Shown here: in pieces, positions 1-64,000 of the stretch
How positions within the stretch are numbered: position 1 is the first letter of the stretch
How the letters are laid out: each line of letters opens with the position of its first letter
Assembly: GCF_988243305.1 (NCBI RefSeq)
Contig: NZ_OZ547136.1
DNA: 64,000 nucleotides
Direction: 5' to 3' (one strand)
Translations under genes and position numbers: made by a program
Notes under the pieces: generated by a model
Database searches by the model: none
What the model saw: only the letters and a program-made list of their open reading frames with translations
Told to the model about the DNA's origin: nothing

Positions 1-1270
1 AGGAGCGCAGGTTAAAGCGCCAGTCGGCAAAGGTCATGCTGATGCCATCGGTGCGATCCACCGCCAGCGCCTCGCGGCTAAAATGCTGTTCGACGCGGTT
101 AATCGCCTCAACGGGTTGTGACAGTTTGCTGTTGATCTCACCGCTTGCCGGGAATGCCGCCATCCGGTCGCGCACCAGTTCGCCCAGCGTTTTTCCTTTC
201 AGGCACACCAGTTCGGCGACCAGCAGCCACGGGATCATGCCGCTGTCGCAGTAAGCGAAATCACGGAAGTAATGGTGGGCGCTCATTTCGCCACCGTAGA
301 TGGCGTCTTCCTTGCGCATACGTTCTTTAATAAAGGCGTGTCCGTTTTTCGACATCACCGGCGTGCCGCCAGCGGCAGTCACCACATCAACGGTATTCCA
401 GGAGAGACGTGGATCGTGGATGATCTTCGCGCCGGGATTTTTTTCGAGGAACGCTTCTGCCAGCAGGCCGACAATGTAGTAGCCTTCGATAAACTGCCCT
501 TTTTCGTTAAACAGGAAGCAGCGGTCAAAATCGCCATCAAAGGCAATGCCCATATCCGCGCCGTGTTTGATGACCGCATTGCGGGTGTCGTCGCGGCATT
601 CAGGCAGCAGCGGGTTAGGAATACCGTTGGGGAAATTGCCGTCCGGTGTGTTGTGTACTTTGATTAATTCCACCGGCGCGCCGAGGGCTTTAAAGCGGGC
701 TTCGATGGCGTCAACTACCGGACCCGCTGCGCCGTTCCCGGAGTTGATCACCAGCTTGAGCGGCGTGAGATTTTTGACATTGATATAACCGAACAGGTGA
801 TCAACGTAAGCGTCACGCAGGTTGATTTGCTGATAGCGACCGCGTTTGGTTTCATCGACGAGAGGAAAGTTGTTGGCTTCAGCCAGACGCTGGATGTCGC
901 GCAGTCCGGTATCACCGCTGATCGGGCGAGCCCCTTCGCGCACCAGCTTCATGCCGTTGTAATCCATCGGGTTATGGCTGGCGGTAACTTCAATGCCGCC
1001 ATCCACACCGAGATGGAACGTGGCGAAATAAATCTCTTCGGTGCCGGACATGCCAATATCCAGCACGTCGACGCCCGCATCCTGTAAACCTTTCGCCAGC
1101 GCCAGTTTTAAGGTTTCGCTGGTGAGGCGGACATCACCGCCTAACACAATGGTTTTCGGTTTGAGAAATTCGCCATAAGCGCGACCAATGCGCCAGGCAA
1201 TATCTTCATTCAGTTCTTCGCCTAATTTTCCACGAATATCATAGGCTTTAAAGCAGGTTAATTTTTTCAT
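1..1270 (-). CDS. cpsG: Phosphomannomutase (colanic acid GDP-mannose pathway); C-terminal part lies outside the window
   Basis: Minus-strand reading frame open to the window edge; start ATG at 1270 translates to [15 protein letters not shown]... with the phosphohexomutase motif TASHNP. Absent from the ORF track because there is no stop in the window. Confidence 0.9.
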
Positions 1271-1360
1271 GTCGTTACCCTTTTTCAGGCAATAGTTGGC
1301 CCTGACCGAAGCGGCCAATTTTGTTTTTGTCGTTATTTACACCGCGGTTTCGCATTCATT

Positions 1361-1549
<189 letters not shown>

Positions 1550-1550
1550 T

Positions 1551-2996
1551 TTACACCCGTCCGTAGCGATCCGCGAAGCGCACCACATCATCCTCTTCGA
1601 GATAAGAGCCGGAGCGCACTTCAATTAAATCGAGCGGAATTTTCCCCGGGTTTTCCAGGCAATGCGTCGCCCCCAGCGGAATATAAATGGACTCGTTTTC
1701 ACCAAGCAGTTTGATATCACCGTCGATAGTGACTTTTGCCGTTCCCGCGACCACCACCCAGTGTTCCGCGCGGTGATGGTGCATCTGTACCGACAAGCCC
1801 TCGCCCGGTTTCACGGTGATGCGTTTCACCTGGTAGCGGTCGCCCGCGTCGATAGAGTCATATTTGCCCCACGGACGATACACTTCGCGATGCACCCGAT
1901 GCTCATGGCGACCATCGGCTTTGATCTGCTCGACCACTTTTTTCACATCCTGCACCGCGTTACGGTCGGCAATCAGCACCGCATCTTTGGTCTGCACCAC
2001 TACCAGATCTTTCACCCCGACGGTGGTGACCAGGCCAGATTCGGCGTACACATAGCTGTTTTCAGTTTTGTGATTAATCACATCACCGTGGCAAACGTTG
2101 CCCTCGGCGGTGTGGGCGCTGATCTCCCATAATGAAGACCAGGAACCGACATCGCTCCAGCCCGCATCCATCGGCACCACAACGGCATCTGCCGTACGTT
2201 CCATGACCGCGTAATCCACCGACTCTTCCGGGCAGGCCAGAAACGCTTCTTCATCCACGCGAATAAAATCGAGATCCGGATCGACGGCGCTCATCGCTTG
2301 TTCACAGGCGTCGAGAATATCCGGGCGATATTTTTTCAGTTCTTCGAGATAGCGTCCGGCGCGGAACAGGAACATGCCGCTGTTCCAGTAATATTCGCCG
2401 CTTGCCACATAGGCCTGGGCGGTTTCCAGATTCGGTTTTTCGACAAACTGCGCCACTTCAAAGGCCACCGTATCCTGCTCACCCGCAGATACTTCACCGC
2501 GACGAATATAGCCATATCCGGTTTCAGGTAGATCCGGCACAATGCCGAAGGTCACCAGCTTGCCCGCTTCGGCATATGGCATGGCATTACGCACGGCGGT
2601 GCGAAAAGCGTCTTCATCGGCAATCACATGATCCGCCGCCAGCACCAGCATTAACGGGTCGCTCTCCGGGCTATGACGTTTTGCCGCCAGCGCCGCCAGC
2701 GCCGCCAGCGCAATGGCAGGTGCAGTGTTACGCCCTGCCGGTTCGAGAATAATGTTCTCGGTGAGTTTGTTCAGTTGGCGCAGCTGTTCCGCGACAATAA
2801 AGCGGTGCTGCTCATTGCAAATCACCACCGGGCTTTCGCACTCTACGCCTTTCAGGCGGCAGATGGTGGTTTGCAGCATGGTGAGATCGCCTTTCAGGCA
2901 TAAAAACTGCTTGGGGTAAAGTACGCGGGAAAGCGGCCATAAGCGGCTACCGGAGCCACCTGCCATCACAACTGGATAGAGTTTCGACTGCGCCAT
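1551..2996 (-). CDS. cpsB: Mannose-1-phosphate guanylyltransferase
   Basis: 481-aa [27 protein letters not shown]... with nucleotidyltransferase N-terminus and cupin-like C-terminus; position between cpsG and wcaI. Confidence 0.95.
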
Positions 2997-2998
2997 AA

Positions 2999-4222
2999 TT
3001 ATCCCCGAATATCATTTATAAATTGACGTAACACGTTCTCTTTATCGAGCGTGCGTTCGGCATATTCACGTGCCACCGTGTTGTGTTTGGGCAGCAGAAG
3101 CGCCTGACGGATCCCCGCCACCAGCGCCTCGACCGATTCCGGTTCTACGCAAACCGCAATTCCCGGAAAGGTTTCGCAAAGCTGCCCCAGTTCTGTGTGG
3201 GCTTCCGCGGTAATCACCGCGTTACCGCCTACCGCCAGAATATTGGTCAGTTTCGACGGCAATACGGCATCTGCCGCGCCGCGTTTTTGCACCACCAGAT
3301 GGCAATCGCCCATCTTCAGCAGTGCGGGTAAAGCGTCATACGATTGCAGCGGGAAAAATTGCATGTTGCGCAGTCCACGCTGCTGCGCCATTTTTTCCAG
3401 CCGCGCTTTGCCGCCGCCCTGCCCGACAATGGCAAAAATCAGCGGTTCATCGCGCAGGAGATCGGCAGCTTCAATAACGTTTTCCAGCCCCTGCTTTTCA
3501 CCAATATTGCCGGAGTAAAGAATGATTTTTTTGTTATCCGGCAGGCCAAGCTGGTTACGAAGAGCGTCAACATCGGCATCTGCAACATGCTGAAAACGGG
3601 CAATTTCCGACCAGTTGGGGAAGAAGATGACGTTTTCCGCCGCCACGCCTTTTTCGATGGCTTTATTCATCATCGAACGCGAAATCGTGGAGACGTTATC
3701 GACGTTATGCAGTCCGCTACGTTCGAACGCCGTTGCCAGCTGTGCCACTTTGCCGCCTTTGCCTTTTCCGGCAAGGCCCAGCCCCAGCATGGCGTCCACT
3801 TCGTAATCCTGAATATGCAGCACGGTACGCGCACCAGAGAGTTTCGCCAGCAGGCGCATTCCCGGCGTGCAAAACAGCGTTGGCACCACGCCAATAATGC
3901 GATCCGGCTTCCAGCGACGTTGCGCCATCAACGGGAAAAAACTGCTGACGGCAAAACTGCCGAGATGTAACAGGCGTTTCAGGGTGCTCGGCTGTTTTGG
4001 CACGTACAGCGGGCAGCGCCACACCGTAGCGGCCCCCTCTTCTCGTTTGTATCGCCAGGCGGAATAGTTCTCGCCCACCTGCCACTGCGGGTAGTAAGGT
4101 GGTGCGGTAATGACCCGCACCTCATGACCTTGTGCCGCCAGCCATTCCACCATCTCGCCGGTGTATTTGCCGATGCCGGTTAACTCCGGCGAGTAGTTAA
4201 TGCCGTAGACCAGTATTTTCAT
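2999..4222 (-). CDS. wcaI: Colanic acid biosynthesis glycosyltransferase
   Basis: 407-aa ORF in the colanic acid gene order; GT-B-type glycosyltransferase. Confidence 0.9.
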
Positions 4223-4701
4223 AATCCGGGTACTCCGGCACGCTTCTCAGCGAGAAAATAGGCGCGGCTGTTAGCGTGAACATCGTTACTGGCGAGCAGC
4301 GCGTCCGGCGTCAGCCAGCGGTAATCGTCATGCTGCTCATCCGGCAGTATCAGATCTTCTTCAGCGACTCTGAAGCGAAAACCGAGCACCACATAGTGAG
4401 TGGTGAAATCCGTGCCGGAGAAGTTATCGTCATAAAAGTGCTGCCAGACACCGTAAAACTGGCCTGCTGTTATCGGCAGACGCAGCCCCAGTTCCGCCAT
4501 CGTCAGCCGCTCGAATGCGGCTTCCAGCGTTTCGTCTTTCTGCACGCGCCCTCCCGGCACAAACCAGTAACCCTGCGCCGGGCGGTTGGTTCTTTTGCCA
4601 AGCAGAAACTCGCCGCGACTGTTCTCGACAATAAAGTCGAGAGAGACAAGCGGGGTGGAGCGCACTACCGTGGCAAAGTCTTCCTGACGTAAAAACATCA
4701 T
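4219..4701 (-). CDS. gmm: GDP-mannose mannosyl hydrolase (Nudix)
   Basis: 160-aa ORF; 4-bp overlap with wcaI; position between fcl and wcaI. Confidence 0.9.
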
Positions 4702-5666
4702 TACCCCCGAAAGCGGTCTTGATTCTCAAGGAACCACTGGTAAGTGCTGGCAAGCCCCGCTTCCAGTGAGATTTCGTGATACCAGCCAAGCTGATGCAGG
4801 CGCGTCACATCCAGCAGTTTGCGCGGCGTGCCATCCGGTTTGCTGGCATCAAAAACCACCCGGCCTTTGTAACCCACCACTTTGGCGATGGTTTGCGCCA
4901 GCTCGCGGATAGTGCAGTCAACGCCCGTGCCGACGTTAATGTGCGACAACATCGGCTGGGTGTTCTCCAGCCAGACTTCATGCGCCAGCTCCATGACATG
5001 AATGCTCGCCGCCGCCATATCATCGACGTGCAGAAATTCGCGCATCGGTGTACCGCTGCCCCATACCACCACGTCCGGCGCATTCTGTGCCGTCGCCTCG
5101 TGGAAGCGACGCAGCAATGCTGGGATCACATGCGAATTACTCGGGTGGAAGTTGTCGTGTGGCCCGTACAGGTTGGTCGGCATGACTGAGCGGTAATCGC
5201 GTCCGTACTGGCGGTTGTATGATTCGCACAGTTTGATCCCGGCGATTTTGGCAATAGCATAAGGCTCGTTAGTCGGCTCCAGCGTGCCCTGCAACAACTC
5301 GCTTTCTGCCATCGGCTGTTTTGCCAGTTTCGGGTAGATGCAGGACGATCCGAGAAACAGCAGTTTGTTCACGTCGTTCTGATGCGCGGCGTGAATGATG
5401 TTGCTCTCAATCATCATGTTCTGGTAGATGAAATCCGCCGGATAGGTGTTGTTGGCAACAATGCCGCCCACTTTCGCCGCCGCCAGATAGACCTGGTCAA
5501 TACGTTCGCTGGCAAAGAAATCATGCACGGCGCGGCTGTCCAGCAGGTTCAGCTCGTCGCGGGTGCGTAATACCAGTTCCACATCACCGCGCTGTTCGAG
5601 CTGCCGCCTGATGGCAGAACCGACCATCCCGCGATGGCCAGCGATAAAAATGCGTTGTTTACTCAT
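4701..5666 (-). CDS. fcl: GDP-L-fucose synthase
   Basis: 321-aa [24 protein letters not shown]... with NAD(P)-binding Rossmann N-terminus; follows gmd. Confidence 0.95.
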
Positions 5667-5668
5667 GC

Positions 5669-6790
5669 TTATGACTCCAGCGCGATCGCCACGTCGTAGC
5701 CGTGAGATTTCAGCAGAGAGTGTTTTTTCGCCGCTTCGAGGTCATTAGCCACCATTTCAGACACCATCTCTCTGAGGGTGATTTCCGGTTTCCAGCCCAG
5801 TTTTTCGTGCGCTTTGGTCGGGTCGCCGAGCAGCGTTTCAACTTCTGCCGGACGGAAGTAACGCGGGTCAACGGCGATAATCACATCACCCGGTTTAACG
5901 CCCGGCGCGTCATGCCCGGTGACGGAAACCACAATGCCCTTCTCTTCAACACCCGTGCCTTCAAAGCGCAGTTTGATGCCCAGCTGTGCTGCCGCCATTT
6001 CCACGAACTGACGTACGGAGTACTGAACGCCGGTAGCGATAACAAAATCTTCCGGCTGTTCCTGTTGCAGCATCATCCACTGCATTTTTACGTAGTCTTT
6101 GGCATGGCCCCAGTCACGCAGGGAATCCATATTGCCGAGGTACAGACACGACTCCAGCCCCTGGGCGATGTTGGCGATTGCGCGGGTGATTTTGCGGGTA
6201 ACGAAGGTTTCACCGCGGCGCGGGGATTCATGGTTGAAGAGAATACCGTTACAGGCGTACATGCCGTAGGATTCGCGGTAGTTAACGGTGATCCAGTAGG
6301 CGTACAGTTTGGCGACCGCATACGGAGATCGCGGGTAGAACGGCGTGGTCTCTTTCTGCGGAATTTCCTGCACCAGACCATACAGTTCAGAGGTGGAAGC
6401 CTGATAGAAACGAGTTTTCTTTTCCAGACCGAGGAAGCGGATCGCCTCCAGCAGGCGCAGCGTACCCATCGCGTCGACGTCAGCGGTATATTCTGGTGAC
6501 TCAAAAGAGACCGCAACGTGGCTCATTGCGCCCAGGTTGTACACTTCATCCGGCTGTACTTCACGCAAAATGCGCGTCAGGTTAGAGGTATCACTCAGGT
6601 CGCCATAATGCAGATGGAATTTCGGGTTGCAGGTGTGCGGATCCTGATAAATGTGATCCACGCGCTCGGTGTTGAATGACGATGCGCGACGCTTAATACC
6701 ATGCACCTCGTAACCTTTTTCCAGCAGAAACTCTGCCAGGTAAGAACCGTCTTGTCCGGTTACACCGGTGATGAGAGCGACTTTTGACAT
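5669..6790 (-). CDS. gmd: GDP-mannose 4,6-dehydratase
   Basis: 373-aa [34 protein letters not shown]... short-chain dehydratase signature. Confidence 0.95.
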
Positions 6791-6815
6791 GTCTTATTCC
6801 TCTGTATTTTTGAAT

Positions 6816-7364
6816 TTATTCAGTTTCAACGCGTTCGCGTATCACCACTGCGGGATTCCCCCGGCAAACCACATTTGCCGGAAGCGATTTAAAAACACTG
6901 CTTCGTGCACCCACGACGGTGCCGTCGCCGATTGTGACGCCTGGGGCAACAAAGACATCGGTTGCCAGCCAGCATTTCTCGCCAATCACAATAGGCGTGG
7001 CGTTAATGGTGAAATGTTGACTTGCATGGTCGTGGCTACCGGTGCATAAATAACTTTTTTGCGATATCACCGAATGTGCGCCAATGGTTATTTCACCGAG
7101 GGTATATAAATTGACGTCATCGCCGACCCACGCGTAATCACCTAAGGTTAATTTCCACGGATAGGTAATTTTTACTGACGGACGAATAACTACGTTTTTT
7201 CCTATTTTTGCTCCGAATAAACGTAATAAAAAAGCCCGCCAGCGATACAATACTTGTGGCGACCAGGCAAATATTGTTGCCTGTACTGCCCACCATAATT
7301 GCACTTTAATAGCGTTGCCGCCCCGGAACCCTTTCGGCACCGAGAAACCGCTTAAATCTTGCAT
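6816..7364 (-). CDS. wcaF: Colanic acid biosynthesis acetyltransferase (hexapeptide-repeat)
   Basis: 182-aa ORF with left-handed beta-helix hexapeptide repeats; cluster position. Confidence 0.9.
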   Translation of the reverse strand: MQDLSGFSVPKGFRGGNAIKVQLWWAVQATIFAWSPQVLYRWRAFLLRLFGAKIGKNVVIRPSVKITYPWKLTLGDYAWVGDDVNLYTLGEITIGAHSVISQKSYLCTGSHDHASQHFTINATPIVIGEKCWLATDVFVAPGVTIGDGTVVGARSSVFKSLPANVVCRGNPAVVIRERVETE

Positions 7365-7379
7365 TGGTTTTCCTTATAT

Positions 7380-8126
7380 TCAGACTTTGTTATATAAGGC
7401 TTTCGTCTTTGAGGTAGTACGTTGGCGTAAATGCCAGGATAATTCAGCCCAAAAGCCAGGCACATGTAATATTTGTCGTTGGACTTTTTTCGCGTCAGCA
7501 CACAATTCCATATTATTGGTGGTAGATACCCCACCCATGGAAAATTCAGACACCAGGCCATTGAGTTTTTTAAATGCATAACCGGCTTTATACATTTTGG
7601 CTGCCAGCGCGTAGTCGGAAGAAACTTTATATTCCAGGTCATAACGCCATTTTTTCAAGCCGGATACAGGGAAAAATATCGCCTGATGACTGGCGGGCAG
7701 GCTGTGATAAATATACCAGCCCGGTTTGGCGCTACGTTTAATTTTATGCCCGTCGCCAAAATCCAGCAGCGCATCGCCGGTGATCATCACGTTATCTTTT
7801 TGCATTTTTAACTTACGGACAAAATTTGCGGCATTCTGATGAAAAATATCGCCCGAATTGAGAAACAACGCGAACTTGCCTTGTGCCATCGCAATGCCTT
7901 TGTTCATGGCGTCGTAGATACCGTTATCTGGCTCGCTGACAAAGCGTAGGTTAAAGATACCATTGAGATTTTCCAGATACTCACGGGTGCCGTCGTTGGA
8001 ACCGCCATCGACAACAATCCATTCGAAGCTGATATCTTCCACCTGCGCCAGATGCGCCAGCGAGGCATGTGTTTTGACTATCCCTTCGAGGTTACGAAAC
8101 GCGACAGTGATTATGCTAAGCAACAT
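7380..8126 (-). CDS. wcaE: Colanic acid biosynthesis glycosyltransferase (GT2)
   Basis: 248-aa ORF; cluster position. Confidence 0.9.
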
Positions 8127-8136
8127 GTTCTTATTC

Positions 8137-9354
8137 TTACCTCGTAATATTTAACGCTTTTCGCAAAATAAACGGACAGACGATTAAAAATGCATATTCC
8201 GGGCTAAATATCGAACCGGTAAAAAACAGCGATACCGGAGTAAAAAGATATAATTGCACGCGAAAATTGCGGTTATCACCAAAAGCGTTGATCATCATTT
8301 TTATCACTTTCCCCATGTACCACAGCGATAAAAACACTGCGAACCAGGAAAAATAAATAATCAGCAGATACAAACCATTGTCTATGGTTTTTCCGACATC
8401 CGCACCGTTAAATATTCCGAATGATGCGACATATTCATAAAGTGAGCCAAATCTGACTACACCGTCAATATGGGTCAAAGAATAACCGACCATCACCAGC
8501 GGACCGACAATACGATAATACGATGACGATCCTTCCGTGCCTAAATCACCCAGACGGGTGGAAATATAAGGAAATGCAATTACCACACCAACCAGGAATA
8601 CAGCCAGAGAAATCAATGCTAACGGTAACTTTTTCTTAATCGCCTCTTTATTCAGATATTGAAATGCCCACTCCAGCAAATAAAACAGGATAAAGGTCAT
8701 AACCCCTGAAAACGATCCGGATAATATTATCCCTGCGAGAATCATAGCATCGGTTTTAGGGGTTTTGATACCAAACTGTTTGATGCTGAGCCAAATTGAG
8801 ATTAATGCCAGAGCGAAAAATGCCGGTTCGAAATAAAGTGCTGTCGTGCGCTTGCCGCCGAATTTGATGAAATTCAGCACATAGCTGTTGCTGTAAATCA
8901 GATATTTCGAAATCGATTCCATAATACTGCTGCCGCCGGTGAGGATAATTTGCGCCATCTCCACCGCCGCCAGCGCCACCACCAACCCGACCACCAGATA
9001 AAAGAAACGTAATATCTTGCGATGGTTGTGTGGCGAAATCGTTTTAAAGCGAATACTCCACACCATGCCAATAATGATCACAATATAGACAAACAGCATG
9101 GTTGAAGTGACGTATTTACTGGCATCCAACGACTGACCAAACAGGTAGTTAAACGCCGTGAGTCCCGCGCCAATCCCCAGGGCAATCATTAATTTTTTAA
9201 CGCTGATGCGCTCTAAAAACAGCAGCAGCAAGACAGGTAAAAAAGTGACGATGGTGATGGGGAAACTTTCGCCCAGCTGGGCGATTTTGACGTTAACCAG
9301 CAGGTAAATCAGCGGCAGCAGCAGGTAGCTACAGATTCTGATAGAAGTTGACAT
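8137..9354 (-). CDS. wcaD: Colanic acid polymerase (Wzy-like, polytopic membrane protein)
   Basis: Track ORF is 429 aa; trimmed to the internal Met giving [15 protein letters not shown]... (405 aa). Highly hydrophobic. Overlaps the wcaC 3' end. Confidence 0.85.
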
Positions 9355-10546
9355 ACTCCTCCAGCATCTGTTGTCCACTGTAGGCGGCGCGGCTGCATTG
9401 GCTGAACTCAGCCAGCGTGGTGCCAAATATCGCCTTCGCGATTTCCGGTTTGCTTAACTGCACCAGTTGCAGCACGTCTTCTTCGCTGACGGTTTTACCG
9501 CCGGATTTTTGCAGCACTTCACGTGCCGCGTCGCTATGGGTGGCAATCACCGGCACGCCAATCGATAGCGCCTCACACAAAATCAGCGGGTAGTTATCGA
9601 CGCGAGAACTGAATACCAGCGCATCCATCTGATTGAGCGCGCTCATCAACTTGCGCTTGTCAGTTTCAAAGCCGTGATTAACCACGTTGCCAGCGGTGAA
9701 CGGCGAGAACTTACCAAAGGTATGCAGTTCGATTTTGTCGCCCAGCGCCATCATCTCGCGTACCAGTTGCTGGTTAGTTTTGCCGTCGTAACGCAGATCA
9801 TGCGCCACCACCGCGATTTTCGGCTTGCCCTGAGTTTCGCGCACCGGAGGCAGGTCCGCCAGAATCGCTTCGGTTGCCATATCAATGCCATTATTGATAA
9901 TCCGGCAACGCCCTGGACCGTACAGACTATTGAAAGCATCAGCCACATGCTGGCTGGGGGAAATAAACTGACAGCCCAGCGCCAGCATCTCACGGAATAA
10001 CTGGCGTTTGCCCGCCACCAGCTGGTGTGCGCGATCAATCTTCACCGGCGGATAGTTATTTAAGGTCGGGCATTTCTGGCAGCCCTTTTTCCAGCCTTCA
10101 CAACCGTCGGTAAAGGCGCAGCGTCCGGTAACGCTCCAGTGATCGTGTAACGTCCAGACCAAAGTGACATTCGGTTTGTGGTTTTTCACCTTTTCGCAAA
10201 AGCGCACCACGCTCTTAAGATTCAACCAGTAGCTGTGCAGCACATGAAAATGCAGGACCACCGGACCCGGTGTGCGAGTAATGGTGCGATATAACTCATT
10301 GAAATTGCCGAACAGATCGCGATTAAACAGACGAAACAGGGCAATGTTCGCCATCGCGGTCATCCGCGGCGTATGTTTGATGACCTGCGGATAGTTCTGA
10401 TGGCTGACGCTCTCTTTGCCGCCTTTGCCGTAACCGTAGACAAAATGTGACGCCAGCCCCTGTTGCAGCGCACGCTGGTGGAGATCTAACGCCACACCTG
10501 CCGCCCCGCCTTCCGCCAGTCGCACATTAAATTGCAGAATATTCAT
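9329..10546 (-). CDS. wcaC: Colanic acid biosynthesis glycosyltransferase (GT4)
   Basis: 405-aa ORF; cluster position. Confidence 0.9.
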   Translation of the reverse strand: MNILQFNVRLAEGGAAGVALDLHQRALQQGLASHFVYGYGKGGKESVSHQNYPQVIKHTPRMTAMANIALFRLFNRDLFGNFNELYRTITRTPGPVVLHFHVLHSYWLNLKSVVRFCEKVKNHKPNVTLVWTLHDHWSVTGRCAFTDGCEGWKKGCQKCPTLNNYPPVKIDRAHQLVAGKRQLFREMLALGCQFISPSQHVADAFNSLYGPGRCRIINNGIDMATEAILADLPPVRETQGKPKIAVVAHDLRYDGKTNQQLVREMMALGDKIELHTFGKFSPFTAGNVVNHGFETDKRKLMSALNQMDALVFSSRVDNYPLILCEALSIGVPVIATHSDAAREVLQKSGGKTVSEEDVLQLVQLSKPEIAKAIFGTTLAEFSQCSRAAYSGQQMLEEYVNFYQNL

Positions 10547-11031
10547 TTAATTACCTTCACTCGCGCTTTTTCTCCCACCACCAGCGCGTTGTCCGGGACA
10601 GAGTCGAGCACCACGCTGCCCGCGCCCACGGTGACGTTGTTACCAAGCGTGATATCACCAAGAATAATGACGTTGGCACCGAGCTCGACGCCGTTGCCAA
10701 TGTGTGGACATGCCATGTTATCGGCACCACGATTGCCGATAGTGACGCCGTGGCGAATGGTGAAATCATCCCCCGCTACCACGTTTTTATTGATCACTAC
10801 GGCGTAACCGTGATGGATAGTGAAACGGCGACCAATGGTTGCGGCTGCCTGGATTTCATAACCGAAAAAGCATTCGGTGATAATGCGATACAGCACCAGC
10901 AGCGGGGCCGCCCAAATATTGTTGAGGACGTTCTTTTTGCGCCACACCGAACAAAAATGAGCGACGCGATAGGCAAGAACCATGCAGCACGGGCGTAAAC
11001 TCCAGCTGTTGGCGCGCAGATCTTCCAGCAT
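10543..11031 (-). CDS. wcaB: Colanic acid biosynthesis acetyltransferase (hexapeptide-repeat)
   Basis: 162-aa ORF; 4-bp overlap with wcaC. Confidence 0.9.
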   Translation of the reverse strand: MLEDLRANSWSLRPCCMVLAYRVAHFCSVWRKKNVLNNIWAAPLLVLYRIITECFFGYEIQAAATIGRRFTIHHGYAVVINKNVVAGDDFTIRHGVTIGNRGADNMACPHIGNGVELGANVIILGDITLGNNVTVGAGSVVLDSVPDNALVVGEKARVKVIK

Positions 11032-11033
11032 CT

Positions 11034-11873
11034 TTAGCGCCCCCGAATACCATCAGCCAGACGTTTGCCGTTACGCACCGACAGCAGCGTCAGCAAAGTG
11101 CGCCAGGTCATGCGTTTATTGCGGATCTGGTAGAGGGTAAACAGCTGATATTTTTTGCTGGCACGGTCGAATTTGTCTTTGTGCTTGCGGTAAAAGTGGA
11201 AGTACCCGGAGAATTTTTTCGGTGACGAGGTGATCTGCATTTCACCGTGATTGATATGCAGGATCTGCGTCGCCTCTTCCACTTTCCACGGTTCGCCATA
11301 CTCCACCACCATCCGCAGGAAGATGTCGTAATCCTGTGCCGCTTTCAGTTCGGTATCAAACAAACACTCTTTGAAACGCCATGCCCAGGTAAAGACCTGA
11401 TTGCCAATGATATTGCGTTTGTAGAACAGGCGGCGTGAATACGGCGATTTGGGATACAGCGGTAAGCTTGCCGGTTGGGAATAGACTTCGCCCTGGCAAA
11501 CGTAATCGTTAGCGTACAAAAAGGCGTGAGTGACCAGTTGCTGTTTATGGGCGAGGAAGACGCTCAGACGGTTGGGGGTCCATTCATCATCATCATCGAT
11601 CCCGGTGATGTATTCCCCTTGCGCCAGCATAATAGCCTGGTTACGTACCGCGCACGCCCCGCTGTTAATGTCGTTGTGAATGTAGGTAATACGCGGATCG
11701 TTGAGGGCGGTGACGTACTGTTGCAGTTGTTCCCAGGAGGTGGAGCAATCATCCACGACGATCATCTCCCAGTTGTTGTAGTCCTGGCGCAGGACCGATT
11801 TTATCGCCCGAATCGCCAGTTGTTGGCGGTTCCAGGTCGGCATATAGATTGAGATCAGCGGATTGTCTTTCAT
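11034..11873 (-). CDS. wcaA: Colanic acid biosynthesis glycosyltransferase (GT2)
   Basis: 279-aa ORF with GT2 motif IVVDDCS. Confidence 0.9.
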   Translation of the reverse strand: MKDNPLISIYMPTWNRQQLAIRAIKSVLRQDYNNWEMIVVDDCSTSWEQLQQYVTALNDPRITYIHNDINSGACAVRNQAIMLAQGEYITGIDDDDEWTPNRLSVFLAHKQQLVTHAFLYANDYVCQGEVYSQPASLPLYPKSPYSRRLFYKRNIIGNQVFTWAWRFKECLFDTELKAAQDYDIFLRMVVEYGEPWKVEEATQILHINHGEMQITSSPKKFSGYFHFYRKHKDKFDRASKKYQLFTLYQIRNKRMTWRTLLTLLSVRNGKRLADGIRGR

Positions 11874-11908
11874 AGGTTGTTCTCCCGGCTTATGAGCTGG
11901 TTTGCTTG

Positions 11909-11942
11909 CCGGATGCGGCGTGAGCGCCTTATCCGGCCTACG
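11909..11942. repeat. REP palindromic element between wzc and wcaA
   Basis: gccggatgcggcgtgagcgccttatccggcctac, the canonical REP pattern. Confidence 0.7.
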
Positions 11943-11965
11943 GGGCGGTGCGAATGCAGGCGTCG

Positions 11966-14128
11966 TTATTTCGCATCCGACTTATATTCGTATTCGTAAT
12001 AGCCATAATCCTGATACGCGCTGGCGCGACGGAAGATGGAGTTCAGAATCACCCCTTTCACCGGAATACCGTTTTGCTCAAAGCGGCTCAGACTGGTTTC
12101 CACTTCTTTCAATGTGTTGACCGCATAACGCGCCACCATTAACGTGGTTCCGACATGACGACCAACAATTGCCGCATCGGTCACTGCCAGAATCGGCGGC
12201 GTATCAATCAACACCAGGTCATAGTTTTTACTCGCCCAGTTCACCAGTTCGGCAAAGCGTTCGCTCATCAACAGTTCAGAAGGATTTGGCGGTACCTGAC
12301 CGCGCGGGATCAGGTCAAATTTGGCAATAGAGGTCGGTTTAGCAGCGGTAGTAATATCGCCCTGACCAATCAAAATTTCCGACAGGCCATTGACGTTATT
12401 GGTGCCCAACAGCTCGTGGGTGTAGCCTTTGCGCATATCGCAGTCGATCAACAACACCCGTTTATTGGTCTGACTGATCACCGCCGCCAGGTTAGCGCAG
12501 ACAAAGGTTTTACCGATTGACGGGCTAACCCCGGTCATCATCAACACATTGTTCTGCGCCTGCATCATCGCGAAGTGCAGACTGGTACGCAGACTGCGGA
12601 TGGCTTCAATCGCCAGATCGGTTGGATTCCCCACCGCCAGTAGCTGGCTCTGTTTATAGCGTTTAACCCCTTTGATGGTTTTGACGCTATCGCGCGCTTT
12701 CTGCCATTCCGACAGCGGGATGCTGGCATAGACGCTAATACCGTGTTCTTCCAGCACCTGTGGGCTTTCGATGCCGCGATTGAACAACGAGCGCAGCAGC
12801 ACACCCACGATAGAGAGCATCAGGCCGAGGATAATCGCGCCGAGGATAATCAGCCCTTTCTTCGGTTTTAGCACGCCAGGCTGGGTGATTGCCGGGTCAA
12901 CAATGCGCACATCGCCGACGGTGCTGGCCTCGGTGATTTTCAGCTCCTGCTCTTTATTCAGCAGTTGCATATAGACCTGTTGACCAGACTCGACATCGCG
13001 GGTCAGACGGACAATTTCCTGCTGGGTTTTCGGCATCGCCGTTACGCGACCGTTAAGTTTGGCTTTTTCGTCTTCCAGCGCCTGCCGTTTCTCCAGCAGC
13101 GTGCGGTACGCCGGGTGAACTTTGGTGTACAGCTTGGAGATTTCCGCTTCTTTAAAGGTCAGTTCGTTCAACTGCGCGTCGATGTTCACCATCGAATCGA
13201 GCACCGCTTTCGCTTCCAGCGGCAGATCAACAGAATCTTTATCCTGACGGAAGGCATTCAGTTTGTTTTCGGCAACATCGAGGCGGCTACGTACTTCCGG
13301 TAACTGTTGCGCGAGGAAAGCGAGGCTTTTCGACGCTTCCGCCGATTTGCGCTCAATATTTTGTTCCTGATAGTTACGGGCGATGCTGTTAAGAATGTCG
13401 CGGATCTGTTCGCGATCTTCACCGGTATAAGTCAGGCTCAAAACGCCAGCATCTTTGCCGTTCTCCGTTACCGTCAGGCTGTTTTGCAGTTGGTTGATCA
13501 TCCCCAGCGTGGAGTATTTGGTGACGGTAAACTCACTGCCCGGGCTGGCGTGAATGGCTTCAACCATCAGCGTGACGCCTTCTTTTTTCAGCATCTGGCC
13601 CGCTTGCCCACGGGCGCTAAAGCCGCCATCACTGCTCAGGGTGTAGTTTTTGTCATCAAGCACATTAAGCGTAAACACCTGATCCGCCATCTCTTTCGGG
13701 CGGTTAAAGGTGGTCACTTTCACCGTCTCGTTCTGACGTCCCATCAGGCGATCCCAGCCCGCACCGAAAATCGGGAACGTGTTTTTGCTCACCGCAATAT
13801 CGAGGTCGAGATCGTCCACCGTTTTACCAAGCACCAGACGCGAACGAATCAACTGGATCTCGGCGTCCGATGCTGGCGGTTTGTTGGCTAATGCCGAACC
13901 AATGTCCTGCACTAACGAATTGCCGCTGTTTTGCTCGATTTGTACCAGTGCGTCGGCACTATAAATCGGCGTGGCGAAGAAGGTGTAAACCACGGCACAG
14001 AGGGCGAATACGGCAGTGATGCCAATTACCCACCAGCGCGCCTCAATGACGGTGCCAACCAGGCGACCAATATCGATTTCATCACTGCCCGTTACCGGAG
14101 CGGCATGTTGTTTTACTTTTTCTGTCAT
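11966..14128 (-). CDS. wzc: Tyrosine autokinase / polysaccharide co-polymerase
   Basis: Track ORF is 732 aa; trimmed to MTEKVKQHAAPVTG... (720 aa). Walker A-like motif and C-terminal Tyr-rich tail YQDYGYYEYEYKSDAK. Confidence 0.92.
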   Translation of the reverse strand: MTEKVKQHAAPVTGSDEIDIGRLVGTVIEARWWVIGITAVFALCAVVYTFFATPIYSADALVQIEQNSGNSLVQDIGSALANKPPASDAEIQLIRSRLVLGKTVDDLDLDIAVSKNTFPIFGAGWDRLMGRQNETVKVTTFNRPKEMADQVFTLNVLDDKNYTLSSDGGFSARGQAGQMLKKEGVTLMVEAIHASPGSEFTVTKYSTLGMINQLQNSLTVTENGKDAGVLSLTYTGEDREQIRDILNSIARNYQEQNIERKSAEASKSLAFLAQQLPEVRSRLDVAENKLNAFRQDKDSVDLPLEAKAVLDSMVNIDAQLNELTFKEAEISKLYTKVHPAYRTLLEKRQALEDEKAKLNGRVTAMPKTQQEIVRLTRDVESGQQVYMQLLNKEQELKITEASTVGDVRIVDPAITQPGVLKPKKGLIILGAIILGLMLSIVGVLLRSLFNRGIESPQVLEEHGISVYASIPLSEWQKARDSVKTIKGVKRYKQSQLLAVGNPTDLAIEAIRSLRTSLHFAMMQAQNNVLMMTGVSPSIGKTFVCANLAAVISQTNKRVLLIDCDMRKGYTHELLGTNNVNGLSEILIGQGDITTAAKPTSIAKFDLIPRGQVPPNPSELLMSERFAELVNWASKNYDLVLIDTPPILAVTDAAIVGRHVGTTLMVARYAVNTLKEVETSLSRFEQNGIPVKGVILNSIFRRASAYQDYGYYEYEYKSDAK

Positions 14129-14130
14129 TC

Positions 14131-14574
14131 TTATACCTGCTCTGCGTTCAATGCCTGCGCCCACTGGCGGGCAGACCGTTCAAGTAATGTGTACACCGCT
14201 GCAAACGTTTCCCGGCTTTTGCGATACGGATCGGGGATTTCACATTCGTTATCCCAGTGACCAAACAGCATCACTTTGCCGCGCATCTCAGGTGCCATCT
14301 CGCATAAGCGTTCGATATGGCGCTTTTCCATGGTCAAAATCAGGTCGTAGTTGCGACACAGGCGACGGCTGATTTGCCGTGCACAGTGACCTTCCAGAGA
14401 CAGTTGATGTTCTGCGGCGACGCTGATAGCAGTAGGGTCAGCGCCCTTACCGACCAGCGCGCCGAGTCCAGCGGACTCCACTTTCAGCTCCGGGTGATAA
14501 CGTTGCAGTAAGCGTTCCGCCGTCGGGGAACGGCAAATATTGCCGACACAGACAACTAAGATGTTGTTAAACAT
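14131..14574 (-). CDS. wzb: Low-molecular-weight protein-tyrosine phosphatase
   Basis: 147-aa ORF with the CVGNICRSP phosphatase P-loop. Confidence 0.95.
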   Translation of the reverse strand: MFNNILVVCVGNICRSPTAERLLQRYHPELKVESAGLGALVGKGADPTAISVAAEHQLSLEGHCARQISRRLCRNYDLILTMEKRHIERLCEMAPEMRGKVMLFGHWDNECEIPDPYRKSRETFAAVYTLLERSARQWAQALNAEQV

Positions 14575-14579
14575 GACGA

Positions 14580-15719
14580 TTACCAGTTATGAATGTCGCT
14601 GGCTGTATCCGTCATGTAACGGACACCGCTAATAGTTGGCAGCAACTGATTGATCAGACGGTTCCAGCGGGAAACCGGGGCGGTGGTGACATACACCACG
14701 TCATAAGGTTGCAGGCGGAATTCTGTCGCCATCACCAGCGACGTGGCATCGGACATATCCAGCTGGTAGATATTGGCAATCTTGCCGTTACGCCCACCCT
14801 CGCCTTTCAGCGGACGAATGACAAAGATGCCGCTGGCGTTGGAGGTGGTCATGTCGATGCCTTCAGCATTGCCCAGGGCTTCAGTCAGGGTCATGCCGCT
14901 AAAGTCCATTTTCAGGGTGCTCTGTTTTTTAACTTCACCCATCACAAATACTTTCAGATCATCATTACGCGGCACGTAGAGAATATCGCCGGGGTAAAGC
15001 AGTCGGTTCTGATTGAGGTCGCCGTTTTGCATCAGCGCCTGCAAAGAAATGCGTTCTTCACGACCATTGTGTGTTAGCACCACGTTGCGCCAGTCAGCGG
15101 TGTCGGTCAGACCACCTGCGGCGTTGATGGCATCGAGAATGGTCAGTGGTACGTTGGTGATGGCCTGTTGACCGGATTTATTCACCTGACCTGAGATATA
15201 CGCTTTTTGCGAGCGGAAGGCGGCGATATTAACGTCCACCTGCGGGTCAGCGATGTACGTCGCTAAGCGCCCGGTAATATCACTGCGGATTTCAGCGAGC
15301 GTTTTCCCCACCACGTGAACTTTGCCGATATACGGGTAGAACATGGTGCCGTCAGGCTGTACCCAGTTGCCGGTGTCGCTGGAGCTGCGGTACTGACCGG
15401 CTGGCGTGGTAAGTTCCGGGTGATCCCAGACGGTGACATTAAGAACGTCCCCCGGCCCGACGCGATACTGGTAATTCGCGATCTCGCTTTCCAGCGTCAT
15501 ATTGGGGCGCGCTACGTTGGGTCGTGGGCGTAATTGATCAATCAGGCGCGGGGTCAACGGATAAACATTCACCATTTTGTCGAGATCGAAATCAGCGTCC
15601 TGCTGTTTGATGACGTCTTTGCCCATCGTCGACATATTGCTGCCCGGAAGTACTGTGCAACCGCTTATCAAGGTTACTGACACCAATAATGGCATCAATT
15701 TCATTTTGGATTTCATCAT
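14580..15719 (-). CDS. wza: Outer-membrane polysaccharide export lipoprotein
   Basis: 379-aa [24 protein letters not shown]... with signal peptide and lipobox; first gene of the cluster. Confidence 0.95.
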
Positions 15720-15897
15720 TGTTTATTTATCACTTTGGCAGAGTAATTATCCTGTGCACTATTAATAGCAATGTCGCCATGCACATTTACCTTGCAGTTA
15801 ATTGAATAAAAATTTAACTGGCATCAGTCCTAAAAAAATTGATTTCATCCGCAGGCTATTGACAGAATAATTCAGACTGGTCTTTCAGGCATCCAGA

Positions 15898-15909
15898 CAC
15901 GCTACCGCC
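15898..15909 (-). promoter_or_regulatory. ops element (RfaH recruitment site) within the JUMPstart leader upstream of wza
   Basis: Minus strand reads GGCGGTAGCGTG (plus strand cacgctaccgcc), matching the ops consensus GGCGGTAGnnTG, about 180 nt upstream of the wza start. Confidence 0.8.
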
Positions 15910-16377
15910 CCTGGCTTTTTAGCTACCAATACACTGATTTAGCTTAATTTTTAAAACCCTCTCAACATACAGTCGTTGATGAGAAAGGGTTATTGCGGAA
16001 ATTAACTTCCGAATATAAGGTGACATTATGGTAATTGAATATTGGCTCTCCAATAATGCAGGAGGAAGTGTTACAGCTAACGGAATAGCAGGCAAGGTAA
16101 CAATTCGGCAATTGGCTATTTTTAAGAATTATATTAAGTGTCATTCAACATGGTTTTTAGGAGTTTCTTTAGGTTGACAATATTTAATATAGTGTCTCCA
16201 CATGCGATATTTCTTAAATAATGTTTTATTATTACCACTTTTAATTCAGGGATAATGTGAGGTTATAAACCTCAAATAATATGAGATAAATAGTGCTGCA
16301 ACATTGCATTTTTGCCCCGATTTATCCATGATCGAATTGTGACATTTGTCATACAACGAATAGGTTTTGTACTTACT

Positions 16378-17961
16378 ATGGAATGGATTGCCGATCCGTC
16401 TATCTGGGCCGGGTTAATCACGCTGATTGTGATCGAACTGGTCCTCGGCATTGATAACCTGGTCTTTATTGCCATCCTCGCCGAAAAACTACCGCCGAAG
16501 CAGCGCGACCGCGCACGGGTTACCGGGCTGCTGCTGGCGATGTTAATGCGCCTGTTACTGCTGGCGTCAATCTCCTGGCTGGTCACCCTGACACAACCGC
16601 TATTCAGCTTTCGCTCGTTTACCTTTAGCGCCCGCGACTTAATCATGCTGTTTGGTGGTTTCTTCCTGCTGTTCAAAGCCACGATGGAGCTGAACGAACG
16701 GCTGGAAGGGAAAGACAGCAATAACCCCACGCAACGCAAAGGTGCGAAGTTCTGGGGGGTGGTGACACAAATTGTGGTACTGGACGCCATCTTCTCACTC
16801 GACTCGGTGATTACCGCCGTCGGGATGGTCGACCATTTACTGGTCATGATGGCCGCCGTCGTTATCGCTATTAGCCTGATGTTGATGGCCAGCAAGCCGT
16901 TAACGCAATTTGTTAACAGTCACCCGACGATCGTTATTCTCTGCTTAAGCTTCCTGTTGATGATTGGCTTTAGCCTGGTGGCAGAAGGTTTCGGCTTCGT
17001 CATTCCGAAAGGCTACCTGTACGCTGCTATTGGTTTCTCGGTGATGATCGAGGCGCTCAATCAGTTGGCTATCTTTAACCGGCGACGTTTTCTTTCCGCT
17101 AACCAGACACTGCGCCAGCGGACTACCGAAGCGGTAATGCGCCTGCTTAGCGGGCAAAAAGAAGATGCGGAACTGGACGCCGAAACCGCGTCCATGCTGG
17201 TGGATCATGGTAACCAGCAGATCTTTAATCCGCAGGAACGGCGGATGATTGAGCGGGTACTTAATCTTAACCAGCGTACTGTCAGCAGCATTATGACGTC
17301 GCGCCACGATATTGAGCATATCGATCTCAACGCGCCGGAAGAAGAAATCCGCCAGTTGCTGGAGCGAAATCAGCATACGCGGTTGGTGGTTACCGACGGT
17401 GATGACGCAGAAGATTTGCTCGGTGTTGTTCACGTTATCGACCTGCTACAACAGTCACTGCGCGGCGAACCGCTCAACCTGCGGGTGTTGATTCGCCAGC
17501 CGCTGGTGTTCCCGGAAACCTTGCCGTTGTTACCTGCTTTGGAGCAGTTCCGTAATGCCCGCACACACTTTGCTTTTGTGGTGGATGAGTTTGGCTCGGT
17601 GGAAGGGATTGTGACATTAAGTGACGTCACGGAAACTATTGCCGGTAACTTGCCGAACGAAGTGGAAGAGATCGACGCCCGCCATGATATTCAGAAAAAC
17701 GCCGACGGTTCCTGGACGGCGAATGGTCATATGCCACTGGAAGATCTGGTGCAATATGTGCCGCTACCGCTGGATGAGAAACGCGAATATCACACCATTG
17801 CCGGGCTGCTGATGGAATATTTGCAGCGTATTCCAAAACCTGGCGAAGAAGTTCAGGTGGGGGATTATTTGCTTAAAACGTTGCAGGTGGAAAGCCATCG
17901 CGTGCAGAAGGTGCAGATTATACCGCTGCGTAAGGATGGCGAGATGGAGTACGAGGTGTGA
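16378..17961 (+). CDS. yegH: Inner-membrane protein with TerC-like integral domain, CBS pair and CorC/HlyC C-terminal domain
   Basis: Track ORF is 549 aa; trimmed to [18 protein letters not shown]... (527 aa). Confidence 0.9.
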
Positions 17962-18064
17962 TGGTATCGCCATTTTACCCGATGCTGCGTAACGCCTTAT
18001 AACTTCAGCAATGAAGCGATGTCTGTGGTACATGGACATCACAGCGGGGGTGTGGGTCCGGGTT

Positions 18065-18095
18065 GCCAGGGTGGTGGAGATTGAGCCACCCTGGC
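18065..18095. other. Perfect 10-bp inverted repeat (hairpin) in the yegH-asmA intergenic region
   Basis: gccagggtgg / 11-nt loop / ccaccctggc; no flanking T-run. Confidence 0.4.
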
Positions 18096-18194
18096 ACGTT
18101 CACCGGCTTGAGCGTTCCATAGTAGCGAGGAACATCAAGTGAACGGAACAGCCTTCGATCTTACATATTCAGAATATAATGGTGCCGCCACGAA

Positions 18195-18236
18195 CGCCTG
18201 ATGCGACGCTTTACGCGTCTTATCAGGCCTACAGGA
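18195..18236. repeat. REP palindromic element
   Basis: gcctgatgcgacgctttacgcgtcttatcaggcctacagg. Confidence 0.75.
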
Positions 18237-18252
18237 CAGGTCACCTGGTAAA

Positions 18253-20106
18253 CTACATCTTCTCCAGCAACTTCTTCACATCTTTGCCATTGCGGGAATC
18301 TTTATTCCGCTCGGCCCAGTCATTCAGGCGACGTTTCGCTTCGTCCTGTAGATGTTTGCGCAGCAGCTGGTCCACTTGCAGGCTGTAATTGAGTTGCTGC
18401 CAGTTGCCATAAACCCGCAGCGGTACTGGCGTTTCTTTGAGGAAATCAATCAGTTTGCTTTCTCCGTTCCATCCACCCACGACCCGAATATCAAACTGGG
18501 TGTCGCAGGTTTGCTCCGCCAGATTCAACGTACCAGCCCCGGAAAGCGCCAGCACAGGCGATTGACCTTGCATGTCGTTTAACGTCACGACGCCATCCTT
18601 CAACGTCAAATAGGTGGTAAAGCGGTCAAGACGCGTCACGTTATCGAAGTTTTCAGCGGCCTTCACATCACCACCATTACGTTCTACCGCTTGCTGAATC
18701 ATCTGCTGGAAGTTCATCCCTTCCATGCGTGTGTCGGTCATTTCGACATGTGCCTGTCCTTGCCAGTTGTGGCGGAATGCGTCGGCATCTATGTCAGCAC
18801 CGGAGAAATCACCAGCCAGTGACATCTTTCCGGTCAACGAAATCGGATAGTTAAACGCCTTCAGAATGGTGCCTATCTCAACGTTTTCCAGCCGTGGCTG
18901 GAAGTTTATCCGCGGATTTATTGATGTCGCGTCCAGCGTGCCCGGCAGTGAAACCTGTCCACCGTTAAGCTTGCCCTGCAGTTGAGTAATTTCCAGCAAA
19001 CCCGACTTGTTGGTCATTTGCGTGGCAACATCTGTAAAATTCATTCCGCGCCAGCGCACGTTACTGGCCTGCAACAAAATATCAGCCGTAAAGCCTTGCA
19101 GTCCCTGATAGGCCGGTTCATCAATACGCGAAGAAATGACCGGGCGCGGCAACGTTGATTGGCTCTGCCCCTGCTGCGCGGCACCGTTTTCACCGTTCGC
19201 TGTTTCATTAAGCGGGATGAGGTTGTCAAGATTCAGTTGCGGGAATTGCAGTCTCAGCTGCCATTCCGGTTTCTCTGTCAACGTGACCTGTGCTTGCCCG
19301 CTCAGCGTACTGTCATTGGCGGTCAAACTAATTTGGTTAAATGAAAGGCGTTTATGTGACTCCTGCCACTGGGCCTGGAAACTCCCCTGCCCCTGAATAC
19401 CTTGTTTTGGTAAATCTGCACCCTGCAACTGCCAGTTAATTTGTTCAATAGCCGCCGTTAAATCATGCGGATAATCAGAAGCATCTACCGTACCGTTAAG
19501 GGATATCGTGAGATCGCGCTGATCGCGATTAACCCGCCCGGAGAACTCAAATGAGCCACGATGTTGGGGATCTTGTTCCATTTGCAGACGGATATTGCGG
19601 ATTGTCACCTGCTCGTCATCTTCATGCTGGAACACCAGCACGCTGTCCGCCACCTTAAGACTGGATATATCAAACGACCATCCGCGATCGTCTGACAGAT
19701 CCGGCAAGGTATTGTCGCGCGGTGCAACCGGAGCGTCTTCACTGCGCACCGCTTCCGTCTGCGGCGTCAGTTGGATCACTGCCCCTTTTAGCATCACCTG
19801 CTTAACGCTCAGTTGATGACTCAGTAGTGGTAAAAGCGCCACGTCCAGACGCATGTTGTCGGCGCGAACCAGTGGCTGGCTCGCGCCCTGGGCGGTGAGA
19901 GACATTCGCCCGGAGAGGATACTAAGCTGCGGCCAGACGTGCCAACGCAGTGGCCCGTCGAGCTGCAATTGATAACCGCTACGTGCAGCAACTTGCTTGA
20001 CCATATAGTCGCGGAAATCATTCGGATTCACCAGCAACACTAACGCAGATAACCCGGCCACCAGCACGACCAGGAGTATCATCAGCGTCGTCAGAAATCG
20101 TCTCAT
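18253..20106 (-). CDS. asmA: AsmA outer-membrane assembly / lipid transport protein
   Basis: 617-aa ORF with N-terminal membrane anchor MRRFLTTLMILLVVLVAGLSALVLLV. Confidence 0.92.
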   Translation of the reverse strand: MRRFLTTLMILLVVLVAGLSALVLLVNPNDFRDYMVKQVAARSGYQLQLDGPLRWHVWPQLSILSGRMSLTAQGASQPLVRADNMRLDVALLPLLSHQLSVKQVMLKGAVIQLTPQTEAVRSEDAPVAPRDNTLPDLSDDRGWSFDISSLKVADSVLVFQHEDDEQVTIRNIRLQMEQDPQHRGSFEFSGRVNRDQRDLTISLNGTVDASDYPHDLTAAIEQINWQLQGADLPKQGIQGQGSFQAQWQESHKRLSFNQISLTANDSTLSGQAQVTLTEKPEWQLRLQFPQLNLDNLIPLNETANGENGAAQQGQSQSTLPRPVISSRIDEPAYQGLQGFTADILLQASNVRWRGMNFTDVATQMTNKSGLLEITQLQGKLNGGQVSLPGTLDATSINPRINFQPRLENVEIGTILKAFNYPISLTGKMSLAGDFSGADIDADAFRHNWQGQAHVEMTDTRMEGMNFQQMIQQAVERNGGDVKAAENFDNVTRLDRFTTYLTLKDGVVTLNDMQGQSPVLALSGAGTLNLAEQTCDTQFDIRVVGGWNGESKLIDFLKETPVPLRVYGNWQQLNYSLQVDQLLRKHLQDEAKRRLNDWAERNKDSRNGKDVKKLLEKM

Positions 20107-20127
20107 GGTATCCTCAATGGGCCTGAA

Positions 20128-20709
20128 TTAGTCTTTATCGATTCGGCTGGCTACCGCGCCCTGCTGGTTGCGATATTTCGCATCTTCACGGCGGTTGTAA
20201 GGTCGCGCCGCCGGGCCGGAAAGCGGCTCAAAGCTCAGCGCACCAATTAACATGCCCGGACGCAGCGCCAGCGGCAGCTTACCGGAGTTGTAGAACTCCA
20301 GCACAATACAGCCAGACCAGCCCGGATCGATACGGTGCGCGGTGACGTGCACCATAAGCCCCAGACGCGCCAGTGAGGAACGACCGTCCAGCCATCCCAC
20401 CAGATCGGCTGGCAGCGTCACCGACTCCAGCGTCACCGCCAGCGCCAGCTCTCCTGGGTGAAGATAAAACGCCTCGCTTTCATCGAGTACGATCTCATCG
20501 CTCATCACGCGGTCAAGCGCGGCGCTCACTTCATCTTTGGGACCGCTCAGATCGATAAACGCTGCCGTGTGACCACGGAAGGTACGAAATTTATTGCCCA
20601 GGCGCACATCCACCGTCGCGCCATTAATACGCTCCACTGGCGGACGTGGGTTGATCGACAAACGGCCTTCATCAAGCCAGGCTTCAATATCTCGGTCACA
20701 CAGACGCAT
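20128..20709 (-). CDS. dcd: dCTP deaminase
   Basis: 193-aa [26 protein letters not shown]... Confidence 0.95.
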
Positions 20710-20800
20710 GGCATTTTCTCCTTTCGTGCATCACTCCCTTAACGCCAATTACGTCAAGGGCATACCAGGTTATCACTGAACGGTACACAATTTATCAAGC

Positions 20801-21442
20801 TTATTCAAAGAACTGACTTATTTTCGCTTTCAATATATCGATGGCGATGCGGTTTTTCCCGCCGCGCGGCACGATAATGTCCGCATATTGTTTAGAAGGC
20901 TCAATGAATTGCAGGAACATCGGACGCACGGTTTTTTGATATTGCGCCATCACTGAATCCATTGAACGCCCACGCTCGTTAACGTCACGCTTGATGCGGC
21001 GCATCAGGCAGATATCCAGCGGGGTATCAACGAAAATTGAGAAGTTAAGTTCATCACGCAAACGCGCATCCGTTAGCAGCAAAATGCCTTCGAGAATGAT
21101 GACTTTCTTCGGCTCAACCGTCACCGTTTCTTTCATACGCGTATGTTCAACATAGCTGTAAACCGGCAGGTCAATTGCCGAGCCGCGTTTCAACGCTTGT
21201 AAATGCTCAAGCAGCAGGCTGTGATCCATCGCGCTGGGATGGTCGTAGTTGGTCTTAACGCGTTCTTCCATCGACAGATGGCTTTGATCTTTGTAATAGC
21301 AGTCTTCGGGAATTACGCCGATGTGTTCATCACCGACTTGCTCACGTAATTCACGATAAAGGGTACTGGCAATAAGACTCTTGCCGGAAGCCGATGCGCC
21401 AGCGATACCGATAATGACGCACTGATGAGACTGATCAGTCAT
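20801..21442 (-). CDS. udk: Uridine/cytidine kinase
   Basis: Track ORF is 234 aa; trimmed to [22 protein letters not shown]... (213 aa) with Walker A GASASGKS. Confidence 0.92.
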
Positions 21443-21759
21443 ATATTTAGCGACCTGATTAACCTGGATGTTAGGAAGGGGGCGACGAAGCGCCAAACGC
21501 GGCAATTATAGGGATTTCATCCGCCTGATACCAGTCGAATAGCGTTGCCGCGCGCTCAGAGTTAATTGTTGACAAAGAATTCCCGGTGGCAAATTACGTT
21601 GATCAGTTTTATACAAGGTAAAAAATGTTATACGCCGTTGCGCAAATTATCCGCCTTTACGTCACTTTATGAGCAATTCGCATATAAAATGTAAAACTTT
21701 TGTACTAGCATAAACACAGAAACGAATACTGGCGACCTGGTCTTGCGGATAAAGCGGTA

Positions 21760-24700
21760 ATGAGCAAACAATCACAGCATGTATTAATTGCCCTGCCCCA
21801 CCCGCTGCTTCACCTGGTCAGTTTAGGTTTAGTCTCGTTTATCTTTACCCTTTTCTCGCTTGAGCTTTCGCAGTTTGGCACCCAACTCGCCCCACTGTGG
21901 TTCCCGACGTCCATCATGATGGTGGCGTTTTATCGCCATGCCGGGCGTATGTGGCCGGGGATTGCGCTGAGCTGCTCACTGGGAAATATCGCCGCATCCA
22001 TCCTGCTTTTTTCCACCAGCTCGCTGAACATGACCTGGACGACCATCAATATTGTTGAAGCCGTGGTCGGGGCAGTGCTACTGCGTAAATTGCTGCCGTG
22101 GTATAACCCATTGCAAAATCTGGCTGACTGGCTGCGTCTGGCACTCGGCAGCGCCATTGTTCCGCCTCTGTTGGGGGGTGTTCTGGTTATCCTGCTGACG
22201 CCCGGAGACGATCCTCTCAGGGCATTTTTGATATGGGTACTGTCAGAATCCATCGGCGCACTGGCACTGGTGCCACTGGGATTGTTATTTAAACCACACT
22301 ATCTGCTGCGCCATCGCAACCCAAGGTTGCTTTTTGAGTCGCTGCTCACGTTAGCCATCACACTGACGTTAAGCTGGCTTTCGATGCTGTATCTGCCGTG
22401 GCCTTTTACTTTCATTATTGTGCTGTTGATGTGGAGCGCCGTGCGCCTGCCACGAATGGAAGCCTTTTTGATCTTCCTTACCACGGTGATGATGGTGTCA
22501 CTGATGATGGCCGCGGATCCCTCCCTGCTTGCTACGCCGCGTACATACCTGATGAGCCATATGCCGTGGCTACCGTTTTTGCTGATCCTGCTGCCCGCCA
22601 ACATCATGACCATGGTGATGTATGCCTTTCGTGCGGAACGCAAACACATTTCCGAAAGCGAAACCCGCTTTCGGAACGCGATGGAATATTCCGCTATCGG
22701 TATGGCGTTAGTGGGCACCGAGGGACAATGGCTGCAATCCAACAAAGCACTCTGCCAGTTTCTCGGTTACAGTCAGGAAGAGCTGCGCGGACTCACCTTT
22801 CAGCAACTGACCTGGCCGGAGGATCTCAATAAAGATCTGCAACAGGTTGAAAAGCTGATCAGCGGTGAAATAAACACCTATTCAATGGAAAAACGCTACT
22901 ACAACCGCAATGGCGATGTTGTCTGGGCGTTGCTTGCCGTCTCACTGGTGCGCCACACGGATGGCACGCCGCTCTATTTTATCGCTCAGATTGAAGACAT
23001 TAACGAGCTAAAACGCACCGAACAGGTGAATCAGCAACTGATGGAGCGCATCACGCTGGCTAACGAAGCGGGCGGGATTGGCATCTGGGAGTGGGAGCTT
23101 AAGCCGAATATTTTTAGCTGGGATAAGCGGATGTTCGAGCTGTATGAAATTCCTCCGCATATCAAACCGAACTGGCAGGTGTGGTACGAGTGCGTGCTGC
23201 CGGAAGATCGCCAGCATGCCGAAAAAGTGATTCGTGATTCGTTGCAATCACGCTCTCCCTTTAAACTGGAATTTCGCATTACCGTGAAAGACGGCATTCG
23301 CCATATCCGCGCCCTCGCTAACCGGGTACTGAATAAAGAAGGCGAAGTCGAACGCCTGCTCGGCATTAATATGGATATGACCGAGGTAAAACAGCTTAAC
23401 GAGGCATTGTTTCAGGAAAAAGAGCGCCTGCACATTACGCTGGATTCCATCGGCGAAGCCGTGGTCTGTATTGATATGGCAATGAAAATTACCTTTATGA
23501 ATCCGGTGGCGGAGAAGATGAGCGGCTGGACGCAGGAAGAAGCGTTAGGTGTTCCACTCCTGACGGTGTTGCATATTACTTTTGGCGACAACGGACCATT
23601 AATGGAGAACATTTACAGTGCCGACACCTCACGTTCCGCGATTGAACAAGATGTGGTGTTGCACTGCCGAAGCGGCGGCAGCTACGACGTGCATTACAGT
23701 ATTACGCCGTTAAGTACTCTGGACGGCAGCAATATTGGTTCGGTTCTGGTGATTCAGGACGTCACCGAATCGCGCAAAATGCTGCGCCAGCTGAGCTACA
23801 GCGCCTCCCATGATGCACTGACGCATCTCGCCAATCGCGCCAGTTTTGAGAAGCAACTACGCATCCTGCTGCAAACGGTAAACAGTACACATCAGCGACA
23901 TGCACTGGTGTTTATCGATCTTGATCGCTTTAAAGCGGTGAATGACAGCGCCGGGCACGCCGCTGGCGACGCTTTACTGCGCGAACTGGCGTCATTGATG
24001 CTGAGTATGCTGCGCTCCAGCGACGTGCTGGCGCGACTCGGTGGCGATGAATTTGGTCTGCTGCTGCCAGATTGTAATGTCGAAAGTGCGCGTTTTATCG
24101 CTACACGCATTATCAGCGCCGTGAATGACTATCACTTTATCTGGGAAGGACGTGTACATCGGGTAGGTGCCAGTGCCGGGATTACCTTGATTGATGACAA
24201 CAATCATCAGGCGGCTGAAGTGATGTCGCAGGCTGATATCGCCTGTTATGCCTCCAAAAATGGTGGCCGGGGCCGGGTGACGATTTACGAACCGCAGCAA
24301 GCTGCCGCACATAGCGAACGGGCGGCGATGTCGCTTGATGAACAGTGGCGGATGATTAAAGAGAATCAGTTGATGATGATCGCCCACGGTGTCGCTTCGC
24401 CGCGGATCCCGCAAGCGCGTAATTTGTGGCTGATTTCACTTAAGCTCTGGAGTTGCGAAGGCGAGATTATTGATGAACAAACATTTCGTCGTAGCTTCAG
24501 CGATCCGGCACTTAGCCATGCTCTTGACCGACGGGTATTCCACGATTTTTTCCAGCAGGCCGCCAAAGCGGTTGCCAGTAAAGGTATAAGCATCGCCCTC
24601 CCGCTTTCCGTTGCCGGTTTGAGTAGCGCCACGCTGGTGAATGAACTAATTGAGCAGCTGGAAAATAGCCCTCTACCACCACGGTTATTACATCTGATTA

Positions 24701-25077
24701 TTCCGGCAGACGCGATTTTAGATCACGCAGAAAGCGTGCAAAAACTGCGGCTGGCGGGATGTCGGATCGTATTCAGTCAGGTGGGCCGCGATCTGCAAAT
24801 CTTCAACTCGCTGAAAGCGAATATGGCAGATTACCTGCTACTTGATGGTGAGTTATGCGCCAACGTGCAGGGAAATTTGATGGATGAGATGCTGATTACG
24901 ATCATTCAGGGGCACGCTCAGCGGCTCGGGATGAAGACCATCGCCGGGCCAGTAGTTTTACCCCTGGTGATGGATACGCTTTCTGGCATCGGCGTCGATC
25001 TGATTTATGGCGATGTGATTGCCGATGCCCAACCGCTGGATTTGCTGGTGAATAGCAGTTATTTCGCGATTAACTGA
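21760..25077 (+). CDS. dgcE: Diguanylate cyclase: multi-TM sensor, PAS domains, GGDEF domain, degenerate EAL-like C-terminus
   Basis: 1105-aa ORF; polytopic N-terminus; GGDEF motif in RLGGDEFGLLL; no canonical EAL signature seen in the C-terminal domain. Confidence 0.9.
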   Translation: MSKQSQHVLIALPHPLLHLVSLGLVSFIFTLFSLELSQFGTQLAPLWFPTSIMMVAFYRHAGRMWPGIALSCSLGNIAASILLFSTSSLNMTWTTINIVEAVVGAVLLRKLLPWYNPLQNLADWLRLALGSAIVPPLLGGVLVILLTPGDDPLRAFLIWVLSESIGALALVPLGLLFKPHYLLRHRNPRLLFESLLTLAITLTLSWLSMLYLPWPFTFIIVLLMWSAVRLPRMEAFLIFLTTVMMVSLMMAADPSLLATPRTYLMSHMPWLPFLLILLPANIMTMVMYAFRAERKHISESETRFRNAMEYSAIGMALVGTEGQWLQSNKALCQFLGYSQEELRGLTFQQLTWPEDLNKDLQQVEKLISGEINTYSMEKRYYNRNGDVVWALLAVSLVRHTDGTPLYFIAQIEDINELKRTEQVNQQLMERITLANEAGGIGIWEWELKPNIFSWDKRMFELYEIPPHIKPNWQVWYECVLPEDRQHAEKVIRDSLQSRSPFKLEFRITVKDGIRHIRALANRVLNKEGEVERLLGINMDMTEVKQLNEALFQEKERLHITLDSIGEAVVCIDMAMKITFMNPVAEKMSGWTQEEALGVPLLTVLHITFGDNGPLMENIYSADTSRSAIEQDVVLHCRSGGSYDVHYSITPLSTLDGSNIGSVLVIQDVTESRKMLRQLSYSASHDALTHLANRASFEKQLRILLQTVNSTHQRHALVFIDLDRFKAVNDSAGHAAGDALLRELASLMLSMLRSSDVLARLGGDEFGLLLPDCNVESARFIATRIISAVNDYHFIWEGRVHRVGASAGITLIDDNNHQAAEVMSQADIACYASKNGGRGRVTIYEPQQAAAHSERAAMSLDEQWRMIKENQLMMIAHGVASPRIPQARNLWLISLKLWSCEGEIIDEQTFRRSFSDPALSHALDRRVFHDFFQQAAKAVASKGISIALPLSVAGLSSATLVNELIEQLENSPLPPRLLHLIIPADAILDHAESVQKLRLAGCRIVFSQVGRDLQIFNSLKANMADYLLLDGELCANVQGNLMDEMLITIIQGHAQRLGMKTIAGPVVLPLVMDTLSGIGVDLIYGDVIADAQPLDLLVNSSYFAIN

Positions 25078-25091
25078 GGCGTGCTTCCCCA

Positions 25092-25125
25092 TCGCCTGAT
25101 GCGGCGTATCAGGCCTACAATTCGT
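25092..25125. terminator. REP-like palindrome between convergent dgcE and alkA, probable bidirectional terminator
   Basis: cgcctgatgcggcgtatcaggcc hairpin immediately after the dgcE stop; overlaps the alkA 3' end. Confidence 0.5.
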
Positions 25126-25972
25126 CCGTTCCGTCTGGTTGCCAGCCTTCCGTATACCAGATATGCAACAGCGCATAAGAACGCCAGGGCTTCCAGCGTT
25201 CGGCATAACGGCGGATTTGTGCCGGTGTCATTCCCGGAAATCGCTGTTTAATCAGATAATCATCCGGCAGGAAAACATCTTTCGCCTGCCAGCCACGTAA
25301 GGCGAAATAATTCGCCGTCCAGCGCCCGATACCCGGAAAAGTTTGCAGCGTTTTCATCGCTTGCTCTACGTCGCCCGGAAATGTCATTGGTAAGGTGCCC
25401 TCCAGCGCCGCATTTGCCAGATGAATCAGTGCCTCTGCCCGTTTCAACGGCATACCTAACGCTTTTAATGCCTGCGGGTCGGCTGCAGCCAGCCGCTGAG
25501 GCGTGGGGAAGCAGACATAATCCGGAAAATCATCCAGCCGTTCGCCATAAAGCTGTGCCACTCTGGCGGTCAATTTTGCCGCCATCGCCACGCTCACCAG
25601 TTGGCCTAAAATCGCCCGCACGCCCTGCTCAAAAGCATCAACACTGCCGGGTAAACGCAATCCGGGCCGCGCCGCGCCTAACTTGCCCAACGCACCGTTA
25701 ACAATCTGCGGGTTACATTGCAGATCAAACAGGCGGCTCATTTTCGCCAGACACTCTGCGGCAACAGGTTCTAAACCTGCACTTAAATTTATGTGCAGAG
25801 TATGGCGGGCTATATCCGGAATAGCAGTCACCACGCCGCGATATTCGCCCACCGCCAGACTACGGGCATAATAATCGTCAGCGACCGTTTCCACACCGTT
25901 CACCGCACGGGCGGCGAGAAATCCCAACATCCACGACCAGTCATACGGCGGCTGCCAGTTCAGGGTATACAT
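25115..25972 (-). CDS. alkA: 3-methyladenine DNA glycosylase II
   Basis: 285-aa ORF MYTLNWQPPYDWSWMLGFLAARAV...; HhH-GPD fold signature. Confidence 0.95.
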   Translation of the reverse strand: MYTLNWQPPYDWSWMLGFLAARAVNGVETVADDYYARSLAVGEYRGVVTAIPDIARHTLHINLSAGLEPVAAECLAKMSRLFDLQCNPQIVNGALGKLGAARPGLRLPGSVDAFEQGVRAILGQLVSVAMAAKLTARVAQLYGERLDDFPDYVCFPTPQRLAAADPQALKALGMPLKRAEALIHLANAALEGTLPMTFPGDVEQAMKTLQTFPGIGRWTANYFALRGWQAKDVFLPDDYLIKQRFPGMTPAQIRRYAERWKPWRSYALLHIWYTEGWQPDGTDEL

Positions 25973-26020
25973 CGCATCTCCTTGTTAATCCGCTTTCAGC
26001 ATAAACGTTATTCAGACGTT

Positions 26021-26033
26021 ACGCTTTGCTTTC
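26021..26033 (-). promoter_or_regulatory. Candidate Ada box in the alkA promoter region
   Basis: Minus strand reads GAAAGCAAAGCGT about 50 nt upstream of the alkA start, resembling the AAAGCGCA-type Ada recognition element. Confidence 0.35.
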
Positions 26034-26105
26034 ATATTCCGGTTGTCGCGACGGCAACATTTCGCTAAAGTCACGCCCCTTCTTCACCGGCATGGGGATT
26101 ATTTC

Positions 26106-27458
26106 GTGTTTATTGGTTTTGATTACGGTACAGCAAACTGTTCAGTGGCGGTCATGCGCGACGGTAAACCGCATTTGCTAAAAATGGAAAACGACAGCAC
26201 GCTGCTGCCTTCAATGCTTTGCGCGCCAACGCGTGAAGCGGTAAGCGAATGGCTGTACCGCCATCATGATGTTCCGGCAGACGACGATGAAACGCAGGCG
26301 CTGCTGCGTCGGGCGATTCGTTATAACCGCGAAGAAGATATCGATGTTACGGCGAAAAGCGTGCAGTTCGGTCTTTCCTCACTGGCACAGTACATTGATG
26401 ATCCAGAAGAAGTGTGGTTTGTGAAATCACCAAAATCGTTCCTCGGTGCCAGCGGCTTAAAACCGCAGCAGGTAGCGCTGTTTGAGGATCTGGTCTGCGC
26501 AATGATGTTGCACATTCGCCAGCAGGCGCAGGCACAGCTGCCAGAAGCGATTACTCAGGCGGTGATTGGTCGCCCTATCAACTTCCAGGGGCTGGGCGGC
26601 GATGAAGCAAACACCCAGGCGCAGGGGATTCTGGAACGCGCGGCGAAGCGTGCCGGGTTTAAGGATGTGGTATTCCAGTACGAGCCGGTCGCGGCTGGGC
26701 TGGATTACGAAGCCACCTTGCAGGAAGAAAAACGGGTGCTGGTGGTGGATATCGGCGGTGGTACGACTGACTGTTCATTGCTGCTGATGGGGCCGCAGTG
26801 GCGTTCGCGTCTCGATCGTGAAGCCAGCCTGCTGGGTCACAGTGGTTGCCGTATTGGCGGTAACGATCTGGATATCGCACTGGCGTTTAAAAACCTGATG
26901 CCGTTACTGGGCATGGGTGGCGAAACCGAAAAAGGCATCGCCCTGCCGATTCTGCCGTGGTGGAATGCGGTTGCCATCAACGACGTACCTGCGCAAAGTG
27001 ATTTCTACAGTAGTGCCAACGGTCGTCTGCTTAACGATCTGGTACGCGATGCCCGCGAACCGGAAAAAGTGGCCCTGTTACAGAAAGTCTGGCGTCAGCG
27101 TTTAAGCTATCGCCTGGTACGTAGCGCAGAAGAGAGCAAAATTGCGCTTTCAAGCGTAGCGGAAACCCGCGCCTCACTGCCGTTTATCAGCGATGAACTG
27201 GCTACGCTGATTAGCCAGCAAGGGCTGGAAAGCGCCCTCAACCAGCCACTGATGCGGATTCTGGAACAGGTGCAACTGGCGCTGGATAACGCCCAGGAAA
27301 AACCGGATGTCATCTACCTGACCGGCGGTAGCGCCCGTTCGCCGCTGATTAAAAAAGCGCTGGCAGAACAGTTGCCGGGCATTCCGATTGCAGGCGGCGA
27401 TGACTTTGGCTCCGTCACCGCCGGGCTGGCACGCTGGGCGGAGGTGGTGTTTCGTTAA
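26106..27458 (+). CDS. yegD: Hsp70-family (actin-like ATPase) chaperone homologue
   Basis: Track ORF is 471 aa; the conserved N-terminus FIGFDYGTANCSVAV begins at a GTG at 26106 (about 450 aa). Confidence 0.85.
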   Translation: MFIGFDYGTANCSVAVMRDGKPHLLKMENDSTLLPSMLCAPTREAVSEWLYRHHDVPADDDETQALLRRAIRYNREEDIDVTAKSVQFGLSSLAQYIDDPEEVWFVKSPKSFLGASGLKPQQVALFEDLVCAMMLHIRQQAQAQLPEAITQAVIGRPINFQGLGGDEANTQAQGILERAAKRAGFKDVVFQYEPVAAGLDYEATLQEEKRVLVVDIGGGTTDCSLLLMGPQWRSRLDREASLLGHSGCRIGGNDLDIALAFKNLMPLLGMGGETEKGIALPILPWWNAVAINDVPAQSDFYSSANGRLLNDLVRDAREPEKVALLQKVWRQRLSYRLVRSAEESKIALSSVAETRASLPFISDELATLISQQGLESALNQPLMRILEQVQLALDNAQEKPDVIYLTGGSARSPLIKKALAEQLPGIPIAGGDDFGSVTAGLARWAEVVFR

Positions 27459-27470
27459 TTGAAAACTGGC

Positions 27471-29417
27471 TCAGCAACGGCTTAAATCAGCCTGCGCCTG
27501 AGCCAGTTTTTCTGCCGCCTGACGTAACGGTTCCATCAACGGCATGGTCCGTGCTGGAGCATGAAGGCGGAATCGCTGCAACTCTGTCGCACCGACAGTC
27601 AGCGCCGATTCCAGCCGATGTCGTTTGGCGGCCATTTTTGCCATTACCGCTTGTCTGTCTGCAGGCGTTACCGCTTCGTTCGGCCTGAAAACAAAACGGC
27701 GTTCGCAACTCGCTTTCCAGTCGATAACCGCCTGGGTCAGATGATCACCAAAACCTTTTACTTGCTTAACGCTCCGTCGGGTAACGTCTGCCGCCGTTTC
27801 AATACCAAAGGACCGTAACGCCGCTTTACGCGCAGGGCCAACGCCGGGAATAGAGGCAACATCAATAAAAAATCCCTCCAGAAACTTCTGCTTCTGCCGT
27901 TCCCTTGCGGTGTCCTGAAGTGCTGCCAGATCGCGCTTTTCTTCTTCCGGTAACCCAAGAATTTCGTCCTTCATTTTTTCGAGCATCGTCCGTTTGGCGA
28001 TAAAACCTTCCAGCCCGCCCAACCGTTGGATCTGGCTGACTAAATGGTCATAGTCCATTTTCGCGCGATTAAACGCCTCACGGCGTTGCTGGATTTCTGC
28101 TTTGTACGCTTTGCTTGTCAGGCTGCCAATAATCCAGATAGCCGCCAGCACAGGAACCAAAATAATATAACGCGGTTCTGCCTGAAGGCCGCAAAGCAAC
28201 AGCGATAACGCTGACAGTGCGATCTCAATCAGAATGATGTATTCGCGCCGTAACAGGCCTAAAGGAAGCGGCCTGCCAGTCAGTTGGAAATGATCGGGTA
28301 ATGGCAGTTGCAATGCTGGCGGTGCTACTGACGCCATCACCATCGCCCAGACTTTCGCCAGCACAAAATCACCGCTGGTGGTAATGACCTCTTCGCCGAG
28401 ATCAATAAAATAGATAACGCCTTGATTATCCAGCGCACACCACGGGCAGTCAGTCAAATGACCGGGGTAAACATGCATTGCCGAAACGGTACATTTCTTT
28501 AACTGTTGGCGTAGTAAATCAAGTGCCGCAACCCACGCTTTTGCCGTCGGACGCCCGGTTGCCACGCCACTTTCCGTGAATGCCTGCTGAAACATGGTTT
28601 CAACATCGCCCGGTAACATCGACAGCGGAATAGATCGTGGCGGCGGTTTTAAACCACGTCGCTGATTATCTGACGCGTAGGCATAACGGAAATGGGCAAT
28701 ATCCGTCTCCAGTGCATTACCCGCATCAGAGACAAGCGGTACACCGGAATAAGGATGCCGCCCACCAAACAAGACGTGAAAAATCAGCAACGCAAGGCCA
28801 AAATTATCGTGATTCGCGGTGCGTTCAAAGCCGACAAATGATGGCAAGGTTTGCAGCTCTGGCGGCGTAAAATGCGACACGCCGACTTCGCATAAATGCA
28901 GCGTGCCATTGGCGTTAATCTGAAAGGAGTCGCTATCAATCAACACCACTTTGCTGTCACGGCCTACCATAAAGCTGTTCTGGTTTACGTCACCCACGAC
29001 ATGCCCGTGCTCGTGAACCGTAGCAAAAGATGAAGCAATATTGCGCGCAACATAGAGTAGAAAATCCCACGCACAATGAGGGTAACGTTGGCGACGATGT
29101 GCCGGGCTATAGATCATATGAATCGGTTCTTTACCAGAAACTTTTGGCATCATAAAACCGATAACCTTTCCGCCTCGTCCACCGTGAAGCGTTGCCTGCG
29201 GCCAGGCGACATAATTCAACAATTGCGCGTCAGCTGTCGCAGCCATAAAGGCAAGTTTGTCCTGTTTTAAGGCGGGTGGCGGCGTGTGATAAATCTTGGC
29301 GACACTATCGACAAACTCCTCGATATCATAAACCGCGCCTTCGCCACCTTTTCCCAGTTCACGCCCGAGAGTGGTCAATTCACCTGTCGATGTAAATACT
29401 TTTATATTTGTCTTCAT
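27471..29417 (-). CDS. yegI: Hanks-type Ser/Thr protein kinase with two TM helices and a C-terminal helix-hairpin-helix-like motif
   Basis: 648 aa: Gly-rich loop LGKGGEGAVYD, VAKIY lysine motif, catalytic-loop-like HVVGDVNQN, IDSDSF; hydrophobic segments near residues 380-430; GVGPARKAALRSFG near the C-terminus. Confidence 0.88.
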   Translation of the reverse strand: MKTNIKVFTSTGELTTLGRELGKGGEGAVYDIEEFVDSVAKIYHTPPPALKQDKLAFMAATADAQLLNYVAWPQATLHGGRGGKVIGFMMPKVSGKEPIHMIYSPAHRRQRYPHCAWDFLLYVARNIASSFATVHEHGHVVGDVNQNSFMVGRDSKVVLIDSDSFQINANGTLHLCEVGVSHFTPPELQTLPSFVGFERTANHDNFGLALLIFHVLFGGRHPYSGVPLVSDAGNALETDIAHFRYAYASDNQRRGLKPPPRSIPLSMLPGDVETMFQQAFTESGVATGRPTAKAWVAALDLLRQQLKKCTVSAMHVYPGHLTDCPWCALDNQGVIYFIDLGEEVITTSGDFVLAKVWAMVMASVAPPALQLPLPDHFQLTGRPLPLGLLRREYIILIEIALSALSLLLCGLQAEPRYIILVPVLAAIWIIGSLTSKAYKAEIQQRREAFNRAKMDYDHLVSQIQRLGGLEGFIAKRTMLEKMKDEILGLPEEEKRDLAALQDTARERQKQKFLEGFFIDVASIPGVGPARKAALRSFGIETAADVTRRSVKQVKGFGDHLTQAVIDWKASCERRFVFRPNEAVTPADRQAVMAKMAAKRHRLESALTVGATELQRFRLHAPARTMPLMEPLRQAAEKLAQAQADLSRC

Positions 29418-29617
29418 AATGTTTTAAGGGCAGTCATATTATATTTTAATGAATAATAACACTGCCCATTATAATTATTTCCATATTGGAAGAGTCCCAC
29501 TCAAGAATAAAAATGATAATGCAATTTCATCAGGATACAATTCAATTCCAACCTGATAATGATTCACTTCCACAGATTTTTTGCTAACTTTTACTACACA
29601 GGGATTCTGGAAAAAAG

Positions 29618-30079
29618 ATGAAAAAGATATTACTTATGTTGAGTCTGCTATTTTTTACTACCGCGGGCTTTAGTGAAGTTTCGGATACGTTAGTGACGGG
29701 AGGTTATGATAAACAAGCGATGTCTGACGCCATTCAACATGCGCGGAAAGAAACCGATCAATTCATCGAAATTATGAATAAAAAAGATGCCGATACTTTC
29801 GCGGTCAAAGCCCCGATAACCGATCACGGAAGAACAGAGCATTTCTGGCTTACGGATGTCACTTATTCTAACGGCATGTTTATTGGCGTAATAAGCAATG
29901 ACCCTGGTATTGTTACAAACGTAGAATATGGTCAGGAGTGGAAAATCAAGAAAGAAGATATTTCAGACTGGATGTATACGCGCGGGGATAAAATTTACGG
30001 CGGTTATACCATTGATCCTTTATTAGTCACCTATCCAAAAGAAGAAGCCGACGAGCTAAGAGCAAAATTAGTTCGCTAA
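29618..30079 (+). CDS. yegJ: Secreted/periplasmic protein of unknown function
   Basis: 153-aa ORF with N-terminal signal peptide MKKILLMLSLLFFTTAGFS; AT-rich codon usage relative to neighbours. Confidence 0.8.
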   Translation: MKKILLMLSLLFFTTAGFSEVSDTLVTGGYDKQAMSDAIQHARKETDQFIEIMNKKDADTFAVKAPITDHGRTEHFWLTDVTYSNGMFIGVISNDPGIVTNVEYGQEWKIKKEDISDWMYTRGDKIYGGYTIDPLLVTYPKEEADELRAKLVR

Positions 30080-30106
30080 CCAGCCATTATATTGATTGCT
30101 TAAACT

Positions 30107-30134
30107 GGCGGTTGAACTGTTGTCTTCAACCGCC
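30107..30134. terminator. Hairpin between convergent yegJ and yegK
   Basis: ggcggttgaa / 8-nt loop / ttcaaccgcc, a perfect 10-bp stem between the two stop codons. Confidence 0.5.
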
Positions 30135-30143
30135 ATGCGATGT

Positions 30144-30905
30144 TCATTCTGTCCACAGCGCCAGTGCCAACGTTTTATCATCATCCGTACGCTCGTTTAC
30201 CGCCGGGCTGGACAAAAACTGCTTTAACAATTCAGGTAATAAATCGAGTTGTTCCTGCGTTGCTGACGCCAGTCCATTGAAAAACGGGGTAAAAAAAGGC
30301 ACATGCGGAGAATTATTCAACATATTTAACGCCAGCCTCTGAATACCATCCGTAAATGCTGCAACTTTATGCGCACGCTCAGTACTGGTGTAAGTTTCCA
30401 GTCTGGAAACAGCATCGTCATCGGTAATGAAGTGCGTCATGTTGGCATATTCACCCACCATCGGCGTGAGAGGCAATTGCAGACCGTGACCCAAATCTAC
30501 CACCATGCCGCCATCGCCAATCTGCATAATCAAGGTGCCGTCAGGCGATGAAATCAGTCCCAGAAATGTACAGGCAAAATCGCGAACCGCTAATTCTTTG
30601 GCCTCTGCCTCGGCAAAAAGTCGCTGACGAATGGTCAGCACAATATCCGTGGCGAGGACATCATTAAGCCCCAATTCCCCACCCTGCACTTTTTGCGACA
30701 TATAAGCCATCGCTTCATTGACGGCGAGCATCGCGCCTTCGCCACCCTGCGAGACGCTGCCTGCGCCATCAGCGACAAATACCGACAATAATGGCTGCTG
30801 GTCATTTAACCAGGCAACCTGCATCTGGCAGGCATCCTGGCAAGGCAAGTCCGCGCTGATGTGCGACGTTCCAACGGTTGATGCATAGACCAGACGCCAG
30901 CTCAC
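30144..30905 (-). CDS. yegK: PP2C-family Ser/Thr protein phosphatase
   Basis: 253 aa with PP2C-like metal-binding motifs VADGAGS and FTDGIQ; start overlaps the yegL stop. Confidence 0.88.
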
Positions 30906-31561
30906 ACTGACGTCCAGCCTTTTGGCGCTTCCAGCACAACTTCCGTTCCCGGCGTGGAGCGGGAAACCGAACGCAGCGAACTGGATAACCAGCTAAACAG
31001 TTCACGGAATTGTAATCCCTGCAGTGGCAAAGGCTGACGAACGCTGATTTGTGCCAAAGTCTTCATATCCGCCCCCTGAACACCGATGGAAAAGAAGGCA
31101 AACTTCTTATCTTCTTCCCCCTGAAACACTTTGTTGGCGGCAGCCTGCCACTCATCGGTTGGAGCGCCATCGGTGATCAGGAAAATCCACGGGCGATAAT
31201 AGGAAATACCATTGGCGCGATACTCACGTTTGCGCTCCTCAACCATATCCAGGGCTTTGGTAATGGCGGCCCCCATTGGTGTATCGCCCTGGGCAAACAG
31301 GATGGGCGGGAAAAAATTAGCGGCGCTGGTAAAGGGTTGTTCCACATGCACCGGGCCGAACGTCACAATACCGAGTTCCACTCTTTTTAAGGCCAGCGGA
31401 TCGGCAAGCAGTTCATCGCGAAAGGTAACCAATCCGGCGTTAAGTTCATTAATAGGTCTACCACTCATCGAACCAGAAACATCCAACAGCAAAATGCAGG
31501 GGCAACGTGGTTCCGGGTTACTGGCAAAATCGCTGGTGGCAAACGTGATTTGTTCGCTCAT
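30902..31561 (-). CDS. yegL: von Willebrand factor type A (vWA) domain protein
   Basis: 219 aa with MIDAS motif DVSGSMSG (DxSxS) and downstream ITDGAPTD. Confidence 0.88.
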
Positions 31562-31742
31562 AAGAAATCCTTTCTTAGAGAATTATTGAGGTCCGGTATC
31601 ATACCGATTGCAATAATGAAATAAGAGCAAACGAAGAAACTTTCAGAATTAGGCCCGGCGGCGCAGAAAATTTTGCTATTCGCCTCGCAAGAACGGAGAG
31701 CCGTCGATTGACACTAAGGGCGGAGTGACATAATTTCAGGAG

Positions 31743-31878
31743 TGAGGGTTAGGGAGAGGTTTCTCCCTCCCCCTGGTGTTCTTAGTAAGCCTGGAAGCTA
31801 ATCACTAAGAGTATCTCCAGTATGATGACGTGCTTCATCATAACCCTTTCCTTATTAAAAGCCCTCTTCTCCGGGAGA
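31743..31878 (+). ncRNA. sibA: Sib antisense sRNA (antitoxin), copy 1
   Basis: Sigma70-like promoter ttgaca (31708-31713) and taattt (31731-31736); transcript fully covers the ibs ORF on the opposite strand; terminator hairpin gccctcttctccgggagagggttt. Ends approximate. Confidence 0.55.
31772..31831 (-). CDS. ibsA: Ibs type I toxin peptide, copy 1 (19 aa, variant)
   Basis: Minus-strand ORF MMKHVIILEILLVISFQAY with SD-like ggaaagg upstream; E and Q replace hydrophobic/Pro positions seen in the other two copies. Confidence 0.55.
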
Positions 31879-32077
31879 GGGTTTCCCGTTTCAGCGTCCC
31901 GCTGAAATCGTCGGCTTACCTCCTTTCGCCCTGAATGCAGTCTATCGCTAACGCGTGAACAAAATAGTTTCCTCTGTGATTATTGCGTAACGACTCGCAA
32001 AGAATATTTGCTGGCAGGATCGCAGACTGAAAAGCCTGCAGATTGACAATCTTATCGTGAAGGCATAATTTCAGGAG

Positions 32078-32215
32078 TGAGGGTAGAGCGGGGTTTCCCC
32101 CGCCCTGGTAGTCTTAGTAAGCCGGGAAGCTTATGACTAAGAGCACCACGATGATGATCCACTTCATCATGACCCTTTCCTTATTTAAGGCCCCTTCCTC
32201 GGGAGGGGCTTTCCC
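32078..32215 (+). ncRNA. Sib antisense sRNA (antitoxin), copy 2
   Basis: Promoter ttgaca (32043-32048) and taattt (32066-32071); terminator hairpin ccccttcctcgggaggggcttt. Ends approximate. Confidence 0.55.
32114..32170 (-). CDS. Ibs type I toxin peptide, copy 2 (18 aa)
   Basis: Minus-strand ORF MMKWIIIVVLLVISFPAY. Confidence 0.6.
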   Translation of the reverse strand: MMKWIIIVVLLVISFPAY

Positions 32216-32404
32216 GTTTCAGCGTCCCGCTGAAATCGTCGGCTTACCTCCTTTCGCCCTGAATGCAGTCTATCGCTAACGCGTGAACAAAATAGTTTCC
32301 TCTGTGATTATTGCGTAACGACTCGCAAAGAATATTTGCTGGCAGGATCGCAGACTGCAAAGCCTGCAGATTGACAATCTTATCGTGAAGGCATAATTTC
32401 AGGA

Positions 32405-32545
32405 GTGAGGGTAGAGCGGGGTTTCCCCCGCCCTGGTAGTCTTAGTATGCTGGGTAGCTAATCACTAAGAGCACCACGATGATGAGTAGCTTCATCATGA
32501 CCCTTTCCTTATTTATGGCCCCTTCCTCGGGAGGGGCTTTCCCGT
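32405..32545 (+). ncRNA. sibB: Sib antisense sRNA (antitoxin), copy 3
   Basis: Promoter ttgaca (32371-32376) and taattt (32394-32399); terminator hairpin ccccttcctcgggaggggcttt. Ends approximate. Confidence 0.55.
32442..32498 (-). CDS. ibsB: Ibs type I toxin peptide, copy 3 (18 aa)
   Basis: Minus-strand ORF MMKLLIIVVLLVISYPAY. Confidence 0.6.
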   Translation of the reverse strand: MMKLLIIVVLLVISYPAY

Positions 32546-32705
32546 TTCAGCGTCCCGCTGAAATCATCGGCTTACCTCCTTTCGCCATGCACGTAGTCTA
32601 TCGCTAACGCGTAGATAAAATAGTTTCATGTATTATTACTGGATGCGTGCTCGCAAATGTGCCCGCCATTCAGACGATTCCCGATAGTGTTTCATAATTC
32701 CTCCA

Positions 32706-32723
32706 TTTTTCTCCCTTATTGGC
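32706..32723 (+). promoter_or_regulatory. BaeR box upstream of mdtA
   Basis: tttttctcccttattggc matches the BaeR consensus TTTTTCTCCATDATTGGC at all but about two positions; about 55 nt upstream of the mdtA start. Confidence 0.7.
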
Positions 32724-32776
32724 TGGCTACACTAGTATCATTCCGCGAAACGTTTCAGGAAGAGAAACTCTTAACG

Positions 32777-34024
32777 ATGAAAGGCAGTTATAAATCCCGT
32801 TGGGTAATCGTAATCGTGGTGGTTATCGCCGCCATCGCCGCATTCTGGTTCTGGCAAGGCCGCAATGACTCCCGGAGTGCAGCCCCAGGGGCGACGAAAC
32901 AAGCGCAGCAATCGCCAGCGGGTGGTCGCCGTGGTATGCGTTCCGGCCCATTAGCCCCGGTTCAGGCGGCGACCGCCGTAGAACAGGCAGTTCCGCGTTA
33001 CCTCACCGGGCTTGGCACCATTACCGCCGCTAATACTGTTACGGTGCGCAGCCGCGTGGACGGTCAACTGATGGCGTTACATTTCCAGGAAGGCCAGCAG
33101 GTCAAAGCAGGCGATTTACTGGCAGAAATTGACCCAAGCCAGTTCAAAGTTGCATTAGCACAAGCCCAGGGCCAACTGGCAAAAGATAAAGCCACGCTTG
33201 CCAACGCCCGCCGTGACCTGGCGCGTTATCAGCAACTGGCAAAAACCAATCTCGTATCTCGTCAGGAACTGGATGCCCAACAAGCGCTGGTCAGTGAAAC
33301 CGAAGGCACCATTAAGGCTGATGAAGCAAGCGTCGCCAGCGCGCAGCTGCAACTCGACTGGAGCCGCATCACCGCACCAGTCGATGGTCGCGTTGGTCTC
33401 AAGCAGGTTGATGTTGGTAACCAAATCTCCAGTGGTGATACCACCGGGATTGTGGTGATCACCCAGACGCATCCTATCGATTTGCTCTTTACCCTGCCGG
33501 AAAGCGATATCGCTACCGTAGTACAGGCGCAAAAAGCCGGAAAACCGCTGGTTGTTGAAGCCTGGGATCGCACCAACTCGAAGAAATTAAGTGAAGGCAC
33601 GCTGTTAAGTCTCGATAACCAAATCGATGCCACTACCGGTACGATTAAAGTGAAAGCACGCTTTAATAATCAGGATGATGCGCTGTTTCCCAATCAGTTT
33701 GTTAACGCGCGTATGTTAGTCGACACCGAACAAAACGCCGTGGTGATCCCCACCGCCGCTCTGCAAATGGGCAACGAAGGCCATTTTGTCTGGGTGCTGA
33801 ATAGCGAAAACAAGGTCAGCAAACATCTGGTGACGCCGGGCATTCAGGACAGTCAGAAAGTGGTGATCCGCGCAGGTATTTCTGCGGGCGACCGCGTAGT
33901 GACGGATGGCATTGATCGCCTGACCGAAGGGGCGAAAGTGGAAGTGGTGGAAGCCCAGAGCGCCACCACTTCGGAAGAGAAAGCCACCAGCCGCGAATAC
34001 GCGAAAAAAGGAGCACGCTCCTGA
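32777..34024 (+). CDS. mdtA: Multidrug efflux RND membrane fusion (periplasmic adaptor) protein
   Basis: Track ORF is 455 aa; trimmed to [16 protein letters not shown]... (415 aa). Confidence 0.92.
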
Positions 34025-37000
34025 TGCAGGTGTTACCCCCGAGCAGCACAGGCGGCCCGTCGCGCCTGTTTATTATGCGTCCTGTCGCCACCACGCTGCT
34101 GATGGTGGCGATCTTACTCGCCGGGATTATCGGTTATCGAGCACTGCCCGTTTCGGCGCTACCGGAAGTGGACTATCCGACCATTCAGGTAGTCACGCTC
34201 TACCCAGGTGCGAGCCCGGATGTCATGACCTCTGCCGTTACCGCGCCGCTTGAACGCCAGTTTGGGCAGATGTCTGGCCTGAAACAGATGTCGTCGCAAA
34301 GTTCCGGCGGTGCGTCAGTTATCACCTTACAGTTCCAGCTAACATTACCGCTCGATGTCGCCGAGCAGGAAGTGCAGGCCGCGATTAACGCTGCGACCAA
34401 CTTGTTGCCGAGCGATCTGCCTAACCCGCCGGTTTACAGCAAAGTGAACCCGGCAGATCCACCAATCATGACGCTCGCCGTCACCTCAACCGCCATGCCA
34501 ATGACGCAAGTGGAAGATATGGTGGAAACCCGCGTCGCGCAGAAAATCTCGCAGATTTCCGGCGTCGGCCTGGTGACACTTTCCGGCGGTCAGCGTCCGG
34601 CTGTTCGCGTCAAACTTAACGCTCAGGCGATTGCCGCCCTCGGCCTGACCAGCGAAACCGTGCGCACCGCCATTACCGGCGCTAACGTCAACTCGGCAAA
34701 AGGTAGCCTCGACGGCCCTTCTCGTGCGGTTACGCTTTCCGCGAACGACCAGATGCAATCCGCCGAAGAGTATCGCCAGCTAATCATCGCCTACCAGAAC
34801 GGCGCACCGATTCGTCTGGGCGATGTCGCAACCGTAGAGCAAGGTGCAGAAAACAGCTGGCTTGGCGCATGGGCTAACAAAGAACAGGCCATTGTGATGA
34901 ATGTTCAGCGCCAGCCCGGTGCTAACATTATCTCCACCGCCGACAGCATCCGGCAGATGCTGCCACAACTCACCGAGAGTTTGCCGAAATCGGTAAAAGT
35001 GACGGTACTTTCTGACCGTACCACCAATATTCGCGCATCCGTCGATGATACTCAGTTTGAATTGATGATGGCTATCGCGCTGGTAGTCATGATTATCTAC
35101 CTGTTTTTGCGTAATATTCCGGCGACTATCATTCCCGGCGTCGCAGTGCCGCTGTCGTTAATCGGCACCTTCGCGGTCATGGTGTTTCTCGATTTTTCAA
35201 TCAATAACCTGACGCTGATGGCGTTAACTATCGCCACCGGATTTGTGGTCGATGACGCCATCGTGGTGATCGAAAACATTTCCCGCTATATCGAAAAAGG
35301 CGAAAAACCGTTGGCGGCGGCGCTCAAAGGCGCGGGTGAAATCGGCTTTACCATTATCTCGCTGACCTTCTCACTGATTGCAGTGTTGATCCCACTGCTA
35401 TTTATGGGCGATATCGTCGGGCGACTGTTCCGCGAATTTGCTATTACTCTGGCAGTCGCGATTTTGATCTCAGCCGTGGTGTCGCTGACTCTGACGCCGA
35501 TGATGTGCGCGCGGATGCTCAGCCAGGAGTCGCTGCGTAAACAGAATCGCTTCTCCCGAGCCTCGGAGAAAATGTTCGACAGGATAATCGCCGCCTATGG
35601 TCGTGGACTGGCGAAAGTGCTGAATCATCCGTGGCTGACCTTAAGCGTGGCACTCAGCACGCTGCTGCTTAGTGTTCTCTTGTGGGTATTCATTCCGAAA
35701 GGTTTCTTCCCGGTACAGGACAACGGCATTATTCAGGGCACTTTGCAGGCACCGCAATCCAGCTCCTTTGCCAATATGGCCCAGCGGCAACGCCAGGTCG
35801 CGGATGTGATTTTGCAGGATCCGGCAGTGCAAAGCCTGACCTCATTTGTTGGCGTTGATGGCACTAACCCGTCGCTGAACAGTGCGCGTTTGCAGATCAA
35901 CCTCAAACCACTGGATGAACGAGATGACCGGGTGCAAAAAGTCATCGCCCGTCTGCAAACGGCGGTGGATAAAGTGCCGGGCGTCGATCTCTTCCTGCAA
36001 CCAACGCAGGACCTGACCATCGATACTCAGGTCAGCCGCACCCAGTACCAGTTTACCTTGCAGGCCACGTCACTGGATGCGCTCAGTACCTGGGTGCCAC
36101 AGTTGATGGAAAAACTCCAGCAGCTGCCACAGCTTTCTGATGTCTCCAGCGACTGGCAGGACAAAGGGCTGGTGGCGTATGTCAATGTCGACAGGGACAG
36201 CGCCAGCCGTCTGGGGATCAGCATGGCGGATGTCGATAACGCCCTGTACAACGCGTTTGGTCAGCGACTGATTTCCACTATTTATACTCAGGCTAACCAG
36301 TATCGCGTGGTGCTGGAACACAACACCGAAAATACCCCAGGCCTCGCGGCGCTGGATACCATTCGCCTGACCAGCAGCGACGGTGGCGTGGTGCCGTTAA
36401 GCTCAATTGCCAAAATTGAGCAGCGTTTTGCGCCGCTTTCCATCAACCATCTGGATCAGTTCCCGGTAACGACTATCTCCTTTAACGTGCCGGATAACTA
36501 TTCGCTGGGCGATGCGGTGCAGGCGATTATGGACACAGAGAAGACGCTGAATCTGCCGGTGGATATCACCACGCAGTTCCAGGGCAGCACCCTCGCCTTC
36601 CAGTCGGCATTGGGCAGCACTGTCTGGCTGATTGTCGCGGCGGTGGTGGCGATGTATATCGTGCTCGGCATTCTGTACGAGAGCTTTATTCACCCGATCA
36701 CCATTCTCTCGACGCTACCCACCGCAGGGGTCGGCGCACTGCTGGCGTTAATGATTGCCGGTAGCGAGCTGGATGTGATTGCGATTATCGGCATTATTTT
36801 GCTGATCGGTATCGTGAAGAAGAACGCCATCATGATGATCGACTTCGCGCTGGCTGCTGAGCGCGAGCAAGGCATGTCGCCGCGCGAGGCAATCTACCAG
36901 GCTTGTCTGTTGCGTTTTCGTCCGATCCTGATGACCACTCTGGCGGCTCTGCTTGGCGCACTGCCGCTGATGTTGAGTACCGGGGTCGGCGCGGAACTGC

Positions 37001-37146
37001 GTCGTCCGTTAGGTATCGGCATGGTCGGCGGTCTGATTGTCAGCCAGGTGCTGACGCTGTTTACCACGCCTGTGATTTATTTGCTGTTCGACCGCCTGGC
37101 ATTGTGGACCAAAAGCCGCTTTGCTCGTCATGAAGAGGAGGCGTAA
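34024..37146 (+). CDS. mdtB: Multidrug efflux RND transporter permease subunit
   Basis: 1040-aa ORF, AcrB-type 12-TM RND pump; start overlaps the mdtA stop. Confidence 0.95.
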
Positions 37147-40100
37147 GTGAAGTTTTTTGCCCTCTTCATTTACCGCCCGGTGGCGACGATTTTACTGTCG
37201 GTCGCCATTACCCTGTGCGGCATACTGGGCTTCCGTATGCTGCCGGTCGCCCCACTGCCGCAGGTCGATTTTCCGGTGATTATGGTCAGCGCCTCGCTGC
37301 CCGGTGCGTCACCAGAAACAATGGCGTCTTCCGTTGCCACGCCGCTGGAACGTTCGCTTGGGCGCATTGCCGGGGTCAGTGAAATGACCTCCAGCAGTTC
37401 GCTCGGCAGCACGCGCATTATTTTGCAGTTTGATTTTGACCGCGATATCAACGGCGCAGCGCGCGATGTGCAAGCGGCGATCAACGCCGCGCAAAGTTTG
37501 CTGCCCAGCGGGATGCCCAGCCGTCCGACCTATCGCAAAGCGAACCCGTCGGATGCGCCAATTATGATCCTGACGCTAACATCCGATACTTATTCGCAAG
37601 GTGAACTGTACGATTTTGCCTCGACGCAGCTGGCTCCGACGATTTCGCAAATCGACGGTGTCGGTGATGTCGATGTTGGCGGCAGCTCGCTACCTGCGGT
37701 GCGCGTCGGGCTGAACCCGCAGGCGCTGTTTAATCAGGGCGTGTCGCTGGACGATGTGCGCACCGCCATCAGCAATGCCAACGTGCGTAAACCGCAGGGG
37801 GCGCTGGAAGATGATACTCACCGCTGGCAGATCCAGACTAACGATGAACTGAAAACCGCCGCTGAATATCAGCCGTTGATTATTCATTACAACAACGGCG
37901 GCGCGGTTCGTCTGGGCGATGTGGCGACGGTGACCGACTCTGTACAAGATGTACGTAACGCCGGGATGACCAACGCCAAACCGGCTATTTTGCTGATGAT
38001 CCGCAAGCTGCCGGAAGCCAATATAATCCAGACGGTTGACAGCATCCGGGCAAAATTACCGGAGTTGCAGGAGACCATTCCGGCGGCGATTGATCTGCAA
38101 ATTGCCCAGGATCGCTCCCCCACCATTCGCGCCTCGCTGGAAGAAGTCGAGCAAACGCTGATTATCTCGGTGGCGCTGGTGATTCTGGTGGTGTTTTTAT
38201 TCCTGCGCTCGGGTCGCGCCACTATTATTCCCGCCGTTGCGGTGCCGGTTTCGCTGATTGGTACGTTTGCGGCGATGTACCTGTGCGGATTCAGTCTCAA
38301 TAACCTGTCGTTAATGGCGCTCACTATTGCTACTGGTTTCGTGGTGGATGACGCCATCGTGGTGCTGGAAAACATTGCCCGTCACCTGGAAGCGGGGATA
38401 AAACCACTACAGGCCGCACTGCAAGGTACTCGCGAAGTCGGTTTTACGGTGCTGTCGATGAGTCTTTCACTGGTGGCGGTGTTTCTGCCGCTGCTGTTGA
38501 TGGGCGGATTGCCGGGCCGACTGTTACGCGAGTTTGCCGTGACGCTTTCTGTCGCCATTGGTATTTCGTTGCTGGTTTCCCTGACGCTAACGCCGATGAT
38601 GTGTGGCTGGATGCTGAAAGCCAGCAAGCCGCGCGAGCAAAAGCGACTGCGTGGTTTTGGTCGCATGTTGGTAGCCCTGCAACAAGGCTATGGCAAGTCG
38701 CTGAAATGGGTGCTCAATCATACCCGTCTGGTGGGCGTGGTGCTGCTTGGCACCATTGCGCTGAATATCTGGTTATATATCTCGATCCCGAAAACCTTCT
38801 TCCCGGAGCAGGATACCGGCGTCCTGATGGGTGGGATACAGGCGGATCAGAGTATTTCGTTTCAGGCAATGCGCGGTAAGTTGCAGGATTTTATGAAAAT
38901 TATCCGTGACGATCCGGCGGTGGATAATGTTACCGGCTTTACCGGCGGTTCGCGGGTGAACAGCGGGATGATGTTTATCACGCTGAAGCCACGCGGCGAA
39001 CGCAGCGAAACGGCGCAGCAAATTATCGACCGTCTGCGCGTGAAGCTGGCGAAAGAACCGGGGGCGAATCTGTTCCTGATGGCGGTACAGGATATTCGCG
39101 TTGGCGGACGTCAGTCGAACGCCAGCTACCAGTACACGTTGTTATCCGACGACCTGGCGGCACTGCGCGAATGGGAGCCGAAAATCCGCAAAAAACTGGC
39201 GACATTGCCGGAACTGGCGGACGTGAACTCCGACCAGCAGGATAACGGCGCGGAGATGAATCTGGTTTACGACCGCGACACCATGGCACGGCTGGGAATC
39301 GACGTGCAAGCCGCCAACAGTCTGTTAAATAACGCCTTCGGTCAGCGGCAAATCTCGACCATTTACCAGCCGATGAACCAGTATAAAGTGGTGATGGAAG
39401 TGGATCCGCGCTATACCCAGGACATCAGCGCGCTGGAAAAAATGTTCGTTATCAATAACGAAGGAAAAGCGATCCCGCTGTCGTATTTCGCTAAATGGCA
39501 ACCGGCGAATGCTCCGCTGTCGGTGAATCATCAGGGATTATCGGCAGCCTCGACCATCTCGTTCAACCTGCCGACCGGGAAATCGCTCTCGGACGCCAGT
39601 GCAGCGATCGATCGCGCAATGACCCAGCTTGGTGTGCCTTCGACGGTGCGCGGTAGTTTTGCCGGCACGGCGCAGGTGTTCCAGGAGACGATGAACTCGC
39701 AGGTGATCCTGATTATCGCCGCCATCGCCACGGTGTATATCGTGCTGGGTATCCTTTACGAGAGTTACGTACATCCGCTGACGATTCTCTCCACCCTGCC
39801 CTCGGCGGGCGTTGGAGCGCTGCTGGCGCTGGAGCTGTTCAATGCCCCGTTCAGCCTAATCGCCCTGATAGGGATCATGCTATTAATCGGCATCGTGAAG
39901 AAAAACGCCATTATGATGGTCGATTTTGCGCTTGAAGCCCAACGGCACGGTAACCTGACGCCGCAGGAAGCTATTTTCCAGGCCTGTCTGCTGCGTTTTC
40001 GCCCGATTATGATGACTACCCTGGCGGCGCTGTTTGGTGCGCTGCCGCTGGTATTGTCAGGCGGTGACGGCTCGGAGTTGCGGCAACCATTGGGGATCAC

Positions 40101-40224
40101 CATTGTCGGCGGTCTGGTCATGAGCCAGCTTCTGACGCTGTATACCACGCCGGTGGTGTATCTCTTTTTCGACCGTCTGCGGCTGCGTTTTTCGCGTAAA
40201 CCTAAACAAACGGTAACCGAGTAA
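37147..40224 (+). CDS. mdtC: Multidrug efflux RND transporter permease subunit
   Basis: 1025-aa ORF, paralogous to mdtB; immediately follows it. Confidence 0.95.
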
Positions 40225-41640
40225 ATGACAGATCTTCCCGACAGCACCCGCTGGCAATTGTGGATTGTGGCTTTCGGCTTCTTTATGCAGTCGCTGGACA
40301 CCACCATCGTTAACACCGCGCTTCCCTCAATGGCGCAAAGTCTCGGGGAAAGTCCGTTGCATATGCACATGGTCATTGTCTCTTATGTACTGACCGTGGC
40401 GGTGATGCTGCCCGCCAGCGGCTGGCTGGCGGACAAAGTCGGCGTGCGCAATATTTTCTTTACCGCCATCGTGCTGTTTACTCTCGGTTCACTGTTTTGC
40501 GCGCTTTCCGGCACGCTGAACGAACTGTTGCTGGCACGCGCGTTACAGGGCGTTGGCGGTGCGATGATGGTGCCGGTCGGCAGGTTGACGGTGATGAAAA
40601 TCGTACCGCGCGAGCAATATATGGCGGCGATGACCTTTGTCACGTTACCCGGTCAGGTCGGGCCGCTGCTCGGTCCGGCGCTCGGCGGCCTGCTGGTGGA
40701 GTACGCCTCCTGGCACTGGATCTTTTTGATCAACATTCCGGTGGGGATTATCGGTGCGATCGCCACACTGATGTTAATGCCGAACTACACCATGCAGACG
40801 CGGCGCTTTGATCTCTTCGGCTTTTTATTGCTGGCGGTTGGCATGGCGGTATTAACCCTGGCGCTGGACGGCAGTAAAGGTACAGGTTTATCGCCGCTGG
40901 CGATTGCTGGCCTGGTCGCAGTTGGCGTGGTAGCACTGGTGCTTTATCTGCTGCACGCCAGAAATAACAACCGCGCTCTTTTCAGTCTGAAACTGTTCCG
41001 TACTCGTACCTTTTCGCTGGGCCTGGCGGGGAGTTTTGCCGGACGTATCGGTAGCGGCATGTTGCCCTTTATGACGCCGGTTTTCCTGCAAATTGGCCTT
41101 GGCTTCTCACCGTTTCATGCCGGACTGATGATGATCCCGATGGTGCTCGGCAGCATGGGGATGAAGCGAATTGTGGTACAGGTGGTGAATCGCTTTGGTT
41201 ATCGTCGGGTACTGGTGGCGACCACGCTGGGTCTGTCGCTGGTCACCCTGTTGTTTATGACTACCGCCCTGCTGGGCTGGTACTACGTTTTGCCGTTCGT
41301 CCTGTTTTTACAAGGGATGGTCAACTCGACGCGTTTCTCCTCCATGAACACCCTGACGCTGAAAGATCTCCCGGACAATCTGGCGAGCAGCGGAAACAGC
41401 CTGCTGTCGATGATTATGCAATTGTCGATGAGTATCGGCGTCACCATCGCCGGGCTGTTGCTGGGACTTTTTGGTTCGCAGCATGTCAGCGTCGACAGCG
41501 GCACCACACAAACCGTCTTTATGTACACCTGGCTTAGCATGGCGTTTATCATTGCCCTTCCGGCGTTCATCTTTGCCAGAGTGCCGAACGATACGCATCA
41601 AAATGTAGCTATTTCGCGGCGAAAAAGGAGCGCGCAATGA
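40225..41640 (+). CDS. mdtD: MFS transporter
   Basis: 471-aa polytopic ORF. Confidence 0.92.
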
Positions 41641-43040
41641 AGTTCTGGCGACCCGGTATTACCGGCAAACTGTTTCTGGCGATTTTCGCCACCTGCATTG
41701 TCTTGCTGATCAGTATGCACTGGGCGGTGCGTATCAGTTTTGAGCGTGGCTTTATTGATTACATCAAACACGGCAATGAACAGCGATTACAGCTGTTAAG
41801 TGATGCGCTTGGCGAGCAGTATGCGCAGCATGGCAACTGGCGCTTCCTGCGCAACAACGATCGCTTTGTCTTTCAGATCCTGCGTTCATTTGAACACGAT
41901 AATTCGGAAGATAAACCCGGCCCGGGTATGCCTCCGCACGGCTGGCGTACTCAGTTCTGGGTGATCGATCAAAACAACAAAGTGCTGGTTGGTCCGCGAG
42001 CGCCGATTCCACCTGACGGTACACGGCGACCCATTCTGGTCAACGGTGCGGAAGTGGGTGCGGTGATTGCCTCCCCTGTTGAGCGACTGACCCGCAATAC
42101 TGATATCAATTTCGATAAACAACAGCGGCAAACCAGCTGGCTGATTGTCGCCCTGGCTACGTTACTCGCGGCACTCGCCACCTTTCTGCTGGCGCGTGGT
42201 CTGTTGGCCCCGGTCAAACGGCTGGTGGACGGCACGCACAAACTGGCGGCGGGCGATTTCACTACCCGCGTGACACCCACCAGTGAAGATGAACTGGGCA
42301 AACTGGCGCAAGACTTCAACCAGCTTGCCAGCACGCTGGAGAAAAACCAGCAAATGCGGCGCGATTTTATGGCCGATATTTCTCACGAACTGCGTACGCC
42401 ATTAGCGGTGCTGCGCGGTGAACTGGAAGCCATTCAGGATGGCGTGCGTAAATTCACGCCGGAGACGGTGGCGTCTTTACAGGCGGAGGTCGGTACACTG
42501 ACCAAACTGGTTGACGATCTCCATCAGTTGTCGATGTCTGATGAAGGCGCTCTCGCCTATCAAAAAGCACCGGTAGATTTGATCCCACTGCTGGAAGTGG
42601 CGGGCGGCGCATTTCGCGAACGATTCGCCAGCCGTGGCCTGAAACTGCAATTTTCCCTGCCAGACAGTATTACCGTATTTGGCGATCGCGACCGTTTAAT
42701 GCAGTTATTCAATAACTTACTGGAAAACAGCCTGCGCTACACTGACAGCGGCGGTAGCCTGAAAATCTCTGCCGAGCAGCACGACAAAACGGTGCGACTG
42801 ACCTTTGCCGACAGCGCGCCGGGCGTCAGTGACGATCAGCTACAAAAATTGTTTGAACGTTTTTATCGCACCGAAGGTTCCCGCAACCGAGCCAGCGGCG
42901 GTTCCGGGCTGGGGCTGGCGATTTGCCTGAACATTGTTGAAGCACATAATGGTCGCATTATTGCTGCCCATTCGCCTTTTGGCGGGGTAAGCATTACAGT
43001 AGAGTTACCGCTGGAACGGGATTTACAGAGAGAAGTATGA
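41637..43040 (+). CDS. baeS: Envelope-stress sensor histidine kinase
   Basis: 467 aa; HAMP domain, H-box SHELRTPL and ATPase G-box GGSGLGLAI; 4-bp overlap with mdtD. Confidence 0.95.
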
Positions 43041-43759
43041 CCGAGTTACCAATCGACGAAAACACACCGCGTATTTTGATCGTGGAAGATGAACCGAAGC
43101 TGGGGCAGTTACTCATTGATTATCTGCGTGCTGCGAGCTATGCGCCAACGTTGATTAGCCACGGCGATCAGGTACTGCCATATGTACGCCAGACACCACC
43201 GGATCTGATTCTGTTGGATCTTATGCTTCCTGGCACCGATGGCCTGACGCTGTGCCGGGAGATTCGTCGTTTTTCTGACATTCCGATCGTGATGGTGACA
43301 GCAAAAATCGAAGAGATCGACCGCCTGCTGGGGCTGGAAATTGGCGCAGATGACTACATCTGCAAACCGTACAGCCCACGGGAAGTGGTAGCGCGCGTCA
43401 AAACCATTTTGCGCCGTTGCAAACCGCAACGCGAACTTCAGCAACAGGATGCCGAAAGCCCGTTGATTATCGACGAAGGTCGTTTTCAGGCTTCATGGCG
43501 CGGTAAAATGCTTGACCTGACGCCTGCGGAATTTCGTCTGTTGAAAACGCTCTCTCATGAACCAGGAAAAGTGTTCTCCCGCGAGCAATTGCTCAATCAT
43601 CTTTATGACGACTACCGCGTAGTAACCGACCGCACCATCGACAGCCACATTAAAAACCTGCGTCGCAAGCTGGAATCTCTCGACGCCGAACAGTCCTTTA
43701 TCCGTGCCGTTTACGGCGTCGGTTACCGCTGGGAAGCCGACGCCTGCCGCATCGTTTAA
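43037..43759 (+). CDS. baeR: OmpR-family response regulator
   Basis: 240 aa; receiver domain with IVEDEP...DLMLPG and winged-helix C-terminus; 4-bp overlap with baeS. Confidence 0.95.
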
Positions 43760-43938
43760 CATTTTTTCCTGCCGGAGAAGGCATTCACGCCGCATCCGGC
43801 AACATTATCCCACGCATGGTCAGCAAACTGACATTATCTCTCCGCCCTGGCAACCGCCTGAAAATCGCTCATACTTTAATCGGTAAACAGTTCTTTTAGA
43901 TGCTGTTTTCGATACGCAATTTCAATCAAGGAGTCATT

Positions 43939-44271
43939 ATGGCTGGTTGGTTTGAACTCAGTAAGAGCAGTGATAATCAGTTCCGGTTTGTGCTAAAAGC
44001 GGGCAATGGTGAGACTATCCTCACCAGCGAGCTATATACCTCAAAAGCCTCTGCGGAAAAGGGTATCGCGTCGGTGCGTAGCAACAGCCCGCAAGAAGAA
44101 CGCTATGAGAAAAAAACGGCAAGCAACGGCAAATTCTATTTCAATCTGAAAGCCGCCAATCATCAAATTATCGGCTCCAGCCAGATGTACGCCACCGCGC
44201 AATCTCGTGAAACCGGAATTGCCTCCGTTAAAGCCAATGGCACAAGCCAGACGGTGAAAGACAATACGTAA
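43939..44271 (+). CDS. yegP: UPF0339/DUF1508 family protein
   Basis: Track ORF is 123 aa; trimmed to MAGWFELSKSSDNQFRF... (110 aa) with SD aaggag 6 nt upstream. The protein is an internal duplication (two SxxxAxxxIASVxxN halves). Confidence 0.85.
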   Translation: MAGWFELSKSSDNQFRFVLKAGNGETILTSELYTSKASAEKGIASVRSNSPQEERYEKKTASNGKFYFNLKAANHQIIGSSQMYATAQSRETGIASVKANGTSQTVKDNT

Positions 44272-44418
44272 TTACGATGCCGGGCGTGGGTTGTTGGCGT
44301 CCGGCGCTTTACCAGCTCCCCCCTACAGCGCTACAATGCCCGCCCTTAAAGTGGGGGCACTCCCCTGGCCGCTTCATCAGGTGAAGCGGATCTGACCTGT
44401 CATCAGAACGAGAGAATT

Positions 44419-45780
44419 ATGTTTAAACCGGAACTCCTTTCCCCGGCGGGAACGCTGAAAAATATGCGTTACGCTTTCGCTTATGGCGCAGATGCTGTTT
44501 ATGCGGGCCAGCCGCGTTACTCCCTGCGTGTGCGCAACAACGAATTTAACCACGAAAATCTTCAGCTCGGCATCAATGAAGCCCACGCGCTGGGGAAAAA
44601 GTTTTATGTCGTGGTCAACATTGCACCGCACAACGCCAAGCTGAAAACCTTTATCCGTGACCTGAAACCGGTGGTGGAAATGGGGCCGGATGCGCTGATT
44701 ATGTCCGATCCGGGGCTGATTATGCTGGTGCGCGAGCACTTCCCTGAAATGCCGATCCATCTCTCAGTACAGGCTAACGCCGTGAACTGGGCGACGGTGA
44801 AATTCTGGCAGCAAATGGGTCTGACCCGCGTGATCCTCTCTCGCGAACTGTCACTGGAAGAGATTGAAGAGATCCGCAATCAGGTGCCAGATATGGAGAT
44901 CGAAATCTTCGTTCACGGCGCGCTGTGCATGGCCTACTCCGGTCGCTGCCTGCTCTCTGGCTATATCAACAAGCGCGACCCGAACCAGGGCACCTGCACC
45001 AACGCCTGCCGCTGGGAGTACAACGTCCAGGAAGGGAAAGAAGATGACGTTGGCAACATCGTGCACAAGTACGAGCCGATTCCGGTGCAAAATGTTGAGC
45101 CGACGCTGGGTATCGGCGCACCAACTGACAAAGTGTTTATGATCGAAGAAGCCCAGCGTCCGGGCGAGTATATGACCGCGTTTGAAGATGAGCACGGCAC
45201 TTACATCATGAACTCGAAAGATCTGCGCGCTATCGCCCACGTTGAACGCCTGACCAAAATGGGCGTGCATTCGCTGAAAATCGAAGGCCGTACTAAATCT
45301 TTCTACTATTGCGCACGCACCGCACAGGTTTACCGTAAAGCTATCGATGACGCCGCTGCGGGCAAACCGTTCGATACCAGCCTGCTGGAAACTCTGGAAG
45401 GTCTGGCGCATCGTGGCTATACCGAAGGTTTCCTGCGTCGTCATACTCACGACGATTATCAGAACTACGAATACGGTTATTCAGTTTCTGACCGCCAGCA
45501 GTTTGTTGGTGAGTTTACCGGTGAGCGCAAGGGCGACCTCGCGGCGGTAGCGGTGAAAAATAAATTCTCCGTTGGCGACAGCCTTGAGCTGATGACGCCG
45601 CAAGGGAACATTAACTTTACCCTTGAGCAGATGGAAAACGCCAAAGGCGAAGCAATGCCGGTCGCACCGGGCGATGGTTATACTGTGTGGATCCCGGTCC
45701 CGCAGGATCTTGAGCTAAATTACGCGCTGCTGATGCGTAATTTCTCCGGGGAAACCACGCGTAACCCACACGGTAAGTGA
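44419..45780 (+). CDS. yegQ: U32-family peptidase-like protein (tRNA hydroxylation, TrhP)
   Basis: 453-aa ORF MFKPELLSPAGTLKNMRYAFAYGADAVYAGQPRYSLR... with conserved Cys cluster. Confidence 0.9.
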   Translation: MFKPELLSPAGTLKNMRYAFAYGADAVYAGQPRYSLRVRNNEFNHENLQLGINEAHALGKKFYVVVNIAPHNAKLKTFIRDLKPVVEMGPDALIMSDPGLIMLVREHFPEMPIHLSVQANAVNWATVKFWQQMGLTRVILSRELSLEEIEEIRNQVPDMEIEIFVHGALCMAYSGRCLLSGYINKRDPNQGTCTNACRWEYNVQEGKEDDVGNIVHKYEPIPVQNVEPTLGIGAPTDKVFMIEEAQRPGEYMTAFEDEHGTYIMNSKDLRAIAHVERLTKMGVHSLKIEGRTKSFYYCARTAQVYRKAIDDAAAGKPFDTSLLETLEGLAHRGYTEGFLRRHTHDDYQNYEYGYSVSDRQQFVGEFTGERKGDLAAVAVKNKFSVGDSLELMTPQGNINFTLEQMENAKGEAMPVAPGDGYTVWIPVPQDLELNYALLMRNFSGETTRNPHGK

Positions 45781-45812
45781 TTAATTTCGATTATTTTTCC
45801 CGGATGGAAAAT

Positions 45813-45834
45813 TCTTAGAAACCGATCACATACA
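45813..45834 (+). promoter_or_regulatory. Candidate CRP site (class II position) for cyaR
   Basis: tcttagaaaccgatcacataca with a perfect TCACA right half, centred about 41.5 nt upstream of the inferred CyaR 5' end. Confidence 0.45.
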
Positions 45835-45864
45835 GCTGCATTTATTAAGGTTATCATCCGTTTC

Positions 45865-45951
45865 GCTGAAAAACATAACCCATAAAATGCTAGCTGTACC
45901 AGGAACCACCTCCTTAGCCTGTGTAATCTCCCTTACACGGGCTTATTTTTT
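45865..45951 (+). ncRNA. cyaR: CyaR (RyeE) Hfq-dependent sRNA
   Basis: gctgaaaaacataacccataaaatgctagctgtaccaggaaccacctccttagcctgtgtaatctcccttacacgggcttatttttt matches my recollection of CyaR, including the terminal hairpin and U-tract. Confidence 0.85.
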
Positions 45952-46109
45952 ATGCATAGGCCCTATCCCTGGTCACCGTCTTCCATTGACCACATCGATA
46001 GAATCTCCCTTCATAGCACGATGCCTTTCACGTAACGGCATCGTGCTCGCACTAGTTCCGGCTAAGCACAACCAGAACGCGCATGTTTGACGCTTACCAA
46101 AAAATATTC

Positions 46110-46427
46110 TCACTCTCCACATTTGAATGTCAGACGAGCGACGCCATGTAATCCTGCACCTTCTGTCTTCAGGTCAACTATCTGCATTTTTTTGCCCTGA
46201 GTAACACAGAAATGAGCTGCATCATTTTTTACTATATTTTCTGCACCAGATATTCTGCCCCTGGCTAAAGAAGCTTCGGCTTCGGTGTAGTATTGGTTAT
46301 CGAGTTTACGCTGAATATTACTTTTATATGCAAGACCAAATTTACCGATACTTGTCTCATCATTATGTACAGCACACCCAGACATAAGAAAAACACTAAT
46401 TAATGATATAGCAGCTATCTTTTTCAT
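46110..46427 (-). CDS. yegR: Small lipoprotein of unknown function
   Basis: Track ORF is 125 aa; trimmed to MKKIAAISLISVFLMSGCAVHND... (105 aa) with signal peptide and lipobox LMSGC. Confidence 0.85.
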   Translation of the reverse strand: MKKIAAISLISVFLMSGCAVHNDETSIGKFGLAYKSNIQRKLDNQYYTEAEASLARGRISGAENIVKNDAAHFCVTQGKKMQIVDLKTEGAGLHGVARLTFKCGE

Positions 46428-46841
46428 CTTACCTTCCCCCATTAAATACCAACGACACGCTCTGGTGTTAAAATATAATAATGGCATGATTATTATAATT
46501 GAATAGGATTATAATAAATGTTCTGTACAACATTTCCTACATAAGTAGGAATTACAAACATGAAGCCCTGCCCAGGTATCCCCATGAGGGCTTTAATATA
46601 TTTAGAATAAGATAGTGAAGATGCCACTGTTTAGTTGAATATTAGGTATATGCTCTTTTTTGAAATTTACCGGTGGCTACCGTTAACATTCACTGTCCCC
46701 ATTGCAAGCTCCTGGTGGTAACCACTGAATCCTCCATACTTGAACTGACTTTTTATCCTCCGACTTTCATCCTGTTCTGACTCCACCTTTTCTTTTCTGC
46801 TCTACACTATCTACAGACCAATCATAAAGGCACATACGATC

Positions 46842-47741
46842 ATGGCAGAATTTCCCGCCAGCTTACTGATTCTTAATGGCAAAAGTACTGACAATTTACC
46901 ATTGCGCGAAGCAATTATGCTGTTGCGTGAGGAAGGAATGACGATCCATGTGCGGGTCACCTGGGAGAAAGGCGATGCCGCACGATATGTAGAGGAGGCC
47001 CGGAAGTTGGGCGTCGCAACGGTGATTGCCGGTGGTGGCGATGGCACCATTAATGAAGTTTCTACGGCGTTGATTCAGTGTGAGGGGGATGACATACCCG
47101 CGCTGGGAATTTTGCCATTAGGAACCGCCAATGATTTTGCCACCAGTGTAGGGATTCCTGAGGCACTGGATAAGGCGCTGAAACTGGCAATTGCCGGTAA
47201 CGCCATTGCGATAGATATGGCGCAGGTCAACAAACAAACCTGTTTTATTAATATGGCGACAGGCGGGTTTGGGACGCGTATTACCACAGAAACGCCGGAA
47301 AAATTAAAAGCCGCGCTGGGTGGCGTCTCTTACATCATTCATGGCTTAATGCGCATGGACACTCTGCAACCGGACCGTTGTGAGATCCGCGGTGAAAACT
47401 TTCACTGGCAAGGTGACGCCCTGGTCATTGGTATTGGTAACGGGCGTCAGGCCGGTGGCGGTCAACAATTGTGCCCGAACGCGTTAATTAACGATGGCTT
47501 GCTGCAACTGCGCATTTTTACCGGCGATGAAATTCTTCCGGCTCTCGTATCAACCTTAAAATCTGACGAAGATAACCCGAATATTATCGAAGGCGCTTCG
47601 TCGTGGTTTGATATACAAGCCCCACACGAAATCACTTTTAATCTTGATGGCGAACCGTTGAGCGGACAAAACTTTCATATTGAAATACTTCCGGCGGCGT
47701 TGCGTTGTCGATTACCACCGGATTGTCCATTATTGCGTTAA
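46842..47741 (+). CDS. yegS: Lipid kinase, diacylglycerol-kinase catalytic domain family
   Basis: 299-aa [35 protein letters not shown]... with GGDGT motif. Confidence 0.92.
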
Positions 47742-47768
47742 TCAAACTATTCTCTCTTGAACCAGGGA

Positions 47769-47815
47769 GAAACAGTTATGCCGGATGCGGTATAAACACC
47801 TTATCCGGCCTACTG
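47769..47815. repeat. REP palindromic element between yegS and gatR
   Basis: atgccggatgcggtataaacaccttatccggcctactg. Confidence 0.7.
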
Positions 47816-47822
47816 AACAATA

Positions 47823-48602
47823 CTACACCGTAATTAATTTCACCCGTGTCTTCTGCAATGCCAGTTTATCCACCTCTGACACGGCATCATCGGTAATAAT
47901 AATGTCGATTTTTTCGATTGGCAGTACCTGATTAAAACCGCGACGATTAAATTTCGATGAATCGAGAACGGCAATCACTTTATTTGCGGCTGTGACCATC
48001 GCCCCGCTAATCGAATAACCTTCATTAAAGGTCGTAATACCATTAACCGCATCAATACCATCAGCACCGACAAACATTAAATCGGCATTAATATCCTGCA
48101 ATGAACGCTCGGCAATGGAACCATGCATCGAGCGTGTTTTATGGCGGACGGTCCCACCACAGACGACCAGAGTAATGTCTTTATTTTCGGAAAGGGCAAA
48201 CGCCGCCGGGAGACTGTTGGTAATCACCGTGATATTTTTGGCGGTCATTAAACCTTCGGCGATAAGCATTGTGGTACTTCCGCTGTCGAGAATAACGGTC
48301 ATCCCTTCGTGGATCATTTTGACTGCCGCCTGCGCTATTCTGTTTTTTGGCGCACTGGCGAGCTGAAATCGCTCTTTAAACCCAACTTCCTGGGTCTCGG
48401 TTTCACTATTACCGGACATTATTTTCGCCGCACCGCCATGAAAGCGCGTAACTACGCCTTTTTGTTCGAGAAAGCGCAAATCGGCACGGATTGTCGCTTC
48501 CGAGGCAGCAAATACTCCCGCCAGATCCTGAACAAGCACGGTTCCCTGTTCATTCACTAATTGGATGATCTTATTCCTTCGCTCGAATGAATTCATCGTC
48601 AT
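47823..48602 (-). CDS. gatR: DeoR-family transcriptional repressor of the galactitol operon (intact)
   Basis: 259-aa uninterrupted ORF; N-terminal HTH and C-terminal DeoR sugar-binding domain; immediately downstream of gatD. Confidence 0.88.
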   Translation of the reverse strand: MTMNSFERRNKIIQLVNEQGTVLVQDLAGVFAASEATIRADLRFLEQKGVVTRFHGGAAKIMSGNSETETQEVGFKERFQLASAPKNRIAQAAVKMIHEGMTVILDSGSTTMLIAEGLMTAKNITVITNSLPAAFALSENKDITLVVCGGTVRHKTRSMHGSIAERSLQDINADLMFVGADGIDAVNGITTFNEGYSISGAMVTAANKVIAVLDSSKFNRRGFNQVLPIEKIDIIITDDAVSEVDKLALQKTRVKLITV

Positions 48603-48701
48603 TTACCCATATTCAATTGTGGCTAGTGTAAACGAAGGGGGACCATTGGTGAATGATCTGTTTTGCACAATACCGGGCCAGCATCACGCTGGCCCGCGGT
48701 T

Positions 48702-49742
48702 TCAGGGAATGAGCAACACTTTGCCCGGCATAGCATTACGAGCGATGTCACGCACCGCCTGGGCGAAGCTTTCAAAGCTTCCACGGTGAGCGATTAATGG
48801 CTCCAGGCTTAACTTACGTTCTGTCAGCAACCGGCTCGCCGTTTCCCACTCCTGCCCCGGCCAAGGGCTGGAGTAGTTCATCCAGCTGCCGATAACCGTC
48901 AGCTCTTTACGCAATATTTTGCCAAACGTTGCCGATGTTAAATGCAGATCCTGATGCAACGTGCCCACCAGCGCCAGCTGGGCATGAGGCCCGGCAATCT
49001 CTACCGCCAGTTCGACGGTTTGCGGGACGCCAGCCGTCTCGAGGATAAGCTGATTAAAGCGCAGTTCGCGTAAAACGCTCTGCATTTGCGGCGCGCTCAT
49101 TTCGCTACTGTTAAATGTTTGCATCGCACCGAAAGATTTTGCCAGTGCCAGTTTTTCTGAGCTAATGTCGATAGCCGTCACACTCTTTGCTCCCAGCGCG
49201 ACAGCGCACTGAATTGCCAGCAGGCCAATGGTTCCGGCACCAATAATAATAACGTTTTTATTCTCACAACCTTGCGCTAAATGAAAAGCATGCAGGCCAA
49301 CGGTAATCGGTTCAATAAAAGCCCCATCCTCAATAGGCATATCCGTGGGTAGAGCAAAGACATTTTTTCGCTTAACGACAATATATTCAGCAAATCCACC
49401 ATCACGCCGCGAGCCAATAAAATCATATTTTGCGCACTGGGAATAAAACCCTTTCAAACACTCTGGACAAGTAAAACAGGGTAATAACGGCACACAGGCA
49501 ACCGCATCGCCAGGGTGTAAATCATCAACACCGGATCCCACCGCATCAATATAGCCGCTAAATTCATGGCCTAACGTTATTGGATAATAATGTGCACCAT
49601 TTTTAAATATCCTGGGTAAATCGGAACCACATAAGCCCGAGCTGGTAATTTTTACCCGTACCTCATCCTGATGTTTAATTTCAGGAATGACGCTTTCTGC
49701 AACGCGCACGATACCATCAGTATCATTCACCACTGATTTCAT
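48702..49742 (-). CDS. gatD: Galactitol-1-phosphate 5-dehydrogenase (Zn-dependent)
   Basis: 346-aa ORF with Zn-ADH motifs GHEFSG and CGSD-type Cys ligands. Confidence 0.95.
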   Translation of the reverse strand: MKSVVNDTDGIVRVAESVIPEIKHQDEVRVKITSSGLCGSDLPRIFKNGAHYYPITLGHEFSGYIDAVGSGVDDLHPGDAVACVPLLPCFTCPECLKGFYSQCAKYDFIGSRRDGGFAEYIVVKRKNVFALPTDMPIEDGAFIEPITVGLHAFHLAQGCENKNVIIIGAGTIGLLAIQCAVALGAKSVTAIDISSEKLALAKSFGAMQTFNSSEMSAPQMQSVLRELRFNQLILETAGVPQTVELAVEIAGPHAQLALVGTLHQDLHLTSATFGKILRKELTVIGSWMNYSSPWPGQEWETASRLLTERKLSLEPLIAHRGSFESFAQAVRDIARNAMPGKVLLIP

Positions 49743-49789
49743 AAAAACTCCTGATTGTTAAGGGGGATTACCTCCCCCTCAGGTAAAAA

Positions 49790-51145
49790 TTATTCTGCGA
49801 GAACGGCTTTCTCTTGTTTAATAAAACCACGCGCTCTACGCCAGGTCATGAAAATACCGGTCAGATAAATTGCGCCGATAATAATGAAACCGGGAATATT
49901 TTGCGGGGAGAAAACCTGAATCAGTAACCAGGTAATGGGAGAACCGCCCTGATCCATTGAAGCCACCATACCCCCGGCTTTTAACGCCCCAGCATTAGCC
50001 GCCAGTTGGGTGTGCAAACCAATAGTTTGCGTCGCGATCCACAGGGTGATGCTCATAATGATGACACCCGAGATTAAGGTGCGGAACAGATTTCCACGAT
50101 GCACGGCAACTGCCATCGCCACAAAGAAGCCGATAGTTGCAAGATCGCCAAACGGCAGCACCTGATTACCCGGCACACAAACAGCAATTAAAATGGTGAG
50201 CGGGATAAAAATCAGGCTTGCCGATACCACCGCCGTATGCCCCAGCAGCAACGCCGGATCAAGGCCAATCAGGAACTCCTGACCGCCGAACTTCGCCTGT
50301 AAACGACTACGGGCCTGCTTAGCGATGGGCGTTAAACCATCCATGATGGGTTTAATCACCCGTGGCATCAGCAGCATCACCGCCGCCGTTTTTACCGCCA
50401 GCTGCAATACACCTTTGACATCGTAACCCGCGAGGATGCCGATAATCAGCCCCATCACAAAACCCACGGTGACAGGCTCGCCAAACGGACCAAATTTGCG
50501 CTGAATATCGTCGGCGCTAAATTTAATACGGTTAACGCCTGGGATTTTCTCGATGATAGCATCCACCAGCACCGCAATTGGCCCCAGATACGCCGACGTA
50601 CCGTGCGGAATAGCAATGCCTTCCAGCTCAAAGAAATTTCGGGTATCGCGGGCAAACCAGTCGCCGAGCTTATAAACAAACGCCGCGTGAATTACCACAC
50701 CCGCCATCCCTATCATCCATGAACCGGTTGCCAGATGCAGCAACGCGCCGGTGAAGGTCATATGCCAGATATTCCAGATATCAACATTTACCACCCGCGT
50801 CATACGGGTCAGTAGCATCGCCACGTTAACCAGAATCGCAATCGGAATCGCCACCAGCGCAATTTGCGACGCCCAGGTCATTGGTGAAGAGCCCGGCCAA
50901 CCGACATCGACCACATGCAGATTCAGGTCGAAATTTTCCGCCATCGCTTTCGCCGCCGGGCCAATGGAATCCAGCATTAAGCCAATCACAAGGCCAATGC
51001 CAACAAAGCCAATCCCGATATGCAGACCTGCTTTAAAGCAATCGCCTGCCTTCATGCCTAATATTTTAGAAAAAATAATGATGACAATCGGTAGCATCAC
51101 CGTAGGGCCGAGGTCGAGAATATAACGCATGACTTCTGAAAACAT
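49790..51145 (-). CDS. gatC: PTS galactitol-specific EIIC permease
   Basis: 451-aa polytopic membrane ORF. Confidence 0.95.
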   Translation of the reverse strand: MFSEVMRYILDLGPTVMLPIVIIIFSKILGMKAGDCFKAGLHIGIGFVGIGLVIGLMLDSIGPAAKAMAENFDLNLHVVDVGWPGSSPMTWASQIALVAIPIAILVNVAMLLTRMTRVVNVDIWNIWHMTFTGALLHLATGSWMIGMAGVVIHAAFVYKLGDWFARDTRNFFELEGIAIPHGTSAYLGPIAVLVDAIIEKIPGVNRIKFSADDIQRKFGPFGEPVTVGFVMGLIIGILAGYDVKGVLQLAVKTAAVMLLMPRVIKPIMDGLTPIAKQARSRLQAKFGGQEFLIGLDPALLLGHTAVVSASLIFIPLTILIAVCVPGNQVLPFGDLATIGFFVAMAVAVHRGNLFRTLISGVIIMSITLWIATQTIGLHTQLAANAGALKAGGMVASMDQGGSPITWLLIQVFSPQNIPGFIIIGAIYLTGIFMTWRRARGFIKQEKAVLAE

Positions 51146-51148
51146 AGG

Positions 51149-51433
51149 TCACCCCTGTAAGATAGTCAGAATTTTATTTTGTAATGCTTCGATACCGACA
51201 CCAGAAACAAAAGGCATGCCGTGAACTAACGGAATATCGCCAAAACTACGGTCAACTTTGGCGGTAGTACATATCAAATGCACGCCATCCATATAGGTTT
51301 CTATTTCATTAACCCGACACTGGATTAATTCAACAGGAATATTATGACTCTGACACAACTCTTTAATTTCTTCCGCCGCCATCGTAGAGGTCGCAACCGC
51401 GCCTCCGCAAGCGACAATAATCTTGCGTTTCAT
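51149..51433 (-). CDS. gatB: PTS galactitol-specific EIIB
   Basis: 94-aa [25 protein letters not shown]... with active-site Cys. Confidence 0.95.
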
Positions 51434-51463
51434 AAATAGTCCTTTTTATTGTTACAGAGGGAT

Positions 51464-51916
51464 TTATTCGTCTGAATCTAAAACATACTTTGTGAAGTAT
51501 TCCTTTAACTGGGTTTCAGGAAGAGTGATTAGTGTCTCGACGATATCGGGCTGTTGTAACTTGCCAAATAAACAGCGTAAAAGTTTCAATTGCTGCTGCG
51601 GATTTTCCACAATCAACGCAATAACCAACGATACCGCCACGTCATTATCATCATCCGCTTGCTGAAAATGAACTTTATTTGTTGGCCTTAACAGATAAAT
51701 GGCTGACGACTTAGCATGAATCGCCTCACAATGCGGTATTGCGATGGCGTGCTGCTCAAGCATTATCCCGGTAGGGAATTCTGCTTCTCTGGCAATTAAT
51801 GCCTGTGGCCAGGTATCATGAACCACACCTTTCGCGAGCATCTCATTACCGATATGGGTTAAAACTTCGCTACGATCGGCAAAAGAAATTCCGCTACGAA
51901 CAAACAGGTTAGTCAT
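51464..51916 (-). CDS. gatA: PTS galactitol-specific EIIA
   Basis: 150-aa ORF. Confidence 0.95.
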   Translation of the reverse strand: MTNLFVRSGISFADRSEVLTHIGNEMLAKGVVHDTWPQALIAREAEFPTGIMLEQHAIAIPHCEAIHAKSSAIYLLRPTNKVHFQQADDDNDVAVSLVIALIVENPQQQLKLLRCLFGKLQQPDIVETLITLPETQLKEYFTKYVLDSDE

Positions 51917-51925
51917 ATACCATCC

Positions 51926-54125
<2,200 letters not shown>

Positions 54126-54301
54126 TTAAATGTCGAGATAACGATCACAAAAACGACAATATGAAAATTGTTCGAGGAGTGAAAGGCAAAAAAAACGGCC
54201 TCCCGATAGGGAAGCCGTAGCAAAGTGCGCGTGTTTTTATGCCGGATGCGACGTAAACGCCTTTTCCGTCATACGTGGTAGTGCTGTTCGTATAAGGCGT
54301 A

Positions 54302-55354
54302 TCAGGCGATAGTAATTTTGCTATCGAGATAAACGTCCTGCACGGCGTTAATCAGTTTCACGCCGTCAGCCATCGATTTCTTGAACGCCTTACGTCCAAG
54401 AATCAGCCCCATTCCGCCAGCGCGTTTGTTGATGACCGCAGTACGCACTGCATCGCTGAGGTCAGTTTCACCGCCTGCAGCACCGCCGGAGTTTATCAAC
54501 CCTGCCCGGCCCATATAGCAGTTAGCTAACTGATAACGCACCAGATCAATCGGGTTTTCGCTGGTCAATTTGCTATAAACACGATCGTCGGTATAACCGT
54601 AATTAATCGCTTTATAGCCGCCGTTATTTTCCGCCATTTTTTGTTTGACGATATCCGCACCTATAGTCGCCGCCAGATGGTTTGCCTGACCGGTCAGGTC
54701 GGCGGAAACATGGTAATCAACGCCATCTTTCTTAAAGGCGGAGTTACGCAAATAGGCCCACAGCACTGTCACCATGCCCAGCTCGTGCGCACGTTCAAAA
54801 GCCGCAGAAATTTCTTCAATCTGGCGTCGTGACTCTTCCGAGCCAAAATAGATAGTCGCCCCAACCGCCACCGCGCCCATGTTGAACGCCTGCTCCACGC
54901 TGGCATACAGCGTTTGATCGTAGGTATTCGGGTAACTTAGCGTCTCGTTGTGATTAAGTTTGACGAGGAATGGAATGCGATGCGCGTAACGCCGCGATAC
55001 CGACGCCAGCACGCCGTAAGTTGACGCCACGCAGTTACAGCCCGCTTCGATCGCCAGTTCAACAATGTTTTTCGGGTCAAAGTAGAGCGGGTTAGCGGCA
55101 AATGAAGCTCCGGCAGAGTGCTCAACGCCCTGGTCAACCGGCAGAATAGAAAGATATCCTGTGCCAGCCAGACGCCCAGTGTTGTACAACGTCTGCATAT
55201 TACGTAACACCGCTGGCGGGCGATTATTGTCAATCATCACGCGGTCTACGTAGTCATGTCCGGGGAGATAAAGCTGGTCAGAAGGAATAGTCATACAACG
55301 GTGCTGTAAAAGGTTGTCGGCGTCTTTGCCAAGCAACTGCGCAATATCTGTCAT
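54302..55354 (-). CDS. fbaB: Fructose-bisphosphate aldolase class I
   Basis: Track ORF is 374 aa; trimmed to [24 protein letters not shown]... (350 aa). Confidence 0.92.
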
Positions 55355-55610
55355 TACTATGCTCCCGTAAATTCCGATTGGATATCGGCTATGGATTGTC
55401 CTGGCCCGCCTTTTGCGGGCAATCATAATCCTGGTCGTTACAGGCGAGTTTTTCCATCTTTTGGATGTTTTTTCAGCGTTTTCTGTTGGCTCGATTCATC
55501 AGAAAAAATGTTACCGCGGTCAAGTTTTCACCGCAAAGGTATTTAAAAGGTATTATTAAATGGTATTGTCATCGCGTACCTTACATTACCTGTCATGAAG
55601 GAATTAAAAG

Positions 55611-56888
55611 ATGAAAACAACAGCAAAGCTGTCGTTCATGATGTTTGTTGAATGGTTTATCTGGGGCGCGTGGTTTGTGCCATTGTGGTTGTGGTTAAGT
55701 AAAAGCGGTTTTAGTGCCGGAGAAATTGGCTGGTCGTATGCCTGTACCGCCATTTCGGCGATCCTGTCGCCAATTCTGGTTGGCTCCATCACTGACCGCT
55801 TTTTCTCGGCGCAGAAAGTGCTGGCGGTATTGATGTTCGCTGGCGCGGTACTGATGTATTTCGCTGCGCAACAGACCACTTTTGCCGGGTTCTTCCCGTT
55901 ACTGCTGGCCTACTCGCTAACCTATATGCCGACCATTGCGCTGACTAACAGTATCGCTTTTGCCAACGTGCCGGATGTGGAGCGTGATTTCCCACGCATT
56001 CGTGTGATGGGCACTATCGGCTGGATTGCCTCCGGTCTGGCATGTGGATTTTTGCCGCAAATGCTGGGTTATGCCGATATCTCTCCGACTAACATCCCGC
56101 TGCTGATTACCGCCGGAAGTTCTGCTCTGCTCGGTGTGTTTGCGTTTTTCCTGCCCGACACGCCGCCAAAAAGCACCGGCAAAATGGACATTAAAGTCAT
56201 GCTCGGCCTGGATGCGCTGATCCTGCTGCGCGATAAAAACTTCCTCGTCTTTTTCTTCTGTTCATTTCTGTTTGCGATGCCACTGGCGTTCTATTACATC
56301 TTTGCCAACGGTTATCTGACCGAAGTTGGCATGAAAAACGCCACCGGCTGGATGACGCTCGGCCAGTTCTCTGAAATCTTCTTTATGCTGGCATTGCCGT
56401 TTTTTACCAAACGCTTTGGTATCAAAAAGGTATTATTGCTTGGTCTGGTCACCGCTGCGATCCGCTATGGCTTCTTTATTTACGGTAGTGCGGATGAATA
56501 TTTCACCTACGCGTTACTGTTCCTCGGTATTTTGCTTCACGGCGTAAGTTACGATTTTTACTACGTTACCGCTTACATCTATGTCGATAAAAAAGCCCCC
56601 GTGCATATGCGTACCGCCGCGCAGGGGCTGATCACGCTCTGCTGCCAGGGCTTCGGCAGTTTGCTCGGCTATCGTCTTGGCGGTGTGATGATGGAAAAGA
56701 TGTTCGCTTATCAGGAACCGGTAAACGGGCTGACCTTCAACTGGGCCGGGATGTGGACTTTTGGCGCGGTGATGATTGCCATTATCGCCGTGCTGTTCAT
56801 GATTTTTTTCCGCGAATCCGACAACGAAATTACGGCTATCAAGGTCGATGATCGCGATATTGCGTTGACACAAGGGGAAGTTAAATGA
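55611..56888 (+). CDS. yegT: MFS nucleoside transporter family protein
   Basis: 425-aa polytopic ORF. Confidence 0.9.
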   Translation: MKTTAKLSFMMFVEWFIWGAWFVPLWLWLSKSGFSAGEIGWSYACTAISAILSPILVGSITDRFFSAQKVLAVLMFAGAVLMYFAAQQTTFAGFFPLLLAYSLTYMPTIALTNSIAFANVPDVERDFPRIRVMGTIGWIASGLACGFLPQMLGYADISPTNIPLLITAGSSALLGVFAFFLPDTPPKSTGKMDIKVMLGLDALILLRDKNFLVFFFCSFLFAMPLAFYYIFANGYLTEVGMKNATGWMTLGQFSEIFFMLALPFFTKRFGIKKVLLLGLVTAAIRYGFFIYGSADEYFTYALLFLGILLHGVSYDFYYVTAYIYVDKKAPVHMRTAAQGLITLCCQGFGSLLGYRLGGVMMEKMFAYQEPVNGLTFNWAGMWTFGAVMIAIIAVLFMIFFRESDNEITAIKVDDRDIALTQGEVK

Positions 56889-57889
56889 AAACAGAACGTA
56901 TTCTCGGTGCTCTTTACGGGCAGGCGTTAGGGGATGCGATGGGGATGCCCTCCGAGCTTTGGCCACGCAGCCGCGTTAAAGCACACTTTGGCTGGATTGA
57001 CCGTTTTCTGCCTGGACCAAAGGAGAATAACGCGGCCTGTTATTTTAACCGCGCCGAATTCACCGACGATACCTCGATGGCGCTGTGTCTGGCGGATGCG
57101 TTGCTGGAACGTGAAGGCAAGATCGATCCGGATCTGATTGGGCGTAATATTCTCGACTGGGCGCTACGTTTCGACGCCTTCAACAAAAACGTGCTAGGTC
57201 CGACCTCGAAGATTGCGCTTAACGCCATTCGCGACGGTAAACCCGTTGCTGAACTGGAAAACAACGGCGTGACCAACGGCGCAGCGATGCGCGTCTCGCC
57301 ATTAGGTTGTTTGCTTCCGGCGCGCGATGTTGATTCCTTTATTGATGATGTGGCGCTGGCGTCCAGCCCGACCCATAAATCCGATCTGGCGGTTGCAGGT
57401 GCGGTAGTCATCGCGTGGGCAATTTCTCGTGCCATTGACGGAGAAAGCTGGTCAGCGATTGTTGATTCTCTACCCTCGATTGCGCGACATGCACAGCAAA
57501 AACGCATCACCACCTTCAACGCCTCACTGGCGGCGCGGCTGGAGATTGCGCTGAAAATTGTGCGCAATGCCGACGGCACCGAATCCGCCAGCGAACAGCT
57601 TTACCAGGTCGTTGGCGCAGGTACCAGCACTATTGAGTCCGTTCCGTGCGCCATTGCGCTGGTTGAACTGGCTCAAACCGACCCGAACCGTTGCGCCGTC
57701 CTGTGCGCTAACCTTGGCGGCGACACAGACACCATCGGTGCTATGGCAACAGCAATTTGCGGCGCGTTGCATGGCGTTAAAGCAATCGATCCTGCGTTAA
57801 AGACGGAACTGGATGCGGTAAATCAGCTTGATTTCAACCGCTATGCCACAGCGCTGGCGAAATATCGTCAACAACGGGAGGCGGTATGA
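56885..57889 (+). CDS. yegU: ADP-ribosylglycohydrolase family protein
   Basis: 334-aa ORF; 4-bp overlap with yegT. Confidence 0.88.
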   Translation: MKTERILGALYGQALGDAMGMPSELWPRSRVKAHFGWIDRFLPGPKENNAACYFNRAEFTDDTSMALCLADALLEREGKIDPDLIGRNILDWALRFDAFNKNVLGPTSKIALNAIRDGKPVAELENNGVTNGAAMRVSPLGCLLPARDVDSFIDDVALASSPTHKSDLAVAGAVVIAWAISRAIDGESWSAIVDSLPSIARHAQQKRITTFNASLAARLEIALKIVRNADGTESASEQLYQVVGAGTSTIESVPCAIALVELAQTDPNRCAVLCANLGGDTDTIGAMATAICGALHGVKAIDPALKTELDAVNQLDFNRYATALAKYRQQREAV

Positions 57890-58851
57890 GCGGCGCTCGA
57901 TTACACACGCTGCTGCCTGAATTAACCACGCGTCAGTCGGTGATGGTCGTCGGCGCGGCGGTCATTGACGTGATCGCCGACGCTTATGCCCTCCCCTGGC
58001 GTGGGTGCGATATCGAACTGAAACAGCAGAGCGTTAACGTTGGCGGCTGCGCACTGAATATTGCCGTGGCGTTAAAGCGCCTCGGCATCGAAGCGGGTAA
58101 TGCCCTGCCGCTCGGTCAGGGCGTGTGGGCGGAGATTATTCGCAACCGGATGGCGAAAGAGGGGTTAATCAGCCTGATCGATAACGCTGAAGGCGATAAC
58201 GGCTGGTGTCTGGCGCTGGTTGAGCCGGATGGCGAACGCACTTTTATGTCATTCAGTGGTGTGGAAAATCAGTGGAATCGCGAATGGCTGGCGCGATTAA
58301 CCGTTGCGCCTGGCAGCCTGCTCTATTTTTCCGGTTATCAACTGGCCTCGCCCTGCGGCGAATTGTTAGTGGAATGGCTGGAAGAGCTGCAAGACGTGAC
58401 GCCGTTTATCGATTTTGGCCCACGTATTGGTGATATCCCGGATGCATTACTTGCGCGGATCATGGCCTGTCGACCTGTCGTATCACTCAATCGTCAAGAG
58501 GCTGAGATTGCCGCCGAACGTTTTGCTTTATCCGCAGAGATAACAACGCTTGGCAAGCAATGGCAGGAAAAATTTGCCGCGTCGTTGATCGTTCGTCTCG
58601 ATAAAGAAGGTGCCTGGTATTTCAGCGACAACACGTCAGGCTGCGCTCCCGCATTTCCAACGCAAGTTGTAGACACCATTGGCGCAGGTGATAGCCACGC
58701 AGGTGGCGTACTTGCCGGGCTGGCCTCCGGTCTGCCACTGGCGGATGCCGTATTACTGGGCAATGCAGTGGCATCGTGGGTTGTCGGACATCGGGGCGGT
58801 GATTGCGCGCCGACGCGCGAGGAACTACTCCTCACACACAAAAACGTATAG
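57886..58851 (+). CDS. yegV: PfkB-family carbohydrate/nucleoside kinase
   Basis: 321-aa ORF with C-terminal DTIGAGD motif; 4-bp overlap with yegU. Confidence 0.88.
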   Translation: MSGARLHTLLPELTTRQSVMVVGAAVIDVIADAYALPWRGCDIELKQQSVNVGGCALNIAVALKRLGIEAGNALPLGQGVWAEIIRNRMAKEGLISLIDNAEGDNGWCLALVEPDGERTFMSFSGVENQWNREWLARLTVAPGSLLYFSGYQLASPCGELLVEWLEELQDVTPFIDFGPRIGDIPDALLARIMACRPVVSLNRQEAEIAAERFALSAEITTLGKQWQEKFAASLIVRLDKEGAWYFSDNTSGCAPAFPTQVVDTIGAGDSHAGGVLAGLASGLPLADAVLLGNAVASWVVGHRGGDCAPTREELLLTHKNV

Positions 58852-59571
58852 ATCGCTACGACAGTGGCTGATGCTGTACTCAATAGGCCGTTGCTGTTGG
58901 TCAAGTGCCACTTGCTTGATCACCAGCACCGGTATTTTGCTATCTAACTGAATATGTGACTGAAACTCAGCATCCGGCATTCGGGCGCTAACACGGGAAC
59001 GGGTACGCTTTGGAAAAATATGCTGACTGCGAAAGTAGTCATAGAGAGAAATACCGATGGCATCAACATCATGAATTAAATGCGCCGGAACCCACGATTC
59101 CTCAATGGATACCGCGTCTTCATCGACATAGCGAATACGCTTAAGCAAAAAGACATCACTGCCCGCTTCGACCGCCAGTTGCTGCGCCACCTCTTCAGGG
59201 CATTTAACCACTCGCTTGTTAACCCACAGCGTATCGGGCTTTTTCCCGCGCAACACCACCTGTTGAGAAAAACCTCGCGCTTCTTTCAACGAGTATTCAA
59301 AGATGTTGTTGATCTGCGTGCCGTAACCACGCGAACGTGTCACCACGCCCTCTTCTTCCAGCGCCTGCATCGCCTTGCGCACCGTAATACGCGAAACGCC
59401 GGTTAACTGACTTAAATCACGCTCGCCGGGTAAAATATTGCCATGTTCCAGCACCCCGCTGCGCACGGCATTTTTTACCGTTTCGGCAAACTTAATATAA
59501 AGCGGCGTGTTGTCCGCCGCTAAAATACGTTCATTCAGTTGAGCAATAAGCTGGGTATGCGCTTGTTCCAT
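58825..59571 (-). CDS. yegW: GntR/HutC-family transcriptional regulator
   Basis: 248-aa ORF with N-terminal winged HTH and UTRA-like C-terminus; 3' end overlaps the convergent yegV by 27 bp. Confidence 0.88.
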   Translation of the reverse strand: MEQAHTQLIAQLNERILAADNTPLYIKFAETVKNAVRSGVLEHGNILPGERDLSQLTGVSRITVRKAMQALEEEGVVTRSRGYGTQINNIFEYSLKEARGFSQQVVLRGKKPDTLWVNKRVVKCPEEVAQQLAVEAGSDVFLLKRIRYVDEDAVSIEESWVPAHLIHDVDAIGISLYDYFRSQHIFPKRTRSRVSARMPDAEFQSHIQLDSKIPVLVIKQVALDQQQRPIEYSISHCRSDLYVFVCEE

Positions 59572-59622
59572 TTGTCTTTTTCCAGGCGATGAGTCTGGAG
59601 GAAGTATATCACTGCTGGTTAT

Positions 59623-60450
59623 TTAAGGCGTTTCTTTAATGTCATCAACGAAAGCCTGCAATTCCTCCACCTTGCCATTAAACACATTAAAATCCACCGG
59701 ACCATTAATGCCATCTACCTGTCCACGGTCGGAATGCTGCCAGAAGTGCCAGGCCATTCCGTCATTGTCCGGACGACGTTGATAATAGTGCGCCACCCAC
59801 CACGGATACTCATTGAAATACCCCGCCAGATTCGTGTGATAAAACACGGCTCCGGAGTAAATAATCGGCTTTTTTCCCGTGCTTTTTTCGACCATTTTTA
59901 GCCACTGACTTACCCGCTTGCGTAATTCTTTTGCCGATAATTTTCCTCGCTCTTCTACGTCCAGCACGGCAGGGAAATCGCCGTGGGCAAAATCCACCGT
60001 TTGCAGAAATAATCTGGCCTGAACTGAAGCGGATACCGACGGGGAAAAATAATGATACGCCCCGCGCAGCAGGCCATTTTCGCGGCTTAGTTGCCAGTTA
60101 CGCGAAAAATAGGGGTCCACCAGCTTTTCGCCTTCCGTCGCCTTAATAAAGGCAAATTGTAAGCGAATACCGTTATCGCGCATTTTTGCCACCCGCTGCC
60201 AGTCGATCCGTTCCTGCCAGCGCGAAACATCTATTCCGTGAATGGTGTAACTGGCAGGAATGCGAATAGCGAAAGATTTAACCGGGCGATAACCGTAGAA
60301 GTGGATGTAGTCTTTAATCTGAATTGCTGTCGAATAGAAAAAATTCACCGTCTGACGCGGATGAATCGCAACGATGGAAATTAGCCCAAGAGAGCATAAT
60401 AAAGCGGTGAATTTTTTTCGACTGGTGATTCTAAGCTGCATTGGTTTCAT
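59623..60450 (-). CDS. yegX: Glycoside hydrolase family 25 (lysozyme-like) protein
   Basis: 275-aa ORF with N-terminal signal/anchor and GH25-like core. Confidence 0.85.
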   Translation of the reverse strand: MKPMQLRITSRKKFTALLCSLGLISIVAIHPRQTVNFFYSTAIQIKDYIHFYGYRPVKSFAIRIPASYTIHGIDVSRWQERIDWQRVAKMRDNGIRLQFAFIKATEGEKLVDPYFSRNWQLSRENGLLRGAYHYFSPSVSASVQARLFLQTVDFAHGDFPAVLDVEERGKLSAKELRKRVSQWLKMVEKSTGKKPIIYSGAVFYHTNLAGYFNEYPWWVAHYYQRRPDNDGMAWHFWQHSDRGQVDGINGPVDFNVFNGKVEELQAFVDDIKETP

Positions 60451-60505
60451 CCCTGAATGTCAGCGCCAAAGACTGACAATAACCAAAGCAGCTATAGTAA
60501 GGTGC

Positions 60506-61306
60506 TCACCACCACGCGTGGAAGTGGTGAACCGGACCAATACCGTGACCAACTTCCAGCGTGTCGGCCTGGGCTAACGCCGATGAAAGCCAGCTTTTTG
60601 CCTCCTGTACGGTGTCAGCCCAGTTTGTATGGCGCGGGCGTAGTGCAGCCAACGCCGCAGAGAGTGTACAACCAGTGCCGTGGGTGTTTTTGGTCATAAT
60701 GCGCGGTGCGGTAAACCGTTGTTCACCCTCGCGGGTAAACAGCCAGTCCGGGCTTTGCTCATCATCCAGATGACCACCTTTCATTAGCACTGCGCCACAG
60801 CCCATCGCCAACAGCGATCGCCCTTGTTCCAGCATTTCCTGTTCGGTGCGCGCGTGTGGCGCGTCGAGCAAGGCGGCAGCTTCGGGCAAGTTTGGCGTTA
60901 TTAATGAAACCTGTGGCAATAATCGACTGCGCAGCGTAGCAACCGCCGAAGGTGAAAGCAGCGGGTCGCCGCTTTTTGCCAGCATAACGGTGTCGAGTAC
61001 CACGTTTTGGATCTGATAACGTTGCAACCTTTCTGCCACCGCTTCAACAATATCGGTTTCCGCCAACATACCGATTTTAGTGGTGTCGATTCGCACATCG
61101 CTGAACACCGAATCGAGCTGGGCGGCGACAAAATCAGGCTCAATGCGATACACCGACTGTACGCCACGGGTATTTTGCGCCACCAGTGCAGTAATCACTG
61201 AGCAACCATAAGCGCCAAGTGCCGAGAAGGTTTTAAGATCGGCCTGAATCCCCGCACCACCACTCGGATCAGTACCGGCAATCGTCAGAGCGTTAATTCG
61301 TTTCAT
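60506..61306 (-). CDS. thiD: Hydroxymethylpyrimidine / phosphomethylpyrimidine kinase
   Basis: 266-aa [30 protein letters not shown]...; 4-bp overlap with thiM. Confidence 0.95.
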
Positions 61307-62091
61307 GCCTGCACCTCCTGCGTCAATTGCCAGAGCGCATCAAGGAAATGTGGAACAAAACTGCCTGGCCCCTCGCTTCTGGCGGCTGCGCGTTCTCCGG
61401 CTTGTTTCATCCAGTGACAGGCAGATGCGACATTTTCCAGCATATCGCCTGGTAACGCACAACAGGCAGCGACAACCGCCGATAATGCACAGCCAGTTCC
61501 TACCACTTTGGTCATTAACGGATCGCCACCGTGAATACCAATGATACGATGTCCATCGGTAACATAATCCATCTCGCCAGTGACCACGACGATTGCGCCA
61601 GTTTCCCGTGCCAGTGTTTGTGCAGCGGGTATCGCGTTAGCTGCGGCGTCAGTGGTATCCACTCCCCGTCCACCATTAGCAACGCCAGCTAATGCCATGA
61701 TTTCCGAAGCATTACCACGTATGGCGGTTGGCTTATGAGACAGAAGTTCCAGACAAAAACGGCGGCGATAATCGAGTGCACCCACCGCTACTGGATCAAG
61801 CATCCAGGGTGTTTGAGAGCGTTTTGCCTGTTCAACGGCGGCACGCATCGCCTGTGCGCGTGGCTGCGTCAGTGTGCCAACGTTAATCAGCAACGCACTG
61901 GCGATAGCCGCAAACTGACTGGCCTCTTCGGTTTCGATGACCATTGCTGGCGATGCACCGAGCGCCAGTAAGGTATTGGCAGTAAAGGTTTGCACCACAT
62001 CGTTGGTCATGCAGTGCACAAGAGGGGAATGTTGGTGAAAAAGGTGTAACGCGTGCGCAGATTGCGCGGAACTCAGCAGGTCGACTTGCAT
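61303..62091 (-). CDS. thiM: Hydroxyethylthiazole kinase
   Basis: 262-aa ORF. Confidence 0.95.
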
Positions 62092-62094
62092 AGT

Positions 62095-62225
62095 TTGCTC
62101 CTGCCATAACGTGAAGAAGCAATGACCTGGTGGTCCGTGACTTCCCTACGCTGGCATTATCCAGATCAGGTGATACGGGTATTTCTCAGCCTTCACGCAG
62201 AAGGGCACCCCGAGTCGTTTGATTG
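62095..62225 (-). promoter_or_regulatory. TPP (thi-box) riboswitch in the thiM leader
   Basis: Minus strand reads ...ACGACUCGGGGUGCCCUUCUGCGUGAAGGCUGAGAAAUACCCGUAUCACCUGAUCUGGAUAAUGCCAGCGUAGGGAAGUCACGGACCACCAGGUCAUUGC..., containing the conserved CUGAGA and ACCUGAUCUGGAUAAUGCCAGCG thi-box elements. Confidence 0.9.
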
Positions 62226-62313
62226 CGATGATAAATCGCAGAGGAGGATGGTAATGTCCAGCGCACGCGTTGTAAACGAGGAAAAACGGCAGTTTTACAA
62301 TAGCGTTAATAAA

Positions 62314-62586
62314 TTATTTGATATAAGAATCCAGCACCTTCAGAACGACATCCAGATCTTCTTCACGTTTTAGCTCATCCCCCTGGTGAACGATGTGTTC
62401 CGTCAGATGACCTTTAATCACTTCCCGCATCAGACCGTTTACCGCGCCACGGATAGCAGCAATCTGTTGTAAAACTGCAGCGCATTCGTGCGGCTCGTCG
62501 AGCATTTTCTTGAGCGCCACGACCTGGCCCTGAATCTTACTGGCACGCGCTTTCAGTTTCTGTTTATCACGGATGGTATGAGACAT
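62314..62586 (-). CDS. rcnR: Ni/Co-responsive transcriptional repressor (CsoR/RcnR family)
   Basis: 90-aa [32 protein letters not shown]... Confidence 0.95.
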
Positions 62587-62634
62587 GGCAACACCTGGTT
62601 AATAAGAATATGAAAAATCATAGCACTATTAATC

Positions 62635-62669
62635 TACTGGGGGGTAGTATCAGGTACTGGGGGGGAGTA
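62635..62669. promoter_or_regulatory. Two RcnR operator sites (TACT-G6-N-AGTA) in the rcnR-rcnA divergent promoter
   Basis: tactggggggtagta (62635-62649) and tactgggggggagta (62655-62669). Confidence 0.8.
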
Positions 62670-62706
62670 GAATCAGATTGCCGAATTAATACTAAGAATT
62701 ATTATC

Positions 62707-63531
62707 ATGACCGAATTTACAACTCTTCTTCAGCAAGGAAACGCCTGGTTCTTCATCCCCAGCGCCATCTTACTTGGTGCGCTTCATGGCCTGGAACCAG
62801 GGCACTCAAAAACGATGATGGCGGCGTTTATCATCGCCATCAAAGGCACCATTAAACAGGCGGTGATGCTCGGACTGGCAGCAACCATTTCGCATACCGC
62901 AGTGGTCTGGTTGATTGCCTTTGGCGGGATGGTGATCAGCAAGCGCTTTACTGCTCAATCAGCAGAACCGTGGCTCCAGTTGATTTCCGCAGTGATCATT
63001 ATTGGCACCGCGTTCTGGATGTTCTGGCGTACCTGGCGCGGCGAACGAAACTGGCTGGAGAATATGCACGAGCATGATCATGAGCATCATCACCACGATC
63101 ACGAAGATCACCACGACCATGGACATCATCACCATCACGAACATGGCGAGTATCAGGATGCCCATGCACGAGCCCATGCCAATGACATTAAACGACGCTT
63201 TGATGGTAGAGAGGTCACCAACTGGCAAATTTTGTTATTTGGCTTAACCGGTGGCCTTATCCCCTGCCCGGCAGCAATTACCGTGCTGTTGATTTGCATT
63301 CAGTTGAAAGCCCTGACACTGGGCGCAACACTGGTCGTCAGTTTCAGCATTGGCCTGGCGTTAACGCTGGTCACCGTAGGCGTTGGCGCAGCAATCAGCG
63401 TTCAGCAGGTCGCAAAACGCTGGAGCGGATTTAACACTCTCGCTAAACGCGCCCCCTATTTTTCCAGTCTGTTGATTGGCTTAGTTGGTGTGTATATGGG
63501 CGTACATGGCTTCATGGGCATAATGCGATAA
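62707..63531 (+). CDS. rcnA: Nickel/cobalt efflux permease with His-rich cytoplasmic loop
   Basis: 274-aa ORF; central HEHDHEHHHHDHEDHHDHGHHHHHEHGE loop between TM segments. Confidence 0.95.
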   Translation: MTEFTTLLQQGNAWFFIPSAILLGALHGLEPGHSKTMMAAFIIAIKGTIKQAVMLGLAATISHTAVVWLIAFGGMVISKRFTAQSAEPWLQLISAVIIIGTAFWMFWRTWRGERNWLENMHEHDHEHHHHDHEDHHDHGHHHHHEHGEYQDAHARAHANDIKRRFDGREVTNWQILLFGLTGGLIPCPAAITVLLICIQLKALTLGATLVVSFSIGLALTLVTVGVGAAISVQQVAKRWSGFNTLAKRAPYFSSLLIGLVGVYMGVHGFMGIMR

Positions 63532-63612
63532 CTCAATCCTTTAGGCTTGCATGTTATCTTCAGCCCAGGATGATTCTTAAATCAGCTATTTCCGCTGACT
63601 CTCTGCTCGCTA

Positions 63613-63633
63613 AGGATGCTTTTAGGGCATCCT
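63613..63633 (+). terminator. Hairpin downstream of rcnA
   Basis: aggatgc / ttttaggg / gcatcct followed by a T-rich tract. Confidence 0.4.
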
Positions 63634-63749
63634 TTCATTTACACTTTTTACGAAATCATGGGATCACTAACAAAATATCGCTTGTCAGTTATATTGTATG
63701 GCAGGAAAGATATGCGACTGATATTACAGATCCCCAAAGTGGAGAGTTT

Positions 63750-63965
63750 ATGACCATTAAAAATAAGATGTTGCTGGGTGTGCTTTTGCTGGTTACCAGT
63801 GCCGCCTGGGCCGCACCAGCCACCGCGGGTTCGACCAATACCTCGGGAATTTCTAAGTATGAGTTAAGCAGTTTCATTGCTGACTTTAAGCATTTCAAAC
63901 CAGGCGATACCGTCCCAGAGATGTACCGCATAAGGAGATCCCCTCATAATTTCCCCAAAGCGTAA
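63750..63965 (+). CDS. rcnB: Periplasmic Ni/Co homeostasis protein RcnB, apparently C-terminally truncated and fused to IS10-derived sequence
   Basis: Track ORF is 131 aa; trimmed to MTIKNKMLLGVLLLVTSAAWA... with SD ggagag. Only 71 codons before the stop, and the last ~10 codons (IRRSPHNFPKA) come from the IS10-like end starting at 63935. Confidence 0.6.
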   Translation: MTIKNKMLLGVLLLVTSAAWAAPATAGSTNTSGISKYELSSFIADFKHFKPGDTVPEMYRIRRSPHNFPKA

Positions 63966-64000
63966 CCATGTGTGAATAAATTTTGAGCTAGTAGGGTTGC
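63935..64000 (-). mobile_element. IS10 (Tn10-family) inside-end sequence with the last 18 codons of the transposase; element continues beyond the window
   Basis: Minus strand of 63944-64000 encodes ...ATLLAQNLFTHGYALGKL-stop, followed by ggggatctc, matching my recollection of the IS10 transposase C-terminus and inside end. The expected terminal CTGA is not present at the junction. Confidence 0.5.

What the first reader, a model, noticed from the sequence alone, without database searches (positions are those of the whole stretch)
31772..31831. First Ibs copy carries charged and polar substitutions in the hydrophobic core
Copy 1 (MMKHVIILEILLVISFQAY) has Glu at position 9 and Gln at position 17, where copies 2 and 3 have Val and Pro. 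A charged residue in the middle of a membrane-inserting toxin is expected to weaken it, so this copy may be a decaying or detoxified toxin whose antitoxin sRNA promoter is still intact.
Basis: partly seen in the sequence, partly recalled or inferred. Interest (0 to 1): 0.4.

Follow-up and report, generated by a model that had tools for sequence, protein, structure and literature searches.

The report
Rare Glu9 allele of IbsA toxin
This is the well-known E. coli ibsA/sibA small-toxin and antisense-RNA pair, carrying a rare natural one-base variant that puts a charged residue into the toxin's hydrophobic core; the variant probably weakens the toxin, but the locus is otherwise intact and the second 'odd' residue (Gln17) is simply the normal IbsA residue.

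Summary
The peptide MMKHVIILEILLVISFQAY is real, but it lies on the minus strand at 31782-31841, 10 nt from the stated coordinates. It is ibsA, the first of three ibs/sib type I toxin-antitoxin units between yegL and mdtA (Rfam SIB_RNA 146 bits; Pfam Ibs_toxin 46.9 bits).

- **Gln17** is not a substitution. It is the K-12 IbsA residue, and Gln occurs at that position in 5 of 32 natural 19-aa Ibs peptides.
- **Glu9** is unusual. It is a single GTG>GAG change found in 15 of about 4,490 complete E. coli records (14 strains). The K-12 60-mer is identical in 4,310 records.
- None of 41 distinct natural Ibs peptides from five genera has an acidic residue anywhere, or any charged residue after position 4.
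- Glu9 always travels with a second SNP 52 nt away (31764). Neither intermediate haplotype exists, so the allele is shared by descent, not recurrent.
- The rest of the 399-nt unit (both promoter regions, Shine-Dalgarno, start, stop, SibA) is identical to common Val9 strains.

Verdict: a known system carrying a rare, probably attenuating missense polymorphism, not a decaying gene. Loss of toxicity is inferred, not shown. Low interest.

The parts
31782..31841 (-). ibsA ORF, Glu9 allele (MMKHVIILEILLVISFQAY, stop included)
   Evidence: Translation. Pfam PF13956 scores 46.9 bits against a cutoff of 27. Identical to RefSeq WP_072146903.1, annotated 'ibsA' in 15 E. coli records.
31815..31817 (-). 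Codon 9, GAG (Glu). The SNP is at 31816 (+ strand T; A in Val9 strains)
   Evidence: K-12 has GTG. Variable-site table.
31791..31793 (-). Codon 17, CAG (Gln), the wild-type IbsA residue
   Evidence: Same codon in K-12 JM109. Gln occurs at position 17 in 5 of 32 natural 19-aa Ibs peptides.
31844..31853 (-). ibsA Shine-Dalgarno, AAGGAAAGGG
   Evidence: Read. Identical in K-12 and other Val9 strains, with no variable site.
31708..31856 (+). SibA antitoxin RNA with its promoter (-35 TTGACA at 31708-31713), fully antisense to ibsA. The RNA probably runs on to the hairpin at about 31862-31885
   Evidence: Rfam RF00113 scores 145.9 bits, E=1.2e-31, over the full model 1-147. The 3' end is inferred.
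31764..31764 (.). Second SNP of the Glu9 haplotype (+ strand T; C in all Val9 references). It lies in the SibA 5' hairpin and the ibsA 3' UTR, 18 nt past the stop
   Evidence: Present in all 15 Glu9 records. No intermediate haplotypes exist.
31862..31881 (.). GC-rich hairpin between the units, the presumed SibA terminator stem
   Evidence: Terminator-like hit and folded hairpin. The functional assignment is inferred.
32043..32185 (+). Sib unit 2, with ibs ORF 32114-32170 (-) encoding MMKWIIIVVLLVISFPAY
32371..32513 (+). Sib unit 3, with ibs ORF 32442-32498 (-) encoding MMKLLIIVVLLVISYPAY
30902..31561 (-). yegL (vWA-domain protein), left flank of the array
   Evidence: ORF. Annotation of homologous loci.
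32777..34024 (+). mdtA, right flank of the array
   Evidence: ORF. Annotation.

Best explanation
The feature is the canonical chromosomal ibsA/sibA type I toxin-antitoxin unit of E. coli. SibA (+ strand) is an antisense RNA of about 140 nt that overlaps the whole ibsA message (- strand). By analogy with SibC/ibsC, it pairs with the message and triggers its degradation, so the 19-aa membrane peptide IbsA is not made. This window carries a rare natural allele, V9E, on a two-SNP haplotype (31816 and 31764). The Glu sits in the middle of the otherwise uninterrupted aliphatic segment V5-I14. It is predicted to make membrane partitioning costly and so to attenuate the toxin, partly or fully. Everything else needed to express both RNAs is unchanged. 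The locus is therefore best read as a segregating, probably hypomorphic allele that is tolerated because the toxin is dispensable and normally repressed. It is not a gene in progressive decay. Shown: identity of the locus, rarity of the allele, linkage, uniqueness of an acidic core residue, intact cis elements. Inferred: reduced toxicity.
For: Locus identity comes from Rfam SIB_RNA at 145.9 bits, Pfam Ibs_toxin at 46.9 bits, and yegL-mdtA synteny with RefSeq ibsA annotation. Gln17 is wild type. The K-12 ibsA 60-mer is 100% identical in 4,310 of 4,490 records, while the Glu9 60-mer is found in 15. All 15 carry the second SNP, and no T/A or C/T intermediate exists. The copy-1 unit differs from common Val9 haplotypes at those two sites only. 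Among 41 natural Ibs peptides from Escherichia, Citrobacter, Kluyvera, Pseudocitrobacter and Salmonella there is no Asp or Glu, no charged residue from position 5 on, and position 9 is V29/I2/A1. Glu9 lowers GRAVY from 1.98 to 1.58, below the catalogue minimum of 1.65, and cuts the longest apolar run from 10 to 5. From the literature: the hydrophobic centre of IbsC determines toxicity (PMC9860968), and residues 6-19 and at least 10 hydrophobic residues are needed (PMC8309996, both citing Mok 2010).
Against: No experiment on V9E was found, and the primary mutagenesis paper (Mok 2010) was not available. Ibs toxins are reported to tolerate extensive mutation (PMC7192591). An alanine scan of Salmonella IbsA found only His3 and Leu11 essential (bioRxiv 10.1101/2025.05.26.656083), although Ala is not a charged substitution. 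Salmonella arizonae and diarizonae peptides carry Gln13 or Gly10+Pro13 in the core, so the core is not absolutely inviolate. A lone Glu can be protonated in the bilayer, which sharply reduces the insertion penalty (general membrane biophysics, not tested here). Even K-12 IbsA shows no lethality when sibA is deleted (Han 2010, PMC2943612), so the baseline toxicity of IbsA in vivo is itself uncertain.
Confidence: 0.6

Rival explanations
1. Functionally neutral polymorphism. IbsA-E9 still inserts, with Glu protonated or snorkelling, and is about as toxic as wild type. The allele is ordinary drift in a mutation-tolerant peptide.
For: IbsC tolerates extensive mutation (PMC7192591). Only 2 of 19 positions are Ala-sensitive in Salmonella IbsA (bioRxiv 10.1101/2025.05.26.656083). 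On a 100-degree helical wheel, Glu9 lies 120-160 degrees from Lys3 and Leu11, the face implicated there (own calculation). The Pfam score drops by only 3.5 bits. The allele persists in 14 strains with diverse mdtABC haplotypes.
Against: There is no acidic residue in 41 natural Ibs peptides, and position 9 is restricted to V, I or A. The ibsA sequence is otherwise nearly invariant, with 96% of records identical, which implies constraint. The hydrophobic centre is described as the toxicity determinant (PMC9860968).
Confidence: 0.22
2. An RNA-level effect is what matters. The two linked SNPs change SibA and/or ibsA mRNA structure, stability or cross-talk with other Sib RNAs, and the amino-acid change is a by-product.
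For: The SNPs are never found apart. The codon-9 SNP breaks a U-A pair of the CUGGUG/CACCAG stem in both strands. Predicted MFE changes from -55.3 to -51.6 kcal/mol in the SibA sense and from -60.1 to -52.1 kcal/mol in the ibsA sense. Both SNPs create the same pentamer, TCTCC on the + strand and GGAGA in the mRNA. The ibsA mRNA is reported to be recognised by non-cognate Sib RNAs (PMC2943612).
Against: Because the antisense RNA is cis-encoded, perfect complementarity is kept automatically. By homology mapping, both SNPs fall outside the SibC target-recognition domains TRD1 (+46..+68) and TRD2 (+99..+115), at about +27 and +79 (inference from PMC2943612). The folds are predictions with assumed RNA ends. 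The two sites do not pair with each other. The Rfam score of this SibA is the highest of the three copies.
Confidence: 0.1
3. Progressive pseudogenisation.
For: There is a non-conservative core substitution plus one extra SNP within 52 nt in a unit that is usually invariant.
Against: No other lesion exists. The ORF, start, stop, Shine-Dalgarno, upstream region and SibA are identical to Val9 strains. The 15 Glu9 records and the window show no additional changes in the 31738-31860 core.
Confidence: 0.04
4. Altered or gained function. The mid-membrane carboxylate drives self-association or a new interaction, for example with the proton path of F-type ATP synthase.
For: Salmonella IbsA is reported to bind Fo subunits a and b and block proton translocation (bioRxiv 10.1101/2025.05.26.656083). 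Polar residues in single transmembrane helices are known to promote oligomerisation (general knowledge, not tested). The haplotype occurs on at least two different flank backgrounds.
Against: There is no direct evidence. The allele is rare, at 0.3% of records, and confined to one haplotype. No other family member has evolved an acidic core residue.
Confidence: 0.04

Closest known systems
IbsA/SibA (QUAD1a/RyeC) of E. coli K-12, yegL-mdtA intergenic region
   Same: It has the same locus, synteny, antisense architecture and 60-nt ORF, with 59 of 60 nt and 18 of 19 aa identical, including Gln17. The SibA promoter region and the ibsA Shine-Dalgarno are identical.
   Different: It carries V9E and a C>T change in the SibA 5' hairpin. 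The array has three units here against two in K-12.
RefSeq WP_072146903.1 ('type I toxin-antitoxin system Ibs family toxin', gene ibsA) in 14 E. coli strains, e.g. KE55, NRZ14408, MS 69-1, O7:H15 ST70
   Same: The peptide and the two-SNP haplotype are identical. KE55 also has the same copy-2 and copy-3 peptides.
   Different: The flanks differ: yegL at 14 of 660 sites and pphC at 48 of 762 sites. These strains also carry a private SNP at 31592 that the window lacks.
IbsC/SibC, the experimentally characterised family member
   Same: It is a 19-aa hydrophobic peptide repressed by a fully overlapping antisense RNA, and its hydrophobic centre is required for toxicity (PMC2943612, PMC8309996, PMC9860968).
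   Different: It is at a different locus with a different sequence (MMRLVIILIVLLLISFSAY), and it has Ile rather than Glu at position 9. No data were found on a charged residue at that position.
Salmonella IbsA (19 aa), reported to inhibit FoF1 ATP synthase
   Same: It belongs to the same family and has the same length. A basic residue at position 3 and Leu11 are conserved here as Lys3 and Leu11.
   Different: It is at a different locus (yqiK-rfaE). Only an alanine scan is available, with no acidic substitution tested.

Membership tests
Pfam PF13956 Ibs_toxin | Profile score at or above the gathering cutoff of 27 bits | tested here: met
   Glu9 allele 46.9 bits, K-12 allele 50.4, copy 2 41.4, copy 3 38.3. 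One or two residues from the upstream in-frame codons were prepended to reach the tool's 20-aa minimum, and the alignments cover profile positions 1-19.
Rfam RF00113 SIB_RNA (antitoxin) | Covariance-model score at or above 56 bits, on the strand opposite the ORF and spanning it | tested here: met
   145.9 bits at 31708-31856 (+), covering the ORF at 31782-31841 (-) and its Shine-Dalgarno.
ibsA/sibA orthologue (E. coli) | Position between yegL and mdtA as the yegL-proximal 19-aa unit, with near-identity to K-12 ibsA | tested here: met
   59 of 60 nt match, RefSeq loci with the same peptide are named ibsA, and the 399-nt unit is 99.5% identical to many Val9 strains.
Ibs toxins | Uninterrupted, uncharged hydrophobic core (positions 5-14) | tested here: not met
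   the longest apolar run is 5, against 10-11 in 39 of 41 natural peptides. Glu9 is the only acidic residue seen in the family sample. This does not remove it from the family by homology, but it departs from the family's functional hallmark.
Type I toxin-antitoxin system | The peptide is toxic on overexpression and repressed by the cognate antisense RNA | not testable with these tools
   This needs expression experiments. Literature exists for IbsC and for Ibs proteins generally (PMC2943612), not for this allele.

The most novel reading that the evidence does not exclude
The Glu9 haplotype may not be a broken toxin. It could be a functionally distinct IbsA whose buried carboxylate changes oligomerisation or its reported interaction with the Fo proton channel. 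Alternatively, its two always-linked SNPs could retune SibA/ibsA RNA structure. Either could explain why the haplotype has been kept intact and moved between different E. coli backgrounds.
Probability: 0.07. Interest if true: 0.5.

Novelty: already known. Interest (0 to 1): 0.18.

Why it matters
The finding matters little beyond the family. The locus is the textbook ibsA/sibA module, and the allele is already in RefSeq, though unstudied. Its modest value is as a ready-made natural test of what a 19-aa type I toxin needs. A single charged residue in the core, on an otherwise unchanged expression cassette, could show whether Ibs toxicity is plain hydrophobic membrane damage or a specific interaction. 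The analysis also shows how strongly ibsA/sibA is conserved: 96% of complete E. coli genomes that carry ibsA share an identical 60-mer, while the flanking genes differ by 2-6%.

Tried and rejected
- **Recurrent mutation in the window's lineage:** rejected. A second SNP at 31764 is shared exclusively with all Glu9 strains, and no intermediates exist.
- **Gene conversion from the neighbouring copies 2 or 3:** rejected from the sequence, because neither has T at the equivalent positions. The sibC/D/E loci were not examined.
- **Sequencing error:** rejected, because the allele is in 14 independently sequenced strains.
- **Window from another Escherichia species:** rejected. It is 91-94% identical to the E. 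albertii, E. whittamii and other species loci and about 98% identical to E. coli.
- **'Deep divergent lineage':** rejected for this locus. There are only 19 private sites in 12.5 kb, so it is a mosaic.
- **Primary papers:** Mok 2010 and Fozo 2008 are not held, so only secondary descriptions were used.
- **Metagenome scan with the core codons left free:** it returned only 6 hits, all wild type, which is uninformative on allele spectrum.
- **Literature search for either peptide string:** no papers found.
- **NCBIfam:** no Ibs model hit for any copy.

Full report
**1. What is at the site**

Reading both strands shows that the stated span, 31772-31831, translates to nonsense with stops. Two further small ORFs lie at 32114-32170 (MMKWIIIVVLLVISFPAY) and 32442-32498 (MMKLLIIVVLLVISYPAY).

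On the opposite strand, Rfam finds three full-length SIB_RNA matches at 31708-31856, 32043-32185 and 32371-32513. They score 145.9, 141.6 and 143.1 bits against a gathering score of 56. All three peptides pass Pfam PF13956 Ibs_toxin, at 46.9, 41.4 and 38.3 bits against a cutoff of 27 (one or two upstream-codon residues were prepended to reach the tool's 20-aa minimum). The array sits between yegL (30902-31561, -) and mdtA (32777-34024, +). This is exactly the ibsA/ibsB locus of E. coli, and RefSeq annotates the homologous ORFs as ibsA plus Ibs-family toxins. The feature is therefore a real and well-known type I toxin-antitoxin array.

**2. The two 'substitutions'**

K-12 (JM109) IbsA is MMKHVIILVILLVISFQAY. 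Gln17 is thus the wild-type IbsA residue. It differs from copies 2 and 3 only because those are IbsB-like paralogues.

To widen the comparison, I scanned one genome per species (45 loci) and added the E. coli loci, giving 41 distinct natural Ibs peptides:

| Position (19-aa forms) | Residues seen |
|---|---|
| 9 | V 29, I 2, A 1 |
| 17 | P 17, Q 5, A 4, H 3, S 2, N 1 |

Gln17 carries no signal of decay. Glu9 is different. It arises from a single T>A change in codon 9 (GTG>GAG; + strand 31816). No peptide in the catalogue has Asp or Glu anywhere, and none has any charged residue from position 5 to the C-terminus.

**3. How common is Glu9**

In 5,426 complete E. coli genomes, the K-12 ibsA 60-mer is 100% identical in 4,310 of the 4,490 matching records. 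The window's 60-mer is found exactly in 15 records. These represent 14 strains, because NRZ14408 was assembled twice. RefSeq holds this peptide as WP_072146903.1. About 940 genomes gave no megablast match to the 60-mer and were not analysed. A metagenome scan with the core codons left free returned only six hits, all Val9. No paper in the library contains either peptide string.

**4. One origin or several**

All Glu9 strains fetched share identical PphC, YegI and YegD proteins. Their YegL is also identical, except for one strain (TUM1226) with a different YegL accession. They therefore form one haplotype block on that side, while the mdtABC side varies.

The window's flanks are not close to that clade. 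It differs at 14 of 660 sites in yegL and 48 of 762 in pphC, against 5 and 17 for the Val9 strain O169:H41. That first suggested an independent origin. The variable-site table ruled this out. The window and every Glu9 strain share a second derived base at 31764 (+ strand C>T), 52 nt from the codon-9 SNP, and all eight Val9 references lack it.

Direct inspection confirms both SNPs in all 15 records. Queries built for the two intermediate haplotypes found no exact match among about 4,490 records. Glu9 is therefore a single two-SNP haplotype shared by descent or by recombination.

The window as a whole is about 98.0% identical to the best complete genomes in all three thirds. Yet it has only 19 private sites in 12.5 kb against 16 references. 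It also shares extra alleles with subsets of the Glu9 strains in mdtA/mdtB. That is the pattern of a recombinational mosaic, not a deep lineage. It is not another Escherichia species, since identity to those is 91-94%.

**5. Is the unit decaying**

No. The 399-nt copy-1 unit (31562-31960) is 99.7% identical to six Glu9 strains and 99.5% identical to hundreds of Val9 strains. Against ABU 83972 or O157:H7 TR01, the only differences are the two haplotype SNPs. The following are all unchanged:

- the SibA promoter region (no variable site between 31660 and 31756),
- the Shine-Dalgarno AAGGAAAGGG,
- the tandem ATG start and the stop,
- the region upstream of ibsA.

This SibA also has the highest Rfam score of the three copies.

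**6. Likely consequence of Glu9**

*Protein level.* Glu9 lowers Kyte-Doolittle GRAVY from 1.98 to 1.58, below the minimum of 1.65 among natural family members. It also splits the 10-residue apolar run into runs of 4 and 5.

Secondary accounts of the IbsC mutagenesis by Mok et al. 2010 state that the highly hydrophobic centre determines toxicity (PMC9860968). They also state that residues 6-19 and at least 10 hydrophobic residues are required (PMC8309996). I could not read the primary paper.

By established hydrophobicity scales (from my own knowledge, not computed here), an ionised Glu in the bilayer centre costs several kcal/mol, and far less if protonated. I therefore consider attenuation the most likely outcome, at about 60%, but it is an inference.

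There is counter-evidence. IbsC is said to tolerate extensive mutation (PMC7192591). An alanine scan of Salmonella IbsA found only His3 and Leu11 essential (bioRxiv 10.1101/2025.05.26.656083). On a helical wheel, Glu9 lies 120-160 degrees from Lys3 and Leu11 (own calculation). Two Salmonella subspecies carry Gln13 or Gly10+Pro13 in the core. Even wild-type K-12 ibsA is not lethal when sibA is removed, which has been attributed to cross-repression by other Sib RNAs (PMC2943612).

*RNA level.* The codon-9 SNP converts a U-A pair of the CUGGUG/CACCAG stem into a mismatch in both transcripts. This stem extends the conserved CUGG/CCAG helix of the Rfam model. The 31764 SNP changes a G-C pair to G-U in the SibA 5' hairpin. 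Predicted stabilities:

| Transcript | Wild type (kcal/mol) | Variant (kcal/mol) |
|---|---|---|
| SibA sense | -55.3 | -51.6 |
| ibsA sense | -60.1 | -52.1 |

Mapped by homology onto SibC numbering, the SNPs fall at about +27 and +79. That is outside TRD1 (+46..+68) and TRD2 (+99..+115) (PMC2943612; the mapping is my inference). Because the antisense is cis-encoded, complementarity is preserved in any case.

Both SNPs create the same pentamer, TCTCC on the + strand and GGAGA in the mRNA. I have no explanation for this (note).

**7. Comparison with the known, and verdict**

The locus works like, and is, ibsA/sibA. The tested family criteria are met (Pfam, Rfam, synteny, near-identity). The exception is the family's functional hallmark of an uncharged hydrophobic core, which the Glu9 allele fails. 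Toxicity and repression cannot be tested here.

The system is already known, and the allele already exists in RefSeq without study. Interest is low. The most novel reading not excluded is an allele with altered function or retuned RNA, which I put at about 7%.

Noticed in passing
window 31762-31766 and 31814-31818: The two linked SNPs of the Glu9 haplotype each create the same pentamer: TCTCC on the + strand, which is the Shine-Dalgarno-like GGAGA in the ibsA-sense RNA. The wild-type sequences are TCCCC and TCACC. The SNPs are never found apart in about 4,490 E. coli records.
   Followed up: partly
window 31782-31841 versus the E. coli genome collection: Nucleotide conservation of ibsA is extreme. 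The K-12 60-mer is identical in 4,310 of 4,490 records, while the adjacent yegL and pphC differ by 2-10% between the same lineages. This fits dual-strand constraint, with a peptide plus two structured RNAs.
   Followed up: partly
L012, L013, L014, L076 versus window 31560-32780: The number of ibs/sib units between yegL and mdtA varies among strains. There are 2 in K-12 JM109, ABU 83972 and GMF065, 3 in the window and most strains, and 4 in REL606. The IbsB-like copies differ mainly at position 4 (L/I/W) and position 15 (F/Y/W/L).
   Followed up: partly
L017 and L018, positions 6001-6060: There is another rare ibsA allele, ATGAGG (M2R, MRKHVIILVILLVISFQAY, WP_071528451.1), in O157:H16 Res13-Lact-PEA12-26 and O128ac:H12 AW1.7. 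It removes the second of the tandem Met codons.
   Followed up: no
L036 and L054 (Salmonella enterica subsp. arizonae and diarizonae): Ibs peptides here carry polar or helix-breaking residues inside the core: MMQQVIILIVLLQISFPAY has Gln13, and MMQQVIILIGLLPISFAAY has Gly10 and Pro13. The core is therefore not strictly aliphatic in every natural member.
   Followed up: no
window 1-64000: The window is uniformly about 98.0% identical to the best of 5,426 complete E. coli genomes. Yet it has few private sites against only 16 references at the ibs locus. It is a fine-scale mosaic of alleles seen in different lineages, and the source strain was not identified.
   Followed up: partly
window 63931-64000: The last 70 bases do not align to E. 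coli chromosomes at this locus. Meanwhile, 888 plasmid records match some part of 44001-64000 at 99% or more. This is probably the edge of an insertion sequence or other mobile element, which was not identified.
   Followed up: partly
window 45863-45948 (+), 62126-62222 (-), 15898-15936 (-), 1275-1324 (-), 1411-1481 (+): Other Rfam matches are CyaR/RyeE sRNA, a TPP riboswitch, the JUMPstart element upstream of the colanic-acid genes, algC RNA and naRNA4. All are ordinary E. coli features.
   Followed up: no
L003, positions 11134-11990: alkA is annotated as frameshifted in the Glu9 strain WP4-S18-ESBL-07 but is intact in the other Glu9 strains. It is unrelated to the finding.
   Followed up: no

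Follow-up and report, generated by a model that had tools for sequence, protein, structure and literature searches.

The 18-mer TTTTTCTCCCTTATTGGC, found at positions 32706-32723 (+ strand) of an E. coli-lineage chromosome, very probably belongs to the BaeR operator of the mdtABCD-baeSR promoter, and this is the best explanation of the evidence assembled here. It is the already known BaeR site of the mdtA promoter, seen in a strain other than K-12. The sole addition to this known site is a refinement of its boundary: the site probably consists of three phased repeats whose deeply conserved part lies largely outside 32706-32723. All coordinates refer to the window, that is, the whole 64-kb stretch of DNA that was analyzed, and the features are collected in Table 1.

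Table 1. Features of the mdtA promoter and of the mdtABCD-baeSR operon, with information content from the phylogenetic footprint
Feature	Position	Strand	Basis or description	Information content
BaeR box, 18-mer TTTTTCTCCCTTATTGGC	32706..32723	+	Consensus match, rarity, spy/acrD alignment	
Repeat R1, GTTTCATAATT	32689..32699	+	8/11 to spy unit TCTCCATAATT	1.51 bits
Repeat R2, CCTCCATTTTT	32700..32710	+	8/11 to spy unit; CTNCA core; most conserved element	1.88 bits
Repeat R3, TCTCCCTTATT	32710..32720	+	9/11 to spy unit	
R3 (non-shared part)	32711-32720	+		0.52 bits
GGC	32721-32723	+		0.57 bits
Invariant -10 region, TAcACTAGTATCAT	32728..32741	+	Footprint	
-10 region as scored in the footprint	32727-32742	+		1.87 bits
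Far-upstream background	32660-32667	.		0.31 bits
ChIP-exo peak_5	32692..32728	.	K-12 2153931-2153967; S/N 10.96; PMC7657598 Data Set S2, mapped via identical sequence	
ChIP-exo peak_6	32733..32759	.	K-12 2153972-2153998; S/N 14.99; over the -10 and start region	
mdtA	32777..34024	+	415 aa, membrane-fusion subunit; NF008589, 722.9 bits (cut-off 391)	
mdtB	34024..37146	+	NCBIfam model above cut-off	
mdtC	37147..40224	+	NCBIfam model above cut-off	
mdtD (iceT)	40225..41640	+	NCBIfam model above cut-off	
baeS	41637..43040	+	Sensor kinase; NCBIfam model above cut-off; 4-nt overlap with mdtD	
baeR	43037..43759	+	OmpR/PhoB-family response regulator; NF007982, 450.5 bits (cut-off 380)	

The initial annotation described a near-consensus BaeR sequence upstream of mdtA, and the interval does match the BaeR consensus TTTTTCTCCATDATTGGC (which PMC3799227 and PMC3915751 credit to Nishino et al. 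2005) at 17 of 18 positions, the sole mismatch being C for A at position 10. A search of both strands of the window for TTTTTCTCCATDATTGGC with up to three mismatches returns this single match, where 0.17 are expected from shuffles. Given the base composition and counting both strands, matches with at most one mismatch are expected 2.4e-4 times per 64 kb and 5e-7 times in the 263-nt spacer between sib and mdtA. The box lies on the + strand in the same orientation as mdtA, with a gap of 53 nt between its end and the mdtA ATG (32777). Alignment with the boxes at spy and acrD, which had been proposed as a check, requires no gaps: the K-12 spy box TTTTTCTCCATAATTGGC is identical at 16 of 18 positions and the K-12 acrD box TTTTTCTCCACGATTGGC at 15 of 18. 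The hexamer ATTGGC is identical at these three unrelated E. coli promoters (mdtA, spy, and acrD). The consensus reportedly goes back to the promoters of mdtA, spy, and acrD, hence in part to the present site, so that the 17/18 match is partly circular and independent evidence for a BaeR site is needed.

That the interval is a chance match with no function has one point in its favor, the frequency of short T-rich motifs in intergenic DNA. Against it stand the expectation of only 2.4e-4 such matches per window, an exact position and orientation relative to mdtA that are the same as in K-12, the conservation of the surrounding block throughout E. coli, and BaeR occupancy of the K-12 counterpart in ChIP-exo experiments (see below). 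A chance match is thus ruled out. From 32690 to the ATG, the promoter is base-for-base that of K-12 MG1655, which has the same 18-mer at the same 53-nt distance from mdtA. Among complete E. coli genomes, 5416 contain the 60-bp block 32686-32745, once each, and in 5279 of these the identity reaches 99% or more; RefSeq gives the block no annotation in these genomes.

The BaeR box of K-12 mdtA (yegM) is accordingly the same element in another strain, sharing the 18-mer, its distance, the promoter, and the operon. The box itself does not differ, whereas upstream the window has three Sib/Ibs modules and K-12 has two. Just beyond the identical stretch, the window departs from K-12 by substitutions at 32682 and 32685, and 9 differences are found in 290 bp around the mdtA promoter. 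Over 32300-33300, no complete RefSeq E. coli genome exceeds about 99% identity to the window, and the MdtA protein of the window is 98% identical to that of several Escherichia species representatives.

Downstream of the box, six open reading frames in the order mdtA-mdtB-mdtC-mdtD-baeS-baeR abut or overlap (the baeR start overlaps the baeS end by 4 nt), and all six score above the curated NCBIfam cut-offs for MdtA, MdtB, MdtC, MdtD, BaeS, and BaeR. The site therefore does precede an mdtABCD-baeSR operon, as first annotated, and the operon is complete, with BaeR encoded last. The cognate winged-helix regulator is present as the BaeR equivalog NF007982. E. coli chromosomes with the annotated order yegL - ibs/sib - mdtA match this region. 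On the + strand, the yegL-mdtA interval holds three copies of the SIB_RNA antitoxin (RF00113; 31708-31856, 32043-32185, and 32371-32513), each presumably paired with an antisense ibs toxin ORF. K-12 carries two copies at this place, sibA/ibsA and sibB/ibsB; three are common in E. coli genomes, for example O157:H7 TR01, and represent a known copy-number polymorphism.

The ATG at 32777 is conserved in 100% of the aligned promoters (79 distinct Enterobacteriaceae sequences). An in-frame ATG at 32657 would open a 455-aa ORF, 40 codons longer, with the BaeR site falling within the coding region. This start was rejected, and 32777 was accepted as the real one, because the upstream ATG is not conserved and the indels there are not multiples of three. 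The 5'-untranslated region contains a nearly invariant block, GTTTCAGGAwGAGA (32752-32765), which ends 11 nt ahead of the ATG. Shine-Dalgarno sequences typically lie closer to the start codon, and the block may thus serve for more than ribosome binding.

Evidence that BaeR acts at this promoter comes from K-12, where ChIP-exo peaks of BaeR are found upstream of mdtA (PMC7657598). Identical sequence fixes the offset that places these K-12 peaks on the window. Peak_5 spans the full 18-mer and 14 bp upstream of it, where the window has the K-12 sequence; its center, 32710, is the R2/R3 junction, and the peak is symmetric about R2 and R3. Peak_6 is probably a footprint associated with RNA polymerase. 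Under ethanol stress, mdtA, mdtB, mdtC, iceT, and baeS are all down by log2 3.4-4.6 in a baeR knockout (log2 fold change -4.0 for mdtA and -4.6 for baeS), a decrease from mdtA to baeS of ~10- to 25-fold by RNA-seq; without induction, the same five genes are unchanged in the knockout (PMC7657598). The K-12 occupancy and expression data support an activator-dependent promoter and autoregulation. The autoregulated control claimed at the outset thus agrees with both a ChIP-exo peak on an identical promoter and the drop of baeS in the baeR knockout. Purified BaeR has reportedly already been shown to bind the site directly in E. coli. Further papers term the mdtA site a reported or well-characterized BaeR site.

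It is highly improbable that the conserved block is instead the target of CpxR or of some unnamed factor, with BaeR affecting mdtA only indirectly. CpxR also regulates mdtA according to cited papers (RegulonDB list), and the sequence immediately upstream, at 32671-32685, is another conserved direct repeat (CAGAC-N5-CAGAC in K-12). However, 32515-32776 contains no GTAAA-N5-GTAAA with two or fewer mismatches, the site carries a BaeR ChIP-exo peak, and in Erwinia BaeR both shifts and induces the mdtABC promoter, whereas CpxR does neither. Action of another regulator at the block is therefore unlikely. Over the whole window, GTAAANNNNNGTAAA with up to two mismatches occurs 74 times against 46 expected, a count reached by 0 of 100 shuffles; this excess is probably a compositional or codon effect rather than a set of CpxR sites.

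The architecture of the BaeR site was approached by scoring each 11-mer of the window with the spy unit TCTCCATAATT, a reference not derived from mdtA, at a threshold of at least 8 of 11 positions. Upstream of mdtA, only R1, R2, and R3 reach this threshold, and their starts (32689, 32700, and 32710) follow one another in steps of 11 and 10 bp. No other phased pair or triple exists on either strand of the 64 kb, and 300 shuffles yielded 0 triples. The 18-mer is made up of the T-tract of R2, repeat R3, and GGC. Units are also seen at the other two promoters: acrD has the same kind of pair, 11 bp apart, ACTCCTTTTTT and TCTCCACGATT, and spy has TCTCCATCAAA and TCTCCATAATT, 22 bp apart. A distal spy pair, TCTTCATAATC and TCTGCAAAATC, consists of two perfect units of the direct-repeat box TCTNCANAA, which PMC3799227 describes at the spy promoter and credits to Yamamoto et al. 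2008. R1, R2, and R3 match TCTNCANAA at 5, 4, and 5 of its 7 specified positions, with 11 + 10 bp phasing. The two promoters share the 10-11-bp phasing and the register of their direct repeats, and a TnCA core appears to be common to them; they differ in that the mdtA repeats adjoin the core promoter, whereas the spy repeats lie well upstream of it.

At spy, ChIP-exo peak_2 coincides with the distal TCTNCANAA tandem pair (K-12 1825823-1825847). The spy peaks fall on this pair and on the core promoter, and the spy 18-mer is under no called peak. No BaeR ChIP-exo peak is reported at acrD (PMC7657598). With the spy peaks off the 18-mer and no peak at acrD, the 18-mer on its own is a putative rather than an established unit of contact. 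The spy 18-mer is the box that gives the consensus its perfect match, yet it lies outside the published BaeR ChIP-exo peaks. ATTGGC is kept at spy in Salmonella and Citrobacter, where the region is 85% identical overall; this comparison covers the Salmonella and two Citrobacter promoters only and at that identity has little power.

Conservation across the family was assessed from 80 mdtA loci in species-representative Enterobacteriaceae genomes, taking 150 bp upstream of the ATG (79 distinct sequences) and expressing the result as genus-weighted information content over 25 genus labels. Across these labels, almost no variation is seen in R1, R2, or the -10 block. Spacing within 32690-32742 is constant in 78 of the 79 sequences, with the -10 at a fixed distance from R2. 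Conservation within the 18-mer is uneven, at 1.88 bits for the first five bases and 0.53 bits for the thirteen that follow, against a background of 0.31. The complete 18-mer is kept in Escherichia only; Citrobacter has TTTTTCTCCCTTGTTCGC-like forms, and other genera have unrelated sequence at the R3 position, such as TCCGCTGTGTT. R3 and GGC together make up thirteen of the 18 nt; outside Escherichia and Citrobacter they are not retained, and their conservation there does not exceed background. R3 scores 4.4/11 on average in 57 promoters from other genera, where a common form of R1 is CTTyCATATTT and R1 and R2 match each other at 7.6/11, as in CTTCCATATTT and CCTCCATTTTT. The CTNCA core (described in PMC3799227) is present in R2 in 79/79 promoters and in R3 in 0/79. 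The 18-mer is therefore neither the whole operator nor its most conserved part, and deep conservation lies mostly at 32689-32710.

Just upstream of the BaeR repeats is a moderately conserved block, aTTCAGACnaTTCCaGACAGT (32668-32688; 1.21 bits). Its K-12 counterpart contains the direct repeat CAGAC-gattc-CAGAC with 10-bp phasing. The strain of the window has two substitutions in the second CAGAC unit (32682 C and 32685 T).

Two readings of this uneven conservation can be weighed. Tentatively, the 18-mer may be a lineage-specific composite, in which the ancestral operator, common to the whole family, is TTyCATAwTT plus CCTCCATTTTT (32689-32710) and R3/ATTGGC is an Escherichia-Citrobacter addition that puts BaeR one helical turn nearer the -10. 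It is rather unlikely that R1-R2 (32689-32710) is the real ancestral BaeR contact and that the 3' 13 nt, TCCCTTATTGGC, are a spacer resembling spy and acrD in Escherichia, in which case the marked interval would be displaced about 10-17 bp from the functional core. The information content of R1 and R2 (1.51 and 1.88 bits, compared with 0.52 for R3), the confinement of CTNCA to R2 in comparison with R3, the closer R1/R2 tandem of the other genera, and the spy ChIP-exo peak that falls on the TCTNCANAA tandem pair and off the 18-mer all point to such a core. On the other hand, no other repeat of the E. coli promoter matches the spy unit as well as R3 does (9/11), and the K-12 peak, centered at 32710 and reaching 32728, is symmetric about R2 and R3 rather than about R1 and R2. 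The sharing of ATTGGC by three unrelated E. coli promoters, together with its conservation at spy in Salmonella and Citrobacter, likewise suggests a role for the hexamer in this lineage.

The core promoter downstream of the repeats has two -10 candidates, TACACT (32728-32733) and TATCAT (32736-32741), whose key positions are kept across the aligned species. A third, TAGTAT (32733-32738), was rejected because three Escherichia species and one Citrobacter have lost its final T. The two retained candidates would put a -35 element within 32704-32718, which contains no TTGACA-like hexamer, and inspection of the sequence finds no -35-like hexamer 16-18 bp upstream of either. A scan for promoters also returned TTCAGA-18-CATAAT (32669-32698), upstream of the box. 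This candidate was rejected because the count is at chance level (1 found, 1.6 expected) and because it would leave the activator site downstream of the transcription start. The -10 candidates would place the start of transcription near 32740-32748; a literature search that stopped short of the primary mdtA promoter papers found no mdtA start site.

OmpR/PhoB-family regulators bind in head-to-tail orientation to direct repeats spaced by one helical turn. Most likely, phosphorylated BaeR, a winged-helix regulator of this type, binds the phased 10-11-bp repeats of the mdtA promoter in the same head-to-tail fashion. The repeat type would be nCTCCAtnaTT, with a register that places units at 32689 (R1), 32700 (R2), and 32710 (R3). 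In E. coli, the BaeR dimer would occupy R2 and R3, a placement suggested by the ChIP-exo peak that is symmetric about their junction. R1 may provide an additional or alternative half-site, and R1 and R2 together may serve the genera that have no R3. The repeats appear to take the place of the -35 element at a fixed distance from the invariant -10, as in a class-II-like geometry, and bound BaeR would replace the missing -35 contact and recruit RNA polymerase to an otherwise silent promoter. Transcription would then run from mdtA through mdtB, mdtC, mdtD, and baeS to baeR, resulting in positive autoregulation.

This arrangement resembles the Pho box and other OmpR/PhoB-type operators as known for the family, in which tandem 11-bp repeats replace the -35 element. 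Like them, the mdtA promoter has tandem direct repeats spaced by one helical turn, each unit T/A-rich in its second half, no recognizable -35 hexamer, a fixed distance to the -10, and strict activator dependence. It differs from the Pho box type in the sequence of its repeats and in the number of candidate units, three instead of two or four.

Through this site, envelope stress sensed by BaeS/BaeR is coupled to expression of the MdtABC efflux pump and of the regulator itself. This circuit is well established, and another instance from the E. coli lineage adds nothing new to it. The 18-mer is widely used for BaeR prediction; at its own founding promoter, deep conservation is found only in its first five bases. 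The conserved unit is the phased 11-bp repeat, which is relevant to prediction of the BaeR regulon outside Escherichia. If the 18-mer is indeed a lineage-specific composite, searches that use it would overlook BaeR sites, or place them wrongly, in most Enterobacteriaceae, and possibly at spy as well.

Follow-up and report, generated by a model that had tools for sequence, protein, structure and literature searches.

The region of the E. coli chromosome analyzed here carries baeS, baeR, yegP and yegQ, followed by the gene of the CyaR sRNA (45863-45948; Rfam 100.7 bits), and it raises the question of what is encoded in the 147 nt (44272-44418) that separate the stop codon of yegP (44269-44271) from the ATG of yegQ (44419), a gene now named trhP. 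The initial annotation described this interval as unusually rich in G+C and dense in hairpins, and suggested that it could be a structured leader or a small RNA rather than a simple terminator. The high G+C content is evident, given that the interval reaches 59.9% versus 51.9% for the window (the whole 64-kb stretch of DNA that was analyzed), which is the 93rd percentile of all its 147-nt windows, and versus 45.8% and 43.5% in the two neighbouring intergenic regions. The two inverted repeats quoted at that time, i.e., gccgggcgu/gcguccggc and ccgcuuca(u)/(g)ugaagcgg, are also present and correspond to the hairpins here named H1 and P2 (Table 1). In contrast, the abundance of hairpins is only partly borne out: the complete interval folds no better than expected by chance (z = -0.15 for the + strand and -0.20 for the - strand) and, because it is no more stable than its shuffles, the description applies only to H1 (z = -2.74; 2 of 200 shuffles fold equally well) and P2 (0 of 200). 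The other two hairpins, P1 and P3, have unremarkable energies (z of -0.27 and -0.72, respectively), and P3 is distinguished through its conservation only. As described below, the interval combines three elements instead of being a single one, i.e., the terminator of yegP, the promoter of trhP and the leader of trhP; its most informative component is P3, an invariant hairpin adjoining the ribosome binding site that was absent from the initial annotation.

Table 1. Features of the yegP-trhP region, with positions in the window, and versions of the P3 hairpin in other taxa.
Feature	Position	Strand	Description and evidence
yegP CDS	43939..44271	+	DUF1508 protein, upstream neighbour; ORF, RefSeq annotation of the identical K-12 locus
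H1 terminator hairpin and GCUUU tail	44279..44310	+	9-bp stem 44279-44287/44297-44305, 9-nt loop; Term-seq 3' end
Polymorphic joint	44306..44327	.	22 nt swapped for a parD/parE toxin-antitoxin cassette of ~0.8 kb in ~41% of complete E. coli genomes
Sigma-70 promoter of yegQ/trhP	44308..44337	+	-35 TTTACC (44308-44313), 18-nt spacer, -10 TACAAT (44332-44337)
75-nt 5' leader of trhP mRNA	44344..44418	+	TSS at 44344; three hairpins, P1, P2 and P3
P1, small 5'-proximal hairpin	44353..44366	+	GGGG(G)-CACU-CCCC; fold
P2, hairpin of 8-9 bp	44369..44389	+	CCGCUUCA(U)-CAG-(G)UGAAGCGG; z -4.04; covariation
P3	44391..44407	+	UCUGA-CCUGUCA-UCAGA; 5-bp stem, 7-nt loop; 'U34' = 44398, 'G35' = 44399
Shine-Dalgarno	44410..44414	+	GAGAG; 3 nt past P3, 4 nt ahead of AUG
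yegQ = trhP	44419..45780	+	Prephenate-dependent tRNA U34 hydroxylase, peptidase U32 family; ORF, RefSeq names, Sakai et al. 2019 (PMC6599085)
P3 in Pantoea			UCUGA CCUGACA UCAGA
P3 in Pectobacterium			CCUGA CUUGUCA UCAGA
P3 in Providencia			GCUGA CUUGAUA UCAGA
P3 in Yersinia and Morganella			UCUGA CUUGAAC UCAGA
P3 in Limnobaculum			UCUGA CUUGUGA UCAGA
P3 in Sodalis			ACUGA CUUGACA UCAGA
P3 in Proteus			ACUGA CUUGAAA UCAGA
P3 in Aeromonas caviae			CCUGA UUUGCAA UCAGA
P3 in Tolumonas			ACUGA CCUGUGA UCAGA
P3 in Motilimonas			CCUGA CUUGAGA UCAGA
P3 in Veronia (Vibrionaceae)			GCUGA CUUAUAC UCAGA
P3 in Pseudoalteromonas			ACCGA CUUGUAC UCGGU; loop variants UUUGUAC, CGUGUAC, CUUAUAC
P3 in Pseudoalteromonas sp. 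HL-AS2			ACUGG CUUGUAA CCAGU

The hairpin H1 begins 8 nt past the yegP stop codon and has a folding energy of -18.3 kcal/mol. The tail that follows it, GCUUUACC, includes only 3 U, fewer than the U-run usually expected (typically at least 5 of 8), and for this reason the consensus terminator scan missed H1. Nevertheless, the 'primary' 3' end of yegP has been located by Term-seq at position 2165559 of NC_000913.3 (Adams et al. 2021, PMC7815308, supplementary file 1), which corresponds to position 44309 of the window, the second U of the CUUU after H1; from this position termination and trimming back to the hairpin are not separable. A GC-clamp hairpin followed by a U-tail was also found in all six other yegP-bearing species of the Enterobacteriaceae included in the comparison: the arrangement GCCGGG...CCCGGC with a variable interior, and then (G)CUUUACC, is present after yegP in E. 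albertii, Citrobacter, Kluyvera, Enterobacter and an enterobacterial MAG, the tail in Citrobacter being GUUUUUCUUU. Given the Term-seq 3' end and the occurrence of the same hairpin 3' of yegP in these relatives, H1 is the yegP terminator, despite its short U-tract. Like an intrinsic terminator, it consists of a GC-rich hairpin with the 3' end in the following U's; unlike it, the U-tract has a length of just 3 nt and runs into the -35 hexamer of the next promoter, so that terminator and promoter are interlocked.

The promoter of trhP scored 9/12 in the consensus scan. Its hexamers, TTTAC(C/T) and TACAAT, are nearly invariant among 80 species of the Enterobacteriaceae, and in other orders TACAAT, TAGAAT or TAAAAT is found at the same distance. 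A transcription start site giving yegQ a 5'UTR of 75 nt was previously mapped (Kim et al. 2012, PMC3415461, supplementary file 2), and it falls 7 nt downstream of TACAAT. The terminator, the promoter and the start site are ordinary, and are already contained in public data sets. The comparative set included the trhP locus from the same 80 species (81 leaders with that of the window). Within this set, the spacing between baeR and trhP ranges from 125 to 1833 nt and yegP occurs in some genera only; the last ~100 nt before trhP, i.e., the -35 and -10 boxes, P1, P2, P3 and the Shine-Dalgarno sequence, of which GAGA is nearly invariant in the alignments, are kept in all of the species. Judging from these alignments, the leader is conserved regardless of what lies upstream.

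The minimum free energy fold of the leader equals the centroid and includes the three hairpins, with the Shine-Dalgarno sequence unpaired. The scan detected no terminator-like site after 44344, including after P2 or P3; likewise, the Term-seq tables contain no 3' end inside the trhP leader, and yegQ is absent among the 5'-UTR 3' ends listed there. With the covariance models of Rfam 15, no match at E <= 10 was obtained in 44272-44418; elsewhere in the window, a sub-threshold match to naRNA4 was observed. An alternative hairpin, GCCCGCCC/GGGGGC, was considered as an anti-structure to P1 and discarded, since the GCCCGCCC half is located upstream of the start site and thus is not part of the leader RNA. 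Two small ORFs of 35 and 34 residues in the interval were also discarded, given that they begin upstream of the mapped start site in non-conserved sequence. On the opposite strand, a 127-residue ORF that lacks support spans the trhP start.

The three leader hairpins are conserved in different ways. P1 is the weakest of them; it shows some compensatory changes, such as GAGG/CCUC in Salmonella and Citrobacter, and it is not conserved outside the Enterobacteriaceae. In P2, all 8 pairs change on both sides within this family, 86% of the alignment cells are paired, and covariation reaches a score of 0.177 versus 0.099 for shuffled controls (0/500 as high) and 0.031-0.113 for slid controls. The structure is kept while the sequences of the stem and of the loop drift, and the loop, of 3-5 nt, is not conserved. 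Hairpins of other sequence occupy the place of P2 in Pantoea, Pectobacterium, Providencia, Yersinia, Limnobaculum, Morganella, Sodalis, Proteus, Aeromonas, Tolumonas, Motilimonas and Veronia. P2 thus behaves like a purely structural hairpin, and we speculate that, being 1 nt upstream of P3, it may protect the 5' end or form a stack with P3. As the second of the repeats that had been quoted lies in the transcribed 5' leader and its pairing covaries across orthologous intervals, the earlier suggestion of a structured leader holds; in contrast, H1 is after all the terminator of yegP, and the suggestion of a small RNA gained no support.

The sequence of P3, as seen in the alignments, is frozen while that of P2 drifts. 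Of the 81 leaders of the Enterobacteriaceae, 70 share all of its 17 nt, and the variants affect loop positions 5 and 6 only, with the addition of one variant in Shimwellia. P3 extends from -28 to -12 relative to trhP, and in E. coli it ends 3 nt before the Shine-Dalgarno sequence and 11 nt before the AUG. On its own it is a weak hairpin, of -3.4 kcal/mol. A post hoc comparison revealed that P3 is identical at 13/17 positions to the anticodon arm of the tRNA-Thr(UGU) encoded by thrU (ACUGA-CUUGUAA-UCAGU, NC_000913.3); of the four positions that differ, two belong to a swapped outer pair and the others are the changes U33 to C and A37 to C. The best of 17 other tRNAs reached 10/17. Hairpins of the 5-7-5 type are possible at 1190 positions in both strands of the 64-kb window; however, only 2 of 127,968 window positions reach an identity of 13/17 or more to one of the six xo5U tRNA arms, one being P3 and the other a site at which the anticodon is not kept. 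The features that P3 shares with a tRNA arm are C28-G42, G30-C40, a pyrimidine at position 32, U34 and G35. The Enterobacteriaceae version lacks two hallmarks of a real anticodon loop, U33 and a purine at position 37, both being replaced by C.

An equivalent hairpin is located at the same place in 99 loci from Enterobacterales, Aeromonadales, Vibrionaceae and Alteromonadales, i.e., beyond the Enterobacteriaceae, in seven further families of Enterobacterales and in Aeromonas, Tolumonas, Motilimonas, Veronia and Pseudoalteromonas. The loci from outside the Enterobacteriaceae were retrieved by looking up exact proteins and from PLSDB, in which some chromosomes are filed as plasmids, a sample that leaves out Vibrio proper, Shewanella and Pasteurellaceae. 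The order of the elements recurs: a -10 box ~75-80 nt upstream, an unrelated hairpin, 0-3 nt, the 5-7-5 hairpin, a purine-rich Shine-Dalgarno sequence and the AUG. The spacer between P3 and the AUG spans 11-12 nt in Enterobacteriaceae and at most 16 nt in the remaining Enterobacterales; it measures 14-17 nt in Aeromonas, Tolumonas, Motilimonas and Veronia, and Pseudoalteromonas has 18 nt. Over the 99 loci, U34 and a pyrimidine at position 32 are present in all and G35 in 97, while positions 33, 36 and 37 vary; the resulting triplets are UGU (Thr4), UGA (Ser1) and UGC (Ala1), together with UAU in two lineages, which is not an xo5U anticodon. The pairs 28-42 (C-G) and 30-40 (G-C) never change, and the outermost pair is often mismatched (9 of 21 variants); the lack of broken inner pairs is in part a matter of construction, because the copies were located with patterns that require the stem. 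Compensatory double changes occur at pairs 27-43, 29-41 and 31-39, all within Pseudoalteromonas, where the stem CUGA/UCAG becomes CCGA/UCGG and CUGG/CCAG; within Enterobacterales the stem never varies, so there covariation does not prove the structure.

A covariance model trained on Enterobacteriaceae leaders only gave one match in the window and detected the element before trhP in other families of Enterobacterales (E from 3e-12 to 0.012), in Aeromonas (28.4 bits), in Tolumonas (27.3) and in Motilimonas (20.0). The best non-leader match in 173 kb was the thrU anticodon arm itself, with a score that is not significant (10.4 bits, E 0.8). The distribution has limits: the leaders of Acinetobacter, Francisella and Neisseria are different and contain no P3-like hairpin, a full-length orthologue with 63% identity (P0122) is likewise preceded by a different leader without an anticodon-like hairpin, and one Erwinia metagenomic contig has kept P2 and the Shine-Dalgarno sequence and lost the 5' half of P3. 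The idea that P3 belongs to a regulon was also considered. In K-12, the 12-mer CCUGAAAUCAGA occurs 142 nt upstream of yecD; however, it is absent from Klebsiella and Salmonella, and since it is not conserved it was taken as a chance match. No P3-like hairpin was found upstream of trhO or cmoA in K-12.

TrhP carries out the prephenate-dependent hydroxylation of U34 in six (m)cmo5U tRNAs, i.e., Ala1 (UGC), Ser1 (UGA), Thr4 (UGU), Pro3 (UGG), Leu3 (UAG) and Val1 (UAC) (Sakai et al. 2019, PMC6599085). From the fact that it acts on U34 of exactly the tRNAs with P3-like anticodons, a mimic operator seems the likeliest mechanism. Therefore, we tentatively propose, with a confidence that falls somewhat short of even, that the locus consists of a terminator, a promoter and a three-hairpin leader in which P3 could be a tRNA-mimic translational operator resembling that of thrS. 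P3 is inside the region that a 30S subunit must occupy, and the lack of a terminator-like site in the leader, and of a 3' end there in the Term-seq tables, suggests that control, if any, would be translational. Should TrhP, or a different enzyme of the (m)cmo5U pathway that binds anticodon arms, be in excess over its unmodified tRNA substrates, it would bind P3; the bound enzyme would block 30S binding and repress the translation of trhP. As unmodified substrates accumulate, they would compete the enzyme off P3 and trhP would be translated. By analogy with known operators, we infer the binding of a protein to P3, the identity of this protein and the translational repression.

Recognition of this kind has a precedent in the same pathway, given that the contacts of CmoM are confined to the anticodon arm, where position 34 and G35 are the determinants and U33 is dispensable (PMC10516636); the pattern of fixed and free positions is the same in P3. 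Several observations weigh against mimicry. The preferred substrates of TrhP in E. coli are Leu3 (UAG) and Pro3 (UGG), while Thr4, Ser1 and Ala1, the ones that P3 imitates, are also served by TrhO (PMC6599085). In addition, the loop has C33 and C37 in Enterobacteriaceae, and UAU in the two lineages already mentioned. Against the operator itself can be counted the Erwinia contig that lost P3, the leaders of Acinetobacter, Francisella, Neisseria and the 63%-identical orthologue in which no such hairpin is present, the weak fold of this hairpin, its being a single mimic domain where thrS has two, and the fact that the compensatory changes come from one genus. A search by sequence for solved structures of TrhP relatives found none.

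The system with which the trhP leader is best compared is the operator of thrS, for which the binding of threonyl-tRNA synthetase (ThrRS), the exclusion of the ribosome and the resulting repression have been demonstrated. In K-12, domain 2 of this operator is GAUCU-UUCGUGU-GGGUC at -40..-24, with the anticodon-like CGU at 34-36. Both leaders have a hairpin with an anticodon-like 7-nt loop just upstream of the ribosome binding site, and both genes encode products that bind anticodon arms; the triplet matches the tRNA clients of the enzyme in thrS and, the two UAU lineages aside, may do so in trhP. They differ in that thrS has two anticodon-like domains, with a single-stranded linker between them, which are recognized by a dimeric synthetase, whereas trhP has only P3, preceded by the non-mimic hairpin P2, with no second anticodon-like domain detected in its leader; likewise, the presumed regulator of trhP would be a tRNA-modifying Fe-S enzyme instead of a synthetase. 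The leaders of ribosomal protein genes (S15, L1, L20) follow the same logic of substrate mimicry at the ribosome binding site, and they too are conserved in related orders while distant bacteria have other solutions; nevertheless, they mimic rRNA and are backed by Rfam families and experiments, whereas the trhP leader would mimic tRNA and matches no Rfam family. A third case is that of TadA, which edits tRNA-Arg-like hairpins in mRNAs such as hokB. These sites illustrate the ability of an anticodon-loop enzyme to recognize a 5-7-5 hairpin by itself, provided that the loop bases are right, as proposed for P3; however, they are modification targets located in coding regions, in contrast with P3, which is a putative operator in the leader of the enzyme's own gene.

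Other explanations for P3 have to be weighed against this proposal. The leader hairpins could be generic expression elements without a specific ligand, with P1 and P2 guarding the 5' end from decay by RNase E/RppH and P3 tuning the access of the ribosome or providing a site for standby or processing; its likeness to a tRNA arm would then be coincidental. It is true that 5' hairpins commonly stabilize bacterial mRNAs, and this view agrees with the unremarkable energy of P3, with the departures from tRNA rules at C33, C37 and the UAU variants, and with the Erwinia leader that retains P2 and the Shine-Dalgarno sequence without P3. Nevertheless, we consider it unlikely as a whole, because a generic stabilizer would be expected to drift as P2 does, while the P3 stem, its 7-nt loop and U34/G35 are kept across four orders; a drifting P2 next to a frozen P3 is hard to reconcile with it. 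Furthermore, a chance match to an xo5U tRNA arm is expected at about 1 in 10^5 positions, and the trhP product acts on exactly position 34 of tRNA. A different and quite unlikely possibility is that P3 serves as the operator for another protein that binds anticodon arms, such as TrhO (with cross-talk between the O2- and the prephenate-dependent hydroxylases), CmoB, CmoM or ThrRS. The imitated triplets UGU, UGA and UGC belong to tRNAs mainly served by TrhO (PMC6599085), and the combination of fixed U34 and G35 with a free position 33 reproduces the determinants of CmoM (PMC10516636), although the cmo5U34 that CmoM requires would not be expected in an mRNA. For ThrRS, G35-U36 of the E. coli P3 are its identity bases and thrS has an analogous operator; however, this enzyme needs U36 and it is disfavoured by the many lineages that have A36 or C36. 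The fact that trhO and cmoA are not preceded by such a hairpin also argues against another binder. Moreover, mimic operators are more often autogenous, as in thrS and the ribosomal protein operons.

P3 could also function at the level of DNA, where TCTGA-N7-TCAGA, at +48..+64 of the trhP promoter, would be a palindrome to which a transcription factor binds. The perfect 5-7-5 inverted repeat is invariant in Enterobacteriaceae, and the compensatory changes would keep the palindrome as well as the hairpin. Still, this seems very improbable: the conservation of the loop is asymmetric (C, U and G at positions 1, 3 and 4, which are not mirrored), which the binding of a dimer leaves unexplained, the outermost pair is mismatched in a good part of the variants, and the site is far downstream of the start site and abuts the Shine-Dalgarno sequence. 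To our knowledge, the consensus of no E. coli regulator (CRP, FNR, LexA, TyrR) fits it. Finally, the idea that the interval encodes an independent sRNA, or a transcription attenuator or riboswitch, draws on its dense hairpins, on its G+C content and on the presence of a true sRNA, CyaR, just downstream of trhP, and we regard it as extremely improbable. No Rfam family matched at E <= 10, no hairpin with a U-run follows the start site, no 3' end in the Term-seq tables maps inside the leader, the coincidence of minimum free energy and centroid structures leaves no competing fold, and the short ORFs start in the variable part. CyaR was also examined as a possible partner of the leader, and the energy of the duplex was no better than that obtained with shuffled or random genomic windows.

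So far, full-text searches for the yegQ/trhP leader, its UTR, its promoter, mimicry or autoregulation have found nothing on this leader, and both the anticodon-arm-like hairpin and its conservation in four orders appear to be unreported. Enzymes that modify tRNA are gaining recognition as translational regulators, and how their levels match the pool of unmodified tRNA is largely unexplained. If P3 is indeed a tRNA-mimic operator, it would be the first substrate-mimic operator, among the searchable papers and databases, for a tRNA-modification enzyme and not for a synthetase, and it would offer a minimal 17-nt RNA ligand for the study of U34 recognition by TrhP. A bolder version, which we hold to be highly doubtful, is that P3 is a true substrate in addition to a decoy, with TrhP, and then CmoB/CmoM, modifying the 'U34' of this leader, so that a prephenate-, SAM- and Fe-S-dependent mark would set the translation of trhP; were this true, it would constitute an epitranscriptomic switch, written by the enzyme and acting in feedback, that links wobble modification to aromatic-precursor and redox status. 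If the operator reading is wrong, there is still an unrecorded and order-spanning conserved leader motif that is worth an Rfam entry.

The operator proposed for P3 would also explain why the ~100 nt before trhP are fixed beside an upstream hot spot for insertions (yegP, parDE and others). In E. coli this variation reaches the junction between the terminator and the promoter, where the matches obtained with BLAST break at query position 229, i.e., position 44328 of the window, in 2241 of 5423 genomes; the parD/parE cassette at this joint was seen in both the annotation and the sequence of NZ_AP022215.

Across the Enterobacterales, the region between baeR and trhP is an insertion hot spot, with a length that ranges from 125 to 1833 nt in the loci compared (L003-L097, from baeR to the trhP promoter). 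Its content varies with the genus; yegP is present in some genera, a GST-like gene occupies it in Pectobacterium, and unrelated ORFs are found in Limnobaculum and Morganella. In E. coli, a cassette of approx. 0.8 kb encoding a ParD antitoxin and a RelE/ParE toxin is present in 2241 of 5423 complete genomes, where it takes the place of the 22 nt that lie between the yegP terminator and the -10 box of trhP. The genomes that carry parD/parE have lost the -35 box TTTACC of the trhP promoter, and their -10 box and entire trhP leader are unchanged; the window and K-12 have the empty site. In E. coli SCPM-O-B-8794 (L003) the yegP-trhP gap is 452 nt long, and its right edge is similar to the parE-side junction.

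A REP-like palindrome, GCCGGAGAAGGCAUUCACGCCGCAUCCGGC, lies directly 3' of baeR; its match to the Rfam family naRNA4 is partial and sub-threshold (26.4 bits versus a gathering threshold of 59.5).

The trhP leader itself shows variants in other taxa. In an Erwinia metagenomic contig the 5' half of P3, the anticodon-arm-like hairpin, is missing (..CGGCCUUAUGUCAGAUUGAGA..), and the promoter, the structural hairpin P2 and the Shine-Dalgarno sequence are all retained; this leader is a natural deletion variant that could be used as a comparison. In Pseudoalteromonas a longer predicted helix encloses the anticodon-like hairpin, pairing a GCGCUUC-like sequence with the GGAGC Shine-Dalgarno, which according to this folding model may be sequestered, in contrast to that of E. 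coli. A sequence identical to a P3 variant, CCUGAAAUCAGA, was detected in K-12 142 nt upstream of yecD, ahead of the gene run yecD-yecE-yecN-cmoA-cmoB; neither Klebsiella nor Salmonella conserves this sequence, and the resemblance was therefore attributed to chance.

Features in the trhP region and in comparison loci (L-numbers)
Feature	Sequence	Position	Remark
REP-like palindrome	window	43770-43810	
Segment replaced by parD/parE	window	44306-44327	
CyaR (RyeE) sRNA	window	45863-45948	directly downstream of trhP; full-length Rfam match, 100.7 bits
parD/parE cassette (example)	L001 (NZ_AP022215)	709-1501	
P3-deleted leader, Erwinia	L096	1440-1500	
Enclosing helix, Pseudoalteromonas	L101-L104, L108, L109	about -75 to -5	from trhP ATG
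Segment 3' of trhP, Pseudoalteromonas sp. CuT4-3	L103	1774-2028	
Segment 3' of trhP, Tolumonas	L116	1968-2465	
P3-like sequence, K-12	L111	2690-2707	

Regarding the 3' side of trhP, the predicted pairing of CyaR with the trhP leader was not above random. The gene immediately 3' of trhP encodes a small YfhL-family 4Fe-4S dicluster ferredoxin in two of the taxa, Pseudoalteromonas sp. CuT4-3 and Tolumonas, and in Tolumonas a glutaredoxin gene is also found downstream; TrhP is an Fe-S enzyme, and both proteins may act as its redox partners.

Several multi-megabase "plasmid" records of PLSDB are whole chromosomes (NZ_AP026896.1, NZ_OL790812.1, CP125156.1, NZ_CP064203.1, NZ_CP119142.1 and others), a pitfall for plasmid statistics; these served as outgroup genomes in the leader comparison.

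Follow-up and report, generated by a model that had tools for sequence, protein, structure and literature searches.

A TCACA motif stands upstream of a small RNA gene in a 64,000-nucleotide stretch of DNA (RefSeq assembly GCF_988243305.1, contig NZ_OZ547136.1; the whole of this stretch is called the window below), and this raises the question of whether the motif is one half of a cAMP-CRP site that activates the RNA from a class II position or a chance match. A preliminary description, made from the sequence alone, had favored the former: it named the RNA CyaR, regarded its terminator as recognizable, placed the TCACA half-site about 41.5 nt upstream of the inferred 5′ end, and called the left half-site weak.

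Identity of the RNA and its chromosomal setting

When the whole window was compared with Rfam, the model RF00112 (CyaR_RyeE) matched positions 45863-45948 of the plus strand with 100.7 bits and an E value of 6e-19; the gathering score of this model is 47, and the match spanned its full length (positions 1-85 of 85). Comparison with E. coli K-12 MG1655 revealed zero differences across 45760-45952, an interval that covers the CRP site, the −10 hexamer, the RNA, and the terminator, and the annotated K-12 ncRNA gene cyaR (b4438; 2167114-2167200) corresponded to window positions 45865-45951. The 5′ end used throughout this work, G 45865, was taken from that K-12 annotation, while the curated 3′ end, 45951, is exactly the end coordinate given in the preliminary description. 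The covariance-model score, the match to the K-12 gene without a difference, and the syntenic position behind yegQ/trhP all identify the RNA as CyaR, and the name proposed for it earlier was correct.

The source of the DNA is an Escherichia coli chromosome, as a 1.2-kb query around cyaR matched 5423 of 5426 complete E. coli genomes, with 99.4% identity in the best matches. The gene was found in 5421 of the 5426 genomes, and promoter and gene together were at least 99% identical in 5369 of the 5425 matching E. coli records. An annotated strain with 99.4% identity displayed the order yegQ/trhP (+), a gap without annotation, yegR (−), and yegS (+), and cyaR adjoins yegQ/trhP on the downstream side of the latter in this strain and in K-12 alike. 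The terminator of cyaR was the only one detected in 45600-46200, and none was found between yegQ/trhP and cyaR; therefore, yegQ transcripts probably read through cyaR and end at the cyaR terminator. The distance from the yegQ/trhP stop codon to the CRP 22-mer is just 31 nt (45780-45812).

Outside K-12, the RefSeq/PGAP annotation of the E. coli genomes inspected carries no feature under the cyaR match, an omission that the present analysis brings out. A 67-aa ORF that overlaps cyaR (45887-46090, +) is unannotated in the near-identical strain and in K-12, and it was treated as spurious.

Table 1. Features of the cyaR region, in window coordinates; positions in brackets are relative to the annotated 5′ end
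Feature	Position	Strand	Basis
cAMP-CRP site, 22 bp (ttcTTAGAaaccgaTCACAtac), predicted	45812..45833	+	sequence; conservation
Promoter-distal half-site TTAGA	45815..45819 (−50..−46)	+	3/5 match to TGTGA
Promoter-proximal half-site TCACA	45826..45830 (−39..−35, center −37)	+	perfect match; consensus GA in front
−10 hexamer TATCAT	45852..45857 (−13..−8)	+	exactly 21 bp (45831-45851) after TCACA
CyaR (RyeE) sRNA, 87 nt	45865..45951	+	RF00112; identity to K-12 b4438
Hairpin 1, AGGA/UCCU stem, ACCACC loop	45901..45914	+	minimum-free-energy fold; Rfam consensus structure
Intrinsic terminator	45916..45951	+	terminator scan; fold
Terminator loop and closing pairs, AATCTCCCTT	45926-45935		
Phage P2 attB core, unoccupied	45925..45952		28/28 identity to P2 attP

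Geometry of the cyaR promoter

As summarized in Table 1, a CRP-like dyad precedes the −10 hexamer of cyaR. Its 16-bp core (45815-45830) matches TGTGA-N6-TCACA at 8 of the 10 core positions and is centered at 45822.5, that is, at −42.5 when +1 is 45865. The perfect half, TCACA, occupies the place of a −35 element. The other half, set apart from it by the spacer aaccga (45820-45825), retains G7 and A8 of TGTGA and has lost G5 and T6, with T at position 5 and A at position 6. The distance of about 41.5 nt that had been assigned to TCACA holds approximately for the dyad as a whole, whose center would lie at −41.5 were the start at 45864, and does not hold for TCACA itself, which is centered at −37. 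With the 5′ end annotated in K-12, the site does not fall at a nonactivating position.

Between TATCAT and the annotated 5′ end there are 7 nt (45858-45864). A consensus scan around cyaR returned no sigma-70-like promoter on the plus strand; the −35 candidate CATACA (45829-45834), located 17 bp upstream of the −10 hexamer, shares 3 of 6 bases with TTGACA, and no −35 element is conserved in this region across genera. A CRP-like dyad, a center near −41.5 over the −35 region, and a weak or absent −35 element are among the features of a class II promoter, and these three were found here. The label of class II is applied on the basis of this measured geometry; De Lay and Gottesman (2009), Papenfort et al. 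(2008), and Johansen et al. (2008) are said to have placed a class II site at cyaR.

Two other candidates were rejected on inspection. An FNR site was discarded, given that the right half reads TCAC, which is of the CRP type, not TCAA, while the left TAGA fully fits neither regulator; a sigma-E promoter was discarded as well, given that GGAAAAT at 45806 is not followed by a TCAAA-like −10 element at 15-17 bp. Farther upstream, a T-rich block, (G)TTATTTTT(T)C, was noted at 45790-45799 (about −75 to −66). It is conserved within Enterobacteriaceae, and in the other families the terminator of the upstream gene sits nearer the CRP site instead of this block, which could be an UP-element-like sequence or the site of another regulator.

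Frequency of CRP-like matches in the window

Allowing up to 2 mismatches to TGTGA-N6-TCACA, we counted 21 matches in the window, versus 24.7 ± 4.9 expected from dinucleotide-preserving shuffles, and one of the 21 is the cyaR terminator itself. The match to the CRP motif, taken alone, is thus at chance level, and because of this count it was not used as evidence. For a given start, the chance that a match would lie no more than 1 bp to either side of the class II position was estimated as 3 × 24.7/64000, or about 1e-3, and a positional coincidence of this order is suggestive only. By position and by conservation, the latter being decisive, the cyaR CRP site is nevertheless real, as detailed below.

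Conservation of the promoter in Enterobacterales

The seed region ACNAGGAACCACCTCCTTNGCC was scanned in one genome per species, which gave at least 120 loci; those listed come from Enterobacteriaceae, Yersiniaceae, Pectobacteriaceae, Morganellaceae, and Erwiniaceae and represent about 38 genera. From these, 111 distinct upstream sequences were anchored on TCACA without gaps, and they were also reduced to 40 genus-level groups. TCACA is present in 111 of the 111 listed promoters, and of the two bases in front of it, the G is kept in 111 and the A in 110. The distal bases T, T, A, G, and A and the A that follows them were found in 107, 104, 111, 111, 110, and 111 of the 111 listed promoters, respectively. 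In all of the listed promoters, TCACA and the −10 hexamer are separated by 21 bp without a gap, the T and A of the hexamer at +26/+27 occurring in 111/111, and T1, A2, A5, and T6 of the hexamer are invariant. At the level of genera, AGAA, GATCACA, and TA..AT were each found in 40/40 groups, and among the 40 groups listed Rahnella alone has CAAGA in place of TTAGA.

The information content of the conserved blocks is about 2 bits per position, as against well below 1 bit per position in the 21-bp spacer and less than 1 bit in the flanks. Because these blocks have stayed fixed whereas the sequence around them has become nearly random, the alignment indicates purifying selection on both half-sites, on their helical phasing, and on the −10 hexamer. 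The conserved RNA start GCTGA follows the −10 hexamer after 6 nt in some genera and after 7 nt in others, which puts the dyad center at −41.5 or −42.5.

The labels of two of the loci attracted attention. One contig, assigned to a "Collinsella sp." MAG, contains the CyaR seed pattern of enterobacteria and was probably binned wrongly, and the cyaR promoter of a locus labeled Serratia marcescens agrees base for base with the Symbiopectobacterium type, not with the Serratia type.

The alignment also bears on the position of the start site. The Rfam model begins 2 nt upstream of the annotated start, at 45863, a point in favor of a true start that differs from the annotation, with CRP acting from a position other than that of class II, either in a class I-like manner or as a repressor. 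We regard this as very improbable, since the sole conserved −10-like hexamer is the one located 21 bp after TCACA in all 111 listed promoters, the conserved RNA start follows it at 6-7 nt, and the curated K-12 5′ end agrees; moreover, class I activation would depend on a −35 element, which this promoter lacks.

In the literature, cAMP-CRP was reported to activate cyaR transcription directly (PMC3050693, PMC5861431). In Yersinia pseudotuberculosis, CRP binds the cyaR regulatory region in a gel-shift assay in a cAMP-dependent manner (PMC4376681), and a crp mutant of this species is without CyaR (PMC4376681, PMC11795201). Could the dyad at cyaR still be a chance match, with a constitutive promoter or one dependent on another factor driving the gene and CRP exerting its effect indirectly? 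Motif matches of such quality do occur at chance frequency in the window, but the invariance of the half-sites and of their spacing to the −10 hexamer in the approximately 38 genera listed, amid scrambled neighboring bases, renders this extremely improbable, and so do the lack of a −35 element at the cyaR promoter and the direct CRP activation and binding already reported (PMC3050693, PMC4376681).

We therefore consider, with a probability of about 0.93, that the region consists of cyaR and a class II cAMP-CRP-dependent sigma-70 promoter. The earlier proposal of cAMP-CRP activation from a class II position is borne out by the center at −42.5, by a 21-bp distance like that of galP1, and by the literature on direct activation. 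The points against this reading are the chance level of the motif, a distal half devoid of G5 and T6, and a center one base off the canonical −41.5.

The invariant distal half-site

The left half-site is weak, as previously described, when it is judged against the consensus, but not when it is judged by its evolution: TTAGAA is non-consensus and yet as invariant as the perfect proximal half among the 111 listed promoters. If any weak half-site sufficed, the bases of the distal half would be expected to drift, so that this invariance needs explaining. In TTAGAA, an A replaces the T at the position that normally forms the primary DNA kink of CRP. The element may represent a composite or tuned operator, where either a second regulator is involved or a low-affinity, low-bend geometry sets a cAMP threshold; we hold this to be unlikely.

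In the form of this idea that involves a second protein, TTAGAA...GATCACA would be a CRP site whose distal half is also read by another regulator, such as CpxR or OmpR. Consistent with this, the distal A6, G7, A8, and A9 are invariant in 110-111 of the 111 listed promoters despite two non-consensus bases, and a CpxR-like box with 3 mismatches (45807-45821) overlaps the left half. Both proteins have been named as cyaR regulators (PMC8313858, PMC5861431, PMC12266141), CpxR as a reported repressor and OmpR as a recently proposed activator (PMC12266141 for OmpR). However, with 3 mismatches in 10 the CpxR-like box is a very poor match, and it has several neighbors of the same low quality, as a scan of 45740-45960 with GTAAA-N5-GTAAA yielded only 3-mismatch matches; in addition, the GAAAC-like stretch varies across genera along with the spacer. 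Orthologous CRP sites are, moreover, reported to retain non-consensus bases as a general phenomenon. Dual reading of the distal half thus seems doubtful to us, and a second regulator would add to class II control by cAMP-CRP without excluding it.

RNA structure, terminator, and P2 attachment site

The 87-nt RNA was folded into a small hairpin and the terminator, with a minimum free energy of −19.8 kcal/mol (z = −3.0 versus shuffles). Hairpin 1 carries the C/U-rich stretch CCACCUCCU, which we take to be the seed that pairs with the Shine-Dalgarno regions of the targets. The layout is that of the CyaR family, in which a hairpin with the conserved C/U-rich AGGAACCACCUCCUU is followed by an intrinsic terminator and a U tail. 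The terminator proved to be as recognizable as had been stated: in the terminator scan, an 11-bp stem (45916-45943) with the loop AUCUCC was followed by TATTTTTT, and the U-rich tail UAUUUUUU occupies 45944-45951. In sRNAs of the CyaR type, the terminator module binds Hfq.

Across genera, the terminator stem covaries through compensatory changes and the loop is invariant, the loop region AAUCUCCCUU being identical in 101 of the 102 distinct CyaR 3′ parts listed, which cover about 38 genera. Because the loop is conserved more strongly than its stem, these data suggest that it may have a role beyond termination, e.g., as a second C/U-rich pairing region or as a protein-binding site. Earlier work described CyaR as a transcript of about 87 nt that binds Hfq and represses mRNAs including that of ompX (PMC2515195, PMC5861431).

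The 3′ half of the terminator, together with the U-run (45925-45952), is identical at 28 of 28 positions to the attP core of phage P2 (24355-24382 of AF063097.1, annotated with Int, attP, and IHF). By this identity, the 3′ end of cyaR is an attB site of P2, and the site is empty in the window. P2-type prophages occupy "cyaR RNA," a listed P2 insertion site, in E. coli W and B (PMC3032704).

Other structured RNAs were also detected in the window. Three tandem SIB antitoxin RNA modules (RF00113; 142-146 bits) are located at 31708-31856, 32043-32185, and 32371-32513 on the plus strand, whereas in K-12 the interval from yegL to mdtA holds just two, sibA/ibsA and sibB/ibsB, a difference of copy number in a type I toxin-antitoxin array. 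Further Rfam matches above the gathering score were algC RNA (1275-1324, −), naRNA4 (nucleoid-associated ncRNA 4; 1411-1481, +), a JUMPstart element (15898-15936, −), and a TPP riboswitch (62126-62222, −).

Proposed mode of cyaR regulation

In the model that we favor, under scarce glucose and high cAMP, a CRP dimer would bind the dyad at 45812-45833, where it would overlap and substitute for the missing −35 element and would recruit and activate RNA polymerase. At class II promoters, AR1 contacts alpha-CTD, AR2 contacts alpha-NTD, and AR3 contacts sigma region 4; by virtue of this class, the upstream CRP subunit at cyaR would be expected to make the AR1-alpha-CTD contact and the downstream subunit the AR2-alpha-NTD and AR3-sigma region 4 contacts. 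The polymerase would use TATCAT as the −10 hexamer and start at G 45865, and the 87-nt transcript would end at its own intrinsic terminator and bind Hfq. The C/U-rich loop region of hairpin 1 would then pair with the ribosome-binding sites of target mRNAs, among them those of ompX, nadE, luxS, and yqaE, leading to their repression. Within this model, the identity of the RNA, the geometry of its promoter, the absence of a −35 element, and the order-wide selection come from the present analysis, and the CRP dependence and the targets come from the literature.

Both cyaR and its CRP-activated promoter are already known, with descriptions dating from 2008-2009 onward, and the locus here has the K-12 sequence, so its discovery value is small. 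What the analysis adds is a comparative quantification, in which the half-sites, their spacing, and the −10 hexamer are invariant in the approximately 38 genera listed, and it illustrates that sequence alone can suffice to recognize a genuine sRNA and a genuine regulatory site.

Comparison with known systems

The closest counterpart is K-12 cyaR (ryeE, b4438) itself, which is identical over 45760-45952 and has the same upstream neighbor, yegQ/trhP. The two loci differ only downstream: in K-12, the P2 remnant PR-X (ogrK, yegZ) starts inside the cyaR terminator, whereas yegR directly follows here.

Among other promoters, galP1 was compared with that of cyaR. The gal region, as read from K-12, consists of TAATTTATTCCATGTCACAC, cttttcgcatctttgttatgc (21 bp after TCACA), TATGGT, tatttc, and A. 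Transcription from galP1 starts at that A, and with its CRP site centered at −41.5, it is the archetypal class II promoter. Like cyaR, galP1 lacks a functional −35 element and has a perfect proximal TCACA that is followed after exactly 21 bp by the −10 hexamer, and the distal half is poor in both promoters (TTTAT in galP1 and TTAGA in cyaR). The −10 hexamer and the start are separated by 7 nt in cyaR versus 6 nt in galP1, and this one extra base accounts for a nominal center of −42.5 in the former versus −41.5 in the latter. The two further differ in that galP1 possesses an extended −10 element (TG) where cyaR has GG, and in that gal also contains an overlapping promoter, P2, and GalR operators.

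Spot 42 (spf) resembles CyaR in being a small Hfq-dependent RNA under the control of cAMP-CRP, by which carbon status is converted into posttranscriptional control (PMC8916003). In contrast to its activation of cyaR, CRP represses spf, and the two RNAs share neither sequence similarity nor targets.

Follow-up and report, generated by a model that had tools for sequence, protein, structure and literature searches.

The small RNA gene cyaR (RyeE) lies between yegQ (trhP) and yegR in the window analyzed here, a 64,000-nucleotide stretch of contig NZ_OZ547136.1, and yegS follows beyond yegR (Table 1). Rfam model RF00112 places CyaR at 45863-45948 on the plus strand (100.7 bits, E = 1e-19, gathering score 47, full length, 1-85), and the RNA ends in an intrinsic terminator with its stem at 45916-45943 and its T tract at 45944-45951, the sole canonical terminator called by a terminator scan of 45700-46900. 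From the end of this terminator to the stop codon of yegR (46110-46112, minus strand) there are, as a first-pass annotation of this DNA had stated, 158 bp (45952-46109, hereafter the gap), in which a promoter scan returned no convincing promoter. The gap does contain the perfect 11-bp inverted repeat at 46015-46047 that the annotation had described. Its statement that E. coli K-12 has a P2 remnant between cyaR and yegR was also correct, this remnant consisting of ogrK and a truncated D gene, and the window indeed has no ogrK/D' remnant between the two genes. From these features the annotation had proposed an unoccupied phage attachment site next to the 3' end of the sRNA gene, to be located by comparison with prophage-bearing strains. 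That comparison places an attachment core at the CyaR 3' end, identical to the core of P2 attP at 27 of 27 positions: the proposal holds for an unoccupied site at the end of the sRNA gene, but not for a site inside the gap or its hairpin, the core being at 45925-45951, just left of the 45952-46109 interval.

Table 1. Features between yegQ and yegS, in window positions.
Feature	Position	Strand	Basis or comparison
yegQ/trhP	44419-45780	+	Local map
cyaR (RyeE) sRNA gene, including intrinsic terminator	45863-45951	+	Rfam RF00112
P2 attB (locI) core AATCTCCCTTACACGGGCTTATTTTTT, unoccupied, as judged by sequence	45925-45951	+	27/27 to P2 attP core
Post-core spacer	45952-45973	+	Colinear with post-core and IHF region of P2-type attL
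Putative P-arm Int-binding site relic CTGGTCACCGTCTTCCATTGACCACATCGA	45974-46003	+	Compared with P2 CTGGTCACGTCCACACATTGACCACATCGA
Second copy of first 10 nt of core AATCTCCCTT	46002-46011	+	Direct repeat; significance doubtful
Perfect 11-bp inverted repeat, 11-nt loop	46015-46047		Between P-arm relic and 186-like block
Block like cos-proximal right end of phage 186 (Peduoviridae)	46048-46105	+	76% over 58 nt
yegR, 105-aa lipoprotein, PF27694	46110-46427	-	ORF and annotation
AT-rich yegR upstream region, right part of insert	46428-46727		GC 0.33-0.40
Putative degenerate second att core copy AATCCTCCATACTTGAACTGACTTTTT	46728-46754	+	18/27, right end of insert
Ancestral cyaR-yegS spacer (yegS promoter region)	46755-46841	+	Colinear with the 86-87 bp after the terminator in L125/L127
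yegS	46842-47741	+	Local map

The P2 attachment core in the CyaR terminator

In P2 the attP core is annotated at 24356-24382 (AF063097), and its reverse complement agrees with window positions 45925-45951 without a single mismatch. In the CyaR terminator this segment takes in the loop, the T tract and the 3' arm of the stem; the window has one copy of the 27-mer (AATCTCCCTTACACGGGCTTATTTTTT), where chance predicts zero. In lysogens (compared at loci L003, L006 and L007) the core is duplicated at both junctions, with int beside yegR and ogr beside cyaR: Eco_23-3511 and EC21 harbor a complete P2-like prophage whose int adjoins yegR, and in elppa10 ogr and D adjoin cyaR. Where a prophage splits the BLAST match, the two halves overlap by query positions 226-252, which is exactly the 27-mer core. 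In K-12 (locus L001) the same site between cyaR and yegR holds a 630-bp ogr-D' stub, the left junction of which runs from cyaR through the full core into P2-like DNA that is 96-98% identical to P2-family phages, and the right junction of which retains a truncated core. The deletion that truncated the K-12 remnant ends within this right core copy (L001, 2364-2385) and has left 18 nt of it; the T run of the copy has 7 T versus 6.

Judged by its sequence, the segment at 45925-45951 is the attB of P2 and its close relatives in the unoccupied state. The site at the cyaR 3' end is the classical P2 site locI, the preferred integration site of P2 in E. coli C and the one that is filled in K-12 by the cryptic ogr-D' remnant. 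The comparison of locI with the window core brings out no difference: the 27-bp core is the same (27/27 to attP), the position between yegQ-cyaR and yegR is the same, and the occupied states in other strains match, as full P2-like prophages and as the K-12 stub. P2 integrase, together with IHF, recombines this core with the identical core of attP, and CyaR stays intact after integration because the phage supplies an identical core copy.

That the P2 attB lies at the CyaR 3' end, that it is empty in many strains and that K-12 carries an ogr-D' stub is already established: "cyaR RNA" is listed as a P2 insertion site, occupied by Wphi2 in strain W, by ogr-D' in K-12 and by P2*B in strain B, and empty in Crooks (PMC3032704, Table 2), and ryeE is a known phage target (PMC3603311). 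Across 5,426 complete E. coli genomes, a 121-bp query over the core and its right flank was contiguous in 4,206 (77.5%), that is, the site is empty in about 78%, and an 801-bp query that allows inserts of up to about 0.9 kb was contiguous in 4,562. The K-12-type ogr-D' stub is present in about 356 genomes (7%), many of which are K-12 derivatives, and a larger insert occupies the cyaR site in about 860 (16%). Because the short, prophage-free interval is the common state in E. coli and K-12 belongs to the minority, the absence of the remnant from the window, which the first-pass annotation had singled out, is ordinary and of little importance as stated, although the interpretation as an attachment site still stands.

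A 776-bp insert and its phage-like blocks

A CyaR-pattern scan of species-representative genomes returned 120 cyaR loci, and in most of these, from Pectobacterium to Klebsiella, yegS starts 74-150 bp past the CyaR terminator; none of these 120 loci of other species-level representatives contained a yegR homologue or islet DNA. In two other Escherichia lineages, yegS likewise follows directly after cyaR, at 87 bp (L125) and 86 bp (L127), and their yegS genes have 85-87% DNA identity to that of the window, a level equal to that of E. albertii. When the window was aligned with these two loci by MAFFT, homology broke off after the CyaR stem at 45951, resumed at 46728-46755, and was clear from 46755 onward through to yegS. 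Positions 45952-46727 are thereby delimited as a 776-bp insert comprising the gap, yegR and the yegR upstream region, and the GC content of this islet goes down to 0.33-0.42 versus 0.50-0.57 in the flanking yegQ and yegS.

What appears to be a second core copy, oriented like the left one, lies at the right end of the insert. With 18 of 27 positions identical, a score that the T run inflates somewhat, it came out on top of 1,844 positions in a scan of both strands of 45952-46900 (next best, 15/27); MAFFT aligned AATCCTCCATACTTGAACTGACTTTTT to the CyaR terminator halves of the yegR-less loci L125 and L127, and it stands 87 bp from yegS, as second copies elsewhere do. The insert therefore seems to be bounded by direct repeats of the core, a statement we make with moderate confidence since the right copy is degenerate. 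Within the islet there is no phage gene or pseudogene, and a tblastn search with P2 Int recovered no Int remnant (best E value, 0.45). Distant blastn searches detected no phage similarity in 46428-46727 bar one record that includes host flank. We also considered a relic of the P'/Cox side of P2 at the right end of the islet, where an alignment runs near the same diagonal, but its Smith-Waterman score of 18 is not significant (shuffles, 16.2 +/- 2.1; 115 of 500 reach it), and the candidate was set aside.

The left part of the insert resembles P2-family DNA in two blocks. In a multiple alignment, the window sequence stays colinear with 12 attL arms of the P2 family all the way from the core through the P arm, and the putative P-arm relic shares with the P arms of those 12 sequences both its orientation and the side of the core on which it lies. 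Its counterpart in P2, CTGGTCACGTCCACACATTGACCACATCGA, is the annotated P-arm Int site plus two flanking bases (P arm, AF063097 24293-24320), and the two align with a Smith-Waterman score of 38, reached by none of 500 shuffles (15.4 +/- 2.2). The relic keeps one intact arm-type repeat, GACCACA; its 15-mer CATTGACCACATCGA is an exact match found nowhere else in the 64-kb window, and a 17-mer ending in TA is common to the window relic and Citrobacter prophages. The spacer that separates relic and core is hypervariable (13 of its 22 sites vary among 35 E. coli alleles), and relative to a "long" E. coli allele, found at loci L005, L139 and L181, the window allele has a 12-bp deletion in its equivalent of the IHF region. 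This long-allele sequence (ATGCATAAACCATAGAGACGGATTGATCCCAGGTGACCGTCTTCCATTGACCACATCGATAG), 12 bp longer than that of the window, aligns with P2 GGATTTATTTCTGG; in long alleles the spacing is still P2-like, and 42-43 of 68 alignment columns agree with P2.

The second block, adjoining the stop codon of yegR, matches positions 30517-30574 of phage 186 with a Smith-Waterman score of 46 (shuffles, 14.8 +/- 2.4). In 186 the matching region lies between cos on one side and the t95b terminator and orf97 on the other, at a distance of 50-108 nt from the right cos end, and among 50,697 phage records it is the sole match that does not include host flank. The block is on the strand expected for a prophage with ogr towards cyaR, and yegR has the relative position and strand that orf97 has in 186. 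The similarity is short, at 58 nt, and its database-wide E value is only 0.04.

Two further features of the gap deserve mention. The segment at 46002-46011 repeats the first 10 nt of the core, and the possibility of a third att copy was considered; strains differ here, some having AATCCTCCTT or AATCCCCCTT in its place, and the segment reaches 15/27 to the core overall, which makes this assignment doubtful. In addition, a substantial minority of the E. coli alleles examined, including that of Nissle 1917, have an extra AT-rich 170 bp at 46105/46106 (L002, 907-1076; also L005, L152, L165, L177, L182 and L190). This segment sits 4 nt downstream of the yegR stop codon and has a 41-aa ORF on the yegR strand (beginning MHIFILSVMGYSSTPLLNVSNNDKQ).

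We consider it likely that the locus combines an empty P2 attB with the left end of an older P2-type prophage remnant that includes yegR. The gap, which had been read as a plain unoccupied site, would then be the left arm of an older, fixed P2-family remnant, and this is the reading to which we give good, if incomplete, confidence. We found no account of a P2-type ancestry of the locI flank in the literature covered.

Readings of the hairpin and of the gap

If one mismatch is allowed, the arms of the hairpin (AGCACGATGCC at 46015-46025 and GGCATCGTGCT at 46037-46047) lengthen to 14 bp around a 5-nt loop. A repeat of this kind arose in 5 of 20,000 shuffles of the gap, and there are four in the whole 64-kb window. 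For the hairpin as RNA, the predicted folding energies are -19.3 kcal/mol (plus strand, z = -5.8) and -20.9 kcal/mol (minus strand, z = -3.6). It lies exactly between the end of the P-arm relic at 46003 and the start of the 186-like block at 46048.

The most serious alternative for this hairpin is that it is a working RNA element of the minus strand, either the terminator of the yegR mRNA or a stem-loop that protects its 3' end, and that it keeps convergent antisense transcription from reaching cyaR as well. Past the yegR stop codon it is the first strong stem-loop to be met, 62 nt off; its minus-strand fold is stable in a gap that as a whole folds at -56 kcal/mol (z = -5.4), and every E. coli allele examined has it, those checked retaining 9 or more intact stem pairs. 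However, the minus strand has no U tract after the stem (AUGAAGGGAGAUUC); a T/U tract is in fact missing on either strand, as would not be expected of an intrinsic terminator, and the terminator scan did not call the hairpin. A permissive-threshold Rfam search of 45940-46800 returned chance-level matches only, and no family for the hairpin. In 82 E. coli sequences, which represent 35 distinct alleles, variation affects 5 of the 22 stem sites, a proportion like that of the gap overall (26%), as well as 4 of the 11 loop sites, and the natural changes in the stem are all disruptive, none of them being compensated. Because it lacks a U tract, shows no compensatory changes and varies like its surroundings, we read the hairpin as a relic and regard a working element as possible but unlikely; situated in the yegR 3' untranslated region, it would have at most a weak role as a 3'-end stem-loop.

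As to what the relic derives from, all aligned P2-family attL arms have a GC-rich terminator hairpin, with A/T-run flanks, only a few bases past the P arm. In P2 this is the ogr/F-operon terminator (AF063097, 24265-24288), which shares with the window a GC-rich hairpin a few nt beyond the P arm, away from the core. Unlike the P2 terminator, the window hairpin has no A/T tracts and no similarity to it in sequence; its stem (11 bp) and loop (11 nt) are both longer, and its distance from the P arm is 11 nt where that of the P2 terminator is about 5 nt. No sequence similarity between the hairpin and phage terminators was found. A correspondence with the conserved cos-flanking block of P2, 186 and fiAA91-ss was also tried and rejected: agreement by eye is about 12/38, which is chance level, and blastn gave no match. 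By position alone, the hairpin is most likely a leftover of the old P2-type element.

For the gap and yegR together, the alternative is that they are ancestral host DNA, that lineages without yegR lost the segment by deletion between two short repeats, and that the P-arm likeness reflects either chance or host flank captured by imprecise excision of a P2 ancestor. The islet's lack of any phage gene, the chromosomal location of YegR homologues elsewhere and a right repeat of only 18/27 would all agree with such a history. The P arm, however, is conserved in P2-family prophages of Citrobacter, Buttiauxella and Trabulsiella, hosts that do not have the flank, and transfer from phage to host is therefore the more parsimonious direction. 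Further against host ancestry, direct adjacency of cyaR and yegS is the majority state from Pectobacterium to Klebsiella, the similarity to phage 186 is independent of the P arm and has the predicted orientation, and E. albertii presents the same architecture with demonstrable phage parts. We consider an ancestral origin of the segment improbable, and retain the older P2-family remnant as the preferred reading.

Slightly less probable still is that the hairpin or gap forms part of a functional attachment site, with Int, IHF or Cox binding there. The relic beside the core is the part of the gap that could encourage this idea: it has one intact GACCACA and is invariant in the 35 alleles, where a 27-nt run over it (45979-46005) is identical in 35/35 and would arise with p of about 0.006 under random placement of variable sites, in a test that ignores linkage between sites. 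In contrast, attP has nothing that corresponds to the hairpin, which begins 64 nt away from the core, and nothing was seen that would mark it as belonging to the attachment site. P2 integrates also at secondary sites, and these, as is generally known, share core similarity only; P2-family prophages use the cyaR core in genera without the flank; and the spacer from core to relic is the most variable part of the gap, differing by 12 bp in length between strains.

The invariant run nevertheless suggests that something at the relic may still be under constraint, which the pure-fossil reading does not predict. Because of this invariance, it is conceivable that 45974-46003 still serves as an arm-type site for P2-family integrases and that locI is a "complex" attB, a speculative extension to which we assign little weight. 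If the relic were active, the attR of a lysogen would consist of a P' arm plus a P-like arm, a pseudo-attP, and the efficiency or direction of integration and excision could be biased at the cyaR site; such activity could help explain the site preference of P2 as well as the invariance of the relic amid variable surroundings.

That the hairpin is instead a dispersed repeat (REP/BIME-like, a MITE end or a transposon footprint) or the operator of a host regulator is very improbable: it is a long near-perfect palindrome in the window strain, with 14-bp arms and one mismatch, but the queries of 801 bp (containing the whole hairpin) and 121 bp, which span the locus rather than the hairpin by itself, match a median of one place per genome, it has no Rfam match, the gap matches only phage records that include host flank, and in K-12 the extended arms are lost and 11 bp remain.

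Proposed history of the islet, and related systems

YegR (PF27694) belongs to a family that is almost confined to E. coli and Shigella, and its few distant homologues (44-66% identity) occur in IS-flanked or ordinary chromosomal contexts. Searches of the phage collection, PHROGs and IMG/VR revealed no phage carrying yegR, only E. coli prophage calls with host flank. In phage records and IMG/VR, yegR is found at contig edges only, where prophage borders overrun attR; records that extend past attR into yegR are ON470606.1, AY639599.1 and 80 IMG/VR contigs (L135-L214). The gene's own PHROG family, phrog_21109, probably has the same border-overrun origin. Thus yegR is labelled a phage gene because prophage predictions overrun attR, and for annotation this means that prophage predictors, which routinely do so, mislabel it. 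From the position of yegR in the islet, we infer that the gene is surviving cargo of the fossil element.

The history that we propose for the older P2-type remnant would begin with the integration of a P2-family prophage at the same core in the E. coli lineage. This prophage would then have lost its late genes and its early genes with int, and its remnant would have become fixed as the 776-bp islet at 45952-46727. Read from left to right, the islet would represent the post-core spacer, the P-arm relic, the hairpin, the 186-like block, yegR, the AT-rich stretch and the decayed core, with yegR in the cargo slot that is taken by tin/old in P2, by cdt-V in fiAA91-ss and by orf97 in 186. New P2-type phages now use the left core copy, which would be kept intact by selection on CyaR termination. 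Such a sequence of events is of modest evolutionary interest in that a single attachment site in an RNA gene would be used repeatedly, with selection on the sRNA terminator protecting its functional core copy from the decay that the displaced copy undergoes.

Enlarged cyaR-yegS intervals also occur elsewhere, and these have a second copy of the genome's own core 77-93 bp from yegS, matching at 25/27 positions in E. albertii, 21/27 in Enterobacter sichuanensis, 18/27 in Pluralibacter and 16-17/27 at other loci. The cyaR attachment site seems to accumulate small islets in many genera. Intervals of 0.6-4.8 kb were observed at loci L059, L042, L084, L022, L026/L057/L068, L021, L081 and L039, and some of the enlarged intervals in Enterobacteriaceae have a degenerate second core about 80 bp from yegS. 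Other neighbors of cyaR were noted as well: in Citrobacter species it is a convergent gene with its own terminator, and in Salmonella STM2137 comes after cyaR (PMC2515195). A 9.7-kb contig labelled "MAG: Collinsella sp." (L121, JAIJJM010000051.1) has an E. coli-type cyaR followed by the end of a P2 prophage, with ogr 98.6% identical, and is almost certainly a case of bin contamination.

The closest parallel is in E. albertii NBRC 107761 (L009, 4957-8330), where the cyaR-yegS interval is a 3.4-kb P2-like remnant with cdtABC. At its left, the core is followed by P2-like post-core sequence and a partial P-arm stub; next come about 600 bp, beginning within cosR, with 72% identity to the right end of the cdt-V phage fiAA91-ss, and then cdtABC, which is 90% identical to cdt-V. 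At the right end of the islet, 75 bp share 91% identity with P2 over the core and the flank on the Cox side. In fiAA91-ss itself (KC618326), cdt-V lies between gene A and cosR, the slot of tin/old in P2. The cdtABC islet occupies the same cyaR-yegS site as the E. coli islet and has the same order of core, P-side stub, cos-proximal sequence, cargo and second core, the last standing 87 bp from yegS. The E. albertii remnant is the younger of the two, with a second core of 25/27, a P'/Cox stub 91% identical to P2 and most of cosR kept, and its cargo is known from intact phages, whereas yegR is without a known carrier phage and the right arm of its islet is unrecognisable. The E. albertii islet is thus a younger and well-preserved example of the architecture proposed for E. 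coli. By analogy with cdtABC, which came to this site in E. albertii as phage cargo, the uncharacterised lipoprotein gene yegR, specific to E. coli, may have arrived in the same way.

Temperate phages integrate in the 3' ends of tRNA, tmRNA and sRNA genes (ssrA, for example, or ryeB in Salmonella), bringing a replacement 3' end with them. Read as a decayed prophage with a retained cargo gene at a re-used attachment site in an RNA gene, the islet would be an instance of a familiar kind: it shares with other integrations of this type that the core overlies the terminator half of an RNA gene, that the gene is rebuilt upon integration, and that the displaced copy at the far junction can decay. Unlike the usual case, two generations of elements appear to be nested at the cyaR site, and the older right copy has decayed to 18/27.

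Follow-up and report, generated by a model that had tools for sequence, protein, structure and literature searches.

The gatR gene of the window (the whole stretch of 64,000 nucleotides that was analysed) very probably encodes the wild-type, functional repressor of the Escherichia coli gat operon, and galactitol catabolism in this strain would thus be inducible, not constitutive. This is a well-founded prediction, because the deduced GatR is identical to the allele of E. coli HS that restored regulation in K-12 (PMC5850726). What "inducible" means in practice may depend on conditions, as a CRISPRi preprint on strains LF82 and CFT073 suggests. With its intact gene the sequence is marked as natural E. 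coli and not as a laboratory lineage, and galactitol use is predicted to be regulated. The intact gene excludes the K-12 and B lineages and is otherwise little informative. The allele is the ordinary and commonest one, and its biology is already known. Beyond correct annotation the finding has little consequence. The ecological relevance of galactitol regulation is known and has already been published (PMC5850726).

Reading frame and identity of GatR

In the ORF map of the window, gatR is one continuous ORF of 780 nt on the complementary strand (47823–48602), which comprises 259 codons plus the stop and is far longer than expected by chance. Neither the ORF listing nor an alignment to K-12 gatR revealed an internal stop or frameshift between these positions. 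The 259-aa product begins MTMNSFERRNK…, and its gene carries two in-frame ATG codons, 6 nt apart, at the 5' end (ATGACGATG); this arrangement is unchanged across four strains. RefSeq/PGAP places the start at the second ATG (position 48596) in every intact genome inspected, and the resulting CDS (47823–48596, complementary strand) encodes 257 aa plus the stop. Older and other annotations as well as gene callers use the ATG at 48602, which adds the hexanucleotide ATGACG (48597–48602, complementary strand) and yields the 259-aa form. Both forms are annotated publicly, and the exact 257-aa and 259-aa sequences each occur in at least 1,000 public contigs. The sequence-only reading, which had described gatR as a continuous 259-codon ORF, was thus exact in coordinates and length, and the start alone is refined here.

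DeoR-family repressors bind their operators through an N-terminal helix-turn-helix (HTH) domain and are released when a phosphorylated sugar occupies the C-terminal domain. Both parts are present in the product of gatR. The DeoR-type HTH DNA-binding domain (Pfam PF08220) spans residues 8–60 in 259-aa numbering (48423–48581, complementary strand), with an E-value of 1.3e-16 and a score of 60.5 bits (cut-off 21). The DeoR C-terminal sensor/oligomerisation domain, which binds the effector (PF00455), covers residues 85–238 (47889–48350, complementary strand) and matches positions 5–159 of the 160 in the profile (E=2.5e-51). The sole relative by sequence in the PDB is the C-terminal domain of DeoR (7l6l, E=1.9e-11).

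The NCBIfam collection contains no model specific for GatR, and every equivalog match of the protein stays under its cut-off. The best scores were obtained for AgaR (232.9 against a cut-off of 260) and SrlR (226.3 against 350), and the alignments to these two models span the full length (E=3e-69 and 4e-67, respectively). GatR of the window shares its two-domain architecture with AgaR, SrlR/GutR, GlpR, and DeoR, but with scores below the cut-offs it is a paralogue outside those specific families. Because no equivalog model reaches its cut-off, the RefSeq product name of gatR is generic, and because no curated family model fits, the assignment as GatR rests on identity and synteny. Both are clear. 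The 257-residue protein does not differ in a single amino acid from the GatR that E. coli HS and ECA64 have in common (WP_001295426.1), or from K-12 GatR reconstructed from its fragments, and in HS and K-12 the gene lies at the same position with the same upstream region. The order gatYZABCD, gatR, yegS is that of the annotated K-12, HS, and ECA64 loci. The position between yegS and gatD and the complete match to the rebuilt K-12 protein uphold the earlier naming of the gene as gatR. Hidden frameshift or missense damage was considered as well and is ruled out by the lack of amino acid differences from both the rebuilt K-12 and the HS protein.

The structural genes under GatR, gatD, gatC, gatB, gatA, gatZ, and gatY (48702–54071, complementary strand), are all full length. 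Each of the six is as long as its orthologue in HS, shares between 96.8 and 98.9% of its nucleotides with it, and has only one stop codon, at its end. In the MG1655 reference, gatC is annotated as a pseudogene (4922–6279 of the retrieved locus); gatC of the window is full-length with 451 codons, as long as that of HS.

At the nucleotide level gatR differs from the HS gene at 20 sites, all synonymous (pN=0, pS=0.111), which is the tightest constraint among the gat genes. Across eight strains from several phylogroups, including HS, ST131, and O157:H7, GatR carries no more than a single conservative exchange (I196V, E241D, or T202I), and 40 of the 43 variable sites in gatR of these strains fall on third codon positions. 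Judged by this pattern of substitution, gatR is under strong purifying selection.

Loss of gatR in laboratory lineages

In MG1655, gatR (b4498) is an annotated pseudogene joined from pieces of 299 and 475 nt, between which lie the 1258-bp element IS3E (insE5/insF5) and a 3-bp GTC target duplication. This confirms the earlier statement that K-12 gatR is split by IS3. Removal of IS3E and one GTC copy leaves 774 nt that align without gaps to positions 47823–48596 of the window. Twenty of the 774 nucleotides differ (97.4% identity), and all these differences are synonymous. The GTC triplet, which in K-12 is duplicated on either side of IS3E, is unbroken in the window at 48298–48300; the K-12 fragments align up to 48300 and from 48298, respectively. 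A comparison with the K-12 fragments, as suggested in the sequence-only reading, thus found the window continuous across the IS3E site and the gatR::IS3E junction absent. A second lesion occurs in E. coli B/BL21, where gene and locus are as in the window but gatR is interrupted by IS1. In BL21-AI this IS1A insertion, which is independent of IS3E in K-12, lies at 3124–4673 of the retrieved locus; the BL21 gatR fragments flanking IS1A measure 549 and 237 nt. IS1A sits approximately 65 nt upstream, in terms of the gene, of the K-12 IS3E site. The corresponding site in the window (approximately 48360–48371) is continuous as well, and the gatR::IS1 junction is absent, so that the window has neither insertion. 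K-12 and B, both of the major laboratory lineages, have lost gatR through different IS elements.

The frequency of the intact gene was surveyed in 5,426 complete E. coli genomes. The gatR region is present in 5,109 of them, and 4,756 (approximately 88% of the set) carry it as one contiguous match that covers 80% or more of the query. The gatR::IS3E junction exactly as in K-12 was found in 344 genomes, with laboratory K-12 derivatives among those listed, and these 344 account for essentially all loci that are split into two places. The gatR::IS1 junction of the B lineage occurs in 38 genomes, and those listed are B/BL21 derivatives. Intact gatR is the ancestral default of E. coli, and its disruption is peculiar to laboratory lineages.

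The consequences of the disruption are known from published work. The sequence-only reading had noted that the IS3-split gatR renders the gat operon constitutive, which is indeed stated in several papers that attribute constitutive gat expression in K-12 to the IS-disrupted gene. When the K-12 pseudogene was replaced by the gatR sequence of HS, the operon became regulated and galactitol use was unimpaired (Sousa et al. 2017, PMC5850726). Selection in the mouse gut acts against the constitutive K-12 operon, and restoration of gatR alters the evolutionary outcome. In mice, constitutive mutants rapidly re-evolved from the restored strain, and new IS insertions in gatR can cause this phenotype (PMC5850726). 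One sentence of the same paper names the element in MG1655 gatR IS1, contrary to the MG1655 annotation and other papers, according to which it is IS3E. GatR of Salmonella Typhimurium likewise represses gat promoters, and deletion of its HTH abolishes repression (PMC7972205). The gat locus of this other genus is differently organised.

The gatY promoter and the regulation of galactitol use

With both domains and all structural genes in place, regulation would proceed as follows. The N-terminal HTH of GatR would occupy operators at the gatY promoter, so that gatYZABCD stays switched off. The GatABC phosphotransferase system would import galactitol and phosphorylate it, and a sugar-phosphate effector on the C-terminal DeoR sensor domain would release GatR from the DNA. 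Galactitol catabolism in the window strain would thereby be inducible rather than constitutive. The effector is probably a phosphorylated product of the GatABC-dependent uptake of galactitol, and the GatR operators are presumably located at the gatY promoter.

The gatY promoter region (54072–54194, complementary strand) contains a sigma-70-like site upstream of gatY, TCGACA-18-CATTAT (54136–54107). Its −35- and −10-like hexamers are bracketed by an inverted pair, TTGTCGTTT (54151–54159) and AAACGACAG (54081–54089), whose arms are 61 nt apart. Five aligned strains show no variation in the pair. A GatR operator of E. coli was not found in the literature searched. The inverted pair is only a candidate GatR operator pair, because the window shows no enrichment of the TTGTCGTTT motif (23 matches versus 18.9 expected). 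That it also acts as such, and represses through DNA looping as DeoR does, is a rather speculative reading. If it were true, the intact system of the window could serve as a natural template for defining GatR operators.

Compared with HS and K-12, the gatY promoter of the window shows four substitutions and one change in the length of a T-run. One A-to-G exchange lies 6 nt ahead of the start codon of gatY (54072–54077), between this codon and the Shine-Dalgarno motif AGGA, and is unique to the window among five aligned strains. It creates an in-frame GTG, because of which the mechanically called gatY ORF has 286 aa instead of the annotated 284. A further difference of 78 bp upstream of gatY raised the possibility that promoter or operator DNA had been lost. 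This was rejected, as the difference lies outside the gatY promoter and consists of a REP-like insertion in K-12 and HS between fbaB and its terminator (9391–9451 and 29740–29800 of the retrieved K-12 and HS loci, respectively). The insertion is absent from the window (at approximately 54240–54258), ECA64, and GF60.

On the other side of the operon, the gatD-gatR intergenic region (48603–48701, complementary strand) carries a G+C-rich hairpin after the gatD stop (48674–48696) and presumably the ribosome binding site and promoter of gatR. Neither this region nor the 5' end of gatR differs between the window, K-12, HS, and ECA64. An extra regulatory element in the perfectly conserved 181-nt gatD-gatR junction was considered and rejected, because 3 of the 99 intergenic sites vary among eight strains, a proportion similar to the 3.8% at the 3' end of gatD.

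An intact repressor gene could still be without the predicted effect if changes in cis upstream of gatY made the gat operon constitutive or uninducible. The window does differ from HS and K-12 in this region by the substitutions and the T-run indel described above, with the A-to-G exchange before the gatY start among them. However, most of the substitutions in the gatY promoter are common to the natural strains ECA64 and GF60, and the candidate inverted pair and the −35- and −10-like hexamers are conserved. Near-identical loci are frequent in public assemblies, and strong purifying selection on gatR would not be expected for a repressor without a functional target. Constitutive or uninducible expression through such changes is thus very improbable.

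Nor is it at all likely that GatR, although functional, would be so poorly de-repressed under natural conditions that the strain is effectively gat-repressed in the gut. This idea draws on the CRISPRi preprint, in which silencing of gatR was beneficial for LF82 and CFT073, both with intact gatR, in the mouse gut, a result that was read as an apparent failure of de-repression. The rapid appearance of constitutive IS mutants from gatR-restored K-12 in mice (PMC5850726) fits the same picture. The restored HS allele nevertheless permitted regulated use of galactitol (PMC5850726), and poor de-repression would differ from this mechanism in degree, without giving the protein a different identity. A wild-type GatR that renders galactitol catabolism inducible remains by far the best explanation for the locus.

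Strain background and mosaic structure of the region

A non-K-12 background had already been proposed from the sequence. It is borne out by the missing IS3E junction, by the identity of only 96.0–98.2% between the window locus and MG1655, and by the relatives of the baeSR genes (41637–43759), which reach at least 99% identity in four genomes alone, none of them K-12. The baeSR sequences of these four genomes, GF60, STE15, E06, and SC418, match the window at 100% identity. At gat the closest complete genomes are ECA64 and MEW (approximately 99.2%) and not the four baeSR matches. No complete RefSeq E. coli genome exceeded approximately 98.1% identity over 20–25 kb of the window. The draft assembly GCA_054357115.1 is 99.985% identical over 13.3 kb and has an identical gatR. 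The baeSR-gat region is a mosaic, and its differing affinities point to recombination.

Mobile elements distinguish the related loci further. GF60, a natural isolate from chicken meat, has an intact gatR and an IS1 in gatD (23291–25108 of the retrieved locus). This makes GF60 a natural isolate with a gat-negative genotype, which agrees with the polymorphism at gat in gut-evolution experiments. ECA64 and SC418 harbour a P2-like prophage with integrase, cox, ogr, and tail genes between yegQ and yegR (1–6147 and 18417–30123 of the respective retrieved loci). The window has no prophage at this site, where yegQ ends at 45780 and a yegR-like ORF follows at 46110–46487. At the far end of the window, the rcnB ORF (63570–63965) is truncated, and its product diverges after "…EMYR". 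The last 70 bases (63931–64000) match one end of the IS4-family, IS10-like element ISVsa5, which occurs in 786 genomes. The shortened rcnB and the adjoining ISVsa5 end therefore indicate that in the window strain an IS element sits in rcnB and gatR is untouched.

Follow-up and report, generated by a model that had tools for sequence, protein, structure and literature searches.

The 39-codon open reading frame (ORF) that follows the Shine–Dalgarno (SD)-like motif GAGGAGG in the gap between thiM and rcnR is almost certainly not a gene, because it consists of the complement of a promoter and of sequence antisense to rcnR, and is broken or deleted in most Escherichia coli. The frame is very probably incidental and non-coding, namely, the thiMD promoter read on the opposite strand and continued by a shadow frame of rcnR. 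The observations that carry this conclusion are the promoter elements, the published transcription start, the codon register relative to rcnR and the missing conservation of the frame. We infer that no plus-strand mRNA is made and translated at the ORF.

The analysed window comprised 64,000 nt of contig NZ_OZ547136.1 (assembly GCF_988243305.1), the end of which corresponds to the thiD–thiM / rcnR / rcnA–rcnB region of E. coli. Window positions are converted to those of MG1655 (NC_000913.3) by an offset of +2,123,210. The features of the locus are as follows:

61303-62091, minus strand: thiM
62122-62373, plus strand: 83-codon upstream extension of the ORF frame, antisense over the whole TPP aptamer
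62126-62222, minus strand: TPP riboswitch aptamer in the thiMD leader (Rfam RF00059, 71.8 bits)
62226-62315, no strand assigned: replaceable 90-bp segment with the SD-like motif, the start codon, codons 1-20 and the K-12-type thiM promoter
62241-62247, plus strand: SD-like heptamer GAGGAGG, read from the sequence
62253-62248, minus strand: -10 hexamer TACCAT of the thiMD promoter, from the promoter scan; the plus strand reads ATGGTA and supplies the in-frame ATG at 62248
62254-62373, plus strand: 39-codon ORF (coordinates including the stop), with codons 1-20 intergenic and codons 21-39 antisense to rcnR
62276-62271, minus strand: -35 hexamer TTTACA of the thiMD promoter, from the promoter scan, inside ORF codons 6-8
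62314-62586, minus strand: rcnR coding sequence; its last 19 codons and stop serve, in codon register, as template for ORF codons 21-39
62326-62328, plus strand: ORF codon 25, AGA in the window, at the site of rcnR Ser87
62707-63531, plus strand: rcnA

The original prediction had described GAGGAGG at 62241-62247, an ATG at 62254 after a 6-nt spacer and a 39-codon plus-strand frame, lying in the thiM–rcnR gap and antisense to the 3′ end of rcnR. All of this was borne out by the sequence: thiM and rcnR are both on the minus strand, the frame stops at TAG (62371-62373), and the overlap spans the last 19 rcnR codons and the stop. The ORF is also unannotated, as had been stated, in the MG1655 RefSeq record and in PGAP-annotated genomes, where no annotation except the riboswitch was found at the gap. 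Two features had been missed: a further in-frame ATG at 62248 abuts the SD-like motif, and the frame is open back to an ATG at 62122, which gives 83 codons. The prediction had left a choice between a small protein and an incidental SD-like sequence; the evidence favoured the incidental reading and went against a small protein, given the promoter complement, the broken frame and the variable SD.

The thiMD promoter on the minus strand

A promoter scan of the minus strand detected the -35 hexamer TTTACA and the -10 hexamer TACCAT, which together match at 9 of 12 positions and are separated by a spacer of 17 nt, within the 16-18 nt of sigma-70 promoters. The -10 hexamer precedes the mapped start of thiMD transcription by 6 nt, where a distance of approximately 7 nt is expected. 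In the SMRT-Cappable-seq tables of the PMC6131387 supplement, the start of thiMD (b2104|b2103) is given as NC_000913.3 2185450 on the reverse strand, that is, window 62240. In the primer table of Adams et al. (bioRxiv 2020.07.18.207399), the forward primer JW10476 for the 'entire 5′ UTR' of thiM begins at CTGCGATTT, which is window 62241; this position corresponds to CTGCGATTTATC, the point at which these authors begin the thiM 5′ UTR. Because the scanned promoter has both starts just downstream, GAGGAGG is recognised as the complement of the thiMD start nucleotide (62240/62241) and the discriminator CCTCCT. The ompA primer listed beside JW10476 presumably starts at the 5′ end of the ompA mRNA, which supports taking the primers of that table as transcription starts.

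The motif had been placed just upstream of the thiM promoter region, which was wrong, as it overlaps the core promoter itself. The -10 hexamer reads ATGGTA on the complementary strand, and the ATG at 62254 occupies the beginning of the promoter spacer. The hexamers, the 17-nt spacer and the start of the E. coli thiMD sigma-70 promoter and TPP leader coincide with the SD-like motif, the ATG and the first eight codons of the ORF. The TPP aptamer begins approximately 18 nt downstream of the start, and its covariance-model score exceeds the gathering threshold of 54.3 bits (E = 5e-14). The locus shows no difference from the known thiMD leader in this respect, the ORF being the complement of a known element.

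Eight Escherichia lineages were aligned, comprising the window, MG1655, two divergent 'E. coli', two unnamed Escherichia species, E. albertii and E. whittamii. No position of the -35 block (62269-62285) differs among these lineages, and the -10 hexamer is kept in seven of the eight and reads TAACAT in the eighth (1 of 6 positions variable). The spacer contains six variable sites, and 6 of the 7 positions of the discriminator and start vary, so the hexamers are more conserved than the spacer and discriminator. No stretch of the region varies more than this SD-like heptamer, which is altered or weakened in five of the six lineages other than the window and MG1655 (ATATAGG, GAGGAAG, GAGAAGA, GTAGAGG and GATGAGG). 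The ribosome-binding site of a small-protein gene should be conserved, and across Escherichia that of the ORF is not. Judged from this alignment, the conservation pattern of the region is the one that would be expected of a promoter and not of a ribosome-binding site.

In the explanation that we propose, the 5′ piece of the ORF is the thiMD sigma-70 promoter, consisting of TTTACA, the 17-nt spacer, TACCAT, CCTCCT and the start at 62240/62241. On the plus strand, GAGGAGG comes from the discriminator and start, ATGGTA from the -10 hexamer, and the ATG at 62254 from the first base pairs of the spacer.

Position 62222, which is the first position of the Rfam aptamer match and belongs to its unpaired 5′ flank, is A in the window and G in MG1655 and six other Escherichia lineages; the 55-mer around this position that is identical to the window occurs in 479 genomes. 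The ThiM protein of the window has 96% identity to that of K-12, and the window is therefore not from K-12.

The shadow frame opposite rcnR and the expectation by chance

ORF codons 21-39 are the exact antisense, in codon register, of the final 19 codons of rcnR, and the stop codon TAG is the complement of the rcnR Leu72 codon CTA. Stops in this register are possible only opposite the sense codons TTA, CTA and TCA, which are rare (2.5% of the gene codons in the window), and the frame therefore runs as far as Leu72. For the 47 gene-like ORFs of the window, the antisense in-register open run entering from the 3′ end of the gene has a median length of 32 codons, and 68% of these genes show a run of 20 codons or more. 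The 3′ piece of the ORF is, in our explanation, these final 19 rcnR codons read antisense in register, and both pieces owe their sequence to other minus-strand functions.

The synonymous-substitution pattern had been suggested as a check of the small-protein reading, and in the rcnR overlap it went against the frame. All 10 variable sites in the rcnR overlap (62314-62373) fall at ORF codon position 1, which is position 3 of rcnR; rcnR has a pN/pS of 0.00 there, compared with 1.01 in the ORF frame, and purifying selection in the ORF frame is not seen in this part. Substitutions in the overlap, as far as the aligned lineages indicate, follow the codon positions of rcnR and not those of the ORF. 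The non-overlapping 60 bases contain 20 variable sites, distributed 4/7/9 over ORF codon positions 1/2/3. The pN/pS of codons 1-20 is 0.55 versus 1.11 and 0.74 in the other two frames, a comparison drawn from 20 variable sites and confounded by the invariant -35 block; it is a weak signal in favour of a small protein, against which stands the absence of third-position bias. The stop codon of rcnR itself (window 62314) is TAA in most lineages and TAG in the two divergent 'E. coli' lineages (L003 and L004).

The ORF resembles known shadow ORFs, which are antisense and in register with a gene, in that codons 21-39 keep the register of rcnR and all variation there falls on rcnR third positions. 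It differs from plain shadow ORFs in that 20 intergenic codons are added and that the SD-like motif and ATG are supplied by the promoter of the opposite strand.

The start signal does not exceed what chance would give. Counting both strands, the window contains 12 copies of the hexamer AGGAGG, three of which are followed 4-9 nt downstream by an ATG, compared with approximately one expected by chance; only in the case of thiD is this ATG a gene start. SD-plus-ATG combinations in the window occur at about the chance rate, and 324 ATG-started ORFs of 30-60 codons lie outside gene frames. Other GGAGG/AGGAGG-plus-ATG combinations, used as a base rate, were located at 14841-14976 on the plus strand (42 codons from 14851) and at 32567-32704 on the minus strand (6 and 19 codons from 32567 and 32695, respectively). 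In codon usage, the ORF scores above 90% of spurious ORFs of comparable length, which would count for a small protein, but the score falls between the distributions of spurious ORFs and real genes; it is ambiguous and was given no weight in either direction.

These results advise caution in the annotation of small proteins, as the complement of a C/T-rich discriminator and a -10 hexamer can yield a textbook SD and ATG, after which an antisense in-register frame stays free of stops over dozens of codons. Annotation that takes the pattern into account avoids false calls of small proteins, and the present frame has already been deposited occasionally as a 'hypothetical protein'.

Variation of the frame within E. 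coli and across genera

Conservation of the frame had likewise been put forward as a check, and the frame was found to be interrupted, replaced or absent in much of the material. In MG1655, codon 25 is TGA (A to T at 62326), and the ORF is shortened to 24 codons; the same change is synonymous in rcnR, where Ser87 changes from TCT to TCA. Alleles were counted in 5426 complete E. coli genomes using 55-nt queries centred on the site, with a 28-nt exact seed that necessarily spans it. The TGA allele was present in 3371 of the 5426 genomes (approximately 62%), and 1985 genomes carry AGA. Together these counts come to 5356 of the 5424 genomes containing the region, and the queries were therefore allele-specific. 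The C-terminal 15 residues are lost with the TGA allele, that is, in approximately 62% of genomes.

The 5′ half of the frame is replaced in a further type of strain. In O157:H7, the 90 bp at 62226-62315, including the SD-like motif, the ATG, codons 1-20 and the K-12-type promoter, are swapped for a 2.3-kb island, the junction 55-mer of which is whole in 470 of the 5426 genomes (approximately 9%; O157:H7 and E. coli B type). The E. coli B island adjoining thiM carries the restriction gene EcoBLMcrX (PMC5487053), and the first gene of the island found here begins with the same sequence as ECD_02033 of that E. coli B island (PMC5487053). This first gene is HTH-like (island at L002 729-2998), and the thiM–rcnR gap is the insertion point of the island. 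A simple scan revealed no minus-strand promoter near the aptamer in O157.

The SD block was detected in 4963 genomes, and the SD-like motif and the ATG at 62254 are kept in approximately 91% of E. coli proper, a retention that low within-species divergence and the overlap with the promoter could explain. An intact 39-codon ORF with the SD-like motif is possible in only approximately 1,500-1,600 genomes (28-29%).

Across the eight Escherichia lineages, the ATG at 62254 is retained and codons 1-24 are free of stops in all eight; codon 25 is CGA in the divergent lineages, and rcnR Ser87 is then TCG. Beyond Escherichia, thiM and rcnR were adjacent in only one Erwinia MAG among 80 rcnR loci (one genome per species). 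The gap of this MAG shares with the window just the aptamer and the end of rcnR; it is not homologous, and no corresponding ORF is present in it. The intact frame expected of a small-protein gene was not found, in view of the TGA allele, the island and a junction that is almost confined to Escherichia.

Database and transcript evidence and the alternative readings

No Pfam or NCBIfam match was obtained for the 39-, 83- and 24-residue products. Among 5.8 billion proteins, approximately 25 'hypothetical' or unnamed entries correspond to the frame, and those with a named source are from E. coli or Shigella; some of the entries are truncated or frameshifted, and none has a Pfam domain mapping to the ORF frame. 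The variants from E. coli and Shigella contain radical replacements such as R5P and E9G. A family of homologues, as would be expected of a small-protein gene, was not recovered. The 83-codon frame is sometimes deposited as a 'hypothetical protein', for example, Shigella flexneri DP20_1195 with 68 aa, and such calls are most likely spurious annotation.

No plus-strand promoter-like site was detected upstream of the ORF at 61900-62240 by the promoter scan. The SMRT-Cappable-seq tables of the PMC6131387 supplement list no forward-strand operon starting at 21852xx-21855xx, and the Term-seq and SMRT-Cappable-seq tables give no plus-strand 3′ end at the locus and contain minus-strand features only. 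The acid-stress Ribo-seq list includes no sORF at 21854xx, which is a weak negative. In the PIRT-Seq supplements, thiM and rcnR are named solely within gene lists, and a full-text literature search for the ORF coordinates or the peptide returned only irrelevant numeric matches. The RNA of the gap is not significantly more structured than shuffled sequence on either strand (z = -0.56 and, for the plus strand, -0.45). A structured antisense RNA on the plus strand was rejected at this value, and an intrinsic terminator of rcnR in the gap was rejected as its fold was not significant.

The best-surviving alternative is a young, lineage-restricted small protein, or proto-gene, translated from a low-level plus-strand antisense transcript, which would have 39 residues where the AGA allele is present and 24 in K-12-type strains. 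The ORF does have the start that such a protein would need, with a strong SD, an optimal 6-nt spacer and an ATG, and the start codon and codons 1-24 are open in 8 of 8 Escherichia lineages. However, the SD varies between species, the C-terminal 15 residues are gone in 62% of genomes and the 5′ half in 9%, R is changed to P and E to G among the E. coli and Shigella variants, an upstream plus-strand promoter-like site is missing and the transcript tables named above list no plus-strand transcript. Curated annotation of MG1655 has taken in validated small proteins, and the frame is absent from it, as it is from the acid-stress Ribo-seq list of sORFs. The proto-gene reading is quite unlikely on balance, and the residual claim, that a lineage-restricted and probably non-adaptive peptide is translated, has an equally small chance. 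If the ORF is translated after all, it would represent a modest case of lineage-specific de novo peptide birth and not a conserved regulator.

The ORF resembles the small proteins validated by ribosome profiling of initiation complexes (Weaver 2019; Meydan 2019; Stringer 2021) in having fewer than 50 codons, an intergenic or antisense position, an SD and an ATG. Unlike these, its frame is variable even within the species and absent from the MG1655 annotation, and the candidate is known from sequence alone. A hydrophobic helix is common among validated small proteins, and the ORF product differs from many of them in lacking one.

Pervasive antisense transcription is common in E. coli. Given this background, a proto-gene in flux could be imagined, with an almost perfect ribosome-binding site supplied by chance from the complement of the promoter; were antisense transcription to cross this site, some E. 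coli lineages but not others would produce a peptide of 24 or 39 residues, its length being set by synonymous drift in rcnR (Ser87 TCT/TCA). The chance of this is very slim. A plus-strand non-coding antisense RNA acting on the thiMD promoter or the rcnR 3′ end, through transcriptional interference or RNase III-mediated decay and with the ORF and SD irrelevant, is highly improbable. Antisense transcription of this kind is plausible in E. coli, and such an RNA would have targets because minus-strand transcription covers the whole region, with the rcnR–thiMD read-through operon of the SMRT-Cappable-seq tables among the transcripts; against it, the scanned 61900-62240 interval lacks a plus-strand promoter-like site, the plus-strand structure is not significant (z = -0.45), the Rfam matches are limited to TPP, and a plus-strand 3′ end or operon is absent from the Term-seq and SMRT-Cappable-seq tables.

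The minus strand of the gap is also read through from rcnR. The SMRT-Cappable-seq tables (PMC6131387 supplement) list an rcnR–thiM–thiD read-through operon, b2105|b2104|b2103, with a TSS at 2185819, and no terminator-like hairpin was detected between the rcnR stop and the thiM promoter (62226-62330, minus strand). Read-through from rcnR into thiMD would couple a Ni/Co-responsive promoter to thiamine salvage genes. The read-through RNA carries an anti-SD-like CCUCCUC upstream of the TPP aptamer. It is barely credible that the heptamer acts in this RNA as a putative extra anti-SD that sequesters the thiM ribosome-binding site: the operon exists in those tables, the gap is free of terminator-like hairpins and CCUCCU is complementary to AGGAG (62102) of the thiM ribosome-binding site, but the heptamer varies at 6 of its 7 positions, more than any other stretch of the region, and is missing in the island-bearing strains.

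Set against these alternatives, the incidental frame formed by the thiMD promoter complement and the rcnR shadow frame is the reading that we retain. A separate observation concerns the far end of the window, where no rcnB/IS junction is shared by other complete E. coli genomes in the collection. Positions 63928-64000 are the end of an IS4-family ISVsa5/IS10-like element, and the homology to rcnB ends at 63928, approximately at codon 59 of 112; rcnB is therefore interrupted in this genome.
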